Below are positions 1 to 64,000 of a stretch of DNA of 64,000 nucleotides, in pieces; within the stretch, counting starts at the first letter, position 1; each line of letters begins with the position of its first letter. The translations under genes were made by a program, and so were the position numbers. The stretch is taken from the IMG/VR virus record IMGVR_UViG_3300009506_000013, positions 1 through 64,000 of that record; one strand, given 5' to 3'. This stretch comes from a virus. The notes beneath the pieces were generated by a model that worked only from the letters and a program-made list of their open reading frames with translations, was not told where the DNA came from and did no database searches.

Positions 1-26
1 TTGATGACCTTCCTTCGAGGTTTCAT
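1..26 (-). CDS. 5' end of a gene running off the window (MKPRRKVI...)
   Basis: ATG at 26 preceded by the RBS AAAGGAGA; truncated by the window edge. Confidence 0.45.
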
Positions 27-217
27 GATGTCTCCTTTGAATGTTGATGGTACGCGGGCGAGTGTCGAGTACACCAGTGCACCCTATAAAAAACCAACCC
101 ACCGCAATCAAATTCCAACTCCCCAACCCATTCCATTTATTCCCCGCTCTTATTCCATCCAATCAACTTATCCGTCATTCCACTCTACACTTTTCACTTA
201 TTCTACTATTTCTTGCC

Positions 218-1024
218 CTATACGGGAAATGTTTTACTTGTAATGGCCTTCCGCTCTTCGGGAGTCATTGCCGCTTCCGGATTGCGATTGGCTAGCTGGC
301 GCTCCTTTTCCGCGATCTCTTCCATGTCCTTTACAACCTTTTCCGACAATCCCAGCTGGGCCCATCTATACGAGGGAATCATCGTCATCACTGCGCCTCT
401 TAGCTGACTCAATTCTCCCCGCATTTTTTCTATACGGTCTGCGGCATCCTCGACCAGCGCCTTGTCACAGAGCGCCTTGTCACAGATCGCACATTCGTTT
501 TGGCCCTCGTAGTGCTCGTGCGGCGTATCGCACAACAGCCTTAATCGCTCCCATTGCTCTAGGCTGACCCCGTGATCCCCTGCCGCCTTCTTCAATTCTC
601 CTCTTAATCTTTTTATTTCTACTGCGGCTTGCTCTTCGGCGGCGACAAACACTTCAGCTTGACGGTTATGTTTCCGGATCACCTCCTGTAGCCTTTCTAC
701 TTCGGCGCAATTCGCAATACAATCGCCCAAATCCAGCCTTTCCGTCAACCTCCGTTCCAGCTCTTCCTTCCGGCGCTGGATGCGCTTAATCTCCTGATTG
801 AGGCTTTTGATCCGCTGTTGGAGCGGATATACAGCAGCCTGTGCCACTTCCTTTATCCGCTTTTCCAGATCATCAACATCCTGCCGCATATCCTCTTCGG
901 CCCGTCTCACCACAGTTCCGAACGTCTGACAAACGGGACAATGGCCTGATTTGCCCGGACTAACAATAAATGTACCGATCCGGCACGCCATATTGATACA
1001 CTTCCATGTTTCTTTCATCTCCAC
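218..1024 (-). CDS. hypothetical coiled-coil protein with N-terminal CxxC motifs
   Basis: 268 aa ORF, helical heptad-rich, on the coding strand of the genome. Confidence 0.7.
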   Translation of the reverse strand: MEMKETWKCINMACRIGTFIVSPGKSGHCPVCQTFGTVVRRAEEDMRQDVDDLEKRIKEVAQAAVYPLQQRIKSLNQEIKRIQRRKEELERRLTERLDLGDCIANCAEVERLQEVIRKHNRQAEVFVAAEEQAAVEIKRLRGELKKAAGDHGVSLEQWERLRLLCDTPHEHYEGQNECAICDKALCDKALVEDAADRIEKMRGELSQLRGAVMTMIPSYRWAQLGLSEKVVKDMEEIAEKERQLANRNPEAAMTPEERKAITSKTFPV

Positions 1025-1036
1025 CCCCCTAAAGAC

Positions 1037-1068
1037 AAAAAGGCCGGCAGACAGTTAATCTACCAGCC
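1037..1068 (-). terminator. rho-independent terminator
   Basis: Minus strand GGCTGGTAGA-loop-TCTGCCGGCC followed by TTTTT, just after the beta-barrel gene. Confidence 0.7.
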
Positions 1069-1085
1069 CTCTCGCCTTCGATAAT

Positions 1086-1616
1086 TTAAAACGTGTAACC
1101 GACATTGAACCTTGGCGCAAAAAACACCCTGTCGTTTTTCTCCAGTTCTACTATGGGCATAATCTGAATATCGAAGTGCCCAAAGTTTTTTCTTATCTGG
1201 CCACCTAGTGCGGCATTGAACGTATTACCAAGGTTCGTGTTCCGGACTCCCGGCGCAGCCACCAGCCACACCCCATATGTCTTCGATCCGAACAACCGTG
1301 GAGATATGCCGATGTGTACCGTGGTGGATATGGGAGAATATTTTTCTGGAATCTTTATGTTGGGATTGCCGGGATATTCCGGATCATCCTTCCATATCGT
1401 TTCCGTTACATCGGTGAACGTTGCGTCAAAGTAAATATTGAACATCTCCCGGTCCAGTGGTATTCCAGCCGATACATTGAACCCGGCCCCGCTTTCAGTG
1501 TCATCATTAACAACGGCCCCGACCGAAACATAGCCGCCTTGTGCATGTCCCTGGCGCACGAACGCCAACAGGCACACAAGGCATATTGCCAACAATCCAT
1601 AATACAATAGTTTCAT
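1086..1616 (-). CDS. outer-membrane beta-barrel protein (Lom/OmpX-like)
   Basis: Signal peptide (MKLLYYGLLAICLVCLLAFVRQGHA), alternating beta-strand pattern, C-terminal FNVGYTF beta-signal. Confidence 0.7.
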   Translation of the reverse strand: MKLLYYGLLAICLVCLLAFVRQGHAQGGYVSVGAVVNDDTESGAGFNVSAGIPLDREMFNIYFDATFTDVTETIWKDDPEYPGNPNIKIPEKYSPISTTVHIGISPRLFGSKTYGVWLVAAPGVRNTNLGNTFNAALGGQIRKNFGHFDIQIMPIVELEKNDRVFFAPRFNVGYTF

Positions 1617-1664
1617 TTTGCTTCTCCTTGTTATTGGTTAAGTGTTACTGCTGTTTCCCCTTCT

Positions 1665-2162
1665 TTAAATTGGTTCCGCCGCGATCACGGTCATCTCTAC
1701 GTTCGCAACCGCCTCTTTCCAGCACACGAGACAAGCGGGCACTGTAGTCCGCTCTCCCTCTGCCTCCACCGTCAATAGAACAACACCCTGTTCCTTACAC
1801 TGCTCCCACCGCACTGGGCCCAACGTAAAAGCTCCCCCGTGCCGGCGATATCCCTGACACTGACTGTCCCATACGGGTGCTTTGGCCTCTTCCTTCTTGT
1901 TACTCTTCAGCCATATTTCACGGGCACGCGGATTGACTATGTATTTCTGGTCTGGAGAATGAAACCGGATCAGCTGCCCCCTTCGCATCATCATAAGGTA
2001 TTGACTAAAGAGATGCGGACCAATTTTTGGAAAAAAGCTGATCAACTGACGGAATAACATACCCTCTTCCCCTGCCCGTACCAGTAGCTCCATTATGCGG
2101 GCTTTGGTAGCGCGGACATCCTTACTGCTCCGGCGCGTGTATTTTTTTCTGTGCTTTGCCAT
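1665..2162 (-). CDS. hypothetical protein (possible winged helix plus Cys motifs)
   Basis: 165 aa ORF with an AAGGAGG RBS. Confidence 0.65.
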   Translation of the reverse strand: MAKHRKKYTRRSSKDVRATKARIMELLVRAGEEGMLFRQLISFFPKIGPHLFSQYLMMMRRGQLIRFHSPDQKYIVNPRAREIWLKSNKKEEAKAPVWDSQCQGYRRHGGAFTLGPVRWEQCKEQGVVLLTVEAEGERTTVPACLVCWKEAVANVEMTVIAAEPI

Positions 2163-2209
2163 AGGTGGTTTCCCCCTCCTTTATGGTTAATGTTACCGCT
2201 GTCTCCTTT

Positions 2210-2228
2210 GTTCTCTTATATTACTTCC
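2210..2228 (-). promoter_or_regulatory. repeated putative phage promoter motif GGAAGTAATATAAGAGAAC
   Basis: Identical 19-mer at 11597-11615 and 13-nt core at 19451-19463; all three intergenic and upstream of genes. Confidence 0.55.
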
Positions 2229-2262
2229 AGTTGACGCCGTTTTTGGTCAACTTTCTTTCCCT

Positions 2263-2472
2263 TTAATTCAACCGGCTCGGCATCCGATATCGCACCCACC
2301 GGCACCAAGGCTTATCATGCCGGCGGATCTCCCCCCGGTCACTTTTCTTCCGGCACTCCCCGCAAACCAAGCAACAATCCCCCTCACACTTCCATTCCGC
2401 CCGCGCCCCGCAATAGGCGCAATCGTGGAAATACGAGAACAGCGGGTGTAGCTTTGGTGGGTTCCTTTTCAT
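2263..2472 (-). CDS. small Cys-rich (Zn-finger-like) protein
   Basis: 69 aa with several CxxC motifs, overlapping the upstream stop (ATGA coupling). Confidence 0.55.
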   Translation of the reverse strand: MKRNPPKLHPLFSYFHDCAYCGARAEWKCEGDCCLVCGECRKKSDRGEIRRHDKPWCRWVRYRMPSRLN

Positions 2473-2885
2473 GTGGCCCTCTGGAAACCTCTTTCCAATT
2501 CCCTCCAGGTTTCATTCTCCTGATACACCACGGCTGGTATGCGGATGTCGGCTACCTTTTCAGCAACATCACCGGTTCCCCGCGAATGTTTCAAATCATC
2601 GTGGAACAATAATACCAAATCCGGTTTCCCGTTCATGATCATCTGAGAATTGCGGACTGGTCCAGCTCGCCTTCCCAACCGCTTCCAATCCGCTTCAAAT
2701 TCCCAATACGACAGGCAACTCTGGATGCAACATTCCTTCGCTATCCTATCGGCTCCAGTTGGGCAATCGCCCAAAATGAATTTCGCAGTCGGGTGGATCA
2801 GGTGAACGGCCCCGATCACCCGTCTCAAAAAAACTACATTTTTCCAGCTCCGGCTACCCGATATCAAAACGCTAAAAACCCGCAT
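2469..2885 (-). CDS. SLOG family (DUF2493/YspA-like) protein
   Basis: Motifs SGSR, GDCPTGAD and ADWKRLGRRAGPVRNSQM. Confidence 0.8.
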   Translation of the reverse strand: MRVFSVLISGSRSWKNVVFLRRVIGAVHLIHPTAKFILGDCPTGADRIAKECCIQSCLSYWEFEADWKRLGRRAGPVRNSQMIMNGKPDLVLLFHDDLKHSRGTGDVAEKVADIRIPAVVYQENETWRELERGFQRAT

Positions 2886-2903
2886 AATTTGGCTCCTCCT
2901 GTT

Positions 2904-3356
2904 TCAAGGGTATAATCGCCCACGGATACCCCTAAAAAACCATTTTAGAGCATGTCGTATGTGAAAAAAGGGTAAAATCCGGCCCCTATTCTGGCCCATT
3001 TCGGCTAAAATCCCGGCTATGTCCGGAGATTCCCACCCTTCCGGCTTCAAAATCTTACCATCACCCCGTTTTGGCCCCCCGGTTTTTCGCATATTGGCCC
3101 GGTGGACTTCGGCAAAGAATGGATCCAAATTCACCCCCCACGACACGAAAGATCCCAAGACCACATAAATCAAATCGCATCCCCCGTCGATTGCCGCAGG
3201 CATATCCCTCTGGTCAATCGCCTCCAAAAGCTCCCGGCACTCCTCTTCAATCAAAGACTTTCTCAACTCCACAAATGCAAAGTTGGCTCCATAGCGCTGA
3301 ACCATTAGGCCGAACTTTTCGTGAAACCTTTGGACCTTCCGTTGCCACTTATTCAT
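2904..3356 (-). CDS. MazG-like / PRA-PH family nucleoside triphosphate pyrophosphohydrolase
   Basis: EEECRELLEA...IDGGCDLIYV...EVHRANMRK...GKILKPEGW. Confidence 0.85.
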   Translation of the reverse strand: MNKWQRKVQRFHEKFGLMVQRYGANFAFVELRKSLIEEECRELLEAIDQRDMPAAIDGGCDLIYVVLGSFVSWGVNLDPFFAEVHRANMRKTGGPKRGDGKILKPEGWESPDIAGILAEMGQNRGRILPFFHIRHALKWFFRGIRGRLYP

Positions 3357-3738
3357 CCGACACCCTCTCTTCCATCTCCAGCCATGCCCGCTTCAGATCA
3401 ATCTGATAAGATTCAGCCATAGCAATAATCTGAAGAATAACACACATCATTATTCGGGTTGCGTATTGAACCTGCTCTTCTGGAAGACGGTTTGGAAGCG
3501 TAACAACATCTGCCGCCGCTCCCGCTAACACCTTCTTGTTAAAGTCCATTTCCATACGGTCCAATTTGTGAATAAGAAAATTGCGAACCTTTCCAAAGAT
3601 ATCAGCCCGCTTGGCCTCTTCGAGCTGGCCCAATAAGCGGATCGCACAATTCACCGCACCCTCATCCTGCGAAGGCTCGCCGGGAATATTCGCCATAATA
3701 TAGCTGGCCAATGCGTCAATTTGATCTAAAGCATTCAT
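3349..3738 (-). CDS. hypothetical protein
   Basis: 129 aa ORF with an AAGGAG RBS, overlapping the next gene. Confidence 0.65.
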   Translation of the reverse strand: MNALDQIDALASYIMANIPGEPSQDEGAVNCAIRLLGQLEEAKRADIFGKVRNFLIHKLDRMEMDFNKKVLAGAAADVVTLPNRLPEEQVQYATRIMMCVILQIIAMAESYQIDLKRAWLEMEERVSDE

Positions 3739-3849
3739 GGTGAGACTCCTTATTGAATAGGAGAGGGTGGTGAAGCGGGGAAAGCCTCACCACCCAGGAC
3801 AGCGGTTCACATCCATAAGGAGATGAACCGAACTATATACTAAAATTCA

Positions 3850-5613
3850 CTAGACCAGAACAGAAATTTTATCTTCTCTCTTCACGGTCCATACAGCATC
3901 CGCCACATTATCACTGAGCAAGCTCTTATGGCTTACAAAAAAGCTAGTTCCTATTAGCTTTTCCCGAATCAGGTTTACAATCGCCGTTTCCCCAGAAGCA
4001 TCCAGCCCTTCACTCGGCTCATCATATACCTTCAACGACACCTCCACACCAGTCATCTCTTTCCGTACATCATCCAGCGCAAAGGCCGCAATCAGGTTTG
4101 CTCTAGTAACCATACCACCCCCGCTCAGCTTAAAGTTCACACCATCATCCTTCTCTACAACCACAGAATACCGTTCACGCAATTCTCCTTTCTTGGTTTC
4201 CGACAAGTTGTTGAATACAATCCGGAGTGCTCCTCCGGAAAGCTCTTGACTGTAGTATTCGGCCTGTTGATTTAATGCTGGGTTCAGCTCCTCCATCCGC
4301 ATCGACTTCATCCCAGCAGGACCATAGGCCCGTTTCAGCATCTCCATATCCTTCAAATAACTCTCCAACAGCTTCAATGCCTTCCGCTCCGCCAGCAGTT
4401 CCTTCTTGTACTCTCTGATCCGGCCCTTTGTAGACTCGGAGTCACCCTGCTCTCTTTCGGCCCTTATAATCTCAATAACTGTCCATGGATCATGTTTGCC
4501 TAGATCCTTTGGAATAAGCCGCGCCACCCAGCCCCACAGCCCGCTAGATTCACCTTTGGCTTTCTCGAATGCCCGCTTTTGCTTTCCCTCTTTGTCTGTG
4601 TAGTCCTTAAGCTCTTTGGTTAAAAATTGACCAGTAGACTTTATGCTGTTTAGGTCTGCAGATAATTCCCTTTTGACCTTCTCCACGTTGGCTATGGATT
4701 CCTTGGTCTTAAGATCCTGCTGGCACTGGCTACACTTCTTTCGTGTAAGCTCGCTGTTCACCCTGTTAAACTGAGCAACCTTCGCCCGGTATTGCTCCCG
4801 CGCCCTCTCCAGCCGGTCCTTTGTATCAAGAATTTTCGTTTGAGTGGCTTGATACTGCTGGCCCTTCTCTAGTGTTCTCTTTTCCGCCACACTCCATTTC
4901 TCATAGGCCTCTTCCAGCTTCTTTAAATCCACCGCATCATATTTATGAGCCAGCTCCTTTATAGACTCCTCTGCGGAAGCGATGGACCCTTCCAGATGGG
5001 ATATCCTTTGCTGGTGATCGGCGATGTCTCCGGACAATGCGGATGTCCGCACAGACAATTTTTTCCGCTTCTTTTCAAACTCCTCCGTTCCCACCAACTC
5101 ATCAAACAACAGCTTATACTCCGCATCCGTCAGGCTAATCAGCCGCCGCGCCGCATCGCCCTGGGCCCAGAACACCGAAGAGATGAACATGGAATAGGTC
5201 ATCCCCAGAATCTTTTCAATCTCCACATTGCTCGCCGCCCGCTTCCCGTGCATTTGGATTGCGCCCTCGATCTCTGCCGTGTTCCGCTTGCCTTTGTACT
5301 TCCGGTAGCGGGTGATGGTGAATTCCTTTCCATCCTGCTTTAGCCAAAGCCGCCCAAAGCAATCTTTCCCGGCCCTTACATTCACGACATCGTCCCCAAT
5401 GATCTCTTTCCCGGTTTTGGCCAGCTTCTCAAACAACACCCAAGTAATCAGGTTGAACAAATTACTTTTCCCTGAATCGTTGGAATCTGTTTCGGCGTCA
5501 TCCATGTTCTGGCCCTTTACAAATACCAATCCCAAATTCTCCACGGATGTCTTCGGAAGCTGATGGAACGTGAGAAAGTTTTGGCCCTCGATTGCTACGA
5601 TATCCAAAATCAT
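3850..5613 (-). CDS. SbcC/Rad50-like (T4 gp46-like) recombination ATPase
   Basis: Walker A variant NDSGKSN, long coiled coil with CSQC zinc hook, LSGG signature, YDEP Walker B, SH switch. Confidence 0.9.
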   Translation of the reverse strand: MILDIVAIEGQNFLTFHQLPKTSVENLGLVFVKGQNMDDAETDSNDSGKSNLFNLITWVLFEKLAKTGKEIIGDDVVNVRAGKDCFGRLWLKQDGKEFTITRYRKYKGKRNTAEIEGAIQMHGKRAASNVEIEKILGMTYSMFISSVFWAQGDAARRLISLTDAEYKLLFDELVGTEEFEKKRKKLSVRTSALSGDIADHQQRISHLEGSIASAEESIKELAHKYDAVDLKKLEEAYEKWSVAEKRTLEKGQQYQATQTKILDTKDRLERAREQYRAKVAQFNRVNSELTRKKCSQCQQDLKTKESIANVEKVKRELSADLNSIKSTGQFLTKELKDYTDKEGKQKRAFEKAKGESSGLWGWVARLIPKDLGKHDPWTVIEIIRAEREQGDSESTKGRIREYKKELLAERKALKLLESYLKDMEMLKRAYGPAGMKSMRMEELNPALNQQAEYYSQELSGGALRIVFNNLSETKKGELRERYSVVVEKDDGVNFKLSGGGMVTRANLIAAFALDDVRKEMTGVEVSLKVYDEPSEGLDASGETAIVNLIREKLIGTSFFVSHKSLLSDNVADAVWTVKREDKISVLV

Positions 5614-6671
5614 GCCGTCTGCACCTCCTTATTAATTTTGATGAGCCGCGCCGCATCCTTTGCTGATTGGCCTTCCCGCTCCATCAGGTACTTTTTCAAC
5701 AGCTCCTCCTCAGACATGAGGCTCGCCTTCCCCTGTGTTACCTTTCGTGTTACCTTTTCCGGCCTCTCCAGTTTGACTTGGATGTTTGCTTTGACTTTCT
5801 TCTTATACTCTGCCGCTTCCCGGTATTCGGCATCATTCTGGCCAATAAGAGTGATGTAATTCCTTAAGCTATTCCAGCCTTGTGGTGCTTTGTCTGCCGC
5901 CACATCACTCCAAAGGACATCTACAAAATTCGGGCCAACGAGCGGGATGCGCTTACCGTTGCGGGAAGGAAGGCTGATGCAGTAAACACCCCGCCTATCT
6001 CCTCTGTCTCCACGGTTGTGCTGGACGGGTGCGCCGACGCAAATGACCTTCCCGATTGTCTGAGGCGTATGGTAATGCCCGTTGAGAAAAATCACCTTCC
6101 CGCCCAGCACTTTGTATGCCTCTGTAAAATAAGACTGGGGGATGGCCCCGTCTGATTTATAGATGAAACCTTGAGAACTCCGGCCCCCAGCAATATCCTT
6201 GTGGAGAAGGAAGACGTGGAATTGGGCTTTCTTTGCGTATCTATTCAATGTGTAGATACTTGGGAACTTGGTATTGTAGCCGATACAATGGAACAATACT
6301 CCCTTATAATCGAACGGCCCCGACACGGTGTTTTGGATATACGGGAAGTTGTTGTGGTTGTCCGGATCTCCGCTGACGGTATCGTGATTGCCGTGGATGC
6401 CGATGACGATACCGCTGTTGCTCCTTACCGCCTCAGCACAATTCTGGGCAAACTCCCTCGTCACCGCTTCCAGCCGGTAGTCATTCGAGGCATTAAAATT
6501 CCAATCCCCCAATGAACAAAAAACATCTATCCTATTCTTCACAATTAGGTCTGGGATGGGCTTGATAGTTTCGAGGATATCCCGCACCCTCGTGTTCAAG
6601 CCCTCTCTCCAGACTCTTGAAAATTGAGGATAATTATGGATGTGATAATCTCCCGCCGCCATTATTCGCAT
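5610..6671 (-). CDS. SbcD/Mre11-like (T4 gp47-like) metallophosphoesterase nuclease
   Basis: DYH, GD, GNHD and GHYH motifs; start moved to MRIMAAG (6671) because of the GGAGA RBS. Confidence 0.88.
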   Translation of the reverse strand: MRIMAAGDYHIHNYPQFSRVWREGLNTRVRDILETIKPIPDLIVKNRIDVFCSLGDWNFNASNDYRLEAVTREFAQNCAEAVRSNSGIVIGIHGNHDTVSGDPDNHNNFPYIQNTVSGPFDYKGVLFHCIGYNTKFPSIYTLNRYAKKAQFHVFLLHKDIAGGRSSQGFIYKSDGAIPQSYFTEAYKVLGGKVIFLNGHYHTPQTIGKVICVGAPVQHNRGDRGDRRGVYCISLPSRNGKRIPLVGPNFVDVLWSDVAADKAPQGWNSLRNYITLIGQNDAEYREAAEYKKKVKANIQVKLERPEKVTRKVTQGKASLMSEEELLKKYLMEREGQSAKDAARLIKINKEVQTA

Positions 6672-6729
6672 TACATCTCCCCACGAAAGTGAAGAGGCCG
6701 GATTGCTCCGGCCCCCTTTTAATGCACCG

Positions 6730-7110
6730 CTAAACTCCAAGGCCCTTCTCAAAGAGTTTGCGCAGTTTTAAGATCCTATCGCTGTAATCTTCAAACTCTG
6801 CAACAAGATCATCCAGAGCTTGGGCATTCGCCTTCCGGCCCTTAGATGTTAACATGGTATCCGGATCATCAGCAACCCGGTTAATCTCAGCATTAGCACT
6901 AAAGGCCTTCTGCCGATAAACCCGCATCGCCCTCTTATCCATCAACCCCATACTGTTCTCGTGAAAGCGGGATATAGACTCTACTTTCACCGCCTGAGAG
7001 TTTTTATTGCGCTCCTTTACCTTCGCCCAAACTTCATCAGGGAGACAATGTAAAGGAATTTCGTTATACTTCCCAGACTTTCGAGAACACAGCTTACCAT
7101 TTACAATCAT
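6730..7110 (-). CDS. hypothetical protein
   Basis: 126 aa ORF with a GGAGGAG RBS. Confidence 0.65.
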   Translation of the reverse strand: MIVNGKLCSRKSGKYNEIPLHCLPDEVWAKVKERNKNSQAVKVESISRFHENSMGLMDKRAMRVYRQKAFSANAEINRVADDPDTMLTSKGRKANAQALDDLVAEFEDYSDRILKLRKLFEKGLGV

Positions 7111-7202
7111 CGTTTACTCCTCCAGAACAACAGTATCTCTACTGTTCATGTTTGTGCCCTATTAAATAGAACACCCACCACACCGCAGTGCGATAGACCG
7201 TA

Positions 7203-7658
7203 TTAAACATCCATGTAGTTATTCAGCCAAACTTCCAGCGGGCAAACAACTATCCCATGACTACTGTGGATGTATTCCCCTTCTAATAAATCAGCACTCC
7301 CATCCCATTCGCGGATCAATATTGGTATCCGCATTCTCTGGGCCATAACCAACAGCGGAATCTTTCCCTCTTCTGCGGCCTGTTGCTGTGCCTTCGCCCA
7401 CCATTCCTGAACTGGCCCCTTCCCCTCGAACAAACAATTCCACAGGTCCCAGCCTTCCTGCTTTTTACACTCGACAAAATACGGGAAGTCCACGCCTTCC
7501 CCTGCTACCAAATCCCCTTTGGTCTTCGCCTTCCCCCAACCTCCGCTGAGTGGCGTCCGGTATAGCTCCAACCCGCTATACTTCCGGAACATCTTGGCCA
7601 CTTCCCGTTCGAACTTCGCACCCTTCTCTTTGCGGCCCGCTTGCGACATTGCCATCAC
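7203..7658 (-). CDS. Holliday junction resolvase (PD-(D/E)xK, Hjc-like)
   Basis: KGAKFERE...GDL...VECK motifs. Confidence 0.85.
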   Translation of the reverse strand: MMAMSQAGRKEKGAKFEREVAKMFRKYSGLELYRTPLSGGWGKAKTKGDLVAGEGVDFPYFVECKKQEGWDLWNCLFEGKGPVQEWWAKAQQQAAEEGKIPLLVMAQRMRIPILIREWDGSADLLEGEYIHSSHGIVVCPLEVWLNNYMDV

Positions 7659-7876
7659 GCCTTCCTCCTTTTCGCCTTCCAGATCCGCAACCGGATCTTA
7701 TGAGCCCAAATCCGCTCCATGTAATAGTTGAGGCCAGGAGTCTTCTTCACTGTCCTGAAAATACGAGCAAAGCAACGGCCACAAACGCTCAATACTCCTT
7801 TGTGACAACGGATCTCCAACTGTTTCCCGTCCGCTGGAATCTGATACTCTTTATTACACCATATACATATCATCAT
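7655..7876 (-). CDS. small Cys-containing hypothetical protein
   Basis: 73 aa, coupled to both neighbours. Confidence 0.55.
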   Translation of the reverse strand: MMICIWCNKEYQIPADGKQLEIRCHKGVLSVCGRCFARIFRTVKKTPGLNYYMERIWAHKIRLRIWKAKRRKA

Positions 7877-8211
7877 CTCTTTATCCCTGTCAGCTTTATC
7901 AGCCCAGTAGAAATAAGCGCCAGCATCTCCTCATCTCTAATGGAACGGCCCTCTAAAAGCCAACGTACACATCGCCAAAGATGATGTGGAGGAATAGGAA
8001 CACCTTCTGAATCTGCGGTCTTCGTTATCCTGTGATAGATATACTCGCACCGTCTACACAATACCCCATGGTCATAAAGCGGAATAATTGGATCGCGCAA
8101 TTCGGAAGGATTTTTCTTTTGATGGTAATGCTGGACGTATTGGCCCCCGTATAAATCCCGCTTTCCACAACCAATACATTCCTTCATAGTCTTAATTGCT
8201 CTTTTCCGCAT
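7873..8211 (-). CDS. hypothetical protein (CxxC...H...CxxC, HNH-like spacing)
   Basis: 112 aa with CIGC...HYH...LCRRCE. Confidence 0.55.
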   Translation of the reverse strand: MRKRAIKTMKECIGCGKRDLYGGQYVQHYHQKKNPSELRDPIIPLYDHGVLCRRCEYIYHRITKTADSEGVPIPPHHLWRCVRWLLEGRSIRDEEMLALISTGLIKLTGIKR

Positions 8212-8212
8212 G

Positions 8213-8794
8213 CTAGTTTATCCAGGTTTGTATTTCGAACTCGATCTCAGAAAATTCCTTCGCCGTTCCAGAGAAGCCACAACCACAACTCAGCGTTTCC
8301 AACTCCGCATCATACGGGAAGTGCTGACGGCAGACGGGGCAAACATATGGCACCACTTCGCCCGTCTTCAACTGTAACATCTTCCGCTCCGGCTCAATGG
8401 TCACTAGCCAAGGCATCCCCGGCTCTGTCCATTCCTTTAAATAATGCCGGATCGCATCGCCCTGTTTCAGGAAGGTGCTTTTTATATCCTCCCACTTCTC
8501 CTTCACGAACCGCTCTGCCGTCATGCGGATTAATTCCGAAGTGGCCTGTACAAATACCCTCTCGCCTGGTCTCGGCTTATATTCACGAGTATAGATGCCC
8601 GGTGGGAGCTTAATCTTCATAAGATGTTTGGAGCGGCGGTTCACGATGACCTGCGGCACCTTTATATCCCCATTCACCCAAACCTTCTCCGAACAACAGC
8701 CCTCGTCACAGGCAAATGTCGTTATACAATAGGCTATAGGATATTTGTGTTTTTGTTTCATTCCAACCACATCCCCCATTACAGCGCCTCCCAT
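8213..8794 (-). CDS. hypothetical protein with C-terminal Zn ribbon
   Basis: 193 aa with CPVC...CGC. Confidence 0.6.
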   Translation of the reverse strand: MGGAVMGDVVGMKQKHKYPIAYCITTFACDEGCCSEKVWVNGDIKVPQVIVNRRSKHLMKIKLPPGIYTREYKPRPGERVFVQATSELIRMTAERFVKEKWEDIKSTFLKQGDAIRHYLKEWTEPGMPWLVTIEPERKMLQLKTGEVVPYVCPVCRQHFPYDAELETLSCGCGFSGTAKEFSEIEFEIQTWIN

Positions 8795-8812
8795 CCATTA
8801 AAGAATAGCCCG

Positions 8813-9712
8813 CTAGACTATCCCTGTATCAAAGTTTATTTGCATCTCTGCGTTCCGGAAAGGAGCGCCAATTTTGTTCTTCTTATTCGAGATGCGTGAA
8901 GTAATACCTGTTGCCTTTTGGCCAGTCTTATTAGTGCGAACCCGCTTAACAAAGACGCGGGATGAGAAGTAAAAATTCTTGGCCCTTCCGCCCGGTGTCC
9001 CTTCTTTGGCTCCGAAGAGTACACCAATTTTATCCCGTAGCTGGTTGATAAAGATACATGCGGTTTGCGTCTGGAGCATCGCAGTATGAAACTTCGGCAT
9101 GTTTACTGCCATCGCCCGCGCCAAAGCCCCAACACTCCGCTCCCCATAATCCCCTTCCAGCTGTTCCCTTGGAAGCAAAGCCGCTACACTATCTACAACT
9201 AGCAGTTGAGGCGTTTGATACATTGACCAGCTCTGCCGCACCATAGCCTCGTATTTTTTGAACTGCTGATCTACGCTGTCGGCAATCATCTCTGGCCCGG
9301 TCTTCTTGTCCACCTCATATGCAGATTCGACAATGATTAGCTGTTTAGGATCCAGCCCTTGCTTCGATGCCCATACAGTATCAAAGCTATGTTCGATATC
9401 GGCGAGCCAAGTGATGTACCCGGCCTGTTGTGCCCATGCTATAAGGGCATAGGCCAATGTACTCTTCCCGGCAGACTCATCGCCGGCAATCTCTGTATAA
9501 TAGCCACAGGGAATACCGAAGGCCTCATGACCAAGAACTTCGTTGAACAACCCGACATCGATCCAGTTTTTAATCCTCGAAATCATGTAGTCTGGATCAT
9601 CGCCAGGAATATTAACCGCCCCCACACCACCAAACGATTTGGCAACTGCGTTTGCGAGTTTGTGTATGTCTATGGTCTTGGTTTTCTTTGAGGCCTTCGG
9701 TGGTTGCTTCAT
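8813..9712 (-). CDS. recA: RecA/UvsX-like recombinase
   Basis: GDESAGKST Walker A, DIEH, VVDSVAAL, FINQLRDKIG, PGGRA, KNKIGAPF. Confidence 0.93.
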   Translation of the reverse strand: MKQPPKASKKTKTIDIHKLANAVAKSFGGVGAVNIPGDDPDYMISRIKNWIDVGLFNEVLGHEAFGIPCGYYTEIAGDESAGKSTLAYALIAWAQQAGYITWLADIEHSFDTVWASKQGLDPKQLIIVESAYEVDKKTGPEMIADSVDQQFKKYEAMVRQSWSMYQTPQLLVVDSVAALLPREQLEGDYGERSVGALARAMAVNMPKFHTAMLQTQTACIFINQLRDKIGVLFGAKEGTPGGRAKNFYFSSRVFVKRVRTNKTGQKATGITSRISNKKNKIGAPFRNAEMQINFDTGIV

Positions 9713-9733
9713 ATTACATCTCCCTGTTGCTGG

Positions 9734-10891
9734 TTACTTCTTTTTAGCTGGTGGCCGACGCGGTGGAGTCTTCTTACCGCCCGTTGCCGGCTTGGCTGGT
9801 GGTTTAGCTGGTGGCCTCTTCGGAGGAGTCTTGGCCGCAGGAGGTGCTGTCTTCCCTGCTGGCTTTGCCGGTGGCCGCTTCGGAGGAGGTGGCGGTGGAG
9901 GAGGATCAGTTGCGACTTCCGCCGCCCCATCACCATCCCACTCGCCCGCTCCGCCGCTATCACCACCCCACTCGCCGCCACCATCGCCGCCATCGAACGG
10001 AGGATCAGCCGGTTCAGTCTCGACAGTTTCCGTTCCGGCATTCTCCCAATCCTCTGCGCCGCCTCCAGCAGAAACCTCTTCCGTTCCCCCGAAGCCATCA
10101 TCTGCTCCAGCATAGGCAGCATCATCTACATACTCCCCGCCTTCACCCGCGCCTTCAGTATCGCCCCAGACCTCCATGTGATAGGCCTCATCATAGTTGC
10201 CCAAAGCCTTTCCCAAATCAGGAAGTTTGAAAGTTTGAATCCGCTTATCGGGCATGGGAACGCCGATCACAAAGTTGCCCTCTGGATCTTGATAATATGA
10301 ACCGTCTGGATTCTTTTTGATCTTTATTGGAAATTCGTTCCGGCTGGTAGAAAAGCCCTTCTGGATGTTAACGTCTTGGACGCCTCCACGGATGCTCCGT
10401 GGCTCTTTAATTATCAGCAAGTTGATTAGAAGCCCGTGCTCAAACTGGAACACGGATGCCCCATATTCATCTGGCTTCGAGAACAGGTTGATAAGCGCAG
10501 ACCAGGTACCACAGTTCTGGGTGTCCTTCGGCTCGAAGAGTTGAGGCCCCTTCGCCCGGTCATCCCAGTCAATAATGTACATGTACACTTTCCGCTTCCG
10601 GCTTGCGTCCCGAACAAACTGGATATCTGATTTGTCTTCGCTATGAGCAAGCTCCCCCAAGCGCTGACAGGTATAGCAGTCATCTTCCCCGCATACCAAC
10701 ACTTTCGTGCTGTCTCCGGCTGGGACATAATGAACGTGACCCTCTACCCAACAAGGGATGCTACCGGGCCATTCCAGTATTCGCAACCTTGCTTCTTGAC
10801 CGTTTGGTGGCTGATAAAAATCCTTCTTGCCGCGCTCCTGCTCTCCGGCCCGTTTGGATTCCTCAGCATAGTCCTGCAATGTTTTGGTCAA
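9734..10891 (-). CDS. single-stranded DNA-binding protein (T4 gp32-like) with acidic and Pro/Lys-rich tail
   Basis: RLRIL...HYV...C..C.C Zn site...YIID, next to the recombinase. Confidence 0.7.
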   Translation of the reverse strand: MTKTLQDYAEESKRAGEQERGKKDFYQPPNGQEARLRILEWPGSIPCWVEGHVHYVPAGDSTKVLVCGEDDCYTCQRLGELAHSEDKSDIQFVRDASRKRKVYMYIIDWDDRAKGPQLFEPKDTQNCGTWSALINLFSKPDEYGASVFQFEHGLLINLLIIKEPRSIRGGVQDVNIQKGFSTSRNEFPIKIKKNPDGSYYQDPEGNFVIGVPMPDKRIQTFKLPDLGKALGNYDEAYHMEVWGDTEGAGEGGEYVDDAAYAGADDGFGGTEEVSAGGGAEDWENAGTETVETEPADPPFDGGDGGGEWGGDSGGAGEWDGDGAAEVATDPPPPPPPPKRPPAKPAGKTAPPAAKTPPKRPPAKPPAKPATGGKKTPPRRPPAKKK

Positions 10892-11040
10892 TTCTCATTC
10901 TCCTTTCTTCTTTCCAAGATGATTTATGATCCTTGCGATGAAAGCCCCAAACCCCTTAGACAAAGAACGGGTTTGGAGCCAAAGAAGCAAGGCCATGAGT
11001 ATTACAACTGTACAGACGATAGCCAAATACCACATCATAT

Positions 11041-11580
11041 TCATGACCAGTCGTCACCTCCACTATTAGGTCTTCCGGTTCGTTTCGCAAAGCCCTTCTG
11101 TAGTGCCTTGGTAGCCTTCTCTGTCCGGCTTTCCATAGAACGGCTCGCACTCGCATTCTCCACACCCATCTCAGTTCGCCTTGTAGCCGATAAGCCAGAA
11201 AGCATCACAGCCCTCTGATCAAAAGCCCGCGCCGCCGCTGACAAAATTCCTTTGTCCCGCTTCGCATCAAGGATCTTTATATTAAGATCATTCCATTCTG
11301 CCCGTTGATGGATGGTTGCGGTGACGAGTGCTTCTGTTACCTTCTCCCCCATCTGTATTAACCTTGCCCTTGCCGGCTTATCGGCCTTGGCCTCGAATAT
11401 GGCTAGTTGGTGTTTGTAACGGTCCATCTCATCTTCCGCAAGCACGGCGGCAATAGCAAACTGACTATAGAGTGCCGCTTGCCTTGTCATTTCCATATCC
11501 AAATCTGGAGTGATCCGGAGTATATCCTTAATTGCTTCCAGCTCTGTAGTGACCTTTGGTCCTGATCTCTTCCCGGCCAT
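11041..11580 (-). CDS. UvsY-like recombination mediator
   Basis: All-helical, KVTEALV motif and C-terminal AFDQRAVML; clustered with the SSB and recombinase. Confidence 0.55.
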   Translation of the reverse strand: MAGKRSGPKVTTELEAIKDILRITPDLDMEMTRQAALYSQFAIAAVLAEDEMDRYKHQLAIFEAKADKPARARLIQMGEKVTEALVTATIHQRAEWNDLNIKILDAKRDKGILSAAARAFDQRAVMLSGLSATRRTEMGVENASASRSMESRTEKATKALQKGFAKRTGRPNSGGDDWS

Positions 11581-11596
11581 GGTTCCCTCCTTGTGG

Positions 11597-11615
11597 GTTC
11601 TCTTATATTACTTCC
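11597..11615 (-). promoter_or_regulatory. repeated putative phage promoter motif
   Basis: GGAAGTAATATAAGAGAAC, identical to 2210-2228. Confidence 0.55.
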
Positions 11616-11639
11616 CCAACCCCGGCGAATCATACCTAA

Positions 11640-14600
11640 TTATTTGTATAATTTTTTAACCATATCAGCAAAGACTTCCACCGCCCGGCAGAAGGCCTGA
11701 TTGGTCGATGCATCATACATCGTAGCAGCAGGGTGAAGACAATACACCACCCAGCAAGCATACTTAGGACTCCAAATCACCTTCCCGTTCAACTCAGTAA
11801 TTTTCGCCCCCTTTATAAAAAACTCAGCAGCCACTCCTCCAGCCGCCAACACTACCATAGGCCGAATCATCTTCAGCTCCTTATCTAACCAAATAGATGA
11901 ACACTTCTTTGGATATATGGCGCTAGGAATTTTGTTATTTGGCGGACGGCACTTCAATACATTGTTCACATGAACGCGTGTTCTCGGAATACCACCCCGG
12001 TTCAGTAGTTCATTCCAGATCTTTTTGCCCGACTTACCAATCAGCCCAATTCCTTTCTCATCTTCAGAGGCACCCGGTGATTCCGCCACAACCATCGCAT
12101 CATACAGCCCACGGCTTGGCCGCACCGGGGCAGTACAACCCTGCCGCAACTTACATTCTGTACACTCCAATACCTCATCATCAAACGGCCCACTCTCCTC
12201 CTCGCACCTATTACCTAGAGTAATGGCAGGAAGAAAGGCTTGGTTCACTTCTCCTATTAGCTCTTCCAAAAATAGGATCTTATGGGCCACGAGTTTCAAG
12301 TCCACTCCCCCTCTTTTATCTGGCGCAACCTTCGCCCGTATCAACACCCAGCAGTTCTCAGCAGTCTCGATTTTTTTCTTGACATCGGTATCGCTCACGC
12401 CATGAGTACACCTGTGATCAAAAGTAATCATCATCTGGTTCTGGCCATCGAAAAAGTTCCCATATGCTCCTCCCAAATCGCCGCCACCCCGCTTATCAGT
12501 AACATGGTCCCGATAGGAATACTTGATCTTGTCGATGCGCCCTATGAAATTGTGATCTCCTTTTATCTCCCGACGCAACACAGACCGAAGTGTGCTGATG
12601 GGAATTTTCTTCTTAATCCTCTTCACCAAGGCCGATATCTTATACAGCGGATCATCCGAAGGCCCAAAGTCCAACACATCCCCGACCAAGGCCAAGACTT
12701 CCTCTTTGCTATCCTTTGGATCCAGTACGCCGTTGCCGGCTAACACCTCATCAATATCCCGGCTACAAAGCACCCCAATACCCAACGAACGCAAGGCCCC
12801 ACTCAGTCCAAGGTTCTTCACCACCCTTTTATTGACGGTCTTTCTCGCCACATTCTCCAAGAAGCTATCCAATGAAGAGAAACAGCCCTTGGTGTTTACC
12901 TTCTTTCTGGCCTTGAGGATCTCTGCTCCAGACCGCTCTGAGATAGAAGTAATACTACTCAACCCGGCCCGTAGCACTCCCGGCTCCTCGATGGTCCATA
13001 TGTCGGCTGACTTGTTGATATCCGGCCATAGAACCTTGATCCCGTTCTTTCGGGCATCATCAACGTAGTCTGACTTGAACTCCGCTCTCGCATAGTTGAT
13101 AAGGGAACAATAGAACTCTGTCGGATAGTAGACTTTCAGCCACATGGTCCAGTAACCAATCTTTGTATACGCTACCGCATGGGACTTGTTAAAGCCATAG
13201 GAACCAAAGAACACCATCTTATCAAACACAGCGCTGGCCTCATCTTCGCTCATAGTCTTCAGCTTCCGACACCCATCCATGAACTCCTTTTTGAACCCGG
13301 CTATTTTTTCTGTCCCTTCGCTCTTGGATATCGCCTTCCGGATTGTATCCACCGTTCGCCAACCGATACCGGCGCCATGGTAGAGTACCTGCATAATCTG
13401 CTCCTGGTAAAGCATGATGCCGAATGTATCCTTGGTGATCTTATCGTAAAAGCCTGAGACTGGAGTGACCTGCTTCCGCTTGTTCTTGATCTCCTTAAAT
13501 TCGTTTGTCATACCTGATTTTAGTGTGCCCGGCCTCCACAATGCATTTATATCAACCAAGTCTTTAAAGCTATTCACTCCGATCTCCCGGCAGAAAACAC
13601 CAAGCCCTGCCGTACCGAACTGGAACACCCCAACGGTATTCCCCCGGCTAAATTGCTCCAGAACTTTCTCATCATCCAGCCGGATCTTATCATAATCAAT
13701 CTTTACTCCCGGCCAGTTATACTCGATCAGCTCCTTTGCCCGGTTGAGAACAGTCAGCGTCGATAGCCCAAGGATATCCAGCTTCATTAACCCCCAGTCA
13801 TCAATATCCTTCTTGTCCCAGTTGATTGTCCGCACCCCATCCTTCGCATTGATAACAACACATCGTTCACCATCATACAATGGAGTCTTTGATATTACTA
13901 CACCAGCGGCATGGACGCCGCCCTGCCGGCAGATACCCTCCAAAGACTTTGCTACACTCACTACACGTGGATATTTTTTCGCAAATTCCTTACACTCTTG
14001 GAATGTAGTAAACGCATCCTCAATGGAGTAGTCTTCCCGCGCATCTCCTCCGCTCCGCTTGATGATGGCTTTGGCCGCCCGCCCAACCTCCTCATTAGAA
14101 ACGTTGAAAACTCTCGCGACATCCCGAAGAGTCTGCCGCCCGTGCATCTCGTTGAACGTCTTGATCTGAAGCACGTTCTTGTCTCCATATTCCTTCCGGA
14201 AGTAACTGATCACTTCATCGCGGCGGTCATCTTGGAAATCAACATCGATGTCAGGATAGTCAATGCGGCCCGGACTAATAAACCTTTCAAAGTTCAGGTT
14301 ATACTCCAACGGGTCAACATCCGTTATCTCCAAACAATAGGCCAGCAAGCTCCCCCCAACCGAACCACGGCCCGGTCCAACCATTATACCATTCTCCCGA
14401 CACCACCAGATAACATCCGTCAGCACAAGGAAGTACGCCGCAAAGCCCAGCGAGCATACCTGACCAATCTCATGTTCTAGCCGCGCCCGGTAGTCTTTCT
14501 TTCCGGCCAATCCTTTCTTCTTCAACCCAATCCAAGCCAGCTCATACACCAGTTTCTCAGCCCTCTTCTTCAGCCCAGCAAAGCGGGAAGGCATCGGCAG

Positions 14601-15428
14601 GTTCACATCAATCTTTTCCATATCAAAATTACATTTCTCCACCACCCGCTCTGTATTCGCCATCATCCATTGGGCATGCTTCGGGTTACACTTCGCCTCC
14701 ACGAGCGCATCATACATCTCCTTATCCGTCCGCAGCCAAAGATCCTTTACATCAAACCGCATCCGGTCCTTATCATCCCAACGCCGGTGACTGCCTACTG
14801 CGAGCGCCACCTCATGGGCGATGTGCTCCCCCTTATATATGTAGTGAACATCGTTGGTGACTATAATGGGGATGCGGGACTTGACATGAAGCTCTAATGC
14901 GCGGGTGTAGATTTCAGCTTGCGGCTTCCAATATAAGTATGGCTGTGTCTCGAAGTAAAAATCATTTCCCAGCTTCTTATACAGCCATTTACATACCTTC
15001 TCATATTCAGGATGCGATAGAAGGCCGGAGGTACATGCTGTCGATACCACAACATCCTCCAGGTTCCCCAGCTGATCCAAGGTTACACAAGGCCGATAGT
15101 AGAACTGATCTTGGTTCGCGACTGTTAGCGCGGCCATCATACTCTTCAACCCCGCATAACTCTTCGCCAACACCAAGGCATGATACCGCTTCAGCCCCTT
15201 CTCCTTTTTAAACTTCTCAACCACGTACATCTCGCAACCGACAATTGGTTTGATACCATTCTTCTTGCATTCCTTGTAAAATTTAACCGCTCCGTCAACA
15301 TTACCGTGGTTGGTCTGGGCCAAAGCCTTGAACCCAAGCTCTTTCGCTCTCTTCACCAAGTCTGGAGTCTTACAGATCCCATCCAAGGTGCTATAGTGAT
15401 CGTGTACATGTAGGTGTGTAAATTTCAT
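11640..15428 (-). CDS. dnaE: DNA polymerase III alpha subunit fused to a C-terminal family-4 uracil-DNA glycosylase-like domain
   Basis: PHP domain (HLHVH...STLDG), GPGRGS, PDIDVDF, KLDILGL, FNKSHA; C-terminal C..C..R, AESPG..ED..G...G.SG, KCRPPNN, HPA. Confidence 0.93.
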   Translation of the reverse strand: MKFTHLHVHDHYSTLDGICKTPDLVKRAKELGFKALAQTNHGNVDGAVKFYKECKKNGIKPIVGCEMYVVEKFKKEKGLKRYHALVLAKSYAGLKSMMAALTVANQDQFYYRPCVTLDQLGNLEDVVVSTACTSGLLSHPEYEKVCKWLYKKLGNDFYFETQPYLYWKPQAEIYTRALELHVKSRIPIIVTNDVHYIYKGEHIAHEVALAVGSHRRWDDKDRMRFDVKDLWLRTDKEMYDALVEAKCNPKHAQWMMANTERVVEKCNFDMEKIDVNLPMPSRFAGLKKRAEKLVYELAWIGLKKKGLAGKKDYRARLEHEIGQVCSLGFAAYFLVLTDVIWWCRENGIMVGPGRGSVGGSLLAYCLEITDVDPLEYNLNFERFISPGRIDYPDIDVDFQDDRRDEVISYFRKEYGDKNVLQIKTFNEMHGRQTLRDVARVFNVSNEEVGRAAKAIIKRSGGDAREDYSIEDAFTTFQECKEFAKKYPRVVSVAKSLEGICRQGGVHAAGVVISKTPLYDGERCVVINAKDGVRTINWDKKDIDDWGLMKLDILGLSTLTVLNRAKELIEYNWPGVKIDYDKIRLDDEKVLEQFSRGNTVGVFQFGTAGLGVFCREIGVNSFKDLVDINALWRPGTLKSGMTNEFKEIKNKRKQVTPVSGFYDKITKDTFGIMLYQEQIMQVLYHGAGIGWRTVDTIRKAISKSEGTEKIAGFKKEFMDGCRKLKTMSEDEASAVFDKMVFFGSYGFNKSHAVAYTKIGYWTMWLKVYYPTEFYCSLINYARAEFKSDYVDDARKNGIKVLWPDINKSADIWTIEEPGVLRAGLSSITSISERSGAEILKARKKVNTKGCFSSLDSFLENVARKTVNKRVVKNLGLSGALRSLGIGVLCSRDIDEVLAGNGVLDPKDSKEEVLALVGDVLDFGPSDDPLYKISALVKRIKKKIPISTLRSVLRREIKGDHNFIGRIDKIKYSYRDHVTDKRGGGDLGGAYGNFFDGQNQMMITFDHRCTHGVSDTDVKKKIETAENCWVLIRAKVAPDKRGGVDLKLVAHKILFLEELIGEVNQAFLPAITLGNRCEEESGPFDDEVLECTECKLRQGCTAPVRPSRGLYDAMVVAESPGASEDEKGIGLIGKSGKKIWNELLNRGGIPRTRVHVNNVLKCRPPNNKIPSAIYPKKCSSIWLDKELKMIRPMVVLAAGGVAAEFFIKGAKITELNGKVIWSPKYACWVVYCLHPAATMYDASTNQAFCRAVEVFADMVKKLYK

Positions 15429-15718
15429 TCACAGCCTTCCTTCTTTAGGATTTTGGTTACAGTCATGTTTGCATAGTTCGACAGATCTCTCAAGGTATCC
15501 ACGAGACCATCCACCAACATGGGATCAATACTCTCCACAGTCCCTTCCTTCATCAAGGCCCTCAGCCTTTCAAACTTCCTACGGATATCATAATAGCTTG
15601 CCTTGATGTCGATCTTGTAGAAGCTCCCATCATACATCACATTCTTTTCCGCATACAGCTTCCGGCAAGCTTCTTGCTCTTCTATAAAGGCCCGTTTCTG
15701 CTGTTCGATTTTGATCAT
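15425..15718 (-). CDS. nucleotide-modification-associated domain protein (DUF1599/Nmad1-like)
   Basis: KN..YD.SF...RKFERL...DTLRDLSNYA pattern. Confidence 0.7.
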   Translation of the reverse strand: MIKIEQQKRAFIEEQEACRKLYAEKNVMYDGSFYKIDIKASYYDIRRKFERLRALMKEGTVESIDPMLVDGLVDTLRDLSNYANMTVTKILKKEGCE

Positions 15719-16401
15719 TACTTTCCCCCAGTTATCTCGTAGTTTGCCCCGTTAATAAACTCTGCATCATCGCTGAGCAAGAACAAACAAACCTTCGCCA
15801 CCTCCTCCGGTTTCGCCGGTCTTCCCATTGGGATCTGCTTGTTCATGGTTTCTTCGGCATAGTCATGGACCCATCCCCGCTCCCGGTCTAACCACTCGTA
15901 CACACCGCTCAGCATTTGGGTCCGCTCCACCTGCGTAGGGCTCACGCAATTAATCCTCCAGCCCTTCTCAGCCAGCTCGCGGGCCATACACCGGGTCATT
16001 TGGACCAGTGCCGCTTTCGAGGCACAATACATACTGGAAGCCCGCATCGCAACCTTCGCCGCATCCGAAGCAAGGAACACCACACGGAAAGGCTCCACCT
16101 TCATCCGGACCGCAATATTGATCGCATTATACGGTGCCCAAACATTGGTCTCATACATATCCAAACCCTGATAGGATGGAGTCTTCCCGATCCAGCTGAG
16201 CGCATTTACTCCTGCCGCATATATCAGCCCGCCAATTGGCCCTGTCCTTTTAAGCTTGTACAAGTCTTCCCAGTCCGCGCCGTTTCGGGCATCGAACGCC
16301 GGCAACCCGTACAGCTCAGATTGTATCCCCCTCTCGCGACAAAGCGCAGAACAAGCCTGACCAATACCGCCCGTCCCGATTATGACCACTTTCCCCTTCA
16401 T
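15718..16401 (-). CDS. short-chain dehydrogenase/reductase (SDR)
   Basis: GTGGIG, YCASK catalytic motif, RINCVSP, PMGR...EEVA. Confidence 0.88.
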   Translation of the reverse strand: MKGKVVIIGTGGIGQACSALCRERGIQSELYGLPAFDARNGADWEDLYKLKRTGPIGGLIYAAGVNALSWIGKTPSYQGLDMYETNVWAPYNAINIAVRMKVEPFRVVFLASDAAKVAMRASSMYCASKAALVQMTRCMARELAEKGWRINCVSPTQVERTQMLSGVYEWLDRERGWVHDYAEETMNKQIPMGRPAKPEEVAKVCLFLLSDDAEFINGANYEITGGK

Positions 16402-16402
16402 A

Positions 16403-16792
16403 TTATCTCCTCTCCCACCACGGCCTTATTTCACTATAGACAAGTTGGTTTAAGGTATCGTCCCAATCTCCCTCGAACCGCACCGCCTTATCATCTACAT
16501 ATACATCCGCATGCGGCTTTCCAGGGTTCATAGGATTGTTGTATGTTTCGTGGTGCTGATTAATTTCATCGAATAGAATATTGTGTTCAATAAGCCAATC
16601 TGCTATCAGTTCCACTTCGGCCCTTGTGGTATAGATGATCACAACCCATCCAGCATCTTTCAAATATCGTAAGGCCTCAGCCGCCCCAGCCACCGGGCCA
16701 TTAAAGACTCCCGGCCCCTTAAAGCCATCATACTCGTGGATCACGCCATCGAAGTCTATACAAACAACCATTCTACCTTTTGAATCTGGCAT
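16403..16792 (-). CDS. HAD-family phosphatase / nucleotidase
   Basis: DFDGV, YTTR, KPHADVYVDD. Confidence 0.85.
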   Translation of the reverse strand: MPDSKGRMVVCIDFDGVIHEYDGFKGPGVFNGPVAGAAEALRYLKDAGWVVIIYTTRAEVELIADWLIEHNILFDEINQHHETYNNPMNPGKPHADVYVDDKAVRFEGDWDDTLNQLVYSEIRPWWERR

Positions 16793-16802
16793 TGCTCCTC
16801 CT

Positions 16803-16830
16803 AAAAGGAAAAGGCCCCGCTTGGGGCCTC
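16803..16830 (-). terminator. rho-independent terminator-like hairpin
   Basis: AGGCCCC-AAGC-GGGGCCT followed by TTTCCTTTT. Confidence 0.65.
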
Positions 16831-16838
16831 TCCCGACT

Positions 16839-17699
16839 CTACATAGTTTTGCCGTCTTTCGCGACAGGGTTGGCTTCGTGAGTGGTCTCCTCCCATATCG
16901 CCTTTATCTCATCCCGTGTCCGCGTACCAACAGCCGCAAACCCTCCAAATGATTCGCCTGTATCTGGATTGAATACATACTGCTGGATGGGGCAAGCCTT
17001 ATATCGCGGGAAGCAACAAGTACCCTGATTGACGCAATAGACTTCGATCCAGCCTCTGGTCCACGGATGGACCTTGTAGACTTCTGCCCGCATTCGGCGG
17101 AACACCTGCTGATATTCGCCTTGTGCGCGAGTACACAGCCTCACCTGAGCCATATCGCTCAACACCCGCAAGCTGATCTTGGCCACAATACTGGTAGTGA
17201 TCCCGTTTGATAGAGCAGAGCGGGCATCCTGATAATTCTCTCCGAATGATAACAGATCCAGATATGTGCGTTCATTCACAGCATAAACATCCTCGTAAAA
17301 ACCAGGTCGCTTCGCTCCTGCCGGGATGCTGTAGCCGTTGCCTGATGCGTCGATGGTCCTTTGGGCCTCTTGTGCGAAAGAAGCCACCGCTGCGTTTGCC
17401 TCCGGAGCGCCAAAGGCCGGATCATCCACCCCGGCCATAGTCCGCGTCCGGACAAATTGGTGTGTGAATACCCGACTGACGTTGGAGAGAAGGAATACAT
17501 AATCACAGAACTCCCAACTGCTCTTTATAGTATCCCGCATATAAGCCAGCTCTTCCAGTTTCTTTTCGTGGGGCCACGCGGCGATATCTGCCATAGTGCG
17601 CTCCCCCTTGAGCCTTGTCGCCTTGGTAAACAACAATAGGTCCAAAGCCCTTGGATTAAAGTCAATGATCTCTACTTTCGGCTGTACTATTCGTACCAT
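16839..17699 (-). CDS. thyX: flavin-dependent thymidylate synthase (ThyX)-like protein
   Basis: SSWEF, VSRVFTHQFVRTR, QDAR, R.CTRAQGE; the RHR motif reads RTR. Confidence 0.8.
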   Translation of the reverse strand: MVRIVQPKVEIIDFNPRALDLLLFTKATRLKGERTMADIAAWPHEKKLEELAYMRDTIKSSWEFCDYVFLLSNVSRVFTHQFVRTRTMAGVDDPAFGAPEANAAVASFAQEAQRTIDASGNGYSIPAGAKRPGFYEDVYAVNERTYLDLLSFGENYQDARSALSNGITTSIVAKISLRVLSDMAQVRLCTRAQGEYQQVFRRMRAEVYKVHPWTRGWIEVYCVNQGTCCFPRYKACPIQQYVFNPDTGESFGGFAAVGTRTRDEIKAIWEETTHEANPVAKDGKTM

Positions 17700-17710
17700 A
17701 CATCTTCTCC

Positions 17711-18670
17711 TTATAGGTTCCCCAACCGCATGTCATAGTTGGACTGATTAATTAGTCTTCGAATCTGGAGTGCGTCATCGTACACATCGTCCAGCAGTAT
17801 ATTCCTCCAGACACTATACCTTCCCAATGAATATATATTATATTCCGCCGATAAGTCATATATGATTTTTTTCCGGAAGTCTTCTGTTATCGGCCTTATC
17901 TTTCCGGCTTGTTCTGTAACTAACCAATTGCCCCTTTGAATAAACCGGGACATCCCCAAAGCCTCCATTACATAAGCATAGTCGCTGGAATCCGGCTTCT
18001 CTATAAACTCCGCAATCACCTGGCTGCCTACGATGGAAACTCTATACGGACAACGGCCTGAATCCGGAAAGTACATAGTCTGATGAACGTCGCAATTCTC
18101 CAAGGCTACACGGGCAACCCAGATTTTCTTGATCCCGAACTTAGGAAGAGCAATAGAAGGCCAAACCATCCTCGCATTAACTGACATCGGAAGAGTAGAT
18201 ACAACTGGCTCATCTCCCCGCTCTACTTCTATCAGCTCATCAGCACACTCAGTAGAGGAAGTCAATATTGTATCCCGGCTAATAGCTTTCACAGGGGAAT
18301 CAAATTGTATCCGGCTCTTACACCGTTCCAACAGAGTGGCGTGAAAATTCTCCGGCGCAATATACCGCTCACAGTCCCCCAGATCGCCAATAGAGCGGTC
18401 ATAGTATCCGCCCGTCACCTTCCGCGAATACATGTTCAAAAATTGTATAGTTGGTTGACGGTATTCCTTTTCTTTATAGAAGATGGATTTGCGGACACGG
18501 ACCTTCTTAAATTCCATCCCACATATCCGCGCAATCTTATCGCTCCGGAAACGGAGCAAGGCCTTATGTAGCGGAATATCCTCCAGCGTTGCGGCCCGCT
18601 CAAAGACTATCGCATCCCCATTCAATATCGCCGCAATACACCCTGCCATTCCTGCACCTAGTATATACAT
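17711..18670 (-). CDS. FAD/NAD-binding oxidoreductase
   Basis: N-terminal ILGAGMAG Rossmann motif, STLP, C-terminal SLGRY..W. Confidence 0.8.
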   Translation of the reverse strand: MYILGAGMAGCIAAILNGDAIVFERAATLEDIPLHKALLRFRSDKIARICGMEFKKVRVRKSIFYKEKEYRQPTIQFLNMYSRKVTGGYYDRSIGDLGDCERYIAPENFHATLLERCKSRIQFDSPVKAISRDTILTSSTECADELIEVERGDEPVVSTLPMSVNARMVWPSIALPKFGIKKIWVARVALENCDVHQTMYFPDSGRCPYRVSIVGSQVIAEFIEKPDSSDYAYVMEALGMSRFIQRGNWLVTEQAGKIRPITEDFRKKIIYDLSAEYNIYSLGRYSVWRNILLDDVYDDALQIRRLINQSNYDMRLGNL

Positions 18671-18740
18671 GCCGCCTCCAGACTAAACAAGGTGCCTAAA
18701 CCGCAAGCACCTTGTTTAGTCATTTGTGGTTTAGGATCTT

Positions 18741-19448
18741 TTATTTCGTGGCGCTGTACACGATCCCTTTGTCGGTCGATTCAGCAGTGATCACACCAGC
18801 GGCCTTCAACAGCTTGGCAGCAGCACCAATTCGGGCCGGATAATTCGAAGACTCCACGCCACTCTTTTCCAGCAGGGCGATAGCCTCATCTTGCTTAATC
18901 GACTTCCTCTTCACCAAAATGCTACAGGCAATCTCCAAACTACTGCCTTTCCGGAAGCGGACACCTTCAGCAAACTCGACATAATCCCCTGCGGGAGCTT
19001 TGGCGGTTTCGGCCTTCTTGACTGCCGGCTGTTTGGCGGCTTTCCCGGCCTTCTTGGTTTTGGGTTCCGGTTGAGTGGCGGCGGTGGTTGTTGCGGCTTT
19101 CTTGCCCTTCTTGCCCTTGGATGCGGGCGGTGTTGCTTTGGCTTCTTTTTCTTTCTCAGCCATTACTTCCTCCTTTTTGGGTTTGTATTTGACCGGGTTT
19201 TTCGACCAGCCCTTACAGGCCTTATGGCTGCTACACTCCTTACAGGCAGGATCATCAGCCAAGCTCTTCCCTGCGTCAGTTTGTTTCCCGAAACAGCTTT
19301 CTGGATCCTTCGCAAATGCCTTCGCGCATTGGATACATACCAGCTGATCCGGCTCGTTTGTCTCCAACGCCAGATTGTTCTTTATAGAAGAAGGAATCTG
19401 GAGTTGGCGACCGCAATAGATACAAGCAACTTCCTTTTCTTTTGTCAT
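18741..19448 (-). CDS. Cys-rich N-terminus, Lys/Ala-rich linker and probable DNA-binding C-terminal domain
   Basis: 235 aa ORF; an internal AAGGAGG RBS before MAEKEK suggests a possible second start. Confidence 0.65.
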   Translation of the reverse strand: MTKEKEVACIYCGRQLQIPSSIKNNLALETNEPDQLVCIQCAKAFAKDPESCFGKQTDAGKSLADDPACKECSSHKACKGWSKNPVKYKPKKEEVMAEKEKEAKATPPASKGKKGKKAATTTAATQPEPKTKKAGKAAKQPAVKKAETAKAPAGDYVEFAEGVRFRKGSSLEIACSILVKRKSIKQDEAIALLEKSGVESSNYPARIGAAAKLLKAAGVITAESTDKGIVYSATK

Positions 19449-19450
19449 GA

Positions 19451-19463
19451 TTATATTACTTCC
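19451..19463 (-). promoter_or_regulatory. core of the repeated promoter-like motif GGAAGTAATATAA
   Basis: Shared with 2210-2228 and 11597-11615; ends 2 nt before the ATG at 19448. Confidence 0.45.
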
Positions 19464-19491
19464 CCCTTGTCGAATATTTGACCAAAAAAAA

Positions 19492-19974
19492 TCAAAATTT
19501 TGACAGCTGTACTAGCGCCACCCGAAAATCCCGGTCACTCATTCCAGATAGCCTCTTCAATTCTGCTATAGAACACAGCTTCATCCGGCTACTGTGTTCC
19601 GTAAATGCGTTGAGCAGTCTCTTCGCATTCAGGTTGCCCCGGCTCGTAAACACATCCCTGATCCGGACGGGAAACAAATCAGGAGGTGGCTGGTTGGGGA
19701 CTGAAGGAGTCTCATTGGCTTGACGCAGTTGGGCCCTCCTCCTTTCCCGGCTCCAGATCTTGGCAAAAGTCTTTTTCACCGCCTCGATGGCATAGGTGCT
19801 TTGTTTTGCGCTTCCGGTTGTGTTATACTTCCCTGCCGCCTTCACCAAAGTCAAACGAGCCTCTTGTAAATAATCCTCGAAATCCCGGCTACAGTCACGG
19901 TTCTGCTGGAAAGCCTTCCATGCCAGGCTTTCTATGTATCTTTCGAGCACGAACTGGGAACTTGGTTTTTTCAT
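19492..19974 (-). CDS. sigma-70 region-2-like transcription factor
   Basis: DFEDYLQEARLTLVKAA.KY......STYA pattern; GGAGGAGG RBS before MKKPSS. Confidence 0.7.
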   Translation of the reverse strand: MKKPSSQFVLERYIESLAWKAFQQNRDCSRDFEDYLQEARLTLVKAAGKYNTTGSAKQSTYAIEAVKKTFAKIWSRERRRAQLRQANETPSVPNQPPPDLFPVRIRDVFTSRGNLNAKRLLNAFTEHSSRMKLCSIAELKRLSGMSDRDFRVALVQLSKF

Positions 19975-20239
19975 AATCCTCCTCCGATACCATAACATCT
20001 GTTCCTGAACATATATTAAGATCCTCTACAACTTCCTTCTCTGTAAGTGGCTTCTCTACTCTGGCCCTGATATACGTAGAACCACAGCCTTGGTAGATGA
20101 CCACTCCCGAAAGCATTTGCATATTGGGCGGAAACCAAAAATTGGTATTCGCCGGTAGTGTACCCACCTTAACATAATAAAGGCCATGGTACAAGCTCAC
20201 TGGTGGATTCTTTACTGGGTAACCTTCTTTCTCCTTCAT
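19895..20239 (-). CDS. hypothetical protein
   Basis: GGAGGAG RBS before MKEKEG. Confidence 0.55.
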   Translation of the reverse strand: MKEKEGYPVKNPPVSLYHGLYYVKVGTLPANTNFWFPPNMQMLSGVVIYQGCGSTYIRARVEKPLTEKEVVEDLNICSGTDVMVSEEDYEKTKFPVRARKIHRKPGMEGFPAEP

Positions 20240-20250
20240 GGACTCCTCCA

Positions 20251-21984
20251 TTAGAACGGGCAAGCATCATCACTCACTGCCTTATCCGCATCGACATAAT
20301 CTCTTCCCCAATCGCTCTGGTCGATGGGTCCGCTGTTCGCTCCTTTCCCCAATATAACATCGATGATACTACTTTTCCCGGCCGCAATTTGGGCCAAGAC
20401 AACGTCCATACTATTTTGTAACACGAGATGCGTCACGAGCACCTTATGAGTTTGGCCGATCCGGTGGGAGCGGTCTGCCGCTTGGTTCATCCGCTCTGGC
20501 ACGACATCCTCTTCCACAAACAGCACATGCCATGCGGACGTAAGGTTCAGCCCTACACCCGCCGCCTGTATACTCCCGAAGAAAGGAAGCATTGAAGGAT
20601 CGCCGTTGTATTGGTCGATGATCGGTTGCCGCTTCTTTGCTGGTGTCGGCCCGTATACGAGCGCAGATGGCTGGAACTCCCGGTGTAGCCTCTCCAAGAC
20701 ATGGTGGTGGTGCGCGAATACTAACATCTTATGTGGATCGTCGGTGAGTGTCTCTTTAAGATATTGGATGGCGTATGGGATCTTGAGGTCAGCCAGCTCC
20801 CGCCTCTGCCGGCTATACTCTTCAAAAGAGATGGTAACCTGAGAGTCTAGCTCCCCCACGAGCTTGCGGAACTCCGCCGCATTTCCGGCCTCTCTAGCTG
20901 TTTTTAAGGCCTTCCTGATAGAATCTGTTGCCTTCCGGAAATGATCCACCTCTCTGGCCAGCTCGCGGGCCAATTTTGGGCTTTCTACAGGCACTTCAAG
21001 GATCTGATACCGCTTATCGGGCAGGTCCAGGTCCACCTCATCCTTTGTCCTTCGGATCATCACCGACTTCCGGAGCAATTCCTGAAACTGCTCTTCGTTG
21101 GATGACCCGCTAAAATCCCAGCCATATCCGTTGTGTGTCGCTCCGCAAAACGTCTGCGCAAACCACCAAAAGCTTGGCCAGGACTTCGGATCCAGCCAAT
21201 GGAGCACCCCGAACATCTCCACCGGACGGTTCTCAATCGGCGAACCACTCAGCGCCGATTTATACCGCGCCTTCAAAGGGGCAAAGGCCTCTTCATTTTT
21301 CGGGTTGTCCTTCTTTGGCTCATATCCTAGCACCATCTTGGTCCGCATGGCTTTAGGGTTTTTGATAAATTGAGCCTCATCAGACACAATAAGATCCCAC
21401 GAGACAGAGTCCAGCCGAAACTTATGCCTGTCGAGGATATCATAATTGATGATAATGATTTGAGCTGCTGGCCAATCGCTCCCCCAACAGATCCCGACAC
21501 TCAAAGGCCGGACAAGCCAAGTCTTCAGCTCATTCTCCCAGTTGACCTTGAGACTGGACTTAGTTATGATCAGAACTCTCTCAATAGTAGGATCGGCGTT
21601 GATAAGACCGATAGCCTGGATGGTCTTCCCCAAGCCCATGTCATCGGCGATGTAGCTATTCTTATGTTCTAGCTGCCACTGGATGCCGGCCTTCTGGTAT
21701 CCGAAATACTCTTCACCCTCTGGAGCTGGTAAAGCCCAGTTGGAATCTGTAGCGGATGATTTGGCCAGGTTGGCCTCTCTCTTCTTAATAACATTCGCCA
21801 GCATCTCCCGGCACCGTGGCGTGGCGTATTGGGCTAGTATTGCGGCGTGTTCCGGATTGGTAGTTGCCCAATGGTTGGGCACTATCCGCTTCCAGACAAA
21901 CTGAGCGCCCTTAGGCACTAGGCGCTCAGCATACGCACAATAACAGACAAACGCCTGGTATCGGTCTGAATAATCTAATTTCAT
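20251..21984 (-). CDS. SNF2/HARP-like SF2 helicase
   Basis: ADDMGLGKT, DEAQ, SGSP, GVGLNL, QAADRSHRIGQ. Confidence 0.92.
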   Translation of the reverse strand: MKLDYSDRYQAFVCYCAYAERLVPKGAQFVWKRIVPNHWATTNPEHAAILAQYATPRCREMLANVIKKREANLAKSSATDSNWALPAPEGEEYFGYQKAGIQWQLEHKNSYIADDMGLGKTIQAIGLINADPTIERVLIITKSSLKVNWENELKTWLVRPLSVGICWGSDWPAAQIIIINYDILDRHKFRLDSVSWDLIVSDEAQFIKNPKAMRTKMVLGYEPKKDNPKNEEAFAPLKARYKSALSGSPIENRPVEMFGVLHWLDPKSWPSFWWFAQTFCGATHNGYGWDFSGSSNEEQFQELLRKSVMIRRTKDEVDLDLPDKRYQILEVPVESPKLARELAREVDHFRKATDSIRKALKTAREAGNAAEFRKLVGELDSQVTISFEEYSRQRRELADLKIPYAIQYLKETLTDDPHKMLVFAHHHHVLERLHREFQPSALVYGPTPAKKRQPIIDQYNGDPSMLPFFGSIQAAGVGLNLTSAWHVLFVEEDVVPERMNQAADRSHRIGQTHKVLVTHLVLQNSMDVVLAQIAAGKSSIIDVILGKGANSGPIDQSDWGRDYVDADKAVSDDACPF

Positions 21985-22514
21985 ATGGACATTCTCCTTA
22001 TTAGATTATCCATTCGGCGTAGAACTTCTGTTTGCAGTTTTGGCGGAATGAAATGCTTCTTTACTTCTTGGAACATCTGGCTGCTAAGCCACACACCCTT
22101 CGAGTCCTTTTCCTTCAACAACTGATACTCTTGGAACTCTGCGGCGGTGATGGTTATGCTGTTTGCTACGCGGGCACCCTTCGGTGTTGCCGCCTTCTCC
22201 GCATCATCCTTATTAAAACGGATCGCCGGAGGTGGCTGAACCTCTTCCTTATCAGTCTTCAGGTTCTTAATAAGGAAGTCCACAATACCTTTGACGGATG
22301 GATTGGTGTACTTGTGCCGTTGAAGCCGGCAAGTCCAGGTTACCACCATATCATCCCTGTCGAAAGTAAAGTTCATGTTAATTTGGAGCGGCTCCATTTT
22401 CGCACTCCAGATCCGGTCCCAGTACTGGCCGACAAAATAACCCCGCCGCCCCAGCTCCTTGCGGATCTCTTTTTGCAACCTTGCCTTCTTTTCCCCTTGC
22501 GACATAGGTCCCAT
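21981..22514 (-). CDS. hypothetical protein
   Basis: 177 aa with an AAAGGAGA RBS. Confidence 0.7.
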   Translation of the reverse strand: MGPMSQGEKKARLQKEIRKELGRRGYFVGQYWDRIWSAKMEPLQINMNFTFDRDDMVVTWTCRLQRHKYTNPSVKGIVDFLIKNLKTDKEEVQPPPAIRFNKDDAEKAATPKGARVANSITITAAEFQEYQLLKEKDSKGVWLSSQMFQEVKKHFIPPKLQTEVLRRMDNLIRRMSI

Positions 22515-22704
22515 GTTTATCTCCTTTCGCTGTCCTGTTTGCTAACATCTTATCCCCTAAACTTTGGTGGGGTGAAGGATCGCTGTGCCTTCTTGGAGTT
22601 CACGCAACTCCCTGCCGCCCCACCACCGGCAGAATGCGCTTTCCTAGTCACTCAGGAGAGCACTTTGGCCCTTCGAGCTTTAGGCTCGTCAGGCCCACAA
22701 TTGT

Positions 22705-22777
22705 CTGGACTTGCGACCAGTAGCCCAATCCTCTGGGCTAGCGCATTAAGGCCGGATCGCTCCGGCCCCGCTCTGCT
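22705..22777 (-). ncRNA. twister ribozyme R1 (P5-opened permutation; T1 CGC/GCG variant)
   Basis: AGCA-GAGCG-P1(GGGCCGGA GCGA UCCGGCCU)-UAA-UGC-GCU-P3-A-P4(CUGG UCGCAAGU CCAG). Confidence 0.88.
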
Positions 22778-23090
22778 ATGCTACATCCTCTTCCCACTCC
22801 TCTTCCTCTTCCTTACTGGGGTTGATCCCGGCATTACAGCTCCGGCACAACAGCTCCAGCTCCCCGTTCTCATAGTCCCTCTCATAGCGGACCATCCGTG
22901 ACCACCGGGACAAATCCCGGCAGGACCAATCCCGCCCGTTGGGGTGGTGAAATTCTAACTTCCTTTTTTTACCACACTCTTCACAGCACCCGCCCATCTT
23001 TATGATTAAGGCTTTCCGCCTCAGTTTGTAGGCTTTGACGTGATTCAGAGTTTTTCTTCGGCTCCTTTTCTTCCGGACTTCCTCTGTCAT
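22776..23090 (-). CDS. HNH endonuclease-like small protein
   Basis: CEECG...LEFHH...LLCRSCN; stop codon overlaps R1. Confidence 0.7.
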   Translation of the reverse strand: MTEEVRKKRSRRKTLNHVKAYKLRRKALIIKMGGCCEECGKKRKLEFHHPNGRDWSCRDLSRWSRMVRYERDYENGELELLCRSCNAGINPSKEEEEEWEEDVA

Positions 23091-23147
23091 CTCGTTTCTC
23101 CCTTCCAGTATTTTACCCCAGTTTTTAACTGGATCATAGCTAAAAAT

Positions 23148-23221
23148 CTGGACTTGTGACCAGTGGCCGGGACAACCCCAGCCAGCGCATTAAGGCCGGA
23201 TCGCTCCGGCCCCACTCTGCT
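23148..23221 (-). ncRNA. twister ribozyme R2
   Basis: Full consensus; T1 CAC/GUG. Confidence 0.88.
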
Positions 23222-23279
23222 AATTTTCTATGCCCATAACCTTTTCAATCTGACTCCCCGCTTTCCCCTATCAAACCTC

Positions 23280-23711
23280 CTATCCATATATCCGGTCAGC
23301 CAAGCACTCCCTCCACAACATTTCTGGGATGTCTTCCTTCCGGAAGTATGCTTTGACCCTTGGATCAGTTAATAACAACCCTTCCGCCACATCTGGACAA
23401 GCATCCTGTAATCGGGAATCATCATACCCGTCTGCCTTAAGATCCGCCCGGCACTGGCTACAGATCTTATTCAGCTGGCGCTCTGTATATGGCTTTACCT
23501 TTGGGGCTGAGGTATTCACCTTGAACGGCCTTTCCTTCTCCTTTATCCGGATGTAGTCTGGATATAGGATACCGGCATCGCTTTGTATCCTTATTTTATA
23601 GGCCACAAAACCACCCCGCCTTCCAAGCTCAACCTTCTCCACTACGGTCCCGATTATACAGGTGTTCTTATCTATTCTGAACCGGTCCCTCTTTCCTATC
23701 TTTGCTACCAT
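23280..23711 (-). CDS. hypothetical early protein
   Basis: AAAGGAGA RBS directly after R3. Confidence 0.7.
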   Translation of the reverse strand: MVAKIGKRDRFRIDKNTCIIGTVVEKVELGRRGGFVAYKIRIQSDAGILYPDYIRIKEKERPFKVNTSAPKVKPYTERQLNKICSQCRADLKADGYDDSRLQDACPDVAEGLLLTDPRVKAYFRKEDIPEMLWRECLADRIYG

Positions 23712-23725
23712 TTTGTTTCTCCTTT

Positions 23726-23797
23726 CTGGACTTGCGACCAGTAGCCCAACCGTTGGGCTAGCGCATTAAGGCCAGGTTGCCCTGGCCCCGCTCTGCT
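23726..23797 (-). ncRNA. twister ribozyme R3
   Basis: P1 variant GGCCAGG-GCAA-CCUGGCC; T1 CGC/GCG. Confidence 0.88.
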
Positions 23798-24026
23798 ATA
23801 AGAGTTTTGATAAAGGTGAACGCCGAACACGGACCGCACGAGCGCGGTGTATGAACTGACTACCTTCATACTTCACAATCACCCGTCCGCATCGCCCACA
23901 ATTCGCTACACGAGAGGCAGGCATACTACCAACATCCACCCGGTTTTTCTGCCCACAGTAGGGGCACTGCCGGATCTTAATACATTCCATGTTAGTATCC
24001 TCCACCAGAAGCACATTTTGGACCAA
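23796..24026 (-). CDS. Zn-ribbon protein (thioredoxin-2 N-terminal-like CxxC...CGRC)
   Basis: CPYCGQKNRV...CGRCG; stop codon overlaps R3. Confidence 0.6.
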   Translation of the reverse strand: MVQNVLLVEDTNMECIKIRQCPYCGQKNRVDVGSMPASRVANCGRCGRVIVKYEGSQFIHRARAVRVRRSPLSKLL

Positions 24027-24432
24027 TCCCGGCCTTTACAGACTCCGGAGTTGTTAACAACCTACCACATACGCAGCACCGCCCGCAGTGATAGAAGTTG
24101 ATCTTGGTTGGTATAGAACCTTTAATCAAGTGACCGTACCACCACCGGAAGGCAACAGCCGCTTTCGAGTCTTCGCTCATCTTCTTTTTAGAGTGGCGAT
24201 ATTCGCCGCCCTTAATAAGACCCATGAATGAATAATCGGAAGTGTTGTCCGGACCTCGAAGCAAGCTGACCCAAAACAGATCCTCTTCCTCAGTCTTTAT
24301 TGCCTTTGATATCCGATAGGTGAAACGATTCCCGGTGTCAGGATTCTCAATGGTAAAATAAGCATTCCCGCCAAAGATGAATTTTTTCTGCTCCTCTATT
24401 TCGAAGAGCTGGGCAATCGGTAGAGGCTCCAC
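23992..24432 (-). CDS. DUF6011-like Zn-finger protein
   Basis: C-terminal CCVCGRLLTTPESVKAGIGPKC. Confidence 0.75.
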   Translation of the reverse strand: MEPLPIAQLFEIEEQKKFIFGGNAYFTIENPDTGNRFTYRISKAIKTEEEDLFWVSLLRGPDNTSDYSFMGLIKGGEYRHSKKKMSEDSKAAVAFRWWYGHLIKGSIPTKINFYHCGRCCVCGRLLTTPESVKAGIGPKCASGGGY

Positions 24433-24647
24433 TAGTCACCTCCCAGTTCATCATCTGCGAACAGACCATCATCTGCGAACAGACCATCATCATCGTCATG
24501 GTCTTCAACATCGCCCACGCCAAACTGATCGCGAATTGCATCCTGTAACGGGTTTTTACAGCGCCCGCAAATAGCAGTCTGAACCTTCGCCTCATCCACT
24601 CTATTCTTCACCTGACACGCATCGCACTTAACAGTCATATTATCCAT
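24432..24647 (-). CDS. Zn-ribbon protein with acidic tail
   Basis: CDACQVKNRV...CGRC and a DDGLFA tandem repeat; start reassigned to MDNM after the RBS following R4. Confidence 0.65.
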   Translation of the reverse strand: MDNMTVKCDACQVKNRVDEAKVQTAICGRCKNPLQDAIRDQFGVGDVEDHDDDDGLFADDGLFADDELGGD

Positions 24648-24663
24648 TTTTATCTCCTTTATA

Positions 24664-24734
24664 CCAGACTTGTGACTGGTCTTGGGACAATCCCAAGGCG
24701 CATTAAGGCCGGATCGCTCCGGCCCCACTCTGCT
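24664..24734 (-). ncRNA. twister ribozyme R4
   Basis: P4 shows a compensatory swap (CCAG...CUGG instead of CUGG...CCAG). Confidence 0.88.
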
Positions 24735-25072
24735 TATAGGTTGTTTAGTTCTGCTTCGGTAGCGGTGATGGCTTCCCGGTCAGGATTATCAGCCATCAAC
24801 TGCCTTTCGAGCTTGGCCTTAAGGTTCTTCAGATCCGTGGAATAACCACCCGCCTGTAACGAACTCATGAACAGCCGGACATTGGACAGAAAGAACTCAC
24901 CCGTGCGGCCCCGGTCATCGACTGCCTGAACCTTTACCACTCCCTCTTCAATCCAAGCCGCCACGATCCTTGCGGGCCACGCTACCTTGTAGTCATTAAA
25001 AGCATGTTCGATCCGCCACGCCGGACAGATGAACTGTTCTAAAAGGTTGTTTGATAATGATCCTCGTGCCAT
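24734..25072 (-). CDS. hypothetical early protein
   Basis: AAGGAGA RBS; stop codon overlaps R4. Confidence 0.7.
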   Translation of the reverse strand: MARGSLSNNLLEQFICPAWRIEHAFNDYKVAWPARIVAAWIEEGVVKVQAVDDRGRTGEFFLSNVRLFMSSLQAGGYSTDLKNLKAKLERQLMADNPDREAITATEAELNNL

Positions 25073-25091
25073 TTTGTTTCTCCTTATTAGT

Positions 25092-25142
25092 CTGAACTTG
25101 TGACCAACGAATGGGGCCAGGGAAGCCTGACCCCGCTCTGCT
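25092..25142 (-). ncRNA. degenerate twister-like copy R5
   Basis: Keeps AGCAGAGCG, a P1-like hairpin and UGGUCACAAGUUCAG; lacks the UAA cleavage loop and P3. Confidence 0.55.
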
Positions 25143-25350
25143 AGCTGTCTTCCCTGCGTTCTGCTTCCCGCAGGTCATCGGCCATATTAACAATGTTCTC
25201 GCACAGTTCAATCAGCTTATCCCGATATTCCTTTTCAGACTTACTGATATCATGATCCGGCCCCTCTTCAATAGCTTCTTCAATAGCCGATTCACAATCA
25301 AGTAAATCACGATAGGTGTTCTCAAATCGACAATAGCTCATATTGCTCAT
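25141..25350 (-). CDS. small acidic phage protein (MSYCRFENT type)
   Basis: Start reassigned to MSNMSYCRFENT after the AGGAGA RBS. Confidence 0.75.
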   Translation of the reverse strand: MSNMSYCRFENTYRDLLDCESAIEEAIEEGPDHDISKSEKEYRDKLIELCENIVNMADDLREAERREDS

Positions 25351-25366
25351 TTTCTTATCTCCTATT

Positions 25367-25440
25367 CTGGACTTGTGACCAGTAGCCTCCACCATAGAGG
25401 CTAGCGCATTAAGGCCGGATCGCTCCGGCCCCACTCTGCT
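25367..25440 (-). ncRNA. twister ribozyme R6
   Basis: Full consensus; P3 AGCCUC..GAGGCU. Confidence 0.88.
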
Positions 25441-25963
25441 AGATGATAGGCTTCACTCTATTCGCCCACACCGTGATAAGATCCTTGGGTGCACGGCCAG
25501 TGATACGGGCCAGATGACCACCAAAGGCCAGGTCCAACATTTTCTTCGGGTTGAGTACAGTTACCTTCCCGGTGGTCTTATTAATCCGAACCACCTGGGA
25601 CTTTGACCACATCCCATTACTCAGGACTTCAACCATCTGCCCAACCCGCAACCTCTCTATATAGCCAAAGTTTTTAAGGTATTCAGCAGCCTTCTCTTTG
25701 TGCTCTTCGCGGTGAGCTTGGCGCTCCTCCTTGAATTCATTTCCTGCCGCATACAGCACTTTTCTCTGCTTCGGCGTCAACTTCGCGGGTTTCAACATAT
25801 GCTCTGGAACAGTGTACATTCCTTCCTCTTCCGATTTTACTTCAAAACGATAGACAACAGGCTGATATCGCTTACTGACTTTCCGCATCCCCATAACTAC
25901 TCCAACAACCGTCTTGTGTTTGCGGGAAGATGTAAACTGAACTGCGTCACCGATATTAAACAT
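25439..25963 (-). CDS. hypothetical protein with SH3/KOW-like beta-barrel patterns
   Basis: FNIGDAVQF and LRVGQMVEV patterns; RBS after R7. Confidence 0.7.
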   Translation of the reverse strand: MFNIGDAVQFTSSRKHKTVVGVVMGMRKVSKRYQPVVYRFEVKSEEEGMYTVPEHMLKPAKLTPKQRKVLYAAGNEFKEERQAHREEHKEKAAEYLKNFGYIERLRVGQMVEVLSNGMWSKSQVVRINKTTGKVTVLNPKKMLDLAFGGHLARITGRAPKDLITVWANRVKPII

Positions 25964-25977
25964 GGTATTTCTCCTTT

Positions 25978-26051
25978 CTGGACTTGCGACCAGTAGACTC
26001 CACCATGGAGTCTAGCGCATTAAGGCCGGATCGCTCCGGCCCCGCTCTGCT
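25978..26051 (-). ncRNA. twister ribozyme R7
   Basis: T1 CGC/GCG; P3 AGACUCC..GGAGUCU. Confidence 0.88.
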
Positions 26052-26334
26052 AGTCTTCTTTACACTCAGGATAATCAACCGCTTTAAATACAGGGAACGT
26101 CCGCTGAGTCACGGCATTCTGGACTTCCTTTAAAACACTAAACAGAGCCTCAAGCTCTTGCTCCTGTTCCTTACCACGAACACGGATTTCACAGTTAAAA
26201 CAAGCCTCACCGTTGCTTCCTGATACTTGAAGCTCCCCGCGATAGCCATACACCAGACTTAACAGGCCCTTCACATGTTCCACAATTTGGGCATCTGTCG
26301 CTTCTGTTACCGTCTCAACCGAATAGTCTTTCAT
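26050..26334 (-). CDS. hypothetical early protein
   Basis: RBS after R8; stop codon overlaps R7. Confidence 0.7.
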   Translation of the reverse strand: MKDYSVETVTEATDAQIVEHVKGLLSLVYGYRGELQVSGSNGEACFNCEIRVRGKEQEQELEALFSVLKEVQNAVTQRTFPVFKAVDYPECKED

Positions 26335-26352
26335 TTCTTATCTCCTTTTATT

Positions 26353-26424
26353 CTGGACTTGTGACCAGTGGCTCCCCCATGGAGCCAGCGCATTAAGGCC
26401 GGATCGCTCCGGCCCCACTCTGCT
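26353..26424 (-). ncRNA. twister ribozyme R8
   Basis: Full consensus; P3 GGCUCC..GGAGCC. Confidence 0.88.
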
Positions 26425-26632
26425 AAGATGCCCGCTGAAGGATTATCTCTCTTGCCTCTATAGCGCGGACATTGGTTATCTCGTTTTGTAGCTCTAAAAG
26501 ATACGTTTGCTCAACTCCTGAAGCCTCCGCATAGTTCATCAGGCCTTGGATATAGGCTTCGTAAACACGGACCATCCGTTTCAGAGTCTTCTCTTCCTCT
26601 ACCACTATTCTCTTCACGTTGTTATTAGCCAT
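26423..26632 (-). CDS. small helical hypothetical protein
   Basis: RBS after R9; stop codon overlaps R8. Confidence 0.7.
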   Translation of the reverse strand: MANNNVKRIVVEEEKTLKRMVRVYEAYIQGLMNYAEASGVEQTYLLELQNEITNVRAIEAREIILQRAS

Positions 26633-26644
26633 TTCTTTTCTCCT

Positions 26645-26722
26645 CTGGACTTGTGACCAGTACCAGGGACAATCCCCGGTAGCGCATTAAGCTGGAGTCT
26701 TAAGACTCCAGCCCACTCTGCT
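26645..26722 (-). ncRNA. twister ribozyme R9 (P1 overlaps coding sequence)
   Basis: P1 is GGCUGGAGUCU/AGACUCCAGCU, a different sequence that still pairs fully. Confidence 0.85.
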
Positions 26723-27149
26723 GTAGCGTCCAGATAGCAACTAAATCAGCCATCCGGCTTGACTCTTCCATAGTCAACAGCCCATCCGCAAACATCCTTT
26801 CCCATTTGCGAAACGCAGGGCCGTGACCCTCGTCAGCGCCATCCTTATACTTGCCCAGCCGAACGGGTTGGGCACTGTTGCAAATAAACCCGTGGACCAG
26901 CTCGTGCCACAGGATGCTTCGGACCTCTTTCAAATACCGCCCATATTTGAGCGGCTTTTCAAAGAACTTATTCAGGGCGATTGTCCGGGCCGCAACGTCA
27001 TACTGACCGAAGACCACGCCCGGCAACCCGGCCTGATTAACTGTTATTGGGAACTGCTGGAAGGATACTTTCACCACACAGCCGGAGCCATTCAAGTATC
27101 CTTCATCCATCTCCTTCACCAACTGGAAAAGCAAAGATTCTATTTGCAT
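26700..27149 (-). CDS. SprT-like zinc metalloprotease
   Basis: HELVH (HExxH) and downstream GHGPAFRK. Confidence 0.8.
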   Translation of the reverse strand: MQIESLLFQLVKEMDEGYLNGSGCVVKVSFQQFPITVNQAGLPGVVFGQYDVAARTIALNKFFEKPLKYGRYLKEVRSILWHELVHGFICNSAQPVRLGKYKDGADEGHGPAFRKWERMFADGLLTMEESSRMADLVAIWTLQQSGLES

Positions 27150-27802
27150 CGCGCATACCCTGCCTTCCCGCCGATTTTAACCTTGCGGATAATTCCAAGT
27201 CTCACAAGGTGCCCAGCGACCATCTTCAAACGGCCAGCTGGATTCGAGCTTTTAATGTTGGGAATGAGTTCAGCAATAGCGTCATCCAGTGTAATAGAAG
27301 GATATTTGACCAGTAATTCCGCGCAAAACCTTATAGAGGTATTTGGCAACCAGGCCGGAAGACCATCCGGACCAATCGGAGGTATTGCGGAAGTCCCACC
27401 ACCCGTCTTGGCCTTCTTTGCTTTCGCCGTTGACGTTGTAGTAGTCTGTTTGTTTTCGAGCTTATCAATATAAGATTGGATCTGCGGCGGATTCAGCGCC
27501 ACCGCAAACCGTTCCATATACTTCAAAGCCATCCGCAAACTTGTTTCCTTCTCTTCCGGAAACTGTGTGCCCAAGGCGCGGGCACGGCATTTACCTGCGA
27601 TGTTCCAGATTTTAACAGCATCATCGGGCAGGTACTTCACACCGGGATTCTGTCGCTGTAATCTCTGAAGACTCCCACAAATCGGGTCCATCACGGATAT
27701 CGCCTGGATTAATAGGCTTGTCCGAAGACTTAAGTCATCGTGGGCACGGGAAAATGCCGCGTAAATCTTTTCAATCATTTTCCTTGGATTTGCTTTCGCC
27801 AT
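27140..27802 (-). CDS. hypothetical early protein
   Basis: 220 aa with an RBS after R10; overlaps the SprT-like gene. Confidence 0.7.
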   Translation of the reverse strand: MAKANPRKMIEKIYAAFSRAHDDLSLRTSLLIQAISVMDPICGSLQRLQRQNPGVKYLPDDAVKIWNIAGKCRARALGTQFPEEKETSLRMALKYMERFAVALNPPQIQSYIDKLENKQTTTTSTAKAKKAKTGGGTSAIPPIGPDGLPAWLPNTSIRFCAELLVKYPSITLDDAIAELIPNIKSSNPAGRLKMVAGHLVRLGIIRKVKIGGKAGYARCK

Positions 27803-27814
27803 TTCTTTTCTCCT

Positions 27815-27888
27815 CTGGACTTGTGACCAGTGGCCGGGACAACCCCGACCAGCGCATTAAGGCCGGATCGCTCCGGCCCCACTCTGCT
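27815..27888 (-). ncRNA. twister ribozyme R10
   Basis: Full consensus. Confidence 0.88.
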
Positions 27889-28607
27889 TATTCGCTCCCC
27901 GTCCCCAACAGCGGACGGTTCGCAACCGCAAGAAATTTCGCCTCAAACTCAGCCTCACTCGTGATCTCCTCATGAACTCCCCCGGTGATTGCGCTCAGGG
28001 TTTTGAGGTTATCACTACCATTTCGGCCATACCAGCTGTCTTCGCGGCCAATAAAAATGGTGTCAATAATAACGCCAGCCGTTTTGGCTTGTTCGGCGGC
28101 ATCGAGGGCAACATCATAGTCATGCATATCGCCATCCGATGTAAGGATAATTCTGGGCGTATAATCTTTGTTCTTCTTCAGAAGAGTCAACGCCGCACGG
28201 ATACCCTTTCCAGCATAAGTCCCGTTTCCATTCGCATACAGCGCACGAACAGCATCCTTGATCTCATCCAGGTTCGATGAGCCTCTCAGAGGTATTCGAG
28301 TGTTTTTCCCGAACTCAACAACGCCAATCTTCATGGACAGGGCCTTTTCGCCAATCCGTTCATTCGCATACTTCTCAACAACCTTCTTTTGAAGGTCAAC
28401 CTTCCGTGAACCGCTGTAGCGGTCTTCGCCCATCCCATCATTCATCGAATAGGAAGCATCCAACACGAAACAGAGATATTGGAAATTATCAAAGAAGTCA
28501 TTCAGATCCATACTACCAGCACTCAGGATCAAATCCTCTTCTTTTTTCGTCATGGAAGTTGCGGTTGTTACGATAGAAGTGTTTTTGGAAGTTTTGTTAT
28601 CAGACAT
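27888..28607 (-). CDS. von Willebrand factor A domain protein
   Basis: MIDAS DASYSM, GT, ILTSDG; start reassigned to MSDNK after the RBS. Confidence 0.85.
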   Translation of the reverse strand: MSDNKTSKNTSIVTTATSMTKKEEDLILSAGSMDLNDFFDNFQYLCFVLDASYSMNDGMGEDRYSGSRKVDLQKKVVEKYANERIGEKALSMKIGVVEFGKNTRIPLRGSSNLDEIKDAVRALYANGNGTYAGKGIRAALTLLKKNKDYTPRIILTSDGDMHDYDVALDAAEQAKTAGVIIDTIFIGREDSWYGRNGSDNLKTLSAITGGVHEEITSEAEFEAKFLAVANRPLLGTGSE

Positions 28608-28628
28608 GGTATTTCTCCTTTTTAAAAA

Positions 28629-28703
28629 CTGGACTTGTGACCAGTTAGATTCCACCATGGAATCTAGCGCATTAAGGCCGGATCGCTCCGGCCCCACTCT
28701 GCT
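28629..28703 (-). ncRNA. twister ribozyme R11
   Basis: Full consensus; P3 AGAUUCC..GGAAUCU. Confidence 0.88.
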
Positions 28704-28893
28704 AATTTTCTATCCAAGCAACGCTTTTCGCATTCAATAGTTCCAGTCTCACCTCTTCCAGCATTTGGATATCGGCCTCGTGTTTCCTCTTGCTTCGAGC
28801 TGAGAAAGAAAGTTTGTCAATCCGGTCTTGGATAGCGTCAACCACCGCCAACTGCTGGCGGATACTCAGAAAGTGTACCATTAAGTCTTTCAT
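28702..28893 (-). CDS. small hypothetical protein
   Basis: RBS after R12; stop codon overlaps R11. Confidence 0.7.
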   Translation of the reverse strand: MKDLMVHFLSIRQQLAVVDAIQDRIDKLSFSARSKRKHEADIQMLEEVRLELLNAKSVAWIEN

Positions 28894-28905
28894 TTTTTAT
28901 CTCCT

Positions 28906-28979
28906 CTGGACTTGTGACCAGTGGCCGGGACAACCCCAGCCAGCGCATTAAGGCCGGATCGCTCCGGCCCCACTCTGCT
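28906..28979 (-). ncRNA. twister ribozyme R12
   Basis: Identical to R2 and R15. Confidence 0.88.
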
Positions 28980-29278
28980 TAAGGCTCATAAAATCTAACA
29001 TCGAAATCATTACAAGCCCTCATGAAATCCAGTATCGTCATCGTGTCAGATAACCGGCGCAGGAAGGCATAACCGTTCATTCCTTCCACCGTAGAATACT
29101 GGTCAAGATCATTCTCGTAGATATGGACGCCATTGGCGTCAACCACGATCCCATAAGCCTTCTCAACATCTTGCGAGATTAGAACCAACCCGACCAACGG
29201 ATCAGAACCATCACCAAAACTCTCAGCACTCGAAAAGGCATCCCAATCTTGCTTATCAAACTTTCTAAGATTAATCAT
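28979..29278 (-). CDS. hypothetical early protein
   Basis: RBS after R13; stop codon overlaps R12. Confidence 0.7.
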   Translation of the reverse strand: MINLRKFDKQDWDAFSSAESFGDGSDPLVGLVLISQDVEKAYGIVVDANGVHIYENDLDQYSTVEGMNGYAFLRRLSDTMTILDFMRACNDFDVRFYEP

Positions 29279-29290
29279 TTTGTTTCTCCT

Positions 29291-29364
29291 CTGGACTTGT
29301 GACCAGTAGCCTCCACCATAGAGGCTAGCGCATTAAGGCCGGATCGCTCCGGCCCCACTCTGCT
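29291..29364 (-). ncRNA. twister ribozyme R13
   Basis: Identical to R6. Confidence 0.88.
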
Positions 29365-29614
29365 AGTCTTCCAACTCATCCAACCCATCGAGGCAAGCCT
29401 CAACTTCATACAACCGCTGAGCCTCTTTCGCGGATATCTTCACGGAGGAAACAACCAGCCAGTTGTTATCGTCCAAGACATCCCCAACCTGTGTAACCAC
29501 GGGGCAATTCTTTCCATCGAACACTTTCTTCATGGCGGCATTTAACTCATCCACCGGAATTTGATCTGCCCAATCCCAAAATATTAACTCAGTCTTTACT
29601 GTGTTCTTTTTCAT
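29363..29614 (-). CDS. hypothetical early protein
   Basis: Start reassigned to MKKNTV after the GAGGAGA RBS. Confidence 0.7.
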   Translation of the reverse strand: MKKNTVKTELIFWDWADQIPVDELNAAMKKVFDGKNCPVVTQVGDVLDDNNWLVVSSVKISAKEAQRLYEVEACLDGLDELED

Positions 29615-29627
29615 TTTCTTTTCTCCT

Positions 29628-29699
29628 CTGGACTTGTGACCAGTGGCTCCCCCATGGAGCCAGCGCATTAAGGCCGGATCGCTCCGGCCCCACTCTGCT
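29628..29699 (-). ncRNA. twister ribozyme R14
   Basis: Identical to R8. Confidence 0.88.
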
Positions 29700-29931
29700 A
29701 ACCGTTCCAAACCTCAACGCCAGTAACCGTCACTTTCATATTAATTCCGGCATCGGCCACGAACTTTTTGACCAGTTCCTTCGCAACATCCTTGTTTCGA
29801 GCCTCCACAAGGATCTCATCCAGCGTATCCACGCAACCGCCAAGAATATAGGTACAACGGTATTTTTTCGGCGTGACCTTATGGTGTGGTTGCCGACGCA
29901 TCGAAGTCCCCCATCCATTGTTTCTTCCCAT
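29698..29931 (-). CDS. hypothetical early protein
   Basis: Start reassigned to MGRNNG after the RBS. Confidence 0.7.
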   Translation of the reverse strand: MGRNNGWGTSMRRQPHHKVTPKKYRCTYILGGCVDTLDEILVEARNKDVAKELVKKFVADAGINMKVTVTGVEVWNG

Positions 29932-29947
29932 TTTCTTATCTCCTATT

Positions 29948-30021
29948 CTGGACTTGTGACCAGTGGCCGGGACAACCCCAGCCAGCGCATTAAGGCCGGA
30001 TCGCTCCGGCCCCACTCTGCT
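29948..30021 (-). ncRNA. twister ribozyme R15
   Basis: Identical to R2 and R12. Confidence 0.88.
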
Positions 30022-30223
30022 AGTAACAATCTATTCCTTTCACCACGCATCCGGTGTTCAGGCCCTTTACCTCTTCAACCAGCGCCTCCCAGTACTTTCT
30101 AGCTGGCGCCTCTCTTTTATATTTACGGTTCCAACTCTCAAACGCGGGCCTGCGATTAAGAGTACAAAAAATCTCAAAGCCATCTTTGGTTTCGAAAAAC
30201 GAAATTCTAATTGTATCGCTCAT
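30020..30223 (-). CDS. hypothetical early protein (first gene of the array)
   Basis: Start reassigned to MSDTIR after the RBS. Confidence 0.7.
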   Translation of the reverse strand: MSDTIRISFFETKDGFEIFCTLNRRPAFESWNRKYKREAPARKYWEALVEEVKGLNTGCVVKGIDCY

Positions 30224-30235
30224 GGTGTTTCTCCT

Positions 30236-30314
30236 CTGGACTTGTGACCAGTAGCCCAACCGCTGGGCTAGCGCATTAAACGGATGGCAATGCACTTACC
30301 ATCCGCCACTCTGC
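30236..30314 (-). ncRNA. twister ribozyme R16 (5'-most copy)
   Basis: Unique P1 GCGGAUGGUAA/UUGCCAUCCGU; the rest matches consensus. Confidence 0.85.
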
Positions 30315-30847
30315 AAATTTTGGAGAATTTTCCGATCTCTTTTAGCAAAATACCGTATCGGTCACCCGCGACAATCGAATCACACTCGATTACTGAGCCA
30401 CCCCGCTCAATTGGGACTTGCGATATTTCACCGTCTGTTTCACCGGGTGTCTTATCCACCCTGCCCACAACCTACTTTGTTCAGCTCTGGGTCCGCCTCA
30501 CCTCCTCCGGATTTTAGCGGTAGCACCTTGGGCTCCCCGTTTTTCGGATCTTTGCCATCAGGTCTGGCCTTTTGTTTTTTCTCCGGTGGCCTTCGATTTT
30601 CATCAACCGGATTTTCCGCTGGCTCCTTCGGTTCCGCCTTCGGTCGGCTTCTTTAATTCCGCTCCCCCTGACCTTGGGCTTTCCCTTCCGCCTTTCTTTT
30701 TCGCCCTTCCGGTTTCCCCCAGTCATGCCGATGTCGGCCTCAGTTGGGTTCCACGTTTATAGGGTGTACCGCTTTTCGCTTCCCCGCCCCCCCTTTCTTC
30801 TTTCTACTCTATTTAACTTTATCATCTTACCTTATCCTTTCTTACTG
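30315..30847 (-). ncRNA. putative ~530 nt structured leader or ncRNA
   Basis: Lies between the promoter and R16; purine-rich, many short hairpins, no convincing RBS-led ORF. Confidence 0.35.
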
Positions 30848-30853
30848 TACTTA

Positions 30854-30914
30854 AATATAATGGAAAATGAAGGGATAGTCTACATTTTTTTTAACTTTTT
30901 TTGATTTTTTTTTT
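30854..30914 (-). promoter_or_regulatory. strong sigma70-type early promoter with UP element
   Basis: -35 TAGACT (30877-30882), 17 bp spacer, -10 TATATT (30854-30859), upstream A-tracts. Confidence 0.75.
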
Positions 30915-30973
30915 AAGTGGAGGAAAATCAATCATTTATGAGGACGATTTTTTTGTTTTTTCCGGCATTTAGG

Positions 30974-31228
30974 CTATTTTTTACCCCCATCAACTGCTAA
31001 TTTCCTATGCTTTTTTGATGGTCTTCCCCGGTGTAAATTCCGGGCTTTTAGGGCCAGCACCTGCCGCATATCGTACAGCCGAATATGGCCATCATCGAAC
31101 ACAGGCACCAAATACCCCTTTAAAACATGGCTATCGATGGCGCTTGCTGAACAGCCGTATATCTCTGCCGCAGTCTTCCGGCTCACCAGCCGATTAATAT
31201 CAAACATCCTTCTCTTGAATCTCCTCAC
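30974..31228 (-). CDS. helix-turn-helix DNA-binding protein (excisionase/MerR-like)
   Basis: LVSRKTAAEIYGCS...G.L......RLY pattern. Confidence 0.7.
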   Translation of the reverse strand: MRRFKRRMFDINRLVSRKTAAEIYGCSASAIDSHVLKGYLVPVFDDGHIRLYDMRQVLALKARNLHRGRPSKKHRKLAVDGGKK

Positions 31229-32097
31229 CTCAAAGCCTCCAAAATCTCCCGCTCATCCGTTTCAGCTGGATCCTTCCCCGATACCTGAACAATCCTGATC
31301 GGCCTTCGATGAAAGGATAACAGCTGTCTCATTTTTAACGCATCCAATTCCGCTTCCCGGTCCAGCATCACCACGAACCGGTCAAAGCCGGATACCAACG
31401 CCAATTTCTCGTGGCTGAGAACCTTCCCGCCGATAGCGACAGCCGCCCAATCAGCAAACATTCTATCATGCGCCAACGCACGATCAACCGCCAACTTATC
31501 GGCCCAACCTTCTACAAGCACCAAGGTGGAGGCGATGCCTGCCGCCTGGTCATAACCAAACAGCGCCTCAGCTGCCTTCGCTCCTACAGGGTGAAGAACC
31601 TTCCGCTCAGCTCTTCCTGTCCAATCCCGCGCAACGAAGCTCACCAACTCCCCGTCCAGCGTAATGGGTATTATCACCCTGTTTCTATATCTCCCAGTCG
31701 GACAAAATCCTATGGAATATTTTTGAATCTGGCCTACTGTGATCCTCCGGCCCAGCAGGTAGCGCATGGCTATCCCGGCAATAATACCGCGCCGGGGGAG
31801 TGCGAAATATTCCGAAGGCAAGCAAACATCCTTCTCTTTCTCCGGCTTCCACATTCCTCCCGGCAACTCGCCGGAAAGCATCCGCGCCTCACGGTAGCTG
31901 ATACGATTTAGCTTTACAAACAGCCCTGCTAACCGGCCCCGCTTCCCGCAACCGTGGCAGATGTAAACTTTCTTCCGTACATTAACGCAACAAGACGGTG
32001 TGCGCTCGTTGTGCCACGGGCAGAGTATGGTCCATTCTCCTCCTCCACTATGGCGTGCGTTTGGCTGTCCTGCGATAATCCGCTCTGCTTGATTCAT
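31225..32097 (-). CDS. DNA primase (CHC2 zinc finger plus TOPRIM)
   Basis: CPWH..RTPS...CHGCG, RVIIPI, VEG..D, D.E, KDP. Confidence 0.9.
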   Translation of the reverse strand: MNQAERIIAGQPNARHSGGGEWTILCPWHNERTPSCCVNVRKKVYICHGCGKRGRLAGLFVKLNRISYREARMLSGELPGGMWKPEKEKDVCLPSEYFALPRRGIIAGIAMRYLLGRRITVGQIQKYSIGFCPTGRYRNRVIIPITLDGELVSFVARDWTGRAERKVLHPVGAKAAEALFGYDQAAGIASTLVLVEGWADKLAVDRALAHDRMFADWAAVAIGGKVLSHEKLALVSGFDRFVVMLDREAELDALKMRQLLSFHRRPIRIVQVSGKDPAETDEREILEALR

Positions 32098-33455
32098 GGC
32101 TGTGCCTGATTCTGGGCGTAGGCCACCCCATCACTTAATCGCATCTCATGGAGACAGAATTGCATCCGCGAAAAATCCTGCTTCAGTAAGATGTCTCCAA
32201 CCTTCTGGCCAGCCGGTCCATGCCAATAACCATCTACATATAACCGCATTTCGTTGTTGTCATACTCCTCTGGCGTTTGGTTTAATGTAAGAATCAAGGA
32301 GGAGTGCTGGGCTGGCATCGAGCTTTCCTGTCCATCCTCCATATAGATCCGGAATTGTTTCCGCCTTTTTAATGGTGTCTGCTGGGCGGTAATGAGCACA
32401 ACATTCTCCCGTTGGGCCACGGCACGGGCGGTTGTGAATATCTCATCCCGCGAAGCTCTCATCCAAGCATCCCCGCCCCGCACTGAACTCTTCATCAGCT
32501 CCCCATAATCAACAATCACCACATCTATCCGCACCCCATCGCGGGCCAGCTGCTGGATATCGTTTTGAAGATCCTGGGGAGAGTAGGTCCGCGCCATCCG
32601 CCATAGGATATACAGCTTGGATTTGAACAGCTCTTTTAGATAACCAATTTGGTTTCCTAATTTGTCCATGAACGGCGTCAGCTCATCCTTTTCCATATTC
32701 GAGAACATGGAGTCATAGCGATCCTCTACCATCGCCCTCGAATTTTCCAGGCTGACATGGAGCACGTTGTGCCCTTGTAGAATTGCGCACTTGCCGGCGT
32801 GTTGTAAAAAGATGGACTTGCCCCGCTTGCTTGGCGCTATACAAAGACAGATCTCATCCCGGTGCGCAAATATTCCGTACTTCTCCAGCGTAGGAACCAT
32901 GAAACGGACTCCATCCTTTGACTTCGATTCCAGAATGCGCCGGAGTATGCGCTTGTTCACTGTTGTAAAATATTCTACAGGCCTCTCCAAATCATCCTTC
33001 TGGATCGCCTGTGCCCTGCTTACTGCTTCCGCCGCCGCATCTATATTCCCGGCCTCGATAGCTTCCCCCAATTCAATCTGAAGCCTCTTCAACTTCGCGA
33101 ACTGAAAGAACCTTTCGAGCTTTTGGGATATGTAGTATGCGTTGGTTGGTTCTTGAACAAGCTCAGCGCCTTTTCCTTTTAGAAGCTTGACGCGTGACTC
33201 ATTCATCCGCTCATCTTCGGCGGCATCCTGTATATAGGACAAGAACATGTCCTTGGCCACGAGGCCAGATTGGTCATAATAACGTCTTGCTAATTCTGCT
33301 AATGTAATGCGGAGTGTATCCCCGAATAGATCTGGGCTTAATAGTTGGCCATACTTCCTCATGAACTTAACATCAGTCAGCATCAAAGTCAGTACACCAT
33401 CGACAAACCCTTCGTCAAACCCTCTAAACGTGTCGCGTGTGTACTGTGTGGCCAT
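32094..33455 (-). CDS. DnaB-like replicative helicase
   Basis: APSKRGKS Walker A, SLE, VIVDY, TAQQ. Confidence 0.88.
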   Translation of the reverse strand: MATQYTRDTFRGFDEGFVDGVLTLMLTDVKFMRKYGQLLSPDLFGDTLRITLAELARRYYDQSGLVAKDMFLSYIQDAAEDERMNESRVKLLKGKGAELVQEPTNAYYISQKLERFFQFAKLKRLQIELGEAIEAGNIDAAAEAVSRAQAIQKDDLERPVEYFTTVNKRILRRILESKSKDGVRFMVPTLEKYGIFAHRDEICLCIAPSKRGKSIFLQHAGKCAILQGHNVLHVSLENSRAMVEDRYDSMFSNMEKDELTPFMDKLGNQIGYLKELFKSKLYILWRMARTYSPQDLQNDIQQLARDGVRIDVVIVDYGELMKSSVRGGDAWMRASRDEIFTTARAVAQRENVVLITAQQTPLKRRKQFRIYMEDGQESSMPAQHSSLILTLNQTPEEYDNNEMRLYVDGYWHGPAGQKVGDILLKQDFSRMQFCLHEMRLSDGVAYAQNQAQP

Positions 33456-34104
33456 TCCTTCTCCTCAAGAATTTGCTCTTCTCTTCATAGAATATACGCT
33501 CACGGATGAGCTTCTCTCTCTCGTGCTTTGGCATGCTATCGAATACAAACTTTGGCATTCCGGCTACCGGCTTATTTGCATCCACCACTGCCATGCTGGC
33601 CTTCCGCTGGGCGTATTGGCGGGCTTGCTCTTCTAATTGTATTGGGAGTCTATGTTGGCGGGCAAGTTCTTGGATGCGGCGGGCGGATGCTTCCTGATTG
33701 GCTAGCTCTTGCTTTCTCTTTTCGGCATCCCCGTTGTATAGCTCTTGGCTGAGAAATTCCGTATACCGCATTTCAGCCTTCGCTCCGCATAGATGATGGG
33801 GGAGCGGGCGATGCCGGCTATATTGAACGAACCATAGAAAGTTGTGCTCAACAAAATCCGTCAAACTCCAGCTCCGCATCCTACACAAAGCAATTATCCT
33901 CTTCATAGAGGTAAGCTCAGCCTTGGTTGTTCCTATGCGGATATATGTGGTATGGTAGTGCTTCTTATAAAGGTCAAACAATATCTCTTTAAGGTTTTGA
34001 ACCTCGAACTCCATGACCCTCTTTTCGATTATCTTTAAAAGCTCTTCTGGCTCTGGTGGTACGGGCGGTGTGCGGTTCGGTATCCAGTTCCATAACATAG
34101 GCAT
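33424..34104 (-). CDS. hypothetical protein (replication module)
   Basis: 226 aa with an AAGGAGA RBS; overlaps the helicase. Confidence 0.65.
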   Translation of the reverse strand: MPMLWNWIPNRTPPVPPEPEELLKIIEKRVMEFEVQNLKEILFDLYKKHYHTTYIRIGTTKAELTSMKRIIALCRMRSWSLTDFVEHNFLWFVQYSRHRPLPHHLCGAKAEMRYTEFLSQELYNGDAEKRKQELANQEASARRIQELARQHRLPIQLEEQARQYAQRKASMAVVDANKPVAGMPKFVFDSMPKHEREKLIRERIFYEEKSKFLRRRNGHTVHTRHV

Positions 34105-34133
34105 CTCTCCTTATATAACTGAACATTGGTTGA

Positions 34134-34325
34134 TTAACTTGCTGTGTCATCATGGTGTATCTCTGCACTCCTCCTTTCAAACATTAACTCGGCGTATGTA
34201 TAGGCTAGACTCACTTGTTGTTTTGGATCTGGTGTCGGAAAGCCTAACAATATAAGATCCTTTAACAACAGGGTAGCCAGCATATCAACCAAGTCCATAG
34301 GAACTTCTTTTTCAGATTTGCTCAC
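34134..34325 (-). CDS. small hypothetical protein
   Basis: AAAGGAGA RBS with a GTG start. Confidence 0.5.
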   Translation of the reverse strand: MSKSEKEVPMDLVDMLATLLLKDLILLGFPTPDPKQQVSLAYTYAELMFERRSAEIHHDDTAS

Positions 34326-34346
34326 GCTGTCTCCTTTGTAGCTAAA

Positions 34347-34525
34347 AAGACCGTGCTAGCACGGTCTTACGTTGACTCCAGTCAACGTCAAATCACTTGG
34401 TGAAAATTTTTGGCGGTTCTTTTTAAATCTCTAAGCCTTATATCGCTTTTGCTTCGCAAATCCCCAGCGCTTTGGCCCTTTGCTTCGCAAACCCCATTCC
34501 TAAATCCCCCCCTACCCCCCCTTAA
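34347..34525. repeat. palindrome / direct-repeat cluster (possible replication origin or regulatory region)
   Basis: 22 bp perfect palindrome AAGACCGTGCTAGCACGGTCTT, ACGTTGACT-CC-AGTCAACGT, two TTTGCTTCGCAAA copies 31 bp apart, C-tracts. Confidence 0.6.
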
Positions 34526-34612
34526 AGGTTTTCCCCGTAAGGTACAGCGCTTTCCTTTCTATTAAATCCCTTCGGCGGAAAAAGTAAAGAAGTTTTTTCT
34601 GACTTTTTTTAG

Positions 34613-34795
34613 TCACCTCTTCTTCTTCACTACTTTGTTGAGTCTTGTACCAAGGGTGTGTACTTGTGACCATGCGCGTTGATTGTCCTGTTCTAAGCGA
34701 GATATACGTTTCTTCTGCCTTCGGAGGGTCTTTTTGAGACCCTCCACAACATCACAATGATCACAATCCTTATTTATACATTCCGCATCAGACAT
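34613..34795 (-). CDS. small coiled-coil protein
   Basis: 60 aa at the end of the late operon. Confidence 0.5.
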   Translation of the reverse strand: MSDAECINKDCDHCDVVEGLKKTLRRQKKRISRLEQDNQRAWSQVHTLGTRLNKVVKKKR

Positions 34796-34804
34796 CCAGC
34801 ATCC

Positions 34805-35260
34805 CTACGCGAATTCATCCTGTACCGTGATAGCTCCCTCTACAATCACCAAACTATCTGTCTCGCTGGCTGCTACAGGGATTGTAATGGTTTTCTCACG
34901 GTAATCCTCAGTCGCTTGCTTTACTTTCGCTCTACAAGTGATTACACCATCTCCTAATACGCCTGTACACTTCGCCAGACAGGATAAACCATCCGCCGCA
35001 GGTTCCAGCTGAAATATAGCAGCGGTTGTCGTGGACCATTCCGGAATACCATACACCTGACTGGGATTGCCTCTTTTATTCCGGCCCTCTACTGCTAACT
35101 GTATCTGTTGGACGTCATTCAATACTGCCATAGCTTCAATCTCCCCTTCTATGACTATATAGTCATCAATTACTGCTTTTGTGAATATGATAGATTCGGT
35201 GTGATCCGATCCACCAACCAGCTCCTCTACAACACTCTTTACTTTAGAGGCCATCGACAT
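34805..35260 (-). CDS. beta-rich (Ig-like) hypothetical protein
   Basis: 151 aa beta-strand-rich acidic ORF. Confidence 0.6.
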   Translation of the reverse strand: MSMASKVKSVVEELVGGSDHTESIIFTKAVIDDYIVIEGEIEAMAVLNDVQQIQLAVEGRNKRGNPSQVYGIPEWSTTTAAIFQLEPAADGLSCLAKCTGVLGDGVITCRAKVKQATEDYREKTITIPVAASETDSLVIVEGAITVQDEFA

Positions 35261-35864
35261 AGAATGTCCCGTTCGTGGTCAGCTCTTCCCCGTCTGCAGA
35301 AGTAATTGACCAGATGTACTCATAGTATGCCAATTCATCCATAGGTAAATCATAGATGACGGCTCGATGCATAAGGCCCACGGGCGTGGGCGATGCAATG
35401 ATAGTCTTCCAAGGTTCGCCTTCCACTCCCATCTTCCTGTAGCGGACATAGGCCGAAGCGGGCTTATTGGTCATGGCCAATAGCGTGGCCCCGTACCAAT
35501 CGACTGACACCGGGTGCGATGTTATCTCGAATATAACTGGCTCTGGGGGAGGCTCTTCGCTGTCAATAAAGGCAGACACTTCATTAGAGTATCCACTTTC
35601 CGTATCAGGATCATAAGCCGTCACCGCAAAGAAATAAGTACCAGGCTCCAGCGCTACAACGGTCCATGTAGTTTGGTTCCCGGCATCTTGAGCGTGTTCA
35701 TAATTCCGGCTAGACGGTCCCCAATAGACTTTGTACCCGGTCACAGTAGATGTAACACTTGGATTCCAAGCCAGACTTACCTCAGCACAGTCTCCACATC
35801 GCACCGCTAAACTAAGCAGGACAATCAAAAGAAACGCAATCAGGTTCTTTCTTCCTCTACTCAT
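35244..35864 (-). CDS. secreted or membrane-anchored fibronectin type III domain protein
   Basis: Hydrophobic N-terminus; LAW.P....GYKVY...L.PGTY.F.V.AY....S..S. Confidence 0.75.
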   Translation of the reverse strand: MSRGRKNLIAFLLIVLLSLAVRCGDCAEVSLAWNPSVTSTVTGYKVYWGPSSRNYEHAQDAGNQTTWTVVALEPGTYFFAVTAYDPDTESGYSNEVSAFIDSEEPPPEPVIFEITSHPVSVDWYGATLLAMTNKPASAYVRYRKMGVEGEPWKTIIASPTPVGLMHRAVIYDLPMDELAYYEYIWSITSADGEELTTNGTFYVDGL

Positions 35865-36456
35865 TAGCCTTCCCTCCTGGTACCAGTTCCTTCACCTTAT
35901 CCATCAAACCTTTGGTCTTTTGCCTGGACCCATCGGAGGAGCCAAACCAGAAGGTAAAAATCTGCGCAACTACATTCGTCAAGACGCCAACCAATGTACT
36001 AATCATCCCAACAAATATCATCAGCACTGGAGTGGATTCTTTCGGGAGCCACGCCTTCATAACCGCCAGCAATAATACTGTAAACATCAGGAAGTAACCA
36101 CTGATGCCAACATAGGAAAGAATCTGCTGTGGATACTTATCCACACTAAATAGCTTGCGGGCGGAGTCCCGATCCTTGAAACGGATCTCCTCCAAGTCCA
36201 CTCCCTGCTCGCCCAGTTCCACAGCCAGGTCTACATCCATCTTCTTCATCGCCACTACATCCGCCGGAGTCATATTTGTAATTGCGGTTTCGATCTCCTG
36301 TGGGCTTCCATCTTCCTTTCCCAATAGAACATTAGACACCGACTTCATAGCCATCCCGGCCAAAGGTGTGCCCAATGCGGAAGCAGCAGTTGGAGCCACT
36401 ACATTCAAGGCTATCCCTGCCGCAGTCTTTCCAAATTCCTTCCAATTAAATCCCAT
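35857..36456 (-). CDS. holin-like membrane protein
   Basis: APT.A.ALG.P N-terminus, D..SAR, two TM helices, FWFGSS. Confidence 0.75.
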   Translation of the reverse strand: MGFNWKEFGKTAAGIALNVVAPTAASALGTPLAGMAMKSVSNVLLGKEDGSPQEIETAITNMTPADVVAMKKMDVDLAVELGEQGVDLEEIRFKDRDSARKLFSVDKYPQQILSYVGISGYFLMFTVLLLAVMKAWLPKESTPVLMIFVGMISTLVGVLTNVVAQIFTFWFGSSDGSRQKTKGLMDKVKELVPGGKANE

Positions 36457-36466
36457 AACAAACCTC

Positions 36467-36880
36467 CTATCCTTCCATCAAGAGATAGAACTCATCCACA
36501 CCGGTCAAATAACTCATAAACTGATTAAATGCTTTTTTACTTTGAATTATTCCTGGCTGTCCGAGAACAGGATCGAAAGATTCTCCTATGCCTACACACC
36601 CTTCTGATTGATCTTCAATATTCAATATATGAAATAAGATTCTGGTATGCCCATCGACATGAATCTCGAATGTCTCATATCCGCCTTTATTATACATTGT
36701 ACGAGTGCACTTGTGAATGCCGGGCGTGATCTTGGAGGCTTGAGCAAGGCCAATACCATAGGTCCGCTCTAAAGTCACCGCAATAGGAAGCCATTCATCA
36801 TCATCATTCCGGACCATCAAACCTCCATAGGCTCCAGTAGAGATAACTGACAGATGTTTTAGCTTAACCAATGTATGCAT
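36467..36880 (-). CDS. DUF5675 / L,D-transpeptidase-like putative endolysin
   Basis: TLE...I.PG...RILFH..N...SEGC..G; start reassigned to MHTLV. Confidence 0.75.
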   Translation of the reverse strand: MHTLVKLKHLSVISTGAYGGLMVRNDDDEWLPIAVTLERTYGIGLAQASKITPGIHKCTRTMYNKGGYETFEIHVDGHTRILFHILNIEDQSEGCVGIGESFDPVLGQPGIIQSKKAFNQFMSYLTGVDEFYLLMEG

Positions 36881-36882
36881 GA

Positions 36883-37281
36883 CTATCCCTCCAAAAGAAC
36901 TGAAGCGTGGGTTCCTAGCAAGAAGACCAGCATCATAATAATTCCTATTGCGGCCCAACGGGCAATAGGAATCCAGAAATTCAGCTTCCATTGGTCCGCG
37001 CAAGTCCGGGCTTTTTCAGAAGCATTAACGTGAATAGTAAAACTTTCCTCCAGCTCCGCAACCTTTCCCTTCATAGCACAAACGAATGGATGCTTTTCAG
37101 CCTCTATCATTCTATGGCTAAGATCCTCGACGTGACCATTCTGTTTGGATAGGTTCTCAGCCATCAGTTTCACTTGAGCAGATAGAATACCAACATTAGT
37201 AGTCAATATCCCAAGTGCATCCGACATCTTCAGCTTGAAGTCACCCAACTCTGTGGTCAGGTTTTGTACTGGATCAGACAT
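36883..37281 (-). CDS. coiled-coil protein with C-terminal TM helix (holin-like)
   Basis: 132 aa with a C-terminal hydrophobic segment, upstream of the endolysin. Confidence 0.6.
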   Translation of the reverse strand: MSDPVQNLTTELGDFKLKMSDALGILTTNVGILSAQVKLMAENLSKQNGHVEDLSHRMIEAEKHPFVCAMKGKVAELEESFTIHVNASEKARTCADQWKLNFWIPIARWAAIGIIMMLVFLLGTHASVLLEG

Positions 37282-37298
37282 TTAACTCTCCTCCTTAA

Positions 37299-37796
37299 TT
37301 ATACAGGCGGCTCAGGCGGATTCACCACAGGTTTCCGGATCTTCAGCGGCTCTTTCCAGCCCCCGGTTAAATCTGGCTGGAAATCGTAGTTTCTCCATTG
37401 AGTCTTATCAGAAACCCAAGCCATCTTTGCGCACGTTCGGAACGCAGGAATTTCATCAATTAACATTTGCTTTGCTATATCTATCGTTGGTGGTCCATTC
37501 TCCAGATCATACTCTTGCCAGATTTGCTGGGTATGCTTATCTCTCAAGAATAAATACGGAACATTTTTGAAGTTGGGATTCTTTTTATACTTGCCATCTG
37601 AAGCCTTTGTTCCACCCAATGAAAACTCCACATAACACCGGCCTTCATTCCTATTCCATAAAATACGCTCAATCTCAATTTCTTCCGATGCAATTTCTTC
37701 TCCGGTATCAGGATCATAAAATGCCGGTATATTTTCTACACCGTCTACTGTACCGGTGCCTTGATTAATCTTGGCTTTTTGAATTTTTAACTTCAT
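37299..37796 (-). CDS. hypothetical protein (possible tail fibre assembly)
   Basis: 165 aa directly after the large tail protein. Confidence 0.6.
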   Translation of the reverse strand: MKLKIQKAKINQGTGTVDGVENIPAFYDPDTGEEIASEEIEIERILWNRNEGRCYVEFSLGGTKASDGKYKKNPNFKNVPYLFLRDKHTQQIWQEYDLENGPPTIDIAKQMLIDEIPAFRTCAKMAWVSDKTQWRNYDFQPDLTGGWKEPLKIRKPVVNPPEPPV

Positions 37797-37805
37797 AATT
37801 CACTC

Positions 37806-40800
37806 CTATAGAAAATATGCCATTACAGTAATTATAAATGATCTCGAAGAACCGCATGAACACTGAGCCCGTCTACTACTATCCAACCCTATAACCCCGG
37901 TAACACCGATTGCAGCGGATGTGCAATATCCTCTGATAGAATTATATCCGCCTTGCCCATATTCATAAATGTTATATAACGGAGTCCCTGTACCACTACC
38001 AATTATGCAACTCAATGACGCTTTATTATACCCTGCCGGAACTATACTACTTAAATCCACAGTCACCGGCGTACTACTTACAGCACCATTCGCCCAATCA
38101 CCTGAAGCGGAAGATCCCAGCGCAACCCCGACTGCCGCCTCAGTCATGTGGCGTAAAATAATTTCAGCATCATTAATTGCCGCCTCTAATACAGCAAGAT
38201 CATTTATTGATGTGCTAACAACCTTATCAGCATTTACATTCCCATCCGCCGCTGCGACGGTATACAGCATTACCTGACCGACTTCATCGAATACTTCTAC
38301 TCGTACACAATCAATCTCCGCCTCATTTGCGGCTACTGCATCATTATAATTGAGAATAAAAATCGGAAGCAAATAACGTGTATTTGTTACTGCAGTCTGT
38401 GGATTGGTCGGATCATCAAGCTCAGTGCCGCCAACTCCCGTACCTTCCCCAGACATATAACCAACAACATCAGTCCACGTGTCTATCGTCCACCCGTACA
38501 TATCCAACGCACTAACCGGATACCTGGAACCCAAGCTATTATAATTGGAATCAACACATAGGAAACCGACATAAATTTTCTGGTTTCCGCTTGCACCTGT
38601 AACCGTTCTTTTCGCCTTTGCAGAGATCCTATAAAGCCAATTCTTATTATATGGAATATAAAATCCGGCTAAATATCGGCCTACACAACCCGCGCAACTA
38701 ATCACATACTTGCCTGTCACCCCTCCTGTGGTTCTTGTAGGTGTGCCATTATATGTGGAATATTGTACCCAATAGGAAAGTACATTTGGATTTTCAAAGG
38801 ATTCTACAAATAATGTCTGACCGGGAATCTTTGCATAGTCAATTTGTTCCAATGGCACATCAGTCAGTGTGCCGTCACTATTCAAACTAGCATCTGTCTT
38901 ATCTACTGAAGAATTGACCTGAGAGGCCGTATCCGTTCCCACATTGGATGTATTATTGGAGGTGTTGTCCCCTGTTACATCCGCATTATCATCTGGCTTT
39001 CCAGTTCCCGTTACACCATCCCAAGTAGACGTTAGTGCTGATGCGTCCGCTATAGACTTGGCCAGATCAGATACCTTATTTAGCAATGCCGTCCGCGCAT
39101 CATAGTAATCAGTAAACTTGCCGCGAAATGTTGAACTTGCGATAGTAGTGGTAGTGCTAAGCTGGGCATCCGATATCCACAGCGGTATACCGCTTGACCA
39201 TGTTCCGTTGTTTAGATAGTCTGCCAAGGCTTGGAAGGCATTATCGTATGCGATCTTTTCTGTAGTAATACTATAAGCTGTAGCCAGCGAATCTAGGCCA
39301 CTAACTTCTGCCGCAATCCCTTCCCATTCCCGGCGCACCGACAGCTTCTCCACAGGCGTGAACTTGCTATCTGCGGCAATGTCTGCTAATAGAGCATTTG
39401 CAGCATCAGCATCATCTTGAGCATCAGAAGCGGCTTGACTTGCGGCACTCGCAGCGGCACTCGCAGCAGCGGCATCATCTGCCGCATCAGCAGCATCTTG
39501 TGCGGCGGCGGCGGCATTGTTAATTGCAGTAGAAGCGGTGGCGGCGGCTGAGTCTACTGCATTGTCAATAACTTCTGCGATCTTGTTCCGGAGTGCTTCG
39601 CGGGTATCATAATAGGCCTTCCATTTATTCCGGAATGTTTCAGCGACAATCGTGGTGGTAGTGTCTAGCTGGGCATCCGATATCCACAGCGGAACATCCA
39701 TTACAATCATCTCGTCAGACTTTGACCCCTCCTCTGCTCCAGTATCATATGCACTAATTGCCGCATAATATATGCCTGCGGAAGTGAACTGGTGCGTATA
39801 GGAAGTAACATTGCCTACATCTATGGGGGAGCCATAACTGCCGGGTGATGTCCCGATGTACAGATAGTAACCATCCAAATCCGGTTCAGTATTTGGCAGC
39901 CATACAAAGTCTACATATGTTCCTGCCGCAATTTGCCCTGTCCACACTCCGTTGTTTAGATAGTCTGCGAGTGCTTGGAAGGCAGCATCCATTGCATTCT
40001 TCTCATCCGTTATCCCATAGGATGATGCCTCTGCATTCAGCCGATACCATTCCTGTATGATCTTTTCCCACTCCTTGCGGGCCGCCAACTTCTCTACTGG
40101 AGTGAACTTCGCATCAGATGCGATGTCTGATAACAAGGCGTTCGCGGCGGCTACATCCCCATATACCGTGGCAGAATCACTCGATCTATACAAACGGGTG
40201 AGCGTTCCGCCATCATTATAGCCTATGACATAATAACTTGAAGAGGGAAGAGAAGAGCTGGTACCGAAGACATCAGGGTTGGCTGGATCCCAATATATCC
40301 AGGCACTATTGGTGTTCCCGTCTGTTATGGCATATCGGACATCTTTGTAGACTACAACAACCCCGGTCCACGATACATACCCAGCAGAAGGGTCATCATC
40401 CGCAAACCCCGTCGCCCCTTCAATCACCTCGAACTGTGGCGGGCTGTCGACAACCTTGGGAGTGTAAGACTCCGTGGAGGTTCCCCACTCCGTTCCAACT
40501 ACCGCTGAACATAACAGCGTCATCTCGTGTCTATCGTTGTCGTATATCCTATGGGCGATTTGCTCCACAAAATAATCGCCGCTCAACCCGTCTTCCGTCA
40601 CCACAGTGATTCTATCAGATATGTCCCGCGTCTGTGCTTCGGCCAAGTGGGCAGCGGCGGCATTACAGTCCAGCGTTATCATCAAAGCATTTCGAGGCTC
40701 TTTATACACGGACAAATAGTAGTCACAGAAGGCCTGAGCCTCTGCTTGGGAAGAGATGAACTTGGCCGGTATTCTCCAGTCATTCTTCCCGTGGTCGCTG

Positions 40801-41957
40801 ATGCTGGTATCATCCTTCGCATATACCTGTAAAGCGTCACCCTCTATCACAGTCTGACCCAACGCTTTCAGCACGATTATGTAGGCCGCAGTTCCCCCGG
40901 TATTCTCCAGCTCCAAGACCAGCTTGGTATCATATTCTGTCGAGGTAATGTCGATGTTACTGGTCAGGTCCGAACCGCTCCCGATGGCATTCGAGTTTGC
41001 TTCCAGAGTAATCGTGCCCCAATCCGCAACAGCAAGATCCCGGCCCTCTGGTGGATATGGAATCTCCACTATGATGGTTTCGCTTGCCCCAATCTGGAAT
41101 GCCTCTCCGGTGTTCCCGTTCGCATCCCATATATCTACAATAGACTTGAGCTGTTTGGTTGCGCTCAGGTTGTAGGTCTTGACGCGGGCCTCGATGTAGT
41201 TGTACATCTCATCATCAGTATCAACAGGCACAATCTTTTTATAGCGGATGGTCCCGGCCAAAGCATTGGTATATGTGGCCTGACTTACTGTGTGAGGAGA
41301 GTTGAACCTGTGATCGCGGGCTTCAAATACAATCTTACCATCCTTTCCCTCACGGAGGAAACCACCTTCTGACTCTTCGATATCCCGCAAGACTTGAAGA
41401 CCGTCCAGTTGTCCTCCGGCCCAGAACCTTGGCCATGTACTCTTTCCAGTATCCACCAACCGATCACCAGCGGGCCAGCTTATTGCATCAAGTACAACTC
41501 CAACCGCCGCGCCGGATGCTATATTTGTTTGCATTGCTACGCTAATATTCTTGTTTTTCTTTACTGTGTACAGCGCTCCTCTGGCCGTTATAACAACCCG
41601 GTAGTCATTCCGCGTAGAGCCAAACTCTGTAGGTATCGCACTCAGCCTTCCCGCAAACATCACTACTTCGCCGCCACCACTTATCTCCATCGTGATCTTG
41701 ATCCGGCGATCTCGCTTAATGTTCCCGTATAGCGGGCCACTGCTGTTAAACCTGGAGAAGCGGAGATCAGAGTTGTTCAGGGAAAGGGTCAGCTTCCCGG
41801 CAACACTCTTGCTTACAAGGCCAGAACTTCCTTCCCGGCCTCTCGTGAATGTTATCTCGCCGTGGATATAGGAGGAGACATCATCATATGTACCATCGTA
41901 CAAGCCGGAGTTTGTCCAGTCGATGTATACCTTATAATCGCCCCATACTTGACTCAT
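37806..41957 (-). CDS. large tail tip / fibre protein with internal duplication and FN3 insert
   Basis: 1383 aa immediately after the tape measure; repeated KFTPVEKL...AFQALADYLNNG...PLWISDAQL module. Confidence 0.8.
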   Translation of the reverse strand: MSQVWGDYKVYIDWTNSGLYDGTYDDVSSYIHGEITFTRGREGSSGLVSKSVAGKLTLSLNNSDLRFSRFNSSGPLYGNIKRDRRIKITMEISGGGEVVMFAGRLSAIPTEFGSTRNDYRVVITARGALYTVKKNKNISVAMQTNIASGAAVGVVLDAISWPAGDRLVDTGKSTWPRFWAGGQLDGLQVLRDIEESEGGFLREGKDGKIVFEARDHRFNSPHTVSQATYTNALAGTIRYKKIVPVDTDDEMYNYIEARVKTYNLSATKQLKSIVDIWDANGNTGEAFQIGASETIIVEIPYPPEGRDLAVADWGTITLEANSNAIGSGSDLTSNIDITSTEYDTKLVLELENTGGTAAYIIVLKALGQTVIEGDALQVYAKDDTSISDHGKNDWRIPAKFISSQAEAQAFCDYYLSVYKEPRNALMITLDCNAAAAHLAEAQTRDISDRITVVTEDGLSGDYFVEQIAHRIYDNDRHEMTLLCSAVVGTEWGTSTESYTPKVVDSPPQFEVIEGATGFADDDPSAGYVSWTGVVVVYKDVRYAITDGNTNSAWIYWDPANPDVFGTSSSLPSSSYYVIGYNDGGTLTRLYRSSDSATVYGDVAAANALLSDIASDAKFTPVEKLAARKEWEKIIQEWYRLNAEASSYGITDEKNAMDAAFQALADYLNNGVWTGQIAAGTYVDFVWLPNTEPDLDGYYLYIGTSPGSYGSPIDVGNVTSYTHQFTSAGIYYAAISAYDTGAEEGSKSDEMIVMDVPLWISDAQLDTTTTIVAETFRNKWKAYYDTREALRNKIAEVIDNAVDSAAATASTAINNAAAAAQDAADAADDAAAASAAASAASQAASDAQDDADAANALLADIAADSKFTPVEKLSVRREWEGIAAEVSGLDSLATAYSITTEKIAYDNAFQALADYLNNGTWSSGIPLWISDAQLSTTTTIASSTFRGKFTDYYDARTALLNKVSDLAKSIADASALTSTWDGVTGTGKPDDNADVTGDNTSNNTSNVGTDTASQVNSSVDKTDASLNSDGTLTDVPLEQIDYAKIPGQTLFVESFENPNVLSYWVQYSTYNGTPTRTTGGVTGKYVISCAGCVGRYLAGFYIPYNKNWLYRISAKAKRTVTGASGNQKIYVGFLCVDSNYNSLGSRYPVSALDMYGWTIDTWTDVVGYMSGEGTGVGGTELDDPTNPQTAVTNTRYLLPIFILNYNDAVAANEAEIDCVRVEVFDEVGQVMLYTVAAADGNVNADKVVSTSINDLAVLEAAINDAEIILRHMTEAAVGVALGSSASGDWANGAVSSTPVTVDLSSIVPAGYNKASLSCIIGSGTGTPLYNIYEYGQGGYNSIRGYCTSAAIGVTGVIGLDSSRRAQCSCGSSRSFIITVMAYFL

Positions 41958-44900
41958 GGTTGCTGTAATATCCCGTTAAAGCTCCCACCAGCAGTAGCCT
42001 CTTTGATGACCCTATAAATCATGGTCTCTAGGTCAGTGGAGCTGTATATGTTCCCGTTATTCTCCAGAACAGCATTTAAGATAATTGATTCCGGACCTGT
42101 TGGATTGGTTGGGTAGTCTGCCGGATTGGTGGAGGCGGGCGTGGTTTGCTCTGGTGTAGCTTCTGCTACCGCCGCCAGCGGACTACCGAATACAATCGCA
42201 TCGTTCATCTCTTTGATCTTTTCGAGGATGAGATCAATCTGCTCCACGGCGGCTTCCCGCGCCGTCACAAACGCGGCGGCAATATTATCAGACACCAATG
42301 TAAATTGACTCTCGATGGTAGCCGTTATCTCGTCAGCGCGGGATTGAAGCTGGGTCTGAGCCTCGTCGATATAGTCCATGACCCCTTCCTTCTCTGCTAA
42401 ATACGCAGCCTCCATAGCTTCTTTGGTTTTCTCCAGAAGAGCAGAGGTGATGGTATTGAAGCCGGCATCAAGTCTTTCCACGGCCAACTTGCCCTCTTCA
42501 CCACCATAGGTTGTTAGCATATCCCGAACCATCTGGCCTTCGGTCCCTACAAGTGTTCCGGACCTTTGGAATGTACTCACTGCGCTCTCCCAGCTCTTCA
42601 TTCCGCCCACCAGCTTCGCAATACCTTCGAACACCTTCGGGTCAAATCCCTCTGAGAAGAGCTTATCCATCACGCCCTGATCCCAAAGGCCCGTCATCAC
42701 ATCTTGTAGTCCGGTAGTCTCAGCTACAAAGGCATTCATGGAGTCACGGAACTCATTGAGGCTAGCGATGGTCTGATTCATCCCCTTCAGGTCTGTAGCT
42801 CCTTCAACAGTTTCGCCAAAGTCTTGCATAATCTGGTTGAGGTCAGGTAGGATCTCGCCTGTCTGCCGGAAGTGGTCCACGAGCTGTCCGAAATAGTTGT
42901 TGGTCCGGATTAATGAGGCAGACTCCTCCAAGGCCTCTACTTCCCCACCCAGCTCCTTCACCTTCTCGCGGAAGGCATCCGTCACTTTGCCTTGGTTTAT
43001 AAACAGTTCAATCATCCCGTTCCCGGCAACCTGGAAATTCTCCAACCCGGCCTTTATAGTCTGAAATCCGTATGCGATTGTATCCAGCTCTGCCAACTCT
43101 GCGGCATTATTCTTCATACTCTCCAGCACCGCATCCACTTCGGCCAGCTTCCCGGCAAAATATTCGGAACTATCTGCATAGGACTCCAACTGATCCCGGT
43201 TCTCTTCTATATAGGTAGTGAACTCTTCGCTGGCGCGGCCCGCTTCTTTCATAGCGTCGTAGTATTCCATGAACCCTTGAGCCGTTTCCAGCGCTGTGCT
43301 CCCGCCCATCTTCATAGCTTCGGCAATGTCTGGGAACGTCTTTGCCAGTTCCTTCCCCAATCCCGAAGTTTCATACCATACCTTGTTCAGCGCTTCCCAA
43401 TCCCCGGTCAGCATCCCCTCCTCTACAGCACTTCTAAAGTCCTGCCCCCAGCTCAAATGGCCTGTCTTCGCCATACTAGGTTCCAGCCGTTGTAATAGTT
43501 GTTCCAGTTGCCCTTGAGATTGGGCCAATGGTATCAGCTGTTCTGCGATGAACCTGGGGGAGCGGATCGCTTCTGCCCGGTGGCCATATAGTTGTGATTC
43601 GCTCCAGCCGTATTGTTGCATGGCGGCGGTGAATTGCTCTTGGCTCATTTGAAGGCCTGCATCCCGGCCCACCTCCATATAGCCCGCTTCCCAAGCATTC
43701 TTCCCGTTGATTGCTTGGATACCTTTTATCATCGCACCTGCGGTGGCCCCGACTGCCGCACCTATGGCAGTTCCTATCCCAGGCAGGATCATAGTTCCTA
43801 TGCCCATTCCAGTAAGAGCGCCACCACCAATCGACTTACCCCAACCTGCGGCCCCTCCTTGGCGGATACCCTGGGAAAGTAGACTTGCCCCCAATCCAGT
43901 TTCCAAGCCAACTACGCCACCAAAACTACCACCCAAAGACCGTCCCAACATATAGCCGCCCGCGCCGCCTTGAAGAACTCCACCCCAACCATTCGAGCGC
44001 ATCCCGTTCGCCGCCAACAATGCTCCCCCGGCGAACATGGCACCTCCAGCAATACCTGAATCTCCTCCAAGGCCCGGTATCATTCCGGCCAACGATCCTG
44101 AAGCCCTCTTCTGAAGAGCGCCAGTAAGGCTCTTCATCAGGTTGCCCAAGGCCTCTTTGAACGGGTCAAAGAAACTCTCCAACAAGATCCGGAAAGCCAT
44201 CCGGCCAAACTCTTCCAGCGTATCCAATATCATCTGTGTTCCGCTCTTTGCGCGGAATACAATGTCTGTAATACCTTGGCTCCAATCCGTCACGATAGTG
44301 CTGACCTGATTCTCCCATACCTTGGTTGTTTCCTTTGCGGTATCCTTGGTGAAATCCTTGATCTTTTCATCCATCTCCTTAATATCCACAGGAAGGTTCG
44401 TGTACAACTTCTTTAGTGTCTCGATGTACTTCTCCCAAGCCGGTAACATCTCGTGTTTCAGAACTGTATTGTTCCCGTCCATGATCTCCTTGAGCTTTGC
44501 GGCGTACTCTTCCGGCCACTGACCATTCTCATCGCGCAAACTCGCATAGTAGTTCATCCAGACAGGCAACATTCTCTCGCGGACATTTACATCTGTATCA
44601 AAAGCCATTTCCTCCAGAGTCTTCCGTATATCCTCCGGTACAGTCCGATTCTGTTTAATATACTCCGACATAAGGTTTGTTAAGCCGTCTGACATGGTCC
44701 GTACACTTTGCATTCCGTCTTTCTGGAGGAAACGGAAGGCCTCTTCCATTTCCTTTATGTTCTGGCCACTAGACACGCCTAATCGGGCATACATCGTGGC
44801 GAGCTTTCCGGTGTAGTCGATGCTCTTCTGAAATTCACCGTTCTGTTCTCTGAGGTTGCCCTTATTCTTGGTTATAATCGCATCATATTTTGTAAGCCAA

Positions 44901-46957
44901 GCCATAGCGAATTTGTACCCGTCCGAAAGGTTATCCACCTTCCCTTGGGCCTTGGCCAATTGGGCCACGTGCTCTGCCAGGCCTTGTGCGTTCGCGGCCA
45001 ACTCCTTATTGGTCAAATTCGCAATAGCTATCGGCAACTCTGTACTCAGTATAGTCTTGAGCCTCTCCTCTTCAGTCTTCAAGTCTTTGGCTTTTTTCTT
45101 TACTTCCTCGAAAGCCTTGGCCTGTTCATATAGCTTGGCCACTACTGGCGGAATTGCGACTCCCATTAGCTCAGACTGCTCCACTGCGGCTATGATTTCT
45201 GAACTTAAGGCCTTTACAGTTTTGGAACTATTGATCCCGGCCCGGTCTAATATATCAAGTGATTTCGCCAGCTCTTCGGCGGGCTTTATAGCTTCATTTA
45301 TACCCTTCATCAATTCTTGAAGAGTTTCATACTCTTCTTCAGTCAGTTCAGATAGTGTACTGAGCACTTCCCCGTTCTTGCCCATTATCACATACATATT
45401 GTTATATTCCGCTAACAATTCATCTGGAATGCCCAAACCATTCACTACTTTGTCTTGTAAATCTGAAAGCCGGATAGCATAGTCAGTAAGTTTTTCACCT
45501 TCTCCCCGCGCAACCTCTAAACCAAGTTTGTTCAGATCCTCCTCTGCCTCTTTGATCTTTTCAAGAGCCTCTGGAGTCACAATCCCCATCCGATACAGCT
45601 CATCGTTCCATTCCTTTATTTGCTTTTTATGTGTGCTCCAAATCGCATAGCCCGCAATACCAGCCGCCAGCGCCGCCAGCCCTCCTGTTGCTGCCGCCGC
45701 TCCCGCTCCAATAGCGGACAGCCCTGAAATAAAGCTTGTCAATATCGCTTGGCCCTTTAATGCGGCAAAGAAAGCCAAGGTGCCTACGGTAAGAGATCCA
45801 ATATCAACATTCTTTATTGCCTCCCCTAAAGTTTTAATTGTCGGGATGAGTGCGCCCTTTAGCTTCATTACTACACCATCCACCTGCTTTTGAAGCTCGT
45901 TCATCGTCTTGGTCCACTGCGCATCTATCGTCTGCATCTGCTTTTCGAAAGCGGTGGCGGTATTCCCGGCAGTATGTTGCATTTTTTCGAGAATGCGGGT
46001 GTACTCTTCCGATTGCTTCCCGGTCAAGGCCAACGCCGCACGCAAGGCACGGATATTCGGGAACAAGGCCGCTACAGCTTCCGCATCTCCTTTAACCTTC
46101 TCTGCCATCTCCCCCAAAGCTACTGCAAGACCTTTCGATTGGACTGCGCTGGCGGTTAATTCCAGGTTGTACTTCTTGGCTACATCAACAGCCTGTGTAG
46201 TTGGGCTTAAGAAGTTTAACATGGCGGCGTTGAGCGAAACAACAGCCGTAGCAGTGTTGAAACCACCCTTTGTTAAGGTAGCAACAGCCGCACCAACTTC
46301 CTTCAACCCAACTTCAAGAGCGGCGGCAGTCGGGATAGCCGGACCAAGAGATGCCGCCAACTCCGCGCCCGTTGTTTTACCTTGTTTGATAATTTCGAAG
46401 AGGTCATCTGTAACCTCTCCAGCCCTGTCCGCTGACATCTGGTAAGCGTTCAGGATTGTAGTCATGATATCGACAGCGGTGAATGTATCCGTGAGTGCCG
46501 CCCGTGCGAACTCCGCAGACTTCCCAACAAACTGAACTGCCTTCCCGGCCTCCACGCCGGCAGACAGCGCCTGATACAAGCCCTTGGTAAGCTCAGCGCT
46601 TGTTCCCAACTCTGCACCAAGGCCTCTCAACTCTTCTCTCATTGCCGCAGTGTTGACCTTCGCAGTATCTAAAAGAGTGGTGACATTTGCAAATTCCTTA
46701 TCAAACTCAACCGCCGCACCGATCCAACCACGGATTGCGCTAACTATGGCCAAACCTCCGAATGTTAAACCCAAACCAGCAGCAATTGATTTGACGTTTT
46801 TGAGCGTACCTCCGAAGACACTGGCTGCCTTCTCGCCTTCCTTAAAAGCCTTGACCCCGGTGGTGCCTACTTTCTTGTAAGCACCGTCCAGAGTCTTCAT
46901 CTGCTCCAAGGTGGCTTTGCCGTTTACAACCCCAACTTTGAAGAATAAGTCCGGCAT
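41954..46957 (-). CDS. tail tape measure protein (TP901-like core)
   Basis: 1667 aa Ala/Gly-rich helical; GLYQALSAG, GKTT..ELA pattern. Confidence 0.92.
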   Translation of the reverse strand: MPDLFFKVGVVNGKATLEQMKTLDGAYKKVGTTGVKAFKEGEKAASVFGGTLKNVKSIAAGLGLTFGGLAIVSAIRGWIGAAVEFDKEFANVTTLLDTAKVNTAAMREELRGLGAELGTSAELTKGLYQALSAGVEAGKAVQFVGKSAEFARAALTDTFTAVDIMTTILNAYQMSADRAGEVTDDLFEIIKQGKTTGAELAASLGPAIPTAAALEVGLKEVGAAVATLTKGGFNTATAVVSLNAAMLNFLSPTTQAVDVAKKYNLELTASAVQSKGLAVALGEMAEKVKGDAEAVAALFPNIRALRAALALTGKQSEEYTRILEKMQHTAGNTATAFEKQMQTIDAQWTKTMNELQKQVDGVVMKLKGALIPTIKTLGEAIKNVDIGSLTVGTLAFFAALKGQAILTSFISGLSAIGAGAAAATGGLAALAAGIAGYAIWSTHKKQIKEWNDELYRMGIVTPEALEKIKEAEEDLNKLGLEVARGEGEKLTDYAIRLSDLQDKVVNGLGIPDELLAEYNNMYVIMGKNGEVLSTLSELTEEEYETLQELMKGINEAIKPAEELAKSLDILDRAGINSSKTVKALSSEIIAAVEQSELMGVAIPPVVAKLYEQAKAFEEVKKKAKDLKTEEERLKTILSTELPIAIANLTNKELAANAQGLAEHVAQLAKAQGKVDNLSDGYKFAMAWLTKYDAIITKNKGNLREQNGEFQKSIDYTGKLATMYARLGVSSGQNIKEMEEAFRFLQKDGMQSVRTMSDGLTNLMSEYIKQNRTVPEDIRKTLEEMAFDTDVNVRERMLPVWMNYYASLRDENGQWPEEYAAKLKEIMDGNNTVLKHEMLPAWEKYIETLKKLYTNLPVDIKEMDEKIKDFTKDTAKETTKVWENQVSTIVTDWSQGITDIVFRAKSGTQMILDTLEEFGRMAFRILLESFFDPFKEALGNLMKSLTGALQKRASGSLAGMIPGLGGDSGIAGGAMFAGGALLAANGMRSNGWGGVLQGGAGGYMLGRSLGGSFGGVVGLETGLGASLLSQGIRQGGAAGWGKSIGGGALTGMGIGTMILPGIGTAIGAAVGATAGAMIKGIQAINGKNAWEAGYMEVGRDAGLQMSQEQFTAAMQQYGWSESQLYGHRAEAIRSPRFIAEQLIPLAQSQGQLEQLLQRLEPSMAKTGHLSWGQDFRSAVEEGMLTGDWEALNKVWYETSGLGKELAKTFPDIAEAMKMGGSTALETAQGFMEYYDAMKEAGRASEEFTTYIEENRDQLESYADSSEYFAGKLAEVDAVLESMKNNAAELAELDTIAYGFQTIKAGLENFQVAGNGMIELFINQGKVTDAFREKVKELGGEVEALEESASLIRTNNYFGQLVDHFRQTGEILPDLNQIMQDFGETVEGATDLKGMNQTIASLNEFRDSMNAFVAETTGLQDVMTGLWDQGVMDKLFSEGFDPKVFEGIAKLVGGMKSWESAVSTFQRSGTLVGTEGQMVRDMLTTYGGEEGKLAVERLDAGFNTITSALLEKTKEAMEAAYLAEKEGVMDYIDEAQTQLQSRADEITATIESQFTLVSDNIAAAFVTAREAAVEQIDLILEKIKEMNDAIVFGSPLAAVAEATPEQTTPASTNPADYPTNPTGPESIILNAVLENNGNIYSSTDLETMIYRVIKEATAGGSFNGILQQP

Positions 46958-47325
46958 TAGAATACCCTCTTTGTTGCGGCCCGGTAGATCCTTAGCAGTT
47001 CGAACTCTGTTTCAGTGATTGTAGAAGGCTCTACAAGCCCGAACTCCATCCCATCCAATAAACGGGCCACAATTTCGATTAAACCGCTGTACAACCGATA
47101 ATTCATGTTTTGCTCCGCGCTTGCCTGTTTCAGCGGATTATCTTTACACTTGTGACAGGCGGATGGATTAATTTGTAGTTTCTTACACTTTAAATCCATC
47201 TTTAATAATTTCGCAACGCATTGCTGTTTCTCTTCTAAAGAATCATCAGGTTTGGCGATGTTTGGGTAGATCCAGCGCCAGTTGGGTTCGTGTTCACAGC
47301 CCTGACTTCCCCGCTCCATATACAA
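46957..47325 (-). CDS. tail assembly chaperone, frameshift extension (gpT-like)
   Basis: In the -1 frame of the upstream gene via G GGA AAC. Confidence 0.75.
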   Translation of the reverse strand: MYMERGSQGCEHEPNWRWIYPNIAKPDDSLEEKQQCVAKLLKMDLKCKKLQINPSACHKCKDNPLKQASAEQNMNYRLYSGLIEIVARLLDGMEFGLVEPSTITETEFELLRIYRAATKRVF

Positions 47326-47357
47326 CTTTAGAGCTTCGGCAAAACCAGCGGCTGTCG

Positions 47358-48137
47358 TCAGTTTCCCCGCACGGATCTTTCTGCTCTTGAGAACAAGTAC
47401 TGGAGTGCGGCCCGTTTAAACAAGTATGGAACCTTATCCAGCCAGCTCTCTTTGTTAGCCTCGTTACAGGGTGCCTCGCCCATGACAATTCCGCCATCAT
47501 CGAAGCATGACCGGATCAGCTTCCCGTACAGCGTAGTCAATGCTTCATGGTTGTAGTTGACGCGGAAGCCTCCCCCGCGCAACCCTTGCTGGATCTGGGC
47601 CCGGTCCCACTGAAGAGAATCCATCGCTGTTGGCGGGTTGAAGATCTGGGGAATGACGATATTCTGTTCAATCCCGTCCGCATCCACCAAAGCAAAGTTC
47701 ATCCGGACCACCGCATCATCCAGCAGGGCATCCAAATCCAGGTCCGCATCCGGATCAGTAATCTCCGGAATGTATCTTGTGATTCCGTTGTAGCCTTGTT
47801 CTATGACGTGCTCCTTGATGCCGTATCGAGCATCTAGCTTTTCCAACTGTTCCGGCGTTATTGTTTTGTAGCTCTTGCCGGAACGGATCTTGGCGTCAAT
47901 GAAGTTGTCTTCAAAGAAGTCCCGCGCCGCCGTGGCTTTCCCTTCTTTTACATCCCAAGCATCAATGTCATCTTTGGCCTGTTGGAGATGTCCGGCCCGT
48001 TCCTTCAGCATCTGGATCATAAGCCTGTTATTATAGGGCTTCATTGCCACTATAATCTCCAACGGGTGCGGGAGTAAATCGTGTCGCAACCGGAAGAAAA
48101 ATTCAAGCCTTTCGGCATTTAGGTCATAATTCATCAT
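47358..48137 (-). CDS. tail assembly chaperone (gpG-like)
   Basis: Lies between tail tube and tape measure; ends in a slippery heptamer. Confidence 0.75.
   Translation of the reverse strand: MMNYDLNAERLEFFFRLRHDLLPHPLEIIVAMKPYNNRLMIQMLKERAGHLQQAKDDIDAWDVKEGKATAARDFFEDNFIDAKIRSGKSYKTITPEQLEKLDARYGIKEHVIEQGYNGITRYIPEITDPDADLDLDALLDDAVVRMNFALVDADGIEQNIVIPQIFNPPTAMDSLQWDRAQIQQGLRGGGFRVNYNHEALTTLYGKLIRSCFDDGGIVMGEAPCNEANKESWLDKVPYLFKRAALQYLFSRAERSVRGN
47361..47367 (-). other. -1 programmed ribosomal frameshift site GGGAAAC
   Basis: X XXY YYZ in frame just before the TGA; the -1 frame is open into the downstream ORF (KLTTAAGFAEALKLYMERG). Confidence 0.85.
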
Positions 48138-48832
48138 TGTGGTAATGCTCCTTTCTTTTTACGTTTTGATTTTTTGACTACGGTCTTATCAACTTTGCTA
48201 ATATCGTGACAACCGGCATTCTGATCTGACTCCCCCAGCTTATTCAGCACGAGATGGTCTGCCGTGATCTCCTCCAGAGTAACCATCTTGAATCCGGCCT
48301 CTTTCGCCTTCCAACAGAAGTAGGCATCCTGTCCGCCGTAAGGATAGTTGGTCTTGACTAGCTTCCAAGCCCGCTTTACACAACTGCTTCCCGTGTGACA
48401 GGATGCGACCGAATAGCCAGTCATAAACCAAGGCTCTGCTATTCCCTCGAATACTGCCCGCTTTACCAGCGTACAGCCCAAAGACACCCATAACAAATTT
48501 CCATCATCATCCCTCTTCTCAGAGACCACCCCAGGTTGCCTTTTCAGGAAGTAGTTCACGGCCACGATGTCATAGCCTTGATTAATTAATTCCAGCATCT
48601 TTTCCAGTATACCGGGAGGCACAACAACATCCTCTTCCACGAACCAAATAAGATCTGAACTTTGGTCCAAGAGCTTTGCGGTTACTTCGTTGAAGCTATC
48701 TGGAATGTCGAGGTCCCAACTGCGCTCTTCAATAGAGTCATGGCCCCGTAAATTTTTCTCAATGGAATCTGAAGACTCTGAAAATTCCAAGCCTCGTGTA
48801 GGCCTTGCTAGACCGATCATACACACCCCCAT
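48134..48832 (-). CDS. GT-A fold (GT2-like) glycosyltransferase
   Basis: PTRG, WFVEEDVVVPP, LGCTLVKR.VF, PWF, GQD..FC. Confidence 0.75.
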   Translation of the reverse strand: MGVCMIGLARPTRGLEFSESSDSIEKNLRGHDSIEERSWDLDIPDSFNEVTAKLLDQSSDLIWFVEEDVVVPPGILEKMLELINQGYDIVAVNYFLKRQPGVVSEKRDDDGNLLWVSLGCTLVKRAVFEGIAEPWFMTGYSVASCHTGSSCVKRAWKLVKTNYPYGGQDAYFCWKAKEAGFKMVTLEEITADHLVLNKLGESDQNAGCHDISKVDKTVVKKSKRKKKGALPQ

Positions 48833-48880
48833 TCCACCTCAGGGGCCAAGCCCCATAAAGACCGGCCCCTGATTTGTACC

Positions 48881-49924
48881 CTACGCCGCCACTAACAGGT
48901 AGGTGTCATCTTCATCCGTGCGGACGGTAACAGAGCAATAATCCTCGCCACTGTACTTTAGCACAGACTCTTCATCGAACGGGATGGTGTATACAACTTG
49001 ATCCTGTTCCTCTCCGAAAGACTCTGTTGGAATCTTCAGGTGTGGAATTTCGATGGTCACCGTATAGTACATCCCGGTGCTCGCGATCTCATCCCCCACC
49101 AGTTCAATAGTCAACGAGCATTCAGTATTGTTCTTGAACAAGGTTCTCTGATCGGAGTTTTCGAACAAGGTAACCACTTGCCCGCTGATCCCCTGTTTCC
49201 CGATCAAAGACTTGGTAAGCAGATCCTTTGACCCGGCGGCATTGCCCGGTAGATACCAGTGGGAAGCTCCCTGTGTAGCCATAAAGCTCCAGCTGATCAA
49301 CTTGGTAGAGATATCGACCGTGCCCCCACCATAAGCATTGAAGCTGAATGTTCCCTTTAAGGTTTCAAAGAAACTTCCTATAGCCGCCGCATCCGGAAGA
49401 CTGGTTGCGTTCGTAGCCATCTTCTGGGCCACGCCCTGCCAAGCTATTGTACACATCTCAGCGAGCGCACCTGCCATAGTAAACTGCTCAACGACAGCGC
49501 CGCTTATGATGTTCTGTTCGACTCCCCCCAACTTCTCAATAAAGGTTGTATACAAGCAAGTCGGATTGCTCGCCGGATCTTGGAAGGTGAACTTGTGATC
49601 ATATACAGTCGGCTCTGCTGAACTGGGGTTGGTCGAAGCCAGATTCCCCATGACGAAAGCAGGAGCGAACAAAGCGGAAAGATTCGACAAAGCATATTCC
49701 CGGTTGGGAATAGAAATTCGCTTTGTGGTAGGATCTTGGAAAGTTGCGAATGAGTGCCCCTTTCCATACCAATCCTTGTCGCTTGTCCGGTTTGGATATT
49801 CCTGCAGAGAGGGCGCAAAGGTTGAGTACGGTAGCACACGGTCAATGTTGCCTGTTGCTATCGCCGTGCCGATTGCGCTCTGCTTATTTAGGCTAAAAGC
49901 CATTTCCAGATCTATACCACGCAT
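48881..49924 (-). CDS. major tail tube protein
   Basis: 347 aa, beta-rich, Y.H.FT motif, positioned after the tail terminator. Confidence 0.75.
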   Translation of the reverse strand: MRGIDLEMAFSLNKQSAIGTAIATGNIDRVLPYSTFAPSLQEYPNRTSDKDWYGKGHSFATFQDPTTKRISIPNREYALSNLSALFAPAFVMGNLASTNPSSAEPTVYDHKFTFQDPASNPTCLYTTFIEKLGGVEQNIISGAVVEQFTMAGALAEMCTIAWQGVAQKMATNATSLPDAAAIGSFFETLKGTFSFNAYGGGTVDISTKLISWSFMATQGASHWYLPGNAAGSKDLLTKSLIGKQGISGQVVTLFENSDQRTLFKNNTECSLTIELVGDEIASTGMYYTVTIEIPHLKIPTESFGEEQDQVVYTIPFDEESVLKYSGEDYCSVTVRTDEDDTYLLVAA

Positions 49925-49968
49925 ATTACTTTTTCTCCATTAAAGGCCAGCTACGCAGCCAGCATTAT

Positions 49969-50409
49969 TTAGCCACTTCCGTATGCCCCAATCACAATCG
50001 TGATTTTGGCCAACCCCCAGCGCCCAGCCGGGTCATAGTTGGGTTCGACCGTATCGCACCGAACCCGAAAGCTGTTATTGCGATCAGATGTAACTGTGGT
50101 GATAATAGCCTCCACTCGTTTCACCATTCCGAGTAGATCAATTGACAAACTCTCTTCTTCACCTTGGGTGATGGCAACCCATATTTCCCAAGGGGATAAT
50201 CGTTGTGAAGGATTAATCCACCGGATATCCGTGTTCACAAATTCATTCCGCTCTCCTGCGTATATAAGGGCAAAGTATGGGTACTCGTCATCCTCATCTA
50301 CAAAGTCAGGATGTTTCGGATACATAGCAATTTTGTTCTTAAACACATGCGGCACTAACCCGTCATTAAGCTCCTGCCGGATGGTTTCGATTGCTGTTTT
50401 CAGTCCCAT
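49969..50409 (-). CDS. tail terminator-like protein
   Basis: Size, position and YPY motif. Confidence 0.6.
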   Translation of the reverse strand: MGLKTAIETIRQELNDGLVPHVFKNKIAMYPKHPDFVDEDDEYPYFALIYAGERNEFVNTDIRWINPSQRLSPWEIWVAITQGEEESLSIDLLGMVKRVEAIITTVTSDRNNSFRVRCDTVEPNYDPAGRWGLAKITIVIGAYGSG

Positions 50410-50411
50410 GG

Positions 50412-50915
50412 TTAAGTCCCCACTATTCTATCAGGGAAGTTTTCAACAACAGGCCGCATCTCTAGGTGCCAAAGAAAGAGTATTTGCGGCCTTGCTTCCT
50501 TTATCCCCGGCTCCAGCCACTTCCTTGGGGCCTGAGCTGGTATGTATACGCTTTTCCGGAATATAACACCCTTCTGTCTTCCTGTCTTTAATACCCCCAT
50601 CCCTGCGGCTTGCTTCTTGGTGGTCCCTTTCGCGAGACCAACTGGGATGGCCAGAACCTTTGCCCGCACAGCAGTGACCTTGTGGGCCTTTATTCCCTTC
50701 TCCCAATACATCAGGTAGTCCACATTCGATCCTACAGCAAAGCCATCCGCTAACAGCTTCATGGACACGCTATTCCTGGCCCTTCCAGTAACCACCCCAA
50801 GGCGCTGTGGACGCGGGCCTTGTAGCCAACCTCTCACAGTACTGACTGTAAAATGGCCAGCGGTAGTATACCAACGGAGGAAGGCCTGACGCCAGACTTG
50901 TTCAATTGTAGCCAT
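50412..50915 (-). CDS. HK97 gp10-like neck / tail completion protein
   Basis: TGR.RNS...VGSNVDY..Y.E.G...P.Q.PR.WL.P. Confidence 0.7.
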   Translation of the reverse strand: MATIEQVWRQAFLRWYTTAGHFTVSTVRGWLQGPRPQRLGVVTGRARNSVSMKLLADGFAVGSNVDYLMYWEKGIKAHKVTAVRAKVLAIPVGLAKGTTKKQAAGMGVLKTGRQKGVIFRKSVYIPAQAPRKWLEPGIKEARPQILFLWHLEMRPVVENFPDRIVGT

Positions 50916-51283
50916 TAGAATATAGCCTTTGGAGCATAATAGACTCCATTGGGGTTGTACATACCTTCTATGTTAATGATCTGGGGCTGAGAACCGTCCG
51001 GAAGAGTGATCCTATCCCTGACCTTTAATGGTATCGGATCCACAAACTGGACCGATGTGACCTGTACCGCCTGTAAGGTATCGTCGATGCGGAGGAACCT
51101 GTTCCGGTGCATGAGTGCGGCCCGGTATGTAGTGGCCGCTCCATACTTCCTTTTCCCCATCAGCTTGGCGTCATCCTTTTCACTACTCGTACACTGCTCC
51201 ACGGTCACTTCCACCAGCAAGTCCCTCGTGACAGAACGTATCGTGCTTATTGCATTGGTAATAATTGTGGAAAGTCCCATCAC
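50915..51283 (-). CDS. head closure / head-tail joining protein
   Basis: Position and DRITLPDG motif. Confidence 0.6.
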   Translation of the reverse strand: MMGLSTIITNAISTIRSVTRDLLVEVTVEQCTSSEKDDAKLMGKRKYGAATTYRAALMHRNRFLRIDDTLQAVQVTSVQFVDPIPLKVRDRITLPDGSQPQIINIEGMYNPNGVYYAPKAIF

Positions 51284-51804
51284 GCCCTCGCAAGTTTGGC
51301 TTGTCCGCCGCCACCGTCAATCCGCGCCTTACACCAAAGCCTTACAAACTCCCATACCAGCTCCGGCAACACCCGGCGTTGAGGGGGAGCACTCGAAGAA
51401 AATTTGATCCCGATATCCCCGACATCCATGCCCTCAATTCCTTGGGTGGTCAAATCGTCAGTTCTATCTGTGCCTAGAAGTGAATCCGCAAGTTCACAAA
51501 CAGCATATCCTATCTCTACTGGGATCGCATCATCTTCAATCTCTACACCTTTCGCATCATACAATTCCAACCTAGGCCAGAGAAGGGCTTGCGTATCGCT
51601 AGCCGCAAGCCCATCCCAAACAACCATTTTGTCCAGAAGCCTTGTAGCCGTCACCAAGGCCCGGTTCTTATCATCATCGCTCACCGTAGCCAGCCAGTTA
51701 GATGCCGCCGGCATACGCTCTTCAAAATAGCTTTCTGCATCCACGAGAGTGATGTAACTGTTTGCCGATTCACCCCCGATTGTCGCATCTATAACTACTG
51801 GCAT
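51280..51804 (-). CDS. head-tail adaptor protein
   Basis: ANSYITL..A..Y...AL..ATR.LD...QAL.WPR...IP.E...A.CELA. Confidence 0.75.
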   Translation of the reverse strand: MPVVIDATIGGESANSYITLVDAESYFEERMPAASNWLATVSDDDKNRALVTATRLLDKMVVWDGLAASDTQALLWPRLELYDAKGVEIEDDAIPVEIGYAVCELADSLLGTDRTDDLTTQGIEGMDVGDIGIKFSSSAPPQRRVLPELVWEFVRLWCKARIDGGGGQAKLARA

Positions 51805-51815
51805 GGCTCACTCCT

Positions 51816-52268
51816 TTACTTGGCTGGAGCTTTTCTCTTGGCCGGGGGAGTCTTTGCTGGCTTGACTGGCTCCGGCTCCGGAGGTGCGACATTAGTGCCT
51901 GATATGGGTGGGGTGAGATCTGTCAAGGTTACTTCCCCGCCCTCTACGCTCGCCACCTCCACAGCCTCTTCCGGTTCAGAAGGATTCAGCGGAGGTTCTA
52001 CTGGAGAGGTTGCGACATCGCCGCTTGCGAGATGTACTCTGACGCCCGCCCGCTGGTATGCCCTTCCTATCCGTTCCAAGTCATCCTCAAGCACGAGGAT
52101 AGCCTTACAAGGTTCAGTCTGATCCGGCCTATCCGCAGCCAGATTCACCCGTTGCTGTATGTTTGCGCCGGGATATAGTTTGTTTGCTTCTGTGATCAGG
52201 GCTGACCGAAGCTCTGGCATTCTATTTGGAGAAAATACCAATATAATCGGTCTTGTATCTTGAGCCAT
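51816..52268 (-). CDS. hypothetical virion-associated protein with Pro-rich tail
   Basis: 150 aa after the major capsid gene; AGGAGG RBS. Confidence 0.6.
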   Translation of the reverse strand: MAQDTRPIILVFSPNRMPELRSALITEANKLYPGANIQQRVNLAADRPDQTEPCKAILVLEDDLERIGRAYQRAGVRVHLASGDVATSPVEPPLNPSEPEEAVEVASVEGGEVTLTDLTPPISGTNVAPPEPEPVKPAKTPPAKRKAPAK

Positions 52269-52282
52269 TCTGTTGTCCTCCT

Positions 52283-52319
52283 AAAAGAACGGGGCACCAT
52301 GGATAGTCCAGGTGCCCCG
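52283..52319 (-). terminator. terminator after the major capsid gene
   Basis: GGGGCACC...GGTGCCCC followed by GTTCTTTT. Confidence 0.7.
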
Positions 52320-52373
52320 ACGCACGTTTATTGTGTTGAATTCAGATCCTCATCAATGCACGGGGCCACCGTC

Positions 52374-53345
52374 TTATTTAGTCAGCAAATAGACACCGGC
52401 GAGGGACTTTACATCACTCACCTTCTGGACCCAGTTCGTATCGGTCGCCACTGCGGTATCCGTGGGGTTGACTCCACCACCTGAAGTATTCCAGGCAAAG
52501 CCCTTCACACTCAGGTTGTAGGCGAATTCACCCTGGATTCGCATGAGGATGTTTTCTTTTCCAGTAATCACATCAGAGACAACATCCCGATCTTCCGACT
52601 CTTCTACAGCGCAGGCATCGGCAGTCAATCCCAGGGTGACATAGGTGTTCGGCGTTCCGTATACGACCAGCGCGGAACTATCCACAACGATTGTCGGCCT
52701 TCCGAGTGTCGCGGTGGTACCCTGTTGAATCGTGACGTCAGCCACGTTGGTGATTTTGTCGGTGATAGATTGTTTGACGAGATCGTGCCAGGGTTTCGAA
52801 TGCATTACCCAGCAAACGATGTTCTGGGCATTGTCTCCGAACTTCGCCAGAACTTCTGCGAGATAGGTATGAATCAGGGTGTTGGCGGAATAATCGGTCA
52901 AGCAAACATCCGACACGCCGGACAGCGCCGCAACAGCAGCACGAACAGCATTGTTCACATAATCGACCATTACAGCCTTTGCCCACTGTTGTCCGAGTAG
53001 ATAGCTGAACACGGACGGGCTTGCGGCGATCTTCCGGAAAGCATCGCGGCTCTGCGCGACCGGGCCGATTTTCCTGTTGATTTTTACAGAGATGAACTCA
53101 TCCTGTTCCATCTTCAGGTCCGAAGCATCGCTCACGCTAGTAACATCCCGGCGAGTCACGAGGTTGGAGACATCTTTCACAAAGGACTCTTTTTCATAAT
53201 CGCCCTTTAGTGGTTTCGGCACCATCCGGATCGCATTGCGGGAGGCACCGTTGAAAACATCGGAGTTTTGCATCAAAACTTCCGTCATCCCTCCAAAGAA
53301 CTCCTCTTGGTAGATGACAAAATCTGATTTAGTTCCAGCAGCCAT
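52374..53345 (-). CDS. major capsid protein (HK97 fold)
   Basis: 323 aa after the scaffold; WVMHSK...L, TLGRP.IVVDS, GFAW, NPTD. Confidence 0.88.
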   Translation of the reverse strand: MAAGTKSDFVIYQEEFFGGMTEVLMQNSDVFNGASRNAIRMVPKPLKGDYEKESFVKDVSNLVTRRDVTSVSDASDLKMEQDEFISVKINRKIGPVAQSRDAFRKIAASPSVFSYLLGQQWAKAVMVDYVNNAVRAAVAALSGVSDVCLTDYSANTLIHTYLAEVLAKFGDNAQNIVCWVMHSKPWHDLVKQSITDKITNVADVTIQQGTTATLGRPTIVVDSSALVVYGTPNTYVTLGLTADACAVEESEDRDVVSDVITGKENILMRIQGEFAYNLSVKGFAWNTSGGGVNPTDTAVATDTNWVQKVSDVKSLAGVYLLTK

Positions 53346-53428
53346 AGTAGTTTACCTCAACAGTTCCTAGTTAATTGGTTCTTTGTTTTTGTTTCCCGCA
53401 ATGCGCCAACGCGGCACACGCTCAAGTG

Positions 53429-54241
53429 TTACGCCGGCAGTTTCAGATATTCAGACTGACCATTTTGGTTTATGTAGTCCGCCCGCTCTTCCACTGTCAT
53501 CTCTGATCGCTTTTTAGGAGTTTTGCTACCAGGCCCTTTGTTCTCTGACCCTCCGCCACCCGATGGCGCAAAGTAATGAGGACAATCAGGCTTCAACAAA
53601 CCTAACCATTCATCAACCGGCATCGGCTTTGCCGGGTCTTTTCCATACCAGATACTCCCATCATCCCGGTATGGGGTGATCTTTCCGGCCTCATCAAGCT
53701 TGTATACATCGTGTGCTCGACGGGTTATGTCCGGAATTGCTGAAGGAAGCACGCCCAAGTCCTTGCCAACCTGTGACGCGAGTACATTTGTAATTGCCGA
53801 CTCGATCTGTAAATTGGCCAAACGCCCGTGCGCAGTCTTTAAAGCCGTGTCAGCCTCTTCGAGCTTTGTCTTGAACCCATGAATTTGGTTCTCGTGGTCC
53901 GCTCTCATGCGCTCTGTCTTTTGTTCAATGAGTTCGTCCACCTTCCCCTGGTCCAATAGTTCCTTGTCCTCAAGCTCTTGGAGCTTTGCCTGTGCCGCTC
54001 TGGCCTTTTCGGGATCAATGTCCTTGAACTTGTCAATTGTAGCTTGTAAATCGGTCTTTACTTTTTTATGATCCTCTTTCAGCCGCTGATGGGCGTTCCG
54101 AAGTGCACTGATAGATGGTAGGTGTTCAACGCTTTCCGCATCCAGGTCTAATACAAATTGACCATTCTGCTCGACGTAAAGAGCACGTACACCCTCATCG
54201 AGGGCCTCATACTCTTCTTTTTTCAAAACCGCTTTCAGCAT
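53429..54241 (-). CDS. capsid scaffolding protein
   Basis: Y.E..G.FVLD N-terminus, coiled coil, PHYF..SGGG, C-terminal MT.EE...YI...G...YL.LP. Confidence 0.82.
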   Translation of the reverse strand: MLKAVLKKEEYEALDEGVRALYVEQNGQFVLDLDAESVEHLPSISALRNAHQRLKEDHKKVKTDLQATIDKFKDIDPEKARAAQAKLQELEDKELLDQGKVDELIEQKTERMRADHENQIHGFKTKLEEADTALKTAHGRLANLQIESAITNVLASQVGKDLGVLPSAIPDITRRAHDVYKLDEAGKITPYRDDGSIWYGKDPAKPMPVDEWLGLLKPDCPHYFAPSGGGGSENKGPGSKTPKKRSEMTVEERADYINQNGQSEYLKLPA

Positions 54242-54351
54242 CGGTATACTCCTTAATTATCCAGGGCCACAACCTGTGGTATGACACAACGTCATCTAAC
54301 CCTTCAATTTTGGAGTATAAGTCAATAGTCAGGAAAATAAAACAGAAAAAA

Positions 54352-55017
54352 TCAAAGGCGGGCATAGGACTTTGACCACGTTCGGCCCCTTCCGGCGTCC
54401 AACTCCGGACCTCCATCACCGTGGCGGACTACAAGTTGACCGGCTATGACGGTTCGCCACCGATACGCTCTGGCCCGTAGGCAATATTCATTGTCCTCTC
54501 CGCCATATCCTACAATTCCAGTTTCCAGCAATCCGATCTTATCAATCATATCCCTTTTCAAGTACACACACGGGAAACAAACTGGGGCTTCTCCCGTAAC
54601 ATCTTTGTGTCTTTCTTCGGGCCGCCACCATATACTTTTCTGATGATAATATTGTAGCTTGTTCCCGACACCACCCATAATCAAAGGTGACAGTATACCC
54701 ACATCTGGATAATCTGCCTCCTCTGCCAACCGGCGAAAGAAGTGGCGCTGGAGGAGCGATATATCATCATTCATCAATATGACATCATCTTCGCCCGCTT
54801 CCACAATGCCGGCGTTGGCCGATATCGCAAACTGGAACTTCCCACCGGGATATGGTATCTGCTCGAAGCCATAGCTGTTCTTGTGCCCGTCTGCAACTAT
54901 GATTATTCGGGGATGTGGCTTGGGAATATAGGCACGTATTGACCGGATCAAAGGCTGAATAATATCCTCGAATCTATTGGGAATGACTACTGTATAATTG
55001 TTCAAGACTCCCCCCAT
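54352..55017 (-). CDS. GT2 family glycosyltransferase
   Basis: VVIP, IIVADG, F....NAG, LMNDD, GGEDNEYC.R. Confidence 0.85.
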   Translation of the reverse strand: MGGVLNNYTVVIPNRFEDIIQPLIRSIRAYIPKPHPRIIIVADGHKNSYGFEQIPYPGGKFQFAISANAGIVEAGEDDVILMNDDISLLQRHFFRRLAEEADYPDVGILSPLIMGGVGNKLQYYHQKSIWWRPEERHKDVTGEAPVCFPCVYLKRDMIDKIGLLETGIVGYGGEDNEYCLRARAYRWRTVIAGQLVVRHGDGGPELDAGRGRTWSKSYARL

Positions 55018-55826
55018 TCAGCTACAGGGTCATAAACCAAACACCCTTCCGGCTCGCGATAATACCAATGTTCCCAGAACACCTTGGCCAGAGCTTCCCG
55101 GCCTCCAGCATTGTATAGGTTGTAATAATCGCGCCAGTGCCTTCCGTAGGCCAAGGGCAAATCTGCGGCCTCGTATGCCTTCCCGCCATTGATTGCCTTG
55201 CGGATAAAGTGTTCTGCGCTCCGGACCTGAAAATGCCGGATCTCTATTTCAACAGGATAGTTAAACTGGACGGGAGCATATTGGTGAAATATGACTTCGT
55301 GGTTCCCCTGCTCGATGGTGAACTTGGTCCGGTCTGCCCGAAATGCTATCTTGGAGAGGGGGAGTGCCCGTGGCGCCCGCCAGCCCATCCTTTTAAAAGG
55401 ATTGAGAATGTCTGGATCATCCTTCGCAGTACAGTGGTGGTTGTAGAGCTTTACTCCGATCCAATCCGATGGGACCTGCTGAAGATAACCGGCGAGAGTT
55501 TGGTTAGATGATCCCATTACACGCCACCATTCATCCGCATCAAACGGTATCACCCATCTCGCCCCCAGTTCGAAGGCCCTTTCTGCGAGCGCGGTCATCT
55601 TTGCGCTTTGGTAGTATCCCACCTCCGAATCAGTAGTGATAAAGATCCTGTTACGGGCCTTTGCCATATCGTGAAGTATATCTGATGTCCCGTCTGTGGA
55701 AAGATTATCCGCAACAATAATCCCATCCAACTCCTCATCTAACATGTGTTCGAGAATGGGCCGGATAACGTCTGCCTCATCCTTTACCATGGTAACGCCC
55801 CAAACCTCTTCCCAATCCCCCATCAC
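55002..55826 (-). CDS. GT2-like glycosyltransferase
   Basis: MVKDEAD, DNLSTDGT, WVIPFDADEWW, HFQVRS. Confidence 0.85.
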   Translation of the reverse strand: MMGDWEEVWGVTMVKDEADVIRPILEHMLDEELDGIIVADNLSTDGTSDILHDMAKARNRIFITTDSEVGYYQSAKMTALAERAFELGARWVIPFDADEWWRVMGSSNQTLAGYLQQVPSDWIGVKLYNHHCTAKDDPDILNPFKRMGWRAPRALPLSKIAFRADRTKFTIEQGNHEVIFHQYAPVQFNYPVEIEIRHFQVRSAEHFIRKAINGGKAYEAADLPLAYGRHWRDYYNLYNAGGREALAKVFWEHWYYREPEGCLVYDPVAEWGES

Positions 55827-56383
55827 TCCTCCTTTGCCCTTTGTACCAGAGTAAATATTTGATCCACGATCCTCGTAGGATCTTTGATTAAATTTTCGAA
55901 CCGGATAAAGTACGGCTGGACATTATTGCTCTGGAACCACCGGCCCCATGCCCTATTGTGCCGGATAACCTCTTCCACCTGCCACCGGGAAGGCCTTGGC
56001 CGGAGGATGGGCGATTGCCGTTTGAACCAAATGCCTGTTCGCCGCGCCCGCTCCCAACTTGCGGCCTGAGCGATGATGTTCCGATGCTGGAAAAGCCAGA
56101 TGTATTTGGAGCCAGGAGGGAACAGCCATTTAATATCATAGTGGACCCATGGATAGTCCATCTCCCCCCAATGGATCTTTATAACCACGATATCATTGAC
56201 CGTTATCTGCTCCCAAAGCCAAGGCCAATAGTCCGCTCCACCGAAACGGTGCATCTCTTGGAGCGGCTCCATAAGCCGGGGAGAAGCCCACTCATCACCA
56301 TTACCAATTCCCCGGTCCCGCAATAGCCGGCAAAGATAGTTCCCACCCGTTCTGGGCGTTCCACAAATAGGTATCGCAATCAC
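55823..56383 (-). CDS. Stf0-like sulfotransferase
   Basis: PAPS-binding TPRTGGNYLC, R...QAAS..RA..TG.W, F ENL. Confidence 0.8.
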   Translation of the reverse strand: MIAIPICGTPRTGGNYLCRLLRDRGIGNGDEWASPRLMEPLQEMHRFGGADYWPWLWEQITVNDIVVIKIHWGEMDYPWVHYDIKWLFPPGSKYIWLFQHRNIIAQAASWERARRTGIWFKRQSPILRPRPSRWQVEEVIRHNRAWGRWFQSNNVQPYFIRFENLIKDPTRIVDQIFTLVQRAKEE

Positions 56384-56754
56384 TTTTTCAACTCCTCCAA
56401 AGTAGGCACTTCAAACTCCAGCCCATTCCATAGGTCTTCCCCGCCCGGTATATAAACAAGCAAACTCTCCTCCCAATAGCTTCTCATCCGCTCCCGCCAT
56501 TCCCGCTTTGGAGCAATAAAGGCCAAAATGACTATATACCCGGCCTCTTCCAAGACTCGTGCCTCTTTCGCAGCAGCAATAAGGTTCCTTGCCCGCCCGC
56601 CTTCTGAAAAGTCTTGATTGTTTGTACGCAAGCGGAATACATCCGCATCTATAGTTTTGACCTTTGGCCCCTCCGGATCATATAGCTCACACTCCAGCGT
56701 ACAGGCATAATGCGTCTTTCCCGCTCCTGGTTTCCCGCAAATTAAGTATACCAT
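56380..56754 (-). CDS. cysC: adenylyl-sulfate (APS) kinase-like protein
   Basis: GKPGAGKT, DAD.FR, DFS..GR..N, FIAP...R, FEVP; start reassigned to MVYLIC. Confidence 0.8.
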   Translation of the reverse strand: MVYLICGKPGAGKTHYACTLECELYDPEGPKVKTIDADVFRLRTNNQDFSEGGRARNLIAAAKEARVLEEAGYIVILAFIAPKREWRERMRSYWEESLLVYIPGGEDLWNGLEFEVPTLEELKK

Positions 56755-56765
56755 TGTTCTCCTCC

Positions 56766-57431
56766 TTATGCTGGCTCCGGCATCTTCCAGCCGTGCCCGT
56801 GTTTGTCTCCATACCGCTGTAAATAGAACTCTCCCGGCCCGGTGTTGTAGATTGTTCCGCCACACCGATGACAGGCCTGTATAAAGCTCGTATCTGCCCA
56901 ATAATTATCAGGGTCATGACGGAAGGCTGGATTTTCCATATACCGCCGCCACAACACTGCAATCGTAGGGCCAGCCACACAAGCCACCGGCCCCTCCATA
57001 TCAGGATTCATCTTGTACCGGCGTTCTTTGTCCTTTCCAATCCACCGCGCCCAATAGTCAGACTTCCCCACCATCCAAGCATCTGGATAGGCGCGGAATT
57101 TTTCTTCCACCTGCTGAAGATAACCGGGACCATACCAATCATCATCATCCATCACACACATTACTGTATCATCGTCGGCAGAGGCTAGCCTTGCGGCACT
57201 TGGGATCGCGAACAAGAACATCTTTGACAGGTTCCACGTATCCAACCCGCGACAAGCATCAAATGGATAACCCGCTTCTGCCATCTCTTCTATTAGACCA
57301 TCAGGGGAGCTGGTCACCTTATGATAGGCGAGAAAGCTGAAATCTGGTTTGCGCCTCTGCCTCTTGATGTTCTCTTTTATATTCCCCCACATACTCGATC
57401 TCAGCGAACATGTAACCGTAACAAGTCTCAT
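56766..57431 (-). CDS. glycosyltransferase-like protein
   Basis: MDDDDWYGP.YL, VGK motif; start reassigned to MRLVTV. Confidence 0.7.
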   Translation of the reverse strand: MRLVTVTCSLRSSMWGNIKENIKRQRRKPDFSFLAYHKVTSSPDGLIEEMAEAGYPFDACRGLDTWNLSKMFLFAIPSAARLASADDDTVMCVMDDDDWYGPGYLQQVEEKFRAYPDAWMVGKSDYWARWIGKDKERRYKMNPDMEGPVACVAGPTIAVLWRRYMENPAFRHDPDNYWADTSFIQACHRCGGTIYNTGPGEFYLQRYGDKHGHGWKMPEPA

Positions 57432-58072
57432 TCCTCTTCTATCCTCTCCAGTAAAAAGAATCCGTGGCCCTCTGGGTGCGTTCTGTAGTGCTCCTCTTTG
57501 ATGCCGGGGATTTGAAATGTAAAAGACTTTAGCCGCCATCCGCAGAAAGCAAAAGTCCTAATCCACCAGTCATATGTTTCGCGGATCTGGTGCGTGGTAT
57601 CGTTGTTGTTTTCGGGACAATAGAAATTGGTGCCGTTGCCAAGAGGGATGATATGGAAAGCCTTGGGAAAGAACTTTGCCGCATCCGCAAGTAGGTTCCC
57701 AAGCTCTTCCACCTCCATGTGTTCGAGAGTGTCCTTGGTAAAAAACCATTCATAATCGCGGCCAGTAAAGAATGTCTCATCCGGCCCATTCAGCTTTCCC
57801 ACATACTTCCGGACATCTTCGGGAGCTTGGCTGATTGCGTATTCGGAGATGTCCACCCCGAAGGCATCAATCCCAAGCATCCGGAAGGCCTTTACATAAT
57901 AGCCCTTCGCACAACCAAAGTCTAACAGGCTATCACCCATCCGGAGGCCCATGTACTCGATCAAGTAATGAACGGCCCGTATCGTCTTCTCAGGCATCCA
58001 ATGATAATTACTGTAGCAGGACTTCCCTGTTACAGTCCCCATCTCGAAATACTCCTCATCATACTTTTCCAT
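57428..58072 (-). CDS. class I SAM-dependent methyltransferase
   Basis: LDFGCAKG, GVDISEYAI, DTLEH. Confidence 0.88.
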   Translation of the reverse strand: MEKYDEEYFEMGTVTGKSCYSNYHWMPEKTIRAVHYLIEYMGLRMGDSLLDFGCAKGYYVKAFRMLGIDAFGVDISEYAISQAPEDVRKYVGKLNGPDETFFTGRDYEWFFTKDTLEHMEVEELGNLLADAAKFFPKAFHIIPLGNGTNFYCPENNNDTTHQIRETYDWWIRTFAFCGWRLKSFTFQIPGIKEEHYRTHPEGHGFFLLERIEEE

Positions 58073-58079
58073 AGTCCAC

Positions 58080-59084
58080 CTATATAAAGTTGACGTGTTC
58101 TAATCGGGGAAGCTCGTTGTCCCACTCTATGGGAAGATGCCCTGCTATAATATCACTCAGCAGTTCATTCTGGACACTAAAGACGCAACGCGGACATTTC
58201 GCCGTATCTATCAAGCTTCCGCTTATCTCCTTGTCCCAATAGAACTCCTCCACTCTATCCCAACGGCAAAGCGCATAATCAGGATGAAATCTCCTATCGT
58301 CTGAAGGACTGTTTAAAACAAGCGAATCACACGGGTAGATGTACCCATCAGTATACAAGACTGGGTGAACGCGGCCAAGATGACACTCTCGCGGCTGTAC
58401 AAGAAACTTTCTTTGATGGAAGAAAGGTGGTCCCAACTCTGCGGCCTTCCTTCTTAAGAAGTGGTTGGCGGCATCGAACTGATCCGGAGGCAGGTTGCAA
58501 TCAGGGATAAGCCGGACATAGCGGATGGGATGACTCCGGATAGCCTTCTGGATTTTCTCCATAGCCGGAGGCATCCCGCCTCCACCGGGCCACACATAGC
58601 TCATCCCCACGGTGATATTCTCTGGAACTCTGGGAATGATATCGGCAGACGGGAGATAATCCCACGTGTTTGCCGAAACACGGATCCAACAGACAGTTGA
58701 GTCAGTAAAGTGCGCGTTGTTTAGTACTGCACCATTTGTGATCAGGCCAACATCCAGCTTCATCTCCTTTAAGAACTTCAAAAGGCGTCCCAAACTTGCA
58801 TACAGCGTTGGCTCGCCGCCACCACTAATAATCACAGCCTTCAGCCCCAACGGGATCATCCTATAAACAACATCTTCTATAATCCCGAAATACAAATCAG
58901 GAAACAGCCTTCCTTCCCGGCCCCGATCTGCAACAGAACAGAACTTACACCGGAGGTTACACCGTTCTGTCGGCATAACGTGGAGGGTGATGGGATGATT
59001 CCTGCGGTCTATAAGATCCTTAATCGCATCCATGTGGTAGCGTAATTTTTGCCCCGTCGATGTATAGCTATTAAGTCTGTCCAT
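58080..59084 (-). CDS. radical SAM protein with SPASM/twitch-like C-terminus
   Basis: CNLRCKFC, SGGGEPT, ITNG, C...DG..YPC...C..C. Confidence 0.88.
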   Translation of the reverse strand: MDRLNSYTSTGQKLRYHMDAIKDLIDRRNHPITLHVMPTERCNLRCKFCSVADRGREGRLFPDLYFGIIEDVVYRMIPLGLKAVIISGGGEPTLYASLGRLLKFLKEMKLDVGLITNGAVLNNAHFTDSTVCWIRVSANTWDYLPSADIIPRVPENITVGMSYVWPGGGGMPPAMEKIQKAIRSHPIRYVRLIPDCNLPPDQFDAANHFLRRKAAELGPPFFHQRKFLVQPRECHLGRVHPVLYTDGYIYPCDSLVLNSPSDDRRFHPDYALCRWDRVEEFYWDKEISGSLIDTAKCPRCVFSVQNELLSDIIAGHLPIEWDNELPRLEHVNFI

Positions 59085-59821
59085 TAGTAACCCTTTCCAA
59101 CCCGTTGATCTCCTATGTGCCAAACTGTTGGCTTATCGCCAAAGGAACCCAAATGTGCGAAGTCCAAACCCTTCTTCAGGAGCTTGTGCGTAAACACGCC
59201 TTCGCAATGCTTCTCTAGTGGCCAGCCCAAATAAGGAATGTTTCTTGGATAAAGACATGGGTTGGTCGTAAAATAGGATCTGTGCCGGAGCCAATAGATG
59301 CGGTCCGAATCAGGCCCAACAAATGCTGGCCGATTGTGGATGTAACTTTCCTTTAAAGTAGACCACTGTTGGTATTGATCCAGACGGGATTCAATTAAGC
59401 CTCCGGCCTTTTTCTCTGTCTCATTCCACGGCTGGCGCACGAGTGCTATCTGAGCAAGATCTGGTTCAGTCCTTAACACCCGAACCATATCACGCAACTG
59501 GATCTCTCTCAGGAATAGAAAGTCATCCTCAAGGTGGAACACGAAGTCTGAACCAACCTCCAGCCGCCTCCAAGCATCCCATATACTCCGGCAAAAGCCA
59601 AGCCGGATTGGATGAAATATGGCCCCTGTAAACCGTCCAGCATCCAAAAAGTTATCGACAATGTACTGATTGTAAGATGGGTTGGCCGAATCATCAATCA
59701 GTAGCCGTTGAAGCCACTTCATATCCCCGTCTAGCTTTATCATCTTATCAAAGCTGTCCAATGTCCTTTGGAGCAATCCTTCCCGGCCATCCGTAAAACA
59801 GATCAACGACAGATGTATCAT
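59084..59821 (-). CDS. GT2-like glycosyltransferase
   Basis: LIDDS, FHLEDDF, FTTNP, HIG. Confidence 0.8.
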   Translation of the reverse strand: MIHLSLICFTDGREGLLQRTLDSFDKMIKLDGDMKWLQRLLIDDSANPSYNQYIVDNFLDAGRFTGAIFHPIRLGFCRSIWDAWRRLEVGSDFVFHLEDDFLFLREIQLRDMVRVLRTEPDLAQIALVRQPWNETEKKAGGLIESRLDQYQQWSTLKESYIHNRPAFVGPDSDRIYWLRHRSYFTTNPCLYPRNIPYLGWPLEKHCEGVFTHKLLKKGLDFAHLGSFGDKPTVWHIGDQRVGKGY

Positions 59822-60438
59822 ATGAGTCTTTTCTCCTTTGCTATGGGTGTAAATTCTCCTCTTATTTGGTGGTATAACTCTTGTGCCCGCTTTCCTGATA
59901 AATGATTCCGGCTATTCGGCCTCATGTGCGCCCGGTACACAGCATCCCGAACCAAGCCCAGCACCGCACCATCCACCCAGCATCGCAACCACAATCCCCA
60001 ATCCTCATAGGCCGGATAATCTGGAAAGCCTCCAACCCTCAAGAACTGTTCGCGGCGCACCAGCGTCCCGATCACCATGTGATTCTGGTCCAAGAGTGTA
60101 TTCCCTTTAACCAAGATGCGGCTTGGGGCAGAATCAGCATCCCCGCCATACGGGACATAGCGCACCCTTGGATAGCGCAAATCCCCTGTCCCGGCCAGCA
60201 TCGCCTCCAAATACCCCGGCTCCAGTTCATCATCCGCATCCAAGAAGCACAACCATGTCCCGGTTGCCTTGTGGACAGCGCCGTTTCGGGCAACTTGGAT
60301 GTTTGATCCGTGACTTCGGATTAACTGGTGAAGGTATCGGCCTTGTTGGTGAGCGGAAGCGATGGCCCGCTCCGCGAGCTTATCCCACCGGACCTTATCC
60401 CCGAACGTCGCAATGATTACTGTAGCTGTCTCGTTCAT
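59818..60438 (-). CDS. GT2 family glycosyltransferase
   Basis: ARN.A, FLDADD, GGF, EDW.LWLR. Confidence 0.88.
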   Translation of the reverse strand: MNETATVIIATFGDKVRWDKLAERAIASAHQQGRYLHQLIRSHGSNIQVARNGAVHKATGTWLCFLDADDELEPGYLEAMLAGTGDLRYPRVRYVPYGGDADSAPSRILVKGNTLLDQNHMVIGTLVRREQFLRVGGFPDYPAYEDWGLWLRCWVDGAVLGLVRDAVYRAHMRPNSRNHLSGKRAQELYHQIRGEFTPIAKEKRLI

Positions 60439-60632
60439 TTCTCCTTCACTTCGAACTCAATTAAATTACCACAATCGCACTCATATGTAAACCGCTCGCC
60501 AATCTCCGGCAGCAGGGAAGTGCTGACCCGTATGGGTAGCGAACAAACCATACAAACCACGCTGGGGTCATCCTTCGTAAGCACCGCATATGGCGGGCCG
60601 TCATTGCAGGTGTTCTTTGTAAATATGTTCAT
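60435..60632 (-). CDS. small Zn-ribbon protein
   Basis: CMVC...CDCG; coupled to both neighbours. Confidence 0.55.
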   Translation of the reverse strand: MNIFTKNTCNDGPPYAVLTKDDPSVVCMVCSLPIRVSTSLLPEIGERFTYECDCGNLIEFEVKEK

Positions 60633-61264
60633 AATTCCCTTATTGTGTGTAATCCGTTATTGGTTCCCCGCTCTCCCAGCTTCTCCAGTCGCAGGTGGCG
60701 GGCCGGGATGCCTTGAACATATCCCATCTTCAGCTTCTCTTCCCGTATCCGTTTCAAGAAGCCTACATCAAGCCGGCACGGCATCTTATTAGACCGCTTC
60801 GCATATGTTCCATCCTCTAACAATATCCAATCTTCACCATCAAACCAAGGATCGCCAATCACCGTCAGCGCTCCATTACTAATCAGCATACAACCGATAC
60901 CACTATGGAATATCTCCCCCTTTTTTAGCATCAGGCTGTGCGCTCCCCCTTCCAGCCGGTAGTCAACAAACATTACATCCGCCTTATTCCGGACCATCAA
61001 GTCAAGCATTACAGAGAGCACCAGCGGCGGCGGCACTGTATCCTCCTCCACCAGCCACACATACGCAGGGTACAGTTTCTGTGCTCTCCGGATCGCCTCG
61101 TTGTGAGATGCTGGAAGGGTGTGCTGGGAAGTAGTCACGAAAGTGAACCGGCTATTTTTCTGGTATTTCTCTATGGATAGGAAGTTTGCTTCAACGGCTT
61201 GAATGACGTCTGTGAGAACGGCCCCGCGTGTCGGGATTGCAGCAACTACAAGAAAGTCGGCCAT
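60629..61264 (-). CDS. GT-A fold glycosyltransferase (paralog of 48134-48832)
   Basis: PTRG, WLVEEDTVPPP, GIGCMLI, PWF, HL.L.KLGE...N.G.H.I. Confidence 0.75.
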   Translation of the reverse strand: MADFLVVAAIPTRGAVLTDVIQAVEANFLSIEKYQKNSRFTFVTTSQHTLPASHNEAIRRAQKLYPAYVWLVEEDTVPPPLVLSVMLDLMVRNKADVMFVDYRLEGGAHSLMLKKGEIFHSGIGCMLISNGALTVIGDPWFDGEDWILLEDGTYAKRSNKMPCRLDVGFLKRIREEKLKMGYVQGIPARHLRLEKLGERGTNNGLHTIREL

Positions 61265-61309
61265 CAGTTATCTCCTTATACAATATGTCCACCTCTTATA
61301 TTATACCCA

Positions 61310-61597
61310 CTAAGGCTTCTGGGTGTCCCAAAGAACATACACCCCTATTTCAGCATACATATTGCAAAGGGATAGCTCAGCATGCATGAGACTTGCGCTG
61401 GGTAGCCTTTTCTCCACCCGGTAGTCATCGATGCGGGCTGACTCCGGTATCATAAACTCTCTTTCTGTGGAAAGGAACTTTGTTATTTTTCTGGTAGTCT
61501 CTACATCAGGGAAGTCCACCGTGAACTTCCGGTTAATTTGATCATATTTTACTGTGCCCTTATAATCCTTTGTTTTCACCATTACCTTCATTACCAC
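61310..61597 (-). CDS. hypothetical protein (possible partner of the head morphogenesis extension)
   Basis: 95 aa overlapping the stop of the upstream gene. Confidence 0.6.
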   Translation of the reverse strand: MVMKVMVKTKDYKGTVKYDQINRKFTVDFPDVETTRKITKFLSTEREFMIPESARIDDYRVEKRLPSASLMHAELSLCNMYAEIGVYVLWDTQKP

Positions 61598-63627
61598 CTC
61601 CCCAATATCCTTGTGCCTTCGGCAAACTTTTCTTCAATAAACTTCGCCAACTCTGGATACCTGTCCTGTACCAAATACCATTCTGTCTCCCTTGCTGCCC
61701 ATTTTGCCTTCCCCTTCAGCACCAACTCCTCTACCCCTGCTTGGCCAAGCATAGACCCTGCTGCGGCCCTCTCCCGATATCCTGCCAATATCTTATCATA
61801 AGTTGATGCCTTATTCAGATATTCCGCATACCGCTGACAGTTCATCGTCCACCACTCAGGCCCATCCGTTCCGCCCTTCCAAGGATATATTCGGCCTTCA
61901 TAATCGCGGATCCAATTATCCTTCCAATAATTCCCATCTCCGTTTGTGTAGGTGCCGATCTCCTTTGTATGGATGCTCTTATATACCCCGGCAAGCCGCT
62001 TACCATCTTCCGCCTTCACCCAAGGATTATTGGTCCAACGGAAGCCAGTTCCAGAACCACCTACTTGATACAGATCATGTTTGGCCCCGAATATAACATC
62101 ATCTACTGCATGCCCTACTTCATGGGCCACGGTTACATATCCGTCATTCGCAAAGACTTCCACTTTGTTGCTAGTATTCTGGCCCCACCAAGCCCGGTTA
62201 TAGGAATTGTGCCAATTAATCTTTACACCCTTCTCACGCAACGTATCCAGCACATCGAGCGGATACATGTCTGTTCCTTTTTTAGAGGCCAACTTCATCG
62301 CAGAATACTTGCCCGGCGTAACATCGCTTGGTATCACAGTCATCTCTTCTACAATAGACAGTCTTGTCTCCAAATACGTTTCCTCATCCATAAATGGAAC
62401 TGTCTTGTAAAAGGCCCCTCTCTCTTTCCGGATAACCTTGCTGAGCGTTGCCCGCGCCTCTTCGAGTTGGACTGATGCTCGATTCAACAATTTGTATGCG
62501 GCTGTCCGCTCTTCCTGATTGGCGGATGCGAAGTATGCTTGATTCGCGGATGCCTTCTCTATCTCCCATTCCTTCACACTCTTCTCTGCGGATACTCTGG
62601 CCTGTTGCTGGCTCTTCCAATTCGCCTGTGCCTTTTGCTTTGGAGTCATCTTTGGCTGAGGAGCGGGCTTTGGCTTTGGTTTGGGCTTGACTACCTTTGG
62701 CTTTATTGGCTTGGCCCCTTTAAGTACAGTAGGCTGGACCGGACCAACTACTGCTATCTTTTGTACAAGGTTCTCTCCGCACCGGCAATTAGGATGTAGC
62801 GTTGGCCCGGTAGTCCCTGCCCCGAAGCCAACTTGGTAGACTCCGCCGATGGGCCTTCTGGCCCCCTTCATCGAGTTACACCTATCGCACGTTACATCAT
62901 CCGGCGTAACAATCCACTCCACCTCCATGTTGTTCTTATCAATCCGGCCCTCACTCACAGCCTGATCCCAGGCCAACCGCTGACCCTCGCAAGAAGCCTC
63001 GATGGTTTCCGTCCGCGCAATCATGGATGCCCGTTGCTTCAATAGCTTCCACCGATACCGGCCAACCATCTTATCATACTGGGCCCCGGTATAGCCTCTT
63101 TGCGCAAGGTTGGTCCGGAACTTCCGCAGGGAAGCCATCTGCCTCTGGTTCAGCCCTAATTCATCGCGGATGTTTGCCGCACTTTCAATAATGTTGAAGA
63201 TGCGATCCTTTGGAACTCCCCGCCCGTCCAAGAATGCTTCCCGAACGGCATCGGTGATTCCTTTGCGGGTTTGATCGGTGATGCTGGTAATGAGCCTTCC
63301 GGCCCGCGTATTCACGGCGGTGATTACTTCTGGAAACATAACATTGAAAGATCCTTCAACCCCGATAAGATCCTTCATGGCAGCAGTTCCGGCAGAGTCC
63401 ATTATTCCAAGCATAGCTTTTTTGATTTGCGGGCTGAATTCGGTTTGCATCACCTTATCCCAATCCAGCGCATCCCAAGCAAACTGAGCATTCCCTGACT
63501 TTACCGCTTCCCGAATTTTCCGGATGTTTACGCTTGAGGCCATCTTGCGAACGAACTTGACGAACTCCCATTGGAACTGCGGCTGGGCCCGGTCAGCGAT
63601 ATAATGGAGCTTTTGCCACAATTCCAT
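61591..63627 (-). CDS. head morphogenesis protein (Mu gpF / SPP1 gp7) with C-terminal HExxH extension
   Basis: RA.MIARTE, W....D..TC..C, HPNCRC; then a Pro/Lys linker and HEVGH. Confidence 0.88.
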   Translation of the reverse strand: MELWQKLHYIADRAQPQFQWEFVKFVRKMASSVNIRKIREAVKSGNAQFAWDALDWDKVMQTEFSPQIKKAMLGIMDSAGTAAMKDLIGVEGSFNVMFPEVITAVNTRAGRLITSITDQTRKGITDAVREAFLDGRGVPKDRIFNIIESAANIRDELGLNQRQMASLRKFRTNLAQRGYTGAQYDKMVGRYRWKLLKQRASMIARTETIEASCEGQRLAWDQAVSEGRIDKNNMEVEWIVTPDDVTCDRCNSMKGARRPIGGVYQVGFGAGTTGPTLHPNCRCGENLVQKIAVVGPVQPTVLKGAKPIKPKVVKPKPKPKPAPQPKMTPKQKAQANWKSQQQARVSAEKSVKEWEIEKASANQAYFASANQEERTAAYKLLNRASVQLEEARATLSKVIRKERGAFYKTVPFMDEETYLETRLSIVEEMTVIPSDVTPGKYSAMKLASKKGTDMYPLDVLDTLREKGVKINWHNSYNRAWWGQNTSNKVEVFANDGYVTVAHEVGHAVDDVIFGAKHDLYQVGGSGTGFRWTNNPWVKAEDGKRLAGVYKSIHTKEIGTYTNGDGNYWKDNWIRDYEGRIYPWKGGTDGPEWWTMNCQRYAEYLNKASTYDKILAGYRERAAAGSMLGQAGVEELVLKGKAKWAARETEWYLVQDRYPELAKFIEEKFAEGTRILGRW

Positions 63628-63735
63628 AGGTTTTACCTGCTATATTTTAGGCTGATATCTGTTGTAGGATGGCTGTAGGTGGGTCCGAACGATAATATCA
63701 CAATAATCCGGCGAATCCTCCTGAAATCGGCCATT

Positions 63736-64000
63736 CTACGCAGTTCTTTGCCGAGGCGGAAAGTCTTCATCCCCCTCATCCTCTTCACCTGTTCCATCGC
63801 CAACGGGTGGCGGATTTGTCGGTAAGTCAGGGAACAGCCTTTTGTTGATCTCCTCCTGCTTCTCTCTTTCTTCTTGGATGTCCTTTTGCTCCTGCTCTTC
63901 GTCAACCCCATCCCGCGTGATCTCGCCTTTCTTGAGGTTGTGATAGAGTGTTTTGTAGCTAATGCCATCGGACTGCCACAGCCCTACCAACGCAGTCAAG
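63736..64000 (-). CDS. portal protein C-terminus (partial)
   Basis: AL..LWQ...IS..TL...L..GE pattern, upstream of the head morphogenesis gene; truncated by the window edge. Confidence 0.65.
   Translation of the reverse strand, partial: LTALVGLWQSDGISYKTLYHNLKKGEITRDGVDEEQEQKDIQEEREKQEEINKRLFPDLPTNPPPVGDGTGEEDEGDEDFPPRQRTA

Follow-up and report, generated by a model that had tools for sequence, protein, structure and literature searches.

What is the role of a short element that recurs along an operon of small phage genes, and how does it affect the message in which it is transcribed? The window analysed here is a stretch of 64,000 nucleotides (positions 1 to 64,000 of the IMG/VR record IMGVR_UViG_3300009506_000013) from an uncultivated 81-kb tailed phage. 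Within 7.6 kb of this window 18 small co-oriented genes are encoded, as counted from our own simple ORF calls, with primase and DnaB genes on one side of the array and helicase and polymerase genes on the other. On the basis of the sequence we consider it quite probable that 15 intact twister ribozymes chop the long message of this operon into gene-sized pieces.

Identity and number of the elements

When the entire window was scanned against Rfam with cmscan at the gathering threshold, 14 matches were obtained to Twister-P5 (RF02684, clan CL00120; curated cut-off 37.6 bits), all on the minus strand and scoring 44.6-51.4 bits, with low coordinates of 22705, 23148, 23726, 24664, 25367, 25978, 26353, 26645, 27815, 28629, 28906, 29291, 29628 and 29948. 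A 15th site (30236-30315) has been identified in a permissive scan of positions 15000-40000 with 37.4 bits (E 1.3e-4), 0.2 bit short of the cut-off, and no other Rfam family is matched at E<=1 in this interval. An earlier note on this DNA had listed 16 elements as twisters of the P5 permutation and had named the Rfam twister models on the minus strand as the means of checking them. All the 16 starts agree with the coordinates found by the tools, and Twister-P5 is the best matching member of the clan.

These 15 are the only twister matches in the whole genome of 81,032 bp, and none of 14 control genomes has a Twister-P5 match. The minus strand of the 64-kb window contains the L4 motif 16 times and the plus strand not once. 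The intact copies are 71-80 nt long, match the 58-position Twister-P5 model in full in all 15 cases and lie on the coding strand of the operon. These matches support the assignment of the 15 intact elements to the type-P5 twister self-cleaving ribozymes.

The definition of twisters as a class goes back to Roth et al. 2014, as reviewed in PMC5408937. The type-P5 twisters share with the window copies the stems P1, P2 and P4, an optional P3, the pseudoknots T1 and T2, conserved nucleotides in L1 and L4, a U-A step beside P1 and termini at P5. The window copies differ from the twister model in having a P2 of 3 bp instead of 4, with the consensus position after UGC absent, and in position 1, a non-pair in the alignment, where the A comes from the stop codon of the preceding gene. 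Their T1 is GUG/CAC or GCG/CGC against the consensus GgG/CcC, and one T2 pair is G.U. In the three alignments displayed, the conserved core follows the Rfam consensus, with one position absent and two bearing a tolerated substitution, and both the pseudoknots are retained in the window copies.

Organisation of the array

All the copies and genes described below are on the minus strand and are taken from high to low coordinates. R1 (30236..30315), a twister-P5 located in the leader ahead of g1, scores 65.2 bits with our own model, has a 12-bp P1 and a predicted cut at U 30278, and its minimum free energy fold is P2-P1-P3-P4 (z -4.1). As R1 is not overlapped by a stop codon, its first position is U. 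The genes g1-g5 (28702..30223; ORF calls of 67, 77, 83, 99 and 63 aa) each have an AGGAG-type Shine-Dalgarno site and an ATG and are each flanked by two ribozymes; searches against PHROG and Pfam gave no noteworthy family for them. Their junctions are occupied by R2 (29948..30021; g1/g2; 48.3 bits; predicted cut U 29992), the first 2 nt of which are shared with the stop codon of g1, R3 (29628..29699; g2/g3; 49.4 bits; predicted cut U 29670), R4 (29291..29364; g3/g4; 48.8 bits; predicted cut U 29335) and R5 (28906..28979; g4/g5; 48.3 bits; predicted cut U 28950). The predicted pieces are of 286, 322, 335, 385 and 276 nt.

R6 (28629..28703; 48.6 bits; predicted cut U 28674) separates g5 from g6 (27888..28607), which encodes a protein of 239 aa with a von Willebrand factor A domain (Pfam VWA, E 1e-12) and has homologues in the related phages G001 (54%) and G012 (42%). 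A monocistronic piece of 815 nt is predicted for g6, and R7 (27815..27888; 48.3 bits; predicted cut U 27859) lies at the g6/g7 junction. The overlapping ORFs g7 and g8 (26700..27802; 220 aa and 149 aa) have no ribozyme between them and form a predicted bicistronic piece of 1170 nt; g7 has no family, and g8 has a weak SprT-like match below the cut-off. R8 (26645..26722; g8/g9; 44.6 bits; predicted cut U 26689; fold z -4.9) has a P1 unlike that of any other copy, and the loop of this P1 contains the stop codon of g8, which ends 22 nt into the element. The genes g9, g10 and g11 (25439..26632; 69, 94 and 174 aa), of which g10 and g11 have homologues in G001, are each single between two ribozymes. 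The copies following them are R9 (26353..26424; g9/g10; 49.4 bits; predicted cut U 26395), R10 (25978..26051; g10/g11; 46.8 bits; predicted cut U 26022), in which C-G replaces U-A as the T1 middle pair in a compensatory change, and R11 (25367..25440; g11/g12; 48.8 bits; predicted cut U 25411).

The copy R12x (25092..25142), recognised from the sequence at the g12/g13 junction, has no Rfam match at E<=1 in the permissive scan. It had been described as degenerate, and we agree, as it has lost its cleavage site along with P3 and the 3' strand of P2. What remains is the 5' strand with a P1-like hairpin and a loop resembling L4; the copy folds as a single hairpin, and the middle of its T1 would be a C.A mismatch. 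The predicted bicistronic piece of 706 nt that spans it carries g12 (69 aa, phrog_8760) and g13 (112 aa) (24734..25350).

R13 (24664..24734; g13/g14; predicted cut U 24705) has the best score in the window (51.4 bits), and its P4 is changed on both sides at two pairs, CCAG/CUGG as against CUGG/CCAG in the other copies. The genes g14, g15 and g16 (23796..24647; 71, 146 and 64 aa) have no ribozymes between them and form a predicted tricistronic piece of 937 nt. The product of g15 matches DUF6011 (Pfam E 1.1e-11), g14 and g16 are zinc-ribbon-like with matches below the cut-off, and the block also has a match to phrog_20259 (E 1.3e-36). R14 (23726..23797; g16/g17; 47.5 bits; predicted cut U 23768) has a variant P1 and C-G as the T1 middle pair. 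The genes g17 (143 aa, no family) and g18 (104 aa, weakly HNH-like) (22776..23711) are each single between ribozymes; R15 (23148..23221; 48.3 bits; predicted cut U 23192) at their junction lies 59 nt downstream of the g17 stop and 57 nt upstream of the g18 start. R16 (22705..22777; 47.2 bits; predicted cut U 22748), again with C-G as the T1 middle pair, follows the last small gene g18 and precedes 190 nt devoid of ORFs, a 177-aa ORF and the helicase. A U-A step is found exactly where the cut had been placed earlier, between 22748 and 22747. Some of the copies are identical (R2=R5=R15, R3=R9 and R4=R11).

By our ORF calls, the description of this array as having roughly one element between each gene holds, with an intact copy at 13 of the 17 junctions among the 18 small ORFs; one junction has the decayed copy, three are empty, and the remaining two intact copies stand before the first ORF and after the last. 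This geometry predicts 14 RNAs (11 mono-, 2 bi- and 1 tricistronic).

Register with stop codons and ribosome-binding sites

Of the 14 copies that follow an ORF, 12 share 1-2 nt with the stop codon of that ORF, and in one more, R8, the stop falls within the P1 loop. The gap from P4 to ATG is 12-21 nt in 13 of the 15 copies, with the Shine-Dalgarno site 1-10 nt past P4. Each cut would therefore leave an undamaged reading frame, stop included, on one side and an undamaged ribosome-binding site on the other. When the 14 units are folded, the mean unpaired probability of the Shine-Dalgarno site is nearly equal in cut and uncut RNA (0.73 vs 0.66), and a gain in translation by cleavage is therefore unsupported by folding. 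The promoter and terminator scans gave 11 and 11 hits against 10.4 and 10.2 expected in shuffled sequence, with no excess in either. The operon is assumed to be early.

Arrays in related phages

The proposal that related phages be searched for the array has proved fruitful. G001, a distant relative, has 11 matches above threshold and encodes proteins 29-54% identical to those of the window in the same primase-array-helicase order. G012, likewise distant, has 15 matches, 12 of them above threshold, in the same primase-helicase interval, with proteins 29-50% identical. In G014, where blastp detects no homologue of the window's proteins, 9 matches are found.

These arrays bear on a reading in which the elements serve mainly as recombination joints, with a module of ~95 nt (ribozyme and ribosome-binding site) for the swap, gain or loss of cassettes and with cleavage secondary. 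We regard this as unlikely as the main role, and it is compatible with processing of the message. Four of the 15 window copies are exact repeats of another, the identical ones being interleaved and not adjacent, and the mean identity of copies is higher within genomes (78% within G000, 65% within G001) than between G000 and G001 (61%), which suggests homogenisation. Shared genes are also reordered, the DUF6011 gene being first in G001 and near the end in the window, and the homologues of g7 and g8 are split by a ribozyme in both G001 and G012. However, all the 15 copies of G012 differ, with a mean pairwise identity of 54% and a minimum of 23%, which is too little homology for such joints, and yet core, stems and pseudoknot are kept. 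Since the stems diverge while the core is kept, it is as ribozymes, and not just as repeated sequence, that the copies are maintained. The public contigs contain neither joints nor alternative arrangements, but are poor evidence either way; because they break at these repeats, the order of cassettes between identical copies depends on the original assembly.

Fold and covariation

The minimum free energy shape is P2-P1-P3-P4 in 10 of 10 intact copies folded (z -2.9 to -4.9). In an alignment of 36 copies from 9 loci and the window (29 distinct sequences), 98.4% of 675 cells are base-paired, compared with 28-39% in slid controls, and 16 of 24 pairs show changes on both sides; none of 500 shuffles reached any of the five measures used. 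The T1 pseudoknot is absent from the model used to build this alignment. Its middle pair is U-A in 23, C-G in 4 and G-C in 2 of the 29 distinct sequences, other phages having T1 both in the U-paired and in the doubly changed form. The pairings proposed earlier for P2 (GCA/UGC) and T1 (GUG/CAC) are thus backed by covariation. The compensatory changes in the stems and T1 show selection on RNA fold and not on DNA identity, which speaks against the reading as recombination joints.

It is highly improbable that the excised units become circular or end-joined mRNAs through the reverse reaction or a host RtcB-type ligase. Twister-type ends are joined by an RtcB-type ligase in the engineered Tornado system. 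Owing to the P5 permutation, each excised unit would have the 3' half of one twister at its front and the 5' half of the following twister at its rear, and these two ends could re-form P2 and T1. P2 is compatible among all the window copies, its pairs being G-C, C-G and A-U throughout, and the predicted 5'-hydroxyl and 2',3'-cyclic phosphate ends are substrates of RtcB (chemistry in PMC8782182). Nevertheless the ends would be held by only 3 + 3 base pairs, and in the hybrids of unit ends T1 would be a Watson-Crick pairing in 9 of the 14 units, a wobble in 2 and a mismatch in 3. In cis, T1 obeys Watson-Crick pairing in all 15 intact window copies; as it covaries within copies and not between neighbours, selection acts on the cis ribozyme. 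The phage genome has no match to RtcB (PF01139) or RNA_ligase (PF09414), both controls being positive, and Perreault et al. (PMC3088659) sought circular or spliced products of clustered hammerheads and found none.

We give equally little credence to the view that the elements do not cleave constitutively, being structured spacers (stabilising hairpins, pause or protein-binding sites) or conditional ribozymes kept from acting, perhaps by ribosomes that terminate at the overlapping stop. In favour of this view, only 7 nt separate the stop codon from P1, and a ribosome terminating there would probably cover P2 and the T1 strand; short P3-loop motifs not required by the ribozyme model recur in three phages, and regulated cleavage is raised for phage hammerheads by Perreault et al. 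(PMC3088659). Against it, the near-consensus core, the full model matches, the two retained pseudoknots and the covariation of T1 are unneeded by a mere hairpin, and R12x has lost the cleavage site and T1 pairing together, as expected if catalysis is selected.

Proposed processing of the message

Self-cleavage of the transcript into RNAs that mostly carry one gene, as suggested in the earlier note, is plausible. As the transcript emerges, each element of ~74 nt would fold into P2, a GC-rich P1 hairpin, P3, P4 and the two pseudoknots and cut itself at the U-A step at the P1/P2 boundary, and a single long transcript would yield 14 defined RNAs, a leader and a downstream remainder. Each piece would begin with a 5'-hydroxyl, the P3 and P4 hairpins and then the Shine-Dalgarno site, and its 3' end would retain the stop codon of the gene before the cut, followed by the P1 hairpin with a terminal 2',3'-cyclic phosphate. 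The probable benefit to the phage is that neighbouring genes would be uncoupled in decay and translation, each with a standard hairpin-capped message. The 5'-hydroxyl may not always be protective, to judge by analogy with the glmS ribozyme, whose product is reportedly degraded by RNase J1 because of its 5'-hydroxyl.

The early mRNA of T7 is polycistronic and is cut between genes by host RNase III, leaving hairpins at the new ends, and the array would be a protein-free counterpart of this processing. RiboJ is an engineered hammerhead-based insulator that standardises the 5' end before the ribosome-binding site. The likeness to the window lies in intergenic cuts with hairpin ends and in the standardised 5' end respectively; T7 relies on a host protein enzyme and RiboJ on an engineered hammerhead, and neither is homologous to the window elements.

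The earlier note knew of no described phage with a ribozyme between nearly all the genes of an operon, but clusters of hammerheads together with the processing hypothesis were published in 2011. In that paper (Perreault et al. 2011, PMC3088659), prophage genes, singly or in short blocks, are flanked by multiple hammerhead ribozymes, polycistronic constructs of ~2 kb are cleaved in vitro, cleavage is also observed in vivo, and long phage transcripts are proposed to be processed to single-gene or operon-length mRNAs. A 2019 review widened the same suggestion to twister (PMC6765202). The array is thus a large and well-ordered example of an arrangement that has been suggested for phages since 2011. 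It resembles the prophage clusters in its several self-cleaving ribozymes in gene orientation with flanking genes of phage origin; those clusters belong to another ribozyme class, with up to three per ~2-kb construct in the arrangements tested and with cleavage demonstrated, whereas the window has 15 in 7.6 kb, known from sequence, in a fixed register to stop codon and ribosome-binding site.

Bacterial self-cleaving ribozymes are enriched near one another and near phage genes (Roth 2014, Weinberg 2015; PMC10085705, PMC6765202), and the biological reason for this proximity is stated there as unknown. The window is alike in having twisters close to other ribozymes in a phage-related context, but the summaries of that enrichment refer to mixed classes and Mu-like phage genes, whereas a single class in a replication-module operon of a ~80-kb phage group is found here. 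A paper on the ribozymes of eukaryotic RNA viruses set aside matches in DNA bacteriophages as already described. Those ribozymes are mostly hammerheads with an effect on cap-independent initiation; like the window elements, they fill the intergenic spacer, and their cut falls between a few and some tens of nt ahead of the following start codon.

Detection of the twister array

In the current analysis sixteen copies of one element, numbered R1 to R16 in the order of transcription, have been identified on the minus strand of the phage genome from 30315 to 22705, where the ribozymes occupy 1,111 of 7,611 nt by summed length. A covariance model search of the whole window against Rfam matches the Twister-P5 family (RF02684) at 14 of the 15 intact copies, which are 71 to 80 nt long, with scores of 44.6 to 51.4 bits against a curated gathering threshold of 37.6 bits. 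The remaining intact copy, R1 (30236-30315), scores 37.4 bits in a permissive scan of 15000-40000, slightly below the cut-off. The start positions which the earlier note had read from the sequence are all exact against the scan results. The covariance model check that it proposed for the minus strand returned RF02684 as the best-scoring member of the twister clan at every site, overlapping lower-scoring matches of the clan being dropped by the scan tool.

The copy at 25092-25142, which had been described as degenerate and is referred to here as R12x, has no RF02684 match in the Rfam scans. Still present in it are the 5' strand, a hairpin resembling P1 and a loop resembling L4; the cleavage site is missing, as are the 3' strand of P2 and P3.

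In the 64-kb window there are 16 L4 motifs, all of them on the minus strand. The 15 Twister-P5 matches are the only ones in the whole 81,032-bp IMG/VR virus record, which is rated 100% complete, and none has been found in 14 control genomes. No other ribozyme class has been detected in the window at the gathering threshold, in 15000-40000 at E<=1 or in the last 17 kb of the genome; Twister-P5 is the only RNA family of any kind in 15000-40000 at E<=1.

Fold, pseudoknots and covariation

The part of PMC5408937 that describes the twister class gives it stems P1, P2 and P4, optional stems P3 and P5, and two pseudoknots, T1 and T2. L1 and L4 contain about ten conserved nucleotides, the scissile bond joins a U of lower conservation to a conserved A adjoining P1, and the known permutations open at P1, P3 or P5 (PMC5408937). 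The copies analysed here have the P5 order, with P1 closed by a loop and the termini placed between P4 and the 5' strand of P2, so that the identification as a twister opened at P5, made at first from the sequence alone, is borne out by Rfam match, strand order, stems and pseudoknots alike. All 15 intact copies contain the motif made up of U, two A's, the P2 3' strand and G-C, in that order, which runs from the cleavage site through T2. In the three alignments shown against the Rfam consensus the conserved upper-case positions agree except at three places: the position after UGC is absent, and the middle base of T1 and a U for C after CAAG are substitutions, both positively scored. The copies of the window differ from the Rfam twister consensus in that P2 has three pairs and not four, T1 is GUG/CAC or GCG/CGC and T2 includes one G.U pair. 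The arrangement P2-P1-P3-P4 is the minimum-energy fold in each of the ten intact copies that were folded, with z values of -2.9 to -4.9.

A covariance model of our own, built from 26 copies of the window's phage and one relative, was used to align 36 copies (29 of them distinct) from the window and nine other loci. In this alignment, which is fitted to the nested stems and hence favours them, 98.4% of 675 cells are paired, with changes on both sides in 16 of 24 pairs. None of 500 shuffles reaches any of the covariation measures, and slid controls pair only 28-39% of cells. Pairs that change on both sides make up 8 of 8 in P1, 4 of 4 in P3 and 3 of 4 in P4, again within an alignment fitted to these stems. 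P2 is paired throughout and hardly varies, and its covariation therefore speaks neither for nor against it.

The pseudoknots are absent from the model. T1 is paired in every copy, its middle pair being UA in 23, CG in 4 and GC in 2 of the 29 distinct copies, and an A-U form and a doubly changed form occur in other phages. T2 is 98.3% paired and invariant in the aligned set (G.U and C-G), and copies of one relative, G012, carry an A at the T2 G position that is compatible with A-U. P2 and T2 are thus compatible with a twister rather than proven. By family, fold and covariation the elements are type-P5 twister ribozymes, for which catalysis is predicted.

The P3 hairpins of the window (22705-30315) can be grouped into a small number of recurring loop types, among them a loop of three bases with GG at its end, closed by A-U, and a UUG-type loop closed by G.U or A-U. 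These types are common to the window's phage, to the related phage G001 (4717-10458 of its locus L068) and to an unrelated metagenome contig (L096). The copies of G012 are mostly without P3. The recurring loops may represent a tertiary contact or a binding site. The last copy has a long insertion inside P1 at 865-1008 of the metagenome contig (144 nt) and at 13707-13803 of the G012 locus L425 (G012 30706-30802, 97 nt), and the models still recognise both.

Register of the elements to stop codons and ribosome-binding sites

The array block comprises 18 small ORFs (g1 to g18), 63-239 aa in length and all with a strong Shine-Dalgarno site. An intact ribozyme lies at 13 of their 17 junctions and the decayed copy at one more, which agrees with the impression of roughly one element between each gene; the three junctions without an element are g7/g8, g14/g15 and g15/g16. 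The ORFs are flanked by R1 on the upstream side and by R16 on the downstream side.

Of the 14 intact copies located behind an ORF, 12 overlap its stop codon with their first 1-2 nt. The other two are R8, where the upstream stop lies inside the P1 loop, and R15, where it is 59 nt away. Where no stop overlaps, as in R1 and several copies of G001, position 1 is U and not A, so the A at this position is considered to be part of the stop codon. On the other side, 12-21 nt separate the end of P4 from the ATG in 13 of 15 copies. Owing to this strict register, a cut at the U-A step would leave the upstream ORF whole with its stop and the downstream ORF with its ribosome-binding site.

The upstream piece is predicted to end in a 3' tail of about 30-38 nt after the stop, closed by the P1 hairpin (-16 to -18 kcal/mol), and the downstream ORF to receive a leader of 54-66 nt made up of P3, P4 and the ribosome-binding site. 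Lengths of 276-1170 nt are predicted for the pieces; eleven would carry one gene, two would carry two genes and one would carry three.

Arrays in other phages

No sequenced phage matches the array stretch by blastn, and the search for a related locus with the window's helicase found none. The nearest deposited phages by tblastn have at most 37% identity in the helicase and at most 42% in the DUF6011 protein. Twister-P5 was matched in none of four deposited phage records (three cultured phages and one metagenome-derived genome), in a run in which the controls were also unmatched, other runs being positive.

A pattern for the window's sequence variant recovered 67 stretches in IMG/VR, and our own model confirms twisters in 11 loci; nine records behind these loci hold one to three matches each. 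The search for the array in related phages which the earlier note had proposed was productive in two genomes. G001 (67 kb, 84% complete) has 11 matches above threshold within 5.7 kb and is syntenic with the window, having primase, array, a 180-aa ORF and helicase in the same order with proteins 29-54% identical. Its array shares the VWA gene, g7, g8, g10, g11, g14 and the DUF6011 gene in a partly different order, and has a ribozyme between the homologues of g7 and g8, which in the window overlap without one. A general P5 pattern gave at least 119 stretches in IMG/VR and led to four more array records. Among them G012 (82.9 kb, 100% complete), with 15 matches over 9.4 kb, 12 of these above threshold, is also a relative (VWA 42%, g7 42%, g8 35%, DUF6011 43% and helicase 38% identity). 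G014 (69.5 kb, 100% complete) has nine Twister-P5 matches and the same stop-ribozyme-SD layout as the window, and blastp finds in it no homologues of the window's proteins. Two fragments have seven and six matches, bringing the arrays of 6-15 copies to five records besides that of the window. A metagenome contig of 1,156 bp contains three full copies and, at its start, the 3' end of a fourth, again in the same stop-ribozyme-SD layout. Among the matches listed for a short pattern in genome contigs, at least 120 stretches, none contains a full twister by regular expression.

Since G001 and G012 keep arrays, and G014 and the metagenome contig have them as well, the array is, by sequence comparison, an old trait that is maintained in one phage group and recurs in other phages.

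Predicted processing of the message

Each element is proposed to cut the transcript at the U-A step while being transcribed. Every piece would then begin with a 5'-hydroxyl and two hairpins ahead of the ribosome-binding site and would end in a stable hairpin with a cyclic phosphate. Cleavage is held to be likely because the elements are co-oriented with the genes, complete, selected for the catalytic fold and harmless to both neighbours when cut. On these grounds we consider it probable that active ribozymes segment the message, and the predicted processing of the message by the elements is the best reading of the locus. That the benefit is protection of the ends or insulation is put forward with perhaps half as much confidence. 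The placement of R1 before the first gene and of R16 after the last suggests that uniform ends, and not just the separation of genes, are useful in themselves. Against part of this reading, RNA that carries a 5'-hydroxyl can be singled out for decay where the host has RNase J, as with glmS.

Better access to the ribosome-binding site through cleavage is unsupported, since its accessibility on folding is hardly better in cut than in uncut RNA (0.73 vs 0.66). Promoter and terminator scans gave results at chance level and lend no support to one long transcript. Upstream of the first copy no conserved word is common with G012, and the words common with G001 lie in a purine-rich, coding-like stretch.

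The elements could also serve as recombination joints for gene cassettes, a role that is compatible with processing of the message and would be at most a side effect of it. Identical copies are interleaved along the array (R2, R5 and R15; R3 and R9; R4 and R11), copies appear partly homogenised within the window's phage and within G001, and the gene order is reshuffled between relatives. In the window's phage 11 of 15 copies are distinct, with a mean identity of 78% within this phage as against 61% between it and G001. Such a role is improbable as the explanation of the array, because G012 keeps 15 dissimilar copies, all distinct and with a mean pairwise identity of 54%, and because the covariation reflects selection on the fold. 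DNA contigs from three public sequencing runs, compared over 21500-31500, terminate at the ribozyme repeats and contain neither joints nor indels nor alternative arrangements; they are uninformative on cleavage or cassette swapping, and since they break at the repeats the cassette order between identical copies depends on the original assembly. One of these runs, a soil metagenome from another study, contains a few short pieces identical to the window, from which no habitat is inferred; the phage DNA is present at a marine-sediment site.

The P5 permutation leaves each excised unit with the 3' half of a twister at its start and the 5' half of another at its end, which raises the idea that the units close into circular or end-locked phage mRNAs through the reverse reaction or host RtcB. 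If true, this would be a natural counterpart of engineered ribozyme-flanked circular RNAs, but the data weaken it. T1 formed across the ends of a unit would be Watson-Crick in 9 of the 14 units, with a wobble in 2 and a mismatch in 3, as against Watson-Crick in 15 of 15 within a copy, so the unit ends are not selected to pair with each other. The phage genome has no RtcB or RNA_ligase match in a search in which both controls were matched, though a host enzyme could supply the ligase, and the account of clustered hammerheads in PMC3088659, in the part that deals with them, found no circles. Closure of the units is accordingly regarded as very unlikely. Equally hard to credit is a role as non-cleaving or conditional structured spacers, which is difficult to reconcile with a conserved catalytic core and a covarying pseudoknot, the sole copy without a cleavage site (R12x) being also without T1 pairing.

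Relation to known ribozyme arrangements

The elements are not of a new kind, and the novelty implied by the earlier note does not extend to the concept of message processing, which has been in print since 2011. According to the relevant part of PMC3088659 (Perreault et al. 2011), multiple hammerheads in prophages often flank single genes or short gene blocks, three tandem arrangements were cut in vitro, and one was cut in vivo. The present locus matches this arrangement, with 15 coding-strand copies at 13 of 17 internal junctions and at both ends of the block. A review of 2019 notes that the same role has been suggested for twister and calls for more work (PMC6765202). Bacterial twister and hammerhead ribozymes are summarised as being enriched in the neighbourhood of phage genes and of one another for a reason described as unknown (PMC10085705, Eckert et al. 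2023), and a paper of 2026 on RNA viruses left its ribozyme matches to DNA bacteriophages aside as previously described (PMC13725137). A search of the full-text literature turned up no account of at least ten twisters arrayed within a single phage operon, though the primary twister papers or their supplements may contain one.

The locus contributes its scale and regularity and, with its relatives, an evolutionary series: the strict register to stop codon and ribosome-binding site, an internal dead copy, and homogenised as against diverged arrays. It is therefore good experimental material and, together with its relatives, unusually clean in that a single ribozyme class is present in 9-15 copies per genome in a fixed register. 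The decayed copy provides an internal control, and the arrays are conserved across proteins just 29-54% identical. Such arrays bear on the role of small self-cleaving ribozymes in bacteria and phages and on their clustering.

Genes of the block and its neighbourhood

Every ORF called in the window lies on the minus strand. In the order of transcription they comprise head and tail genes, a DnaB-like helicase (33455-32094) and a primase (31881-31225) upstream of the array, then the array, a 177-aa ORF, a helicase (21984-20251), DNA polymerase and SbcCD. Matches to head, tail, DnaB, primase, helicase and polymerase proteins establish the phage context.

Families are recognised for few of the 18 small ORFs. 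Family matches identify g6 as a VWA-domain protein and g15 as a DUF6011 protein; weak matches make g8 SprT-like, g18 HNH-like, and g14 and g16 zinc-ribbon-like. The VWA gene, a family-less 220-aa gene and the weakly SprT-like gene (26700-28607) occur together in three related phages, always inside the array and with 35-54% identity; in the relatives they lie at 20705-22785 of G001 and 23087-26318 of G012.

The 190 nt between the last ribozyme and the next gene (22515-22704) are free of ORFs and fold slightly more stably than shuffled sequence (z -2.3). Beyond chance-level matches no Rfam family is found in this spacer at E<=10, and a hammerhead-like stretch noticed in it by eye was rejected for want of a match at this threshold. 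At 37806-46957 the minus strand has two very long ORFs, 1383 and 1667 aa in length, whose only matches, to tail or tape-measure-like proteins, are weak. The window has no tRNA genes. Purines strongly predominate in the stretch upstream of R1 (30316-30760), which yielded no promoter-like site and contains a 70-aa ORF with a high content of Lys, Arg and Gly. A comparable purine-rich region of about 800 nt precedes the first copy in G001.

Follow-up and report, generated by a model that had tools for sequence, protein, structure and literature searches.

The window is a stretch of 64,000 nucleotides from an 81-kb uncultivated tailed phage of marine sediment. It contains a twister ribozyme array of 16 copies (15 intact and 1 decayed) that spans 7.6 kb and is flanked by a primase and a helicase gene. 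The ribozymes sit on the coding strand, all in the same orientation. The main features are:

31228-32097: primase gene flanking the array
22705..30315, minus strand: whole array, 16 twister copies and 18 small ORFs
20254-21984: helicase gene flanking the array

Ribozymes were identified with the Rfam covariance model Twister-P5 (RF02684; gathering score 37.6 bits). Fourteen of the 16 copies scored 44.6-51.4 bits, above the gathering score. R16 reached 37.4 bits, 0.2 bits under the cut-off, and 56.3 bits with the model built here. The decayed copy R5 gave no RF02684 match and scored 19.8 bits with the covariance model built here. All RF02684 matches covered model positions 1-58, and Twister-P5 was the best family of its clan. 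The same twister search gave no match in any of 14 control genomes. No other Rfam family matched within 20000-34000 at E up to 1, and the Rfam hammerhead models likewise gave no match at this threshold. A hammerhead candidate at about 22665-22695 (CUGACGAG...CGAA words) was rejected (no Rfam match; it folds into a plain hairpin of two stems).

The circular permutation is that of type P5: the molecule opens between P4 and P2, and P1 is a loop-closed hairpin. The elements follow in the order of a type-P5 twister: P2 3' strand, GAG-N-G, hairpin P1, UAA, P2 5' strand, GC, optional P3, then P4 with the loop UC-N-CAAG. The array shares the T1 and T2 pseudoknots and the U-A site with that class, agrees with the model at every strongly conserved position, and differs from it in no structural respect. 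Local traits are a P3 in every intact copy, an outer T2 pair of G-U, and 16 copies in a single operon. Judged by sequence and model match, the array is one of type-P5 twister ribozymes (RF02684), a clean example of a known RNA class and no new kind of element. For the class, see Roth et al. 2014 (as cited in PMC10085705 and PMC6154101). The twister fold is known from crystal structures, with T1 and T2 as established features (PMC6154101).

Each intact copy would be a contiguous RNA of 71-80 nt that folds into P2, the hairpin-closed P1, P3 and P4. The P4 loop is predicted to dock onto the GAGYG strand (T1) and onto the GC after P2 (T2). The copies are listed below with the letters of the variable T1 pair and the predicted position of U(-1):

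R16, 30236..30315, minus: T1 U-A; U(-1) 30278
R15, 29948..30021, minus: consensus copy, identical to R12 and R2; T1 U-A; U(-1) 29992
R14, 29628..29699, minus: identical to R8; T1 U-A; U(-1) 29670
R13, 29291..29364, minus: identical to R6; T1 U-A; U(-1) 29335
R12, 28906..28979, minus: T1 U-A; U(-1) 28950
R11, 28629..28703, minus: T1 U-A; private P3; U(-1) 28674
R10, 27815..27888, minus: T1 U-A; U(-1) 27859
R9, 26645..26722, minus: T1 U-A; private P1 CUGGAGUC/GACUCCAG; U(-1) 26689
R8, 26353..26424, minus: T1 U-A; U(-1) 26395
R7, 25978..26051, minus: T1 C-G; U(-1) 26022
R6, 25367..25440, minus: T1 U-A; U(-1) 25411
R5, 25092..25142, minus: decayed; retains GCAGAGCG, a 9-pair hairpin and GUCACAAG
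R4, 24664..24734, minus: T1 U-A; P4 swapped (CCAG/CUGG); P3 short; U(-1) 24705
R3, 23726..23797, minus: T1 C-G; private P1 CCAGG/CCUGG; U(-1) 23768
R2, 23148..23221, minus: T1 U-A; U(-1) 23192
R1, 22705..22777, minus: last copy; T1 C-G; U(-1) 22748

Identical copies form three sets (R2=R12=R15, R8=R14, R6=R13), which leaves 11 distinct rows among the 15 intact copies. R16 has a private P1 (CGGAUGG/CCAUCCG) and one additional U ahead of the UAA site; given this additional U beside the cleavage site, it may be inactive. In R5 the UAA site, the 5' strand of P2 and P3 are gone; its T1 letters place C opposite A, so that complementarity is lost. From these letters R5 is not expected to cleave.

The 28 proposed pairs were scored in the 15 intact copies. 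Standard pairs were found in 303 of 303 cells, the copies being paralogues that include the three identical sets and the cells not being independent events. Changes on both sides occurred in 17 of the 28 pairs, and none of 500 shuffles reached the values of the array. Paired cells made up 84.1% in the shuffles compared with all 303 in the array (0/500 shuffles as high). When the 3' partner was slid by 1-3 columns, paired cells fell to 29-43%. By helix, both-side changes were present in 7/8 pairs of P1, 7/8 of P3 and 2/4 of P4, with P2 invariant; these nested-helix counts come from covariance-model alignments fitted to the structure, and T1 and T2 lie outside the model. Minimum-energy folds of 4 intact copies reproduced the nested helices (z -3.7 to -4.9). 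P1, P3 and P4 are strong hairpins, and the copies fold at -37 to -40 kcal/mol.

Every statement of the original prediction about the letters was borne out on the minus strand, at the coordinates given there. It had named four paired versions of P1 (consensus, R3, R9 and R16), which are present; seven of the 8 P1 pairs are changed on both sides. The many paired P3 variants that it described amount to 11 sequences in 15 copies, all paired. The P4 swap noted in R4 is present, with CCAG/CUGG there and CUGG/CCAG elsewhere; two P4 pairs are changed on both sides. The unpaired core (GAG, UAA, CAAG), said to be invariant, is constant in the 15 intact copies; in these, GCAGAG, UUAAUGCGC and GUC-N-CAAGU are unchanged and agree with the upper-case model consensus.

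T1 consists of three pairs, all paired in the array, and T2 of two pairs, invariant in the array. As had been claimed, R1, R3 and R7 carry a variant T1, reading GAGCG and GUCGCAAG, and the other 12 intact copies the standard one, reading GAGUG and GUCACAAG. The middle pair is therefore U-A in 12 copies and C-G in three (8 vs 3 distinct rows). R7 differs at 3 positions from the U-A copies R6, R11 and R13 and at 11-14 positions from R1 and R3. Because R7 is near the U-A copies and far from R1 and R3, T1 has switched at least twice; the T1 evidence inside the window is one pair in three copies, with at least two events. R3 is covered end to end by one independent contig and R1 by a contig from another study. 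In R7 the T1 halves are joined by the original assembly alone, and none of 20 listed of 51 contig pieces spans them. T1 partners lie about 58 nt apart and T2 partners about 34 nt apart, and they are not arms of one palindrome. The matched changes, including the T1 change from U-A to C-G, are the trace of purifying selection on the fold.

Relatives were collected from other phage contigs. Among 122 distinct pattern matches the middle position of T1 was paired in 116 (T-A 72, G-C 37, A-T 5, C-G 1, T-G 1), both outer T1 pairs having been fixed beforehand by the search pattern. The alignment with homologues suggested in the original prediction was model-based and held 107 distinct sequences. Here 97.7% of 2641 cells were paired (96.4-99.7% per helix). 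T1 was 99.7% paired with covariation in 3/3 pairs, and T2 was 93.0% paired with covariation in 2/2 pairs. The outer T2 pair, G-U in the array, was G-U in 29 of the 107 rows, G-C in 37 and A-U in 33. In the related phage record G002, 11 twisters surround genes homologous to 6 of the 18 array ORFs (32-53% amino-acid identity). Its P1, P3 and P4 sequences differ from those of the array, and the core is identical. Compensatory changes within the array, against this related array and across the 107 distinct relatives thus support the earlier proposal that the element would work as a folded single strand.

Of the 16 copies, 12 have the stop codon of the upstream ORF lying over ribozyme positions 1-2, and 14 are followed within approximately 10 nt by a GGAG-type site. 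R2 starts 58 nt past the ORF that precedes it, and directly behind R2 there is no ribosome-binding site. The ORF upstream of R9 (26700-27149) extends into R9 and stops at a UAA within the P1 loop. No ORF lies immediately upstream of R16, and a 190-nt structured leader comes after R1. Promoter-like and terminator-like sites in the array were not above shuffles.

The array probably consists of self-cleaving type-P5 twisters, with cleavage predicted from the family, that cut one transcript into single-gene mRNAs. By the known chemistry of the family, each copy would cleave itself at the U-A step of UUAAUGC shortly after being transcribed. A long transcript of the accessory genes that lie between primase and helicase would be divided into 14 units of 276-1170 nt. 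At its start such a unit would carry a 5'-OH, then the P3 and P4 hairpins and a ribosome-binding site; its end, directly behind the stop codon, would consist of the P1 hairpin and a 2',3'-cyclic phosphate. In this way single-gene mRNAs would be made without host RNases, each independent of its neighbours in stability and translation. A 5'-OH end can reportedly destabilise rather than protect in some hosts, as with glmS and RNase J1 in Bacillus.

Within a copy, T1 is Watson-Crick in 15 of 15 cases. Pairing the loop of one copy with the GAGYG of its downstream neighbour gave 9 Watson-Crick, 2 wobble and 3 mismatched combinations (n = 14). This difference has a Fisher p of 0.017 for Watson-Crick pairs only, and the contrast is modest because half of the cross-copy T1 mis-pairings would be G-U wobbles. 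In nine other arrays varying in T1 or T2, 47/54 cells were Watson-Crick within the copy versus 19/36 with the next copy. Since P1 is closed as a hairpin, the loop with the scissile U-A takes its two strands from one and the same copy; by this reasoning the topology would also require a contiguous unit. The original proposal of the contiguous copy as the active unit is supported by the 15/15 T1 pairings within copies against 9/14 across them. The letters argue for selection on the contiguous ribozyme rather than on a gene-spanning fold. Comparing T1 letters within and across copies is a simple sequence test that also bears on the idea of circular mRNAs.

According to that idea, which is considered unlikely, a cleaved unit re-forms an ORF-spanning twister from its two ends and is ligated to a circular mRNA by ribozyme reversal or host RtcB. 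The 5' end would supply P2a, T2, P3 and P4 of one copy and the 3' end P2b, GAGYG and P1 of the next. The P5 permutation does give every unit complementary halves; P2 and T2 do not vary among the copies, so that a perfect T1 could be re-formed in 9/14 units, and the G002 array is uniform in T1 and T2, which would make all its units compatible. RtcB circularises twister-flanked RNAs in the synthetic Tornado system (PMC7324948), and successive cleavage and ligation was raised as a possibility for tandem hammerheads by Perreault et al. (PMC3088659). However, the middle of the three-pair T1 would be an A-C mismatch in 3/14 units and G-U in 2/14, and T1/T2 letters go with the copy rather than the unit, both in this array and in the nine others. 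The 81-kb phage record gave no RtcB or RNA-ligase family match; a host enzyme may still act. A still more doubtful version holds that units self-close into natural circular phage mRNAs and that C-G T1 variants mark those kept linear. Tornado RNAs resemble the predicted units in being released between twisters with a 5'-OH and a 2',3'-cyclic phosphate (PMC7324948), cleavage in the array being predicted. Tornado is engineered and depends on RtcB, whereas the array phage record is without an RtcB match and the T1 letters of the array fail to match across units in 5/14 cases.

It is improbable that the repeats act mainly as DNA, that is, as recombination joints for the exchange of gene cassettes, with the paired variants maintained by templated repair within palindromes or by gene conversion instead of RNA-level selection. 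In favour of this, the identical copies are interleaved with unrelated ORFs, and gene order and ribozyme placement differ from G002, in which one twister separates the homologues of ORFs g and h that overlap in the array phage. But T1 and T2 covary outside the arms of any one palindrome, the invariant unpaired letters are exactly the twister core, every copy is on the coding strand, and in decayed R5 the T1 letters are no longer complementary. Recombination may well occur at the repeats but does not account for the pattern. A role as folded RNAs that no longer cleave and serve only as hairpins insulating or protecting the cistrons on either side would suit the strong P1, P3 and P4 hairpins, the 9-pair hairpin retained by R5 and a self-cleavage predicted from family membership. 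It is highly improbable, since a mere hairpin role would conserve neither T1/T2 nor the core letters of the family model, U-A site included, which do not vary among the 15 copies or in relatives.

The predicted processing of a long message by self-cleaving twisters has a counterpart in prophages, where tandem hammerheads flank single genes or short blocks of phage origin (Perreault et al. 2011, PMC3088659). It was proposed there that long phage transcripts are processed to gene-length mRNAs, and three tandem arrangements cleaved in vitro (PMC3088659). Both systems place several ribozymes of self-cleaving classes around phage genes; the hammerheads are another class with 2-3 copies (PMC3088659), compared with 16 in the array. 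Cutting one long message into single-gene mRNAs would be the most likely function of the array. Self-cleavage of the copies is predicted purely from their family membership.

To present the fold as new would overstate it: the covariation rediscovers the known twister fold and adds nothing new to it. Its broader value is that it adds a further large and regular example of phage operons punctuated by ribozymes, an arrangement for which the biological reason is still described as unknown (PMC10085705). The array is also a natural mutational experiment with 11 distinct ribozyme versions in one transcript. Every distinct version keeps all helices and T1, which provides a ready variant set for tests of fold and activity. 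In R10, for example, P3 differs from that of R15 by a CU to UC swap, and pairing is retained via G-U.

The whole window was scanned with Rfam at gathering scores. All 14 matches were Twister-P5 (RF02684) and were located on the minus strand at 22705-29699, scoring 44.6-51.4 bits (cut-off 37.6). A permissive Rfam scan of 20000-34000 yielded an additional Twister-P5 copy at 30236-30315 (37.4 bits) and, within this interval, no other Rfam family at E up to 1. These 15 matches were the only Twister-P5 matches in the whole 81,032-base record, and the same search gave no match in 14 control genomes. A sixteenth, decayed copy (R5) was located at 25092-25142 by pattern search. Copies were numbered in ascending order along the plus strand, from R1 (22705) to R16 (30236); in the transcript, R16 comes first and R1 last. 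The copy flanks were inspected by eye for a P5 stem between them, and no consistent complementarity was found.

For covariation analysis, the 15 intact copies (11 distinct rows) were aligned with a covariance model. MAFFT alignments were dropped in favour of the model-based one, as they misplaced the longer P1 of R16 and several P3 arms. The model search was performed with a stricter cut-off, which kept partial matches out of the alignment. Helices P2, P1, P3 and P4 were scored as nested. Pseudoknots were scored as T1 (P4 loop with GAGYG; G-Y-G with C-R-C) and T2 (P4 loop with the GC after P2; GC with GU). Pair counts were compared with 500 shuffles and with slides of the 3' partners. All 303 cells of the 28 pairs were standard pairs (shuffled mean 84.1%) and 17 pairs had changed on both sides (shuffled mean 7.4), counts that for the nested helices lean towards the structure owing to the covariance-model alignment. 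Neither value was reached in any of the 500 shuffles, and sliding the 3' partners by 1-3 columns lowered the paired cells to 29-43%. Since the covariance model contains no T1 or T2 pairs, the alignment cannot be bent towards these. The middle T1 pair was U-A in eight distinct rows, C-G in three and unpaired in none. Chance alone would place all three C's opposite the three G's in 1 of 455 arrangements, or in 1 of 165 if distinct rows only are used. Unconstrained minimum-energy folds of R15, R7, R9 and R16 gave the same nested helices (z -3.7 to -4.9).

The original prediction had ascribed the variation among copies to selection on RNA structure, including the pseudoknot, and the copy sequences and their alignment agreed with it in detail. 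R1, R3 and R7 carry GAGCG near the 5' end together with GUCGCAAG in the P4 loop, the remaining 12 intact copies GAGUG together with GUCACAAG. P4 of R4 is swapped (CCAG/CUGG vs CUGG/CCAG). P1 occurs in four paired versions (consensus, R3, R9 and R16) and P3 in 11 different sequences among the intact copies; GAG, UAA and CAAG are invariant alignment columns across them. The observation stands up, with solid statistics behind it, and its interpretation is right.

Homologs were collected from other phages, as had been proposed along with that reading. A strict pattern search identified 11 Twister-P5 matches within 5.7 kb of a related phage record, G002 (67 kb, 84% complete), and one match in each of three further records. 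Six of the 18 window-array ORFs have homologues enclosed by the G002 array (32-53% amino-acid identity). The G002 copies differ in the sequences of P1, P3 and P4 (e.g. P4 CCGG/CCGG) and have the same unpaired core. With different stems on the same core, the fold has outlasted most of the surrounding protein sequence. A looser IMG/VR pattern, in which the middle T1 letters were left free, matched at least 119 stretches. Among the matches listed, 122 distinct sequences had middle T1 letters T-A (72), G-C (37) and A-T (5), more rarely C-G (1), T-G (1), C-A (3) and A-A (3). The pair was thus formed in 116 of these 122, where independence of the marginals would give approximately half (worked by hand). 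The window and 99 of 139 loci (among the matches listed) were then searched with our own model, which gave 127 matches, 107 of them distinct. In the alignment of these 107 sequences, 97.7% of 2641 cells were paired vs 66.2% after shuffling (0 of 500 as high). Both-sided changes were found in 3 of 3 T1 pairs, of which the outer ones had been fixed by the looser pattern in its own matches, the extra model-found copies at the same loci being free of this constraint. The middle T1 pair was UA in 54, GC in 44, CG in 5, AU in 2 and UG in 1, and unpaired in none. Both T2 pairs also showed both-sided changes; the outer one was GC in 37, AU in 33, GU in 29, CG in 6 and other in 2.

It had further been claimed that the active ribozyme is the contiguous copy and not one spanning an ORF. 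P1 is a closed hairpin, so by our own reasoning from the sequence both strands of the scissile U-A loop come from one copy. The only choice left would be which P4 loop docks at the U-A loop. Within copies, T1 was Watson-Crick in all 15 intact copies. When each loop was instead combined with the GAGYG of the intact copy that follows downstream (n = 14), 9 combinations were Watson-Crick, 2 were G-U and 3 were A-C (Fisher p = 0.017 for within vs next-copy Watson-Crick T1). The same comparison was made at the varying positions of nine other T1/T2-varying arrays on phage contigs (L024, L039, L047, L064, L078, L086, L094, L104 and L115). L117 was excluded, since the T1/T2 letters of its four copies equal those of L078; it is probably the same phage in a sister sample. 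Within copies, 47 of 54 cells were Watson-Crick, 1 was wobble and 6 were mismatched; against the next copy, the figures were 19, 5 and 12 of 36. Two adjacent twisters of L094 (3615-3677 and 4415-4472, minus strand) are distinguished by two T1 pairs and one T2 pair; either is fully matched internally and mismatched with its neighbour. No other single case speaks as clearly for contiguous folding. Units, i.e. the RNAs between successive predicted U|A cuts, may later close on themselves, and T1 would still match in 9 of 14 window units and in all G002 units. The contiguous copy as the unit under selection is supported by the pairing within copies, and at the sequence level the array argues against a gene-spanning fold as the target of selection.

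Because the copies are paralogous, the three C-G copies do not represent three events. With the two T1 columns left out, R7 had 3 differences to the U-A copies R6, R11 and R13, vs 11 to R1 and 14 to R3. R1 and R3 were 10 apart, and their common P3 type was also that of the U-A copy R16. As R7 lies near U-A copies and far from R1 and R3, the simplest history is that T1 switched from U-A to C-G on at least two separate occasions. A spread of C-G by exchange would have to move both copy ends, not the middle, and is less simple than separate switches. A U-G intermediate at the middle T1 pair was absent in the 15 intact copies. The decayed R5 has C opposite A at T1, which fits relaxed selection after loss of the cleavage site.

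Twelve of the 16 copies share their positions 1-2 with the stop codon of the ORF upstream (UAG-CAGAG or UA-AGCAGAG), and a GGAG-type ribosome-binding site follows at most about 10 nt past P4 in 14 of 16. At R9 (26645-26722), the upstream SprT-like ORF (26700-27149) is without the usual stop at the first ribozyme letters; it extends 7 codons into R9 and ends with UAA in the P1 loop. Since this ORF reads into R9 and R9 has its own P1, coding and ribozyme constraints overlap there. Two gene pairs overlap without an intervening ribozyme (27140-27802/26700-27149 and 24432-24647/23992-24432). In L020 (G002:C1:18500-27500; positions 2987-4235), a twister lies between homologues of ORFs g and h, which in the window (26700-27802) overlap without a twister between them. 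Ribozymes have therefore been gained or lost at single junctions.

The twister class is described as cutting rapidly at a U-A step, leaving a 2',3'-cyclic phosphate and a 5'-OH (PMC6154101, PMC8782182). By this chemistry, a long transcript would be processed into 14 units of 276-1170 nt. Each would start with AAUGCGC, followed by P3, P4 and the ribosome-binding site, and carry the stop codon, then GCAGAGYGG and the P1 hairpin, at its 3' end. Ends of this kind may protect the mRNAs and make each gene independent of the others. The handling of 5'-OH ends differs between bacteria. In R5 the cleavage site is lost, but a 9-pair GC-rich hairpin and the layout of stop codon and ribosome-binding site persist; its two neighbour genes would share one 706-nt unit. 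Consensus scans gave no excess of promoters or terminators (10 promoter-like sites vs 9.4 expected, 6 terminator-like sites vs 11.4 expected).

For twister, the fold, both pseudoknots and the inactivation that follows from mutating these are described as established, with four crystal structures (PMC6154101), and the P5 permutation as reported together with the class (PMC10085705, citing Roth 2014). In 2011, tandem hammerheads flanking prophage genes were reported to cleave in vitro, and processing of long phage transcripts was proposed (PMC3088659); a 2019 review repeated the polycistronic-processing idea for twister (PMC6765202). Beyond these, a literature search covering few subscription journals returned no paper on phage twister arrays. 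The array supplies new members of a ribozyme class whose architecture was already known, and its arrangement, too, has been described in phages before. Its best use is as a natural variant set for bench tests.

No RNA sequencing runs with the array were listed; three DNA runs contain it, two from marine sediment (one study) and one from soil with a small share. The available contigs (Logan) break inside the repeated ribozymes, and cassette order is not confirmable from them. Listed contig pieces span the whole of R3 (record 2), R1 (record 17), R9 (record 5) and R5 (record 3); R7 was spanned by none among the best 20 of 51 pieces. 2024 soil metagenome contigs from another study match 22645-22795, 23925-24075, 24969-25233 and 26897-27107 with zero differences. 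The word share of the soil metagenome was 0.08 and the best-matching runs were those from marine sediment; with so small a share, no conclusion on habitat was drawn.

The IMG/VR record (81,032 bases) is 100% complete according to CheckV, and no end repeats were found in it. All long ORFs are on the minus strand, and ARAGORN found no tRNA or tmRNA genes within the window. PHROGs assigned the following genes around the array:

32097-33455, minus strand, DnaB-like helicase, upstream of the array
31228-32097, minus strand, primase, upstream of the array
20254-21984, minus strand, helicase, downstream of the array
11643-15428, minus strand, DNA polymerase, downstream of the array

Tail and head genes are located still further upstream (PHROGs). 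By these matches, the array stretch is part of the replication region. Its 18 ORFs were searched against Pfam and PHROGs, with these matches:

27891-28607, minus strand, ORF with VWA domain
23995-24432, minus strand, ORF with DUF6011 and phrog_20259
25144-25350, minus strand, ORF with phrog_8760

Matches to SprT-like, zinc-ribbon and HNH families were weak, and 10 of the 18 had no Pfam or PHROGs match. The function of the array is not deducible from these matches. R16 is the sole copy without an ORF end at the ribozyme start. The gap between primase and R16 (30316-31224, minus strand, ~900 nt) contains solely two short ORFs and may be a candidate place for the array promoter:

30514-30726, minus strand, very basic 70-aa ORF
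30974-31228, minus strand, 84-aa ORF

On the other side of the array, a 190-nt gap (22515-22704, minus strand) separates R1 from the next ORF (21981-22514). Hammerhead-like words downstream of R1 were rejected, as Rfam gave no match; no Rfam family was found in 22515-22704 at E up to 1. The gap has a fold z of -2.15. It starts as a two-stem hairpin holding the words CUGACGAG...CGAA and has a long-range GGUGGUGGGG/CCCCACC pairing.
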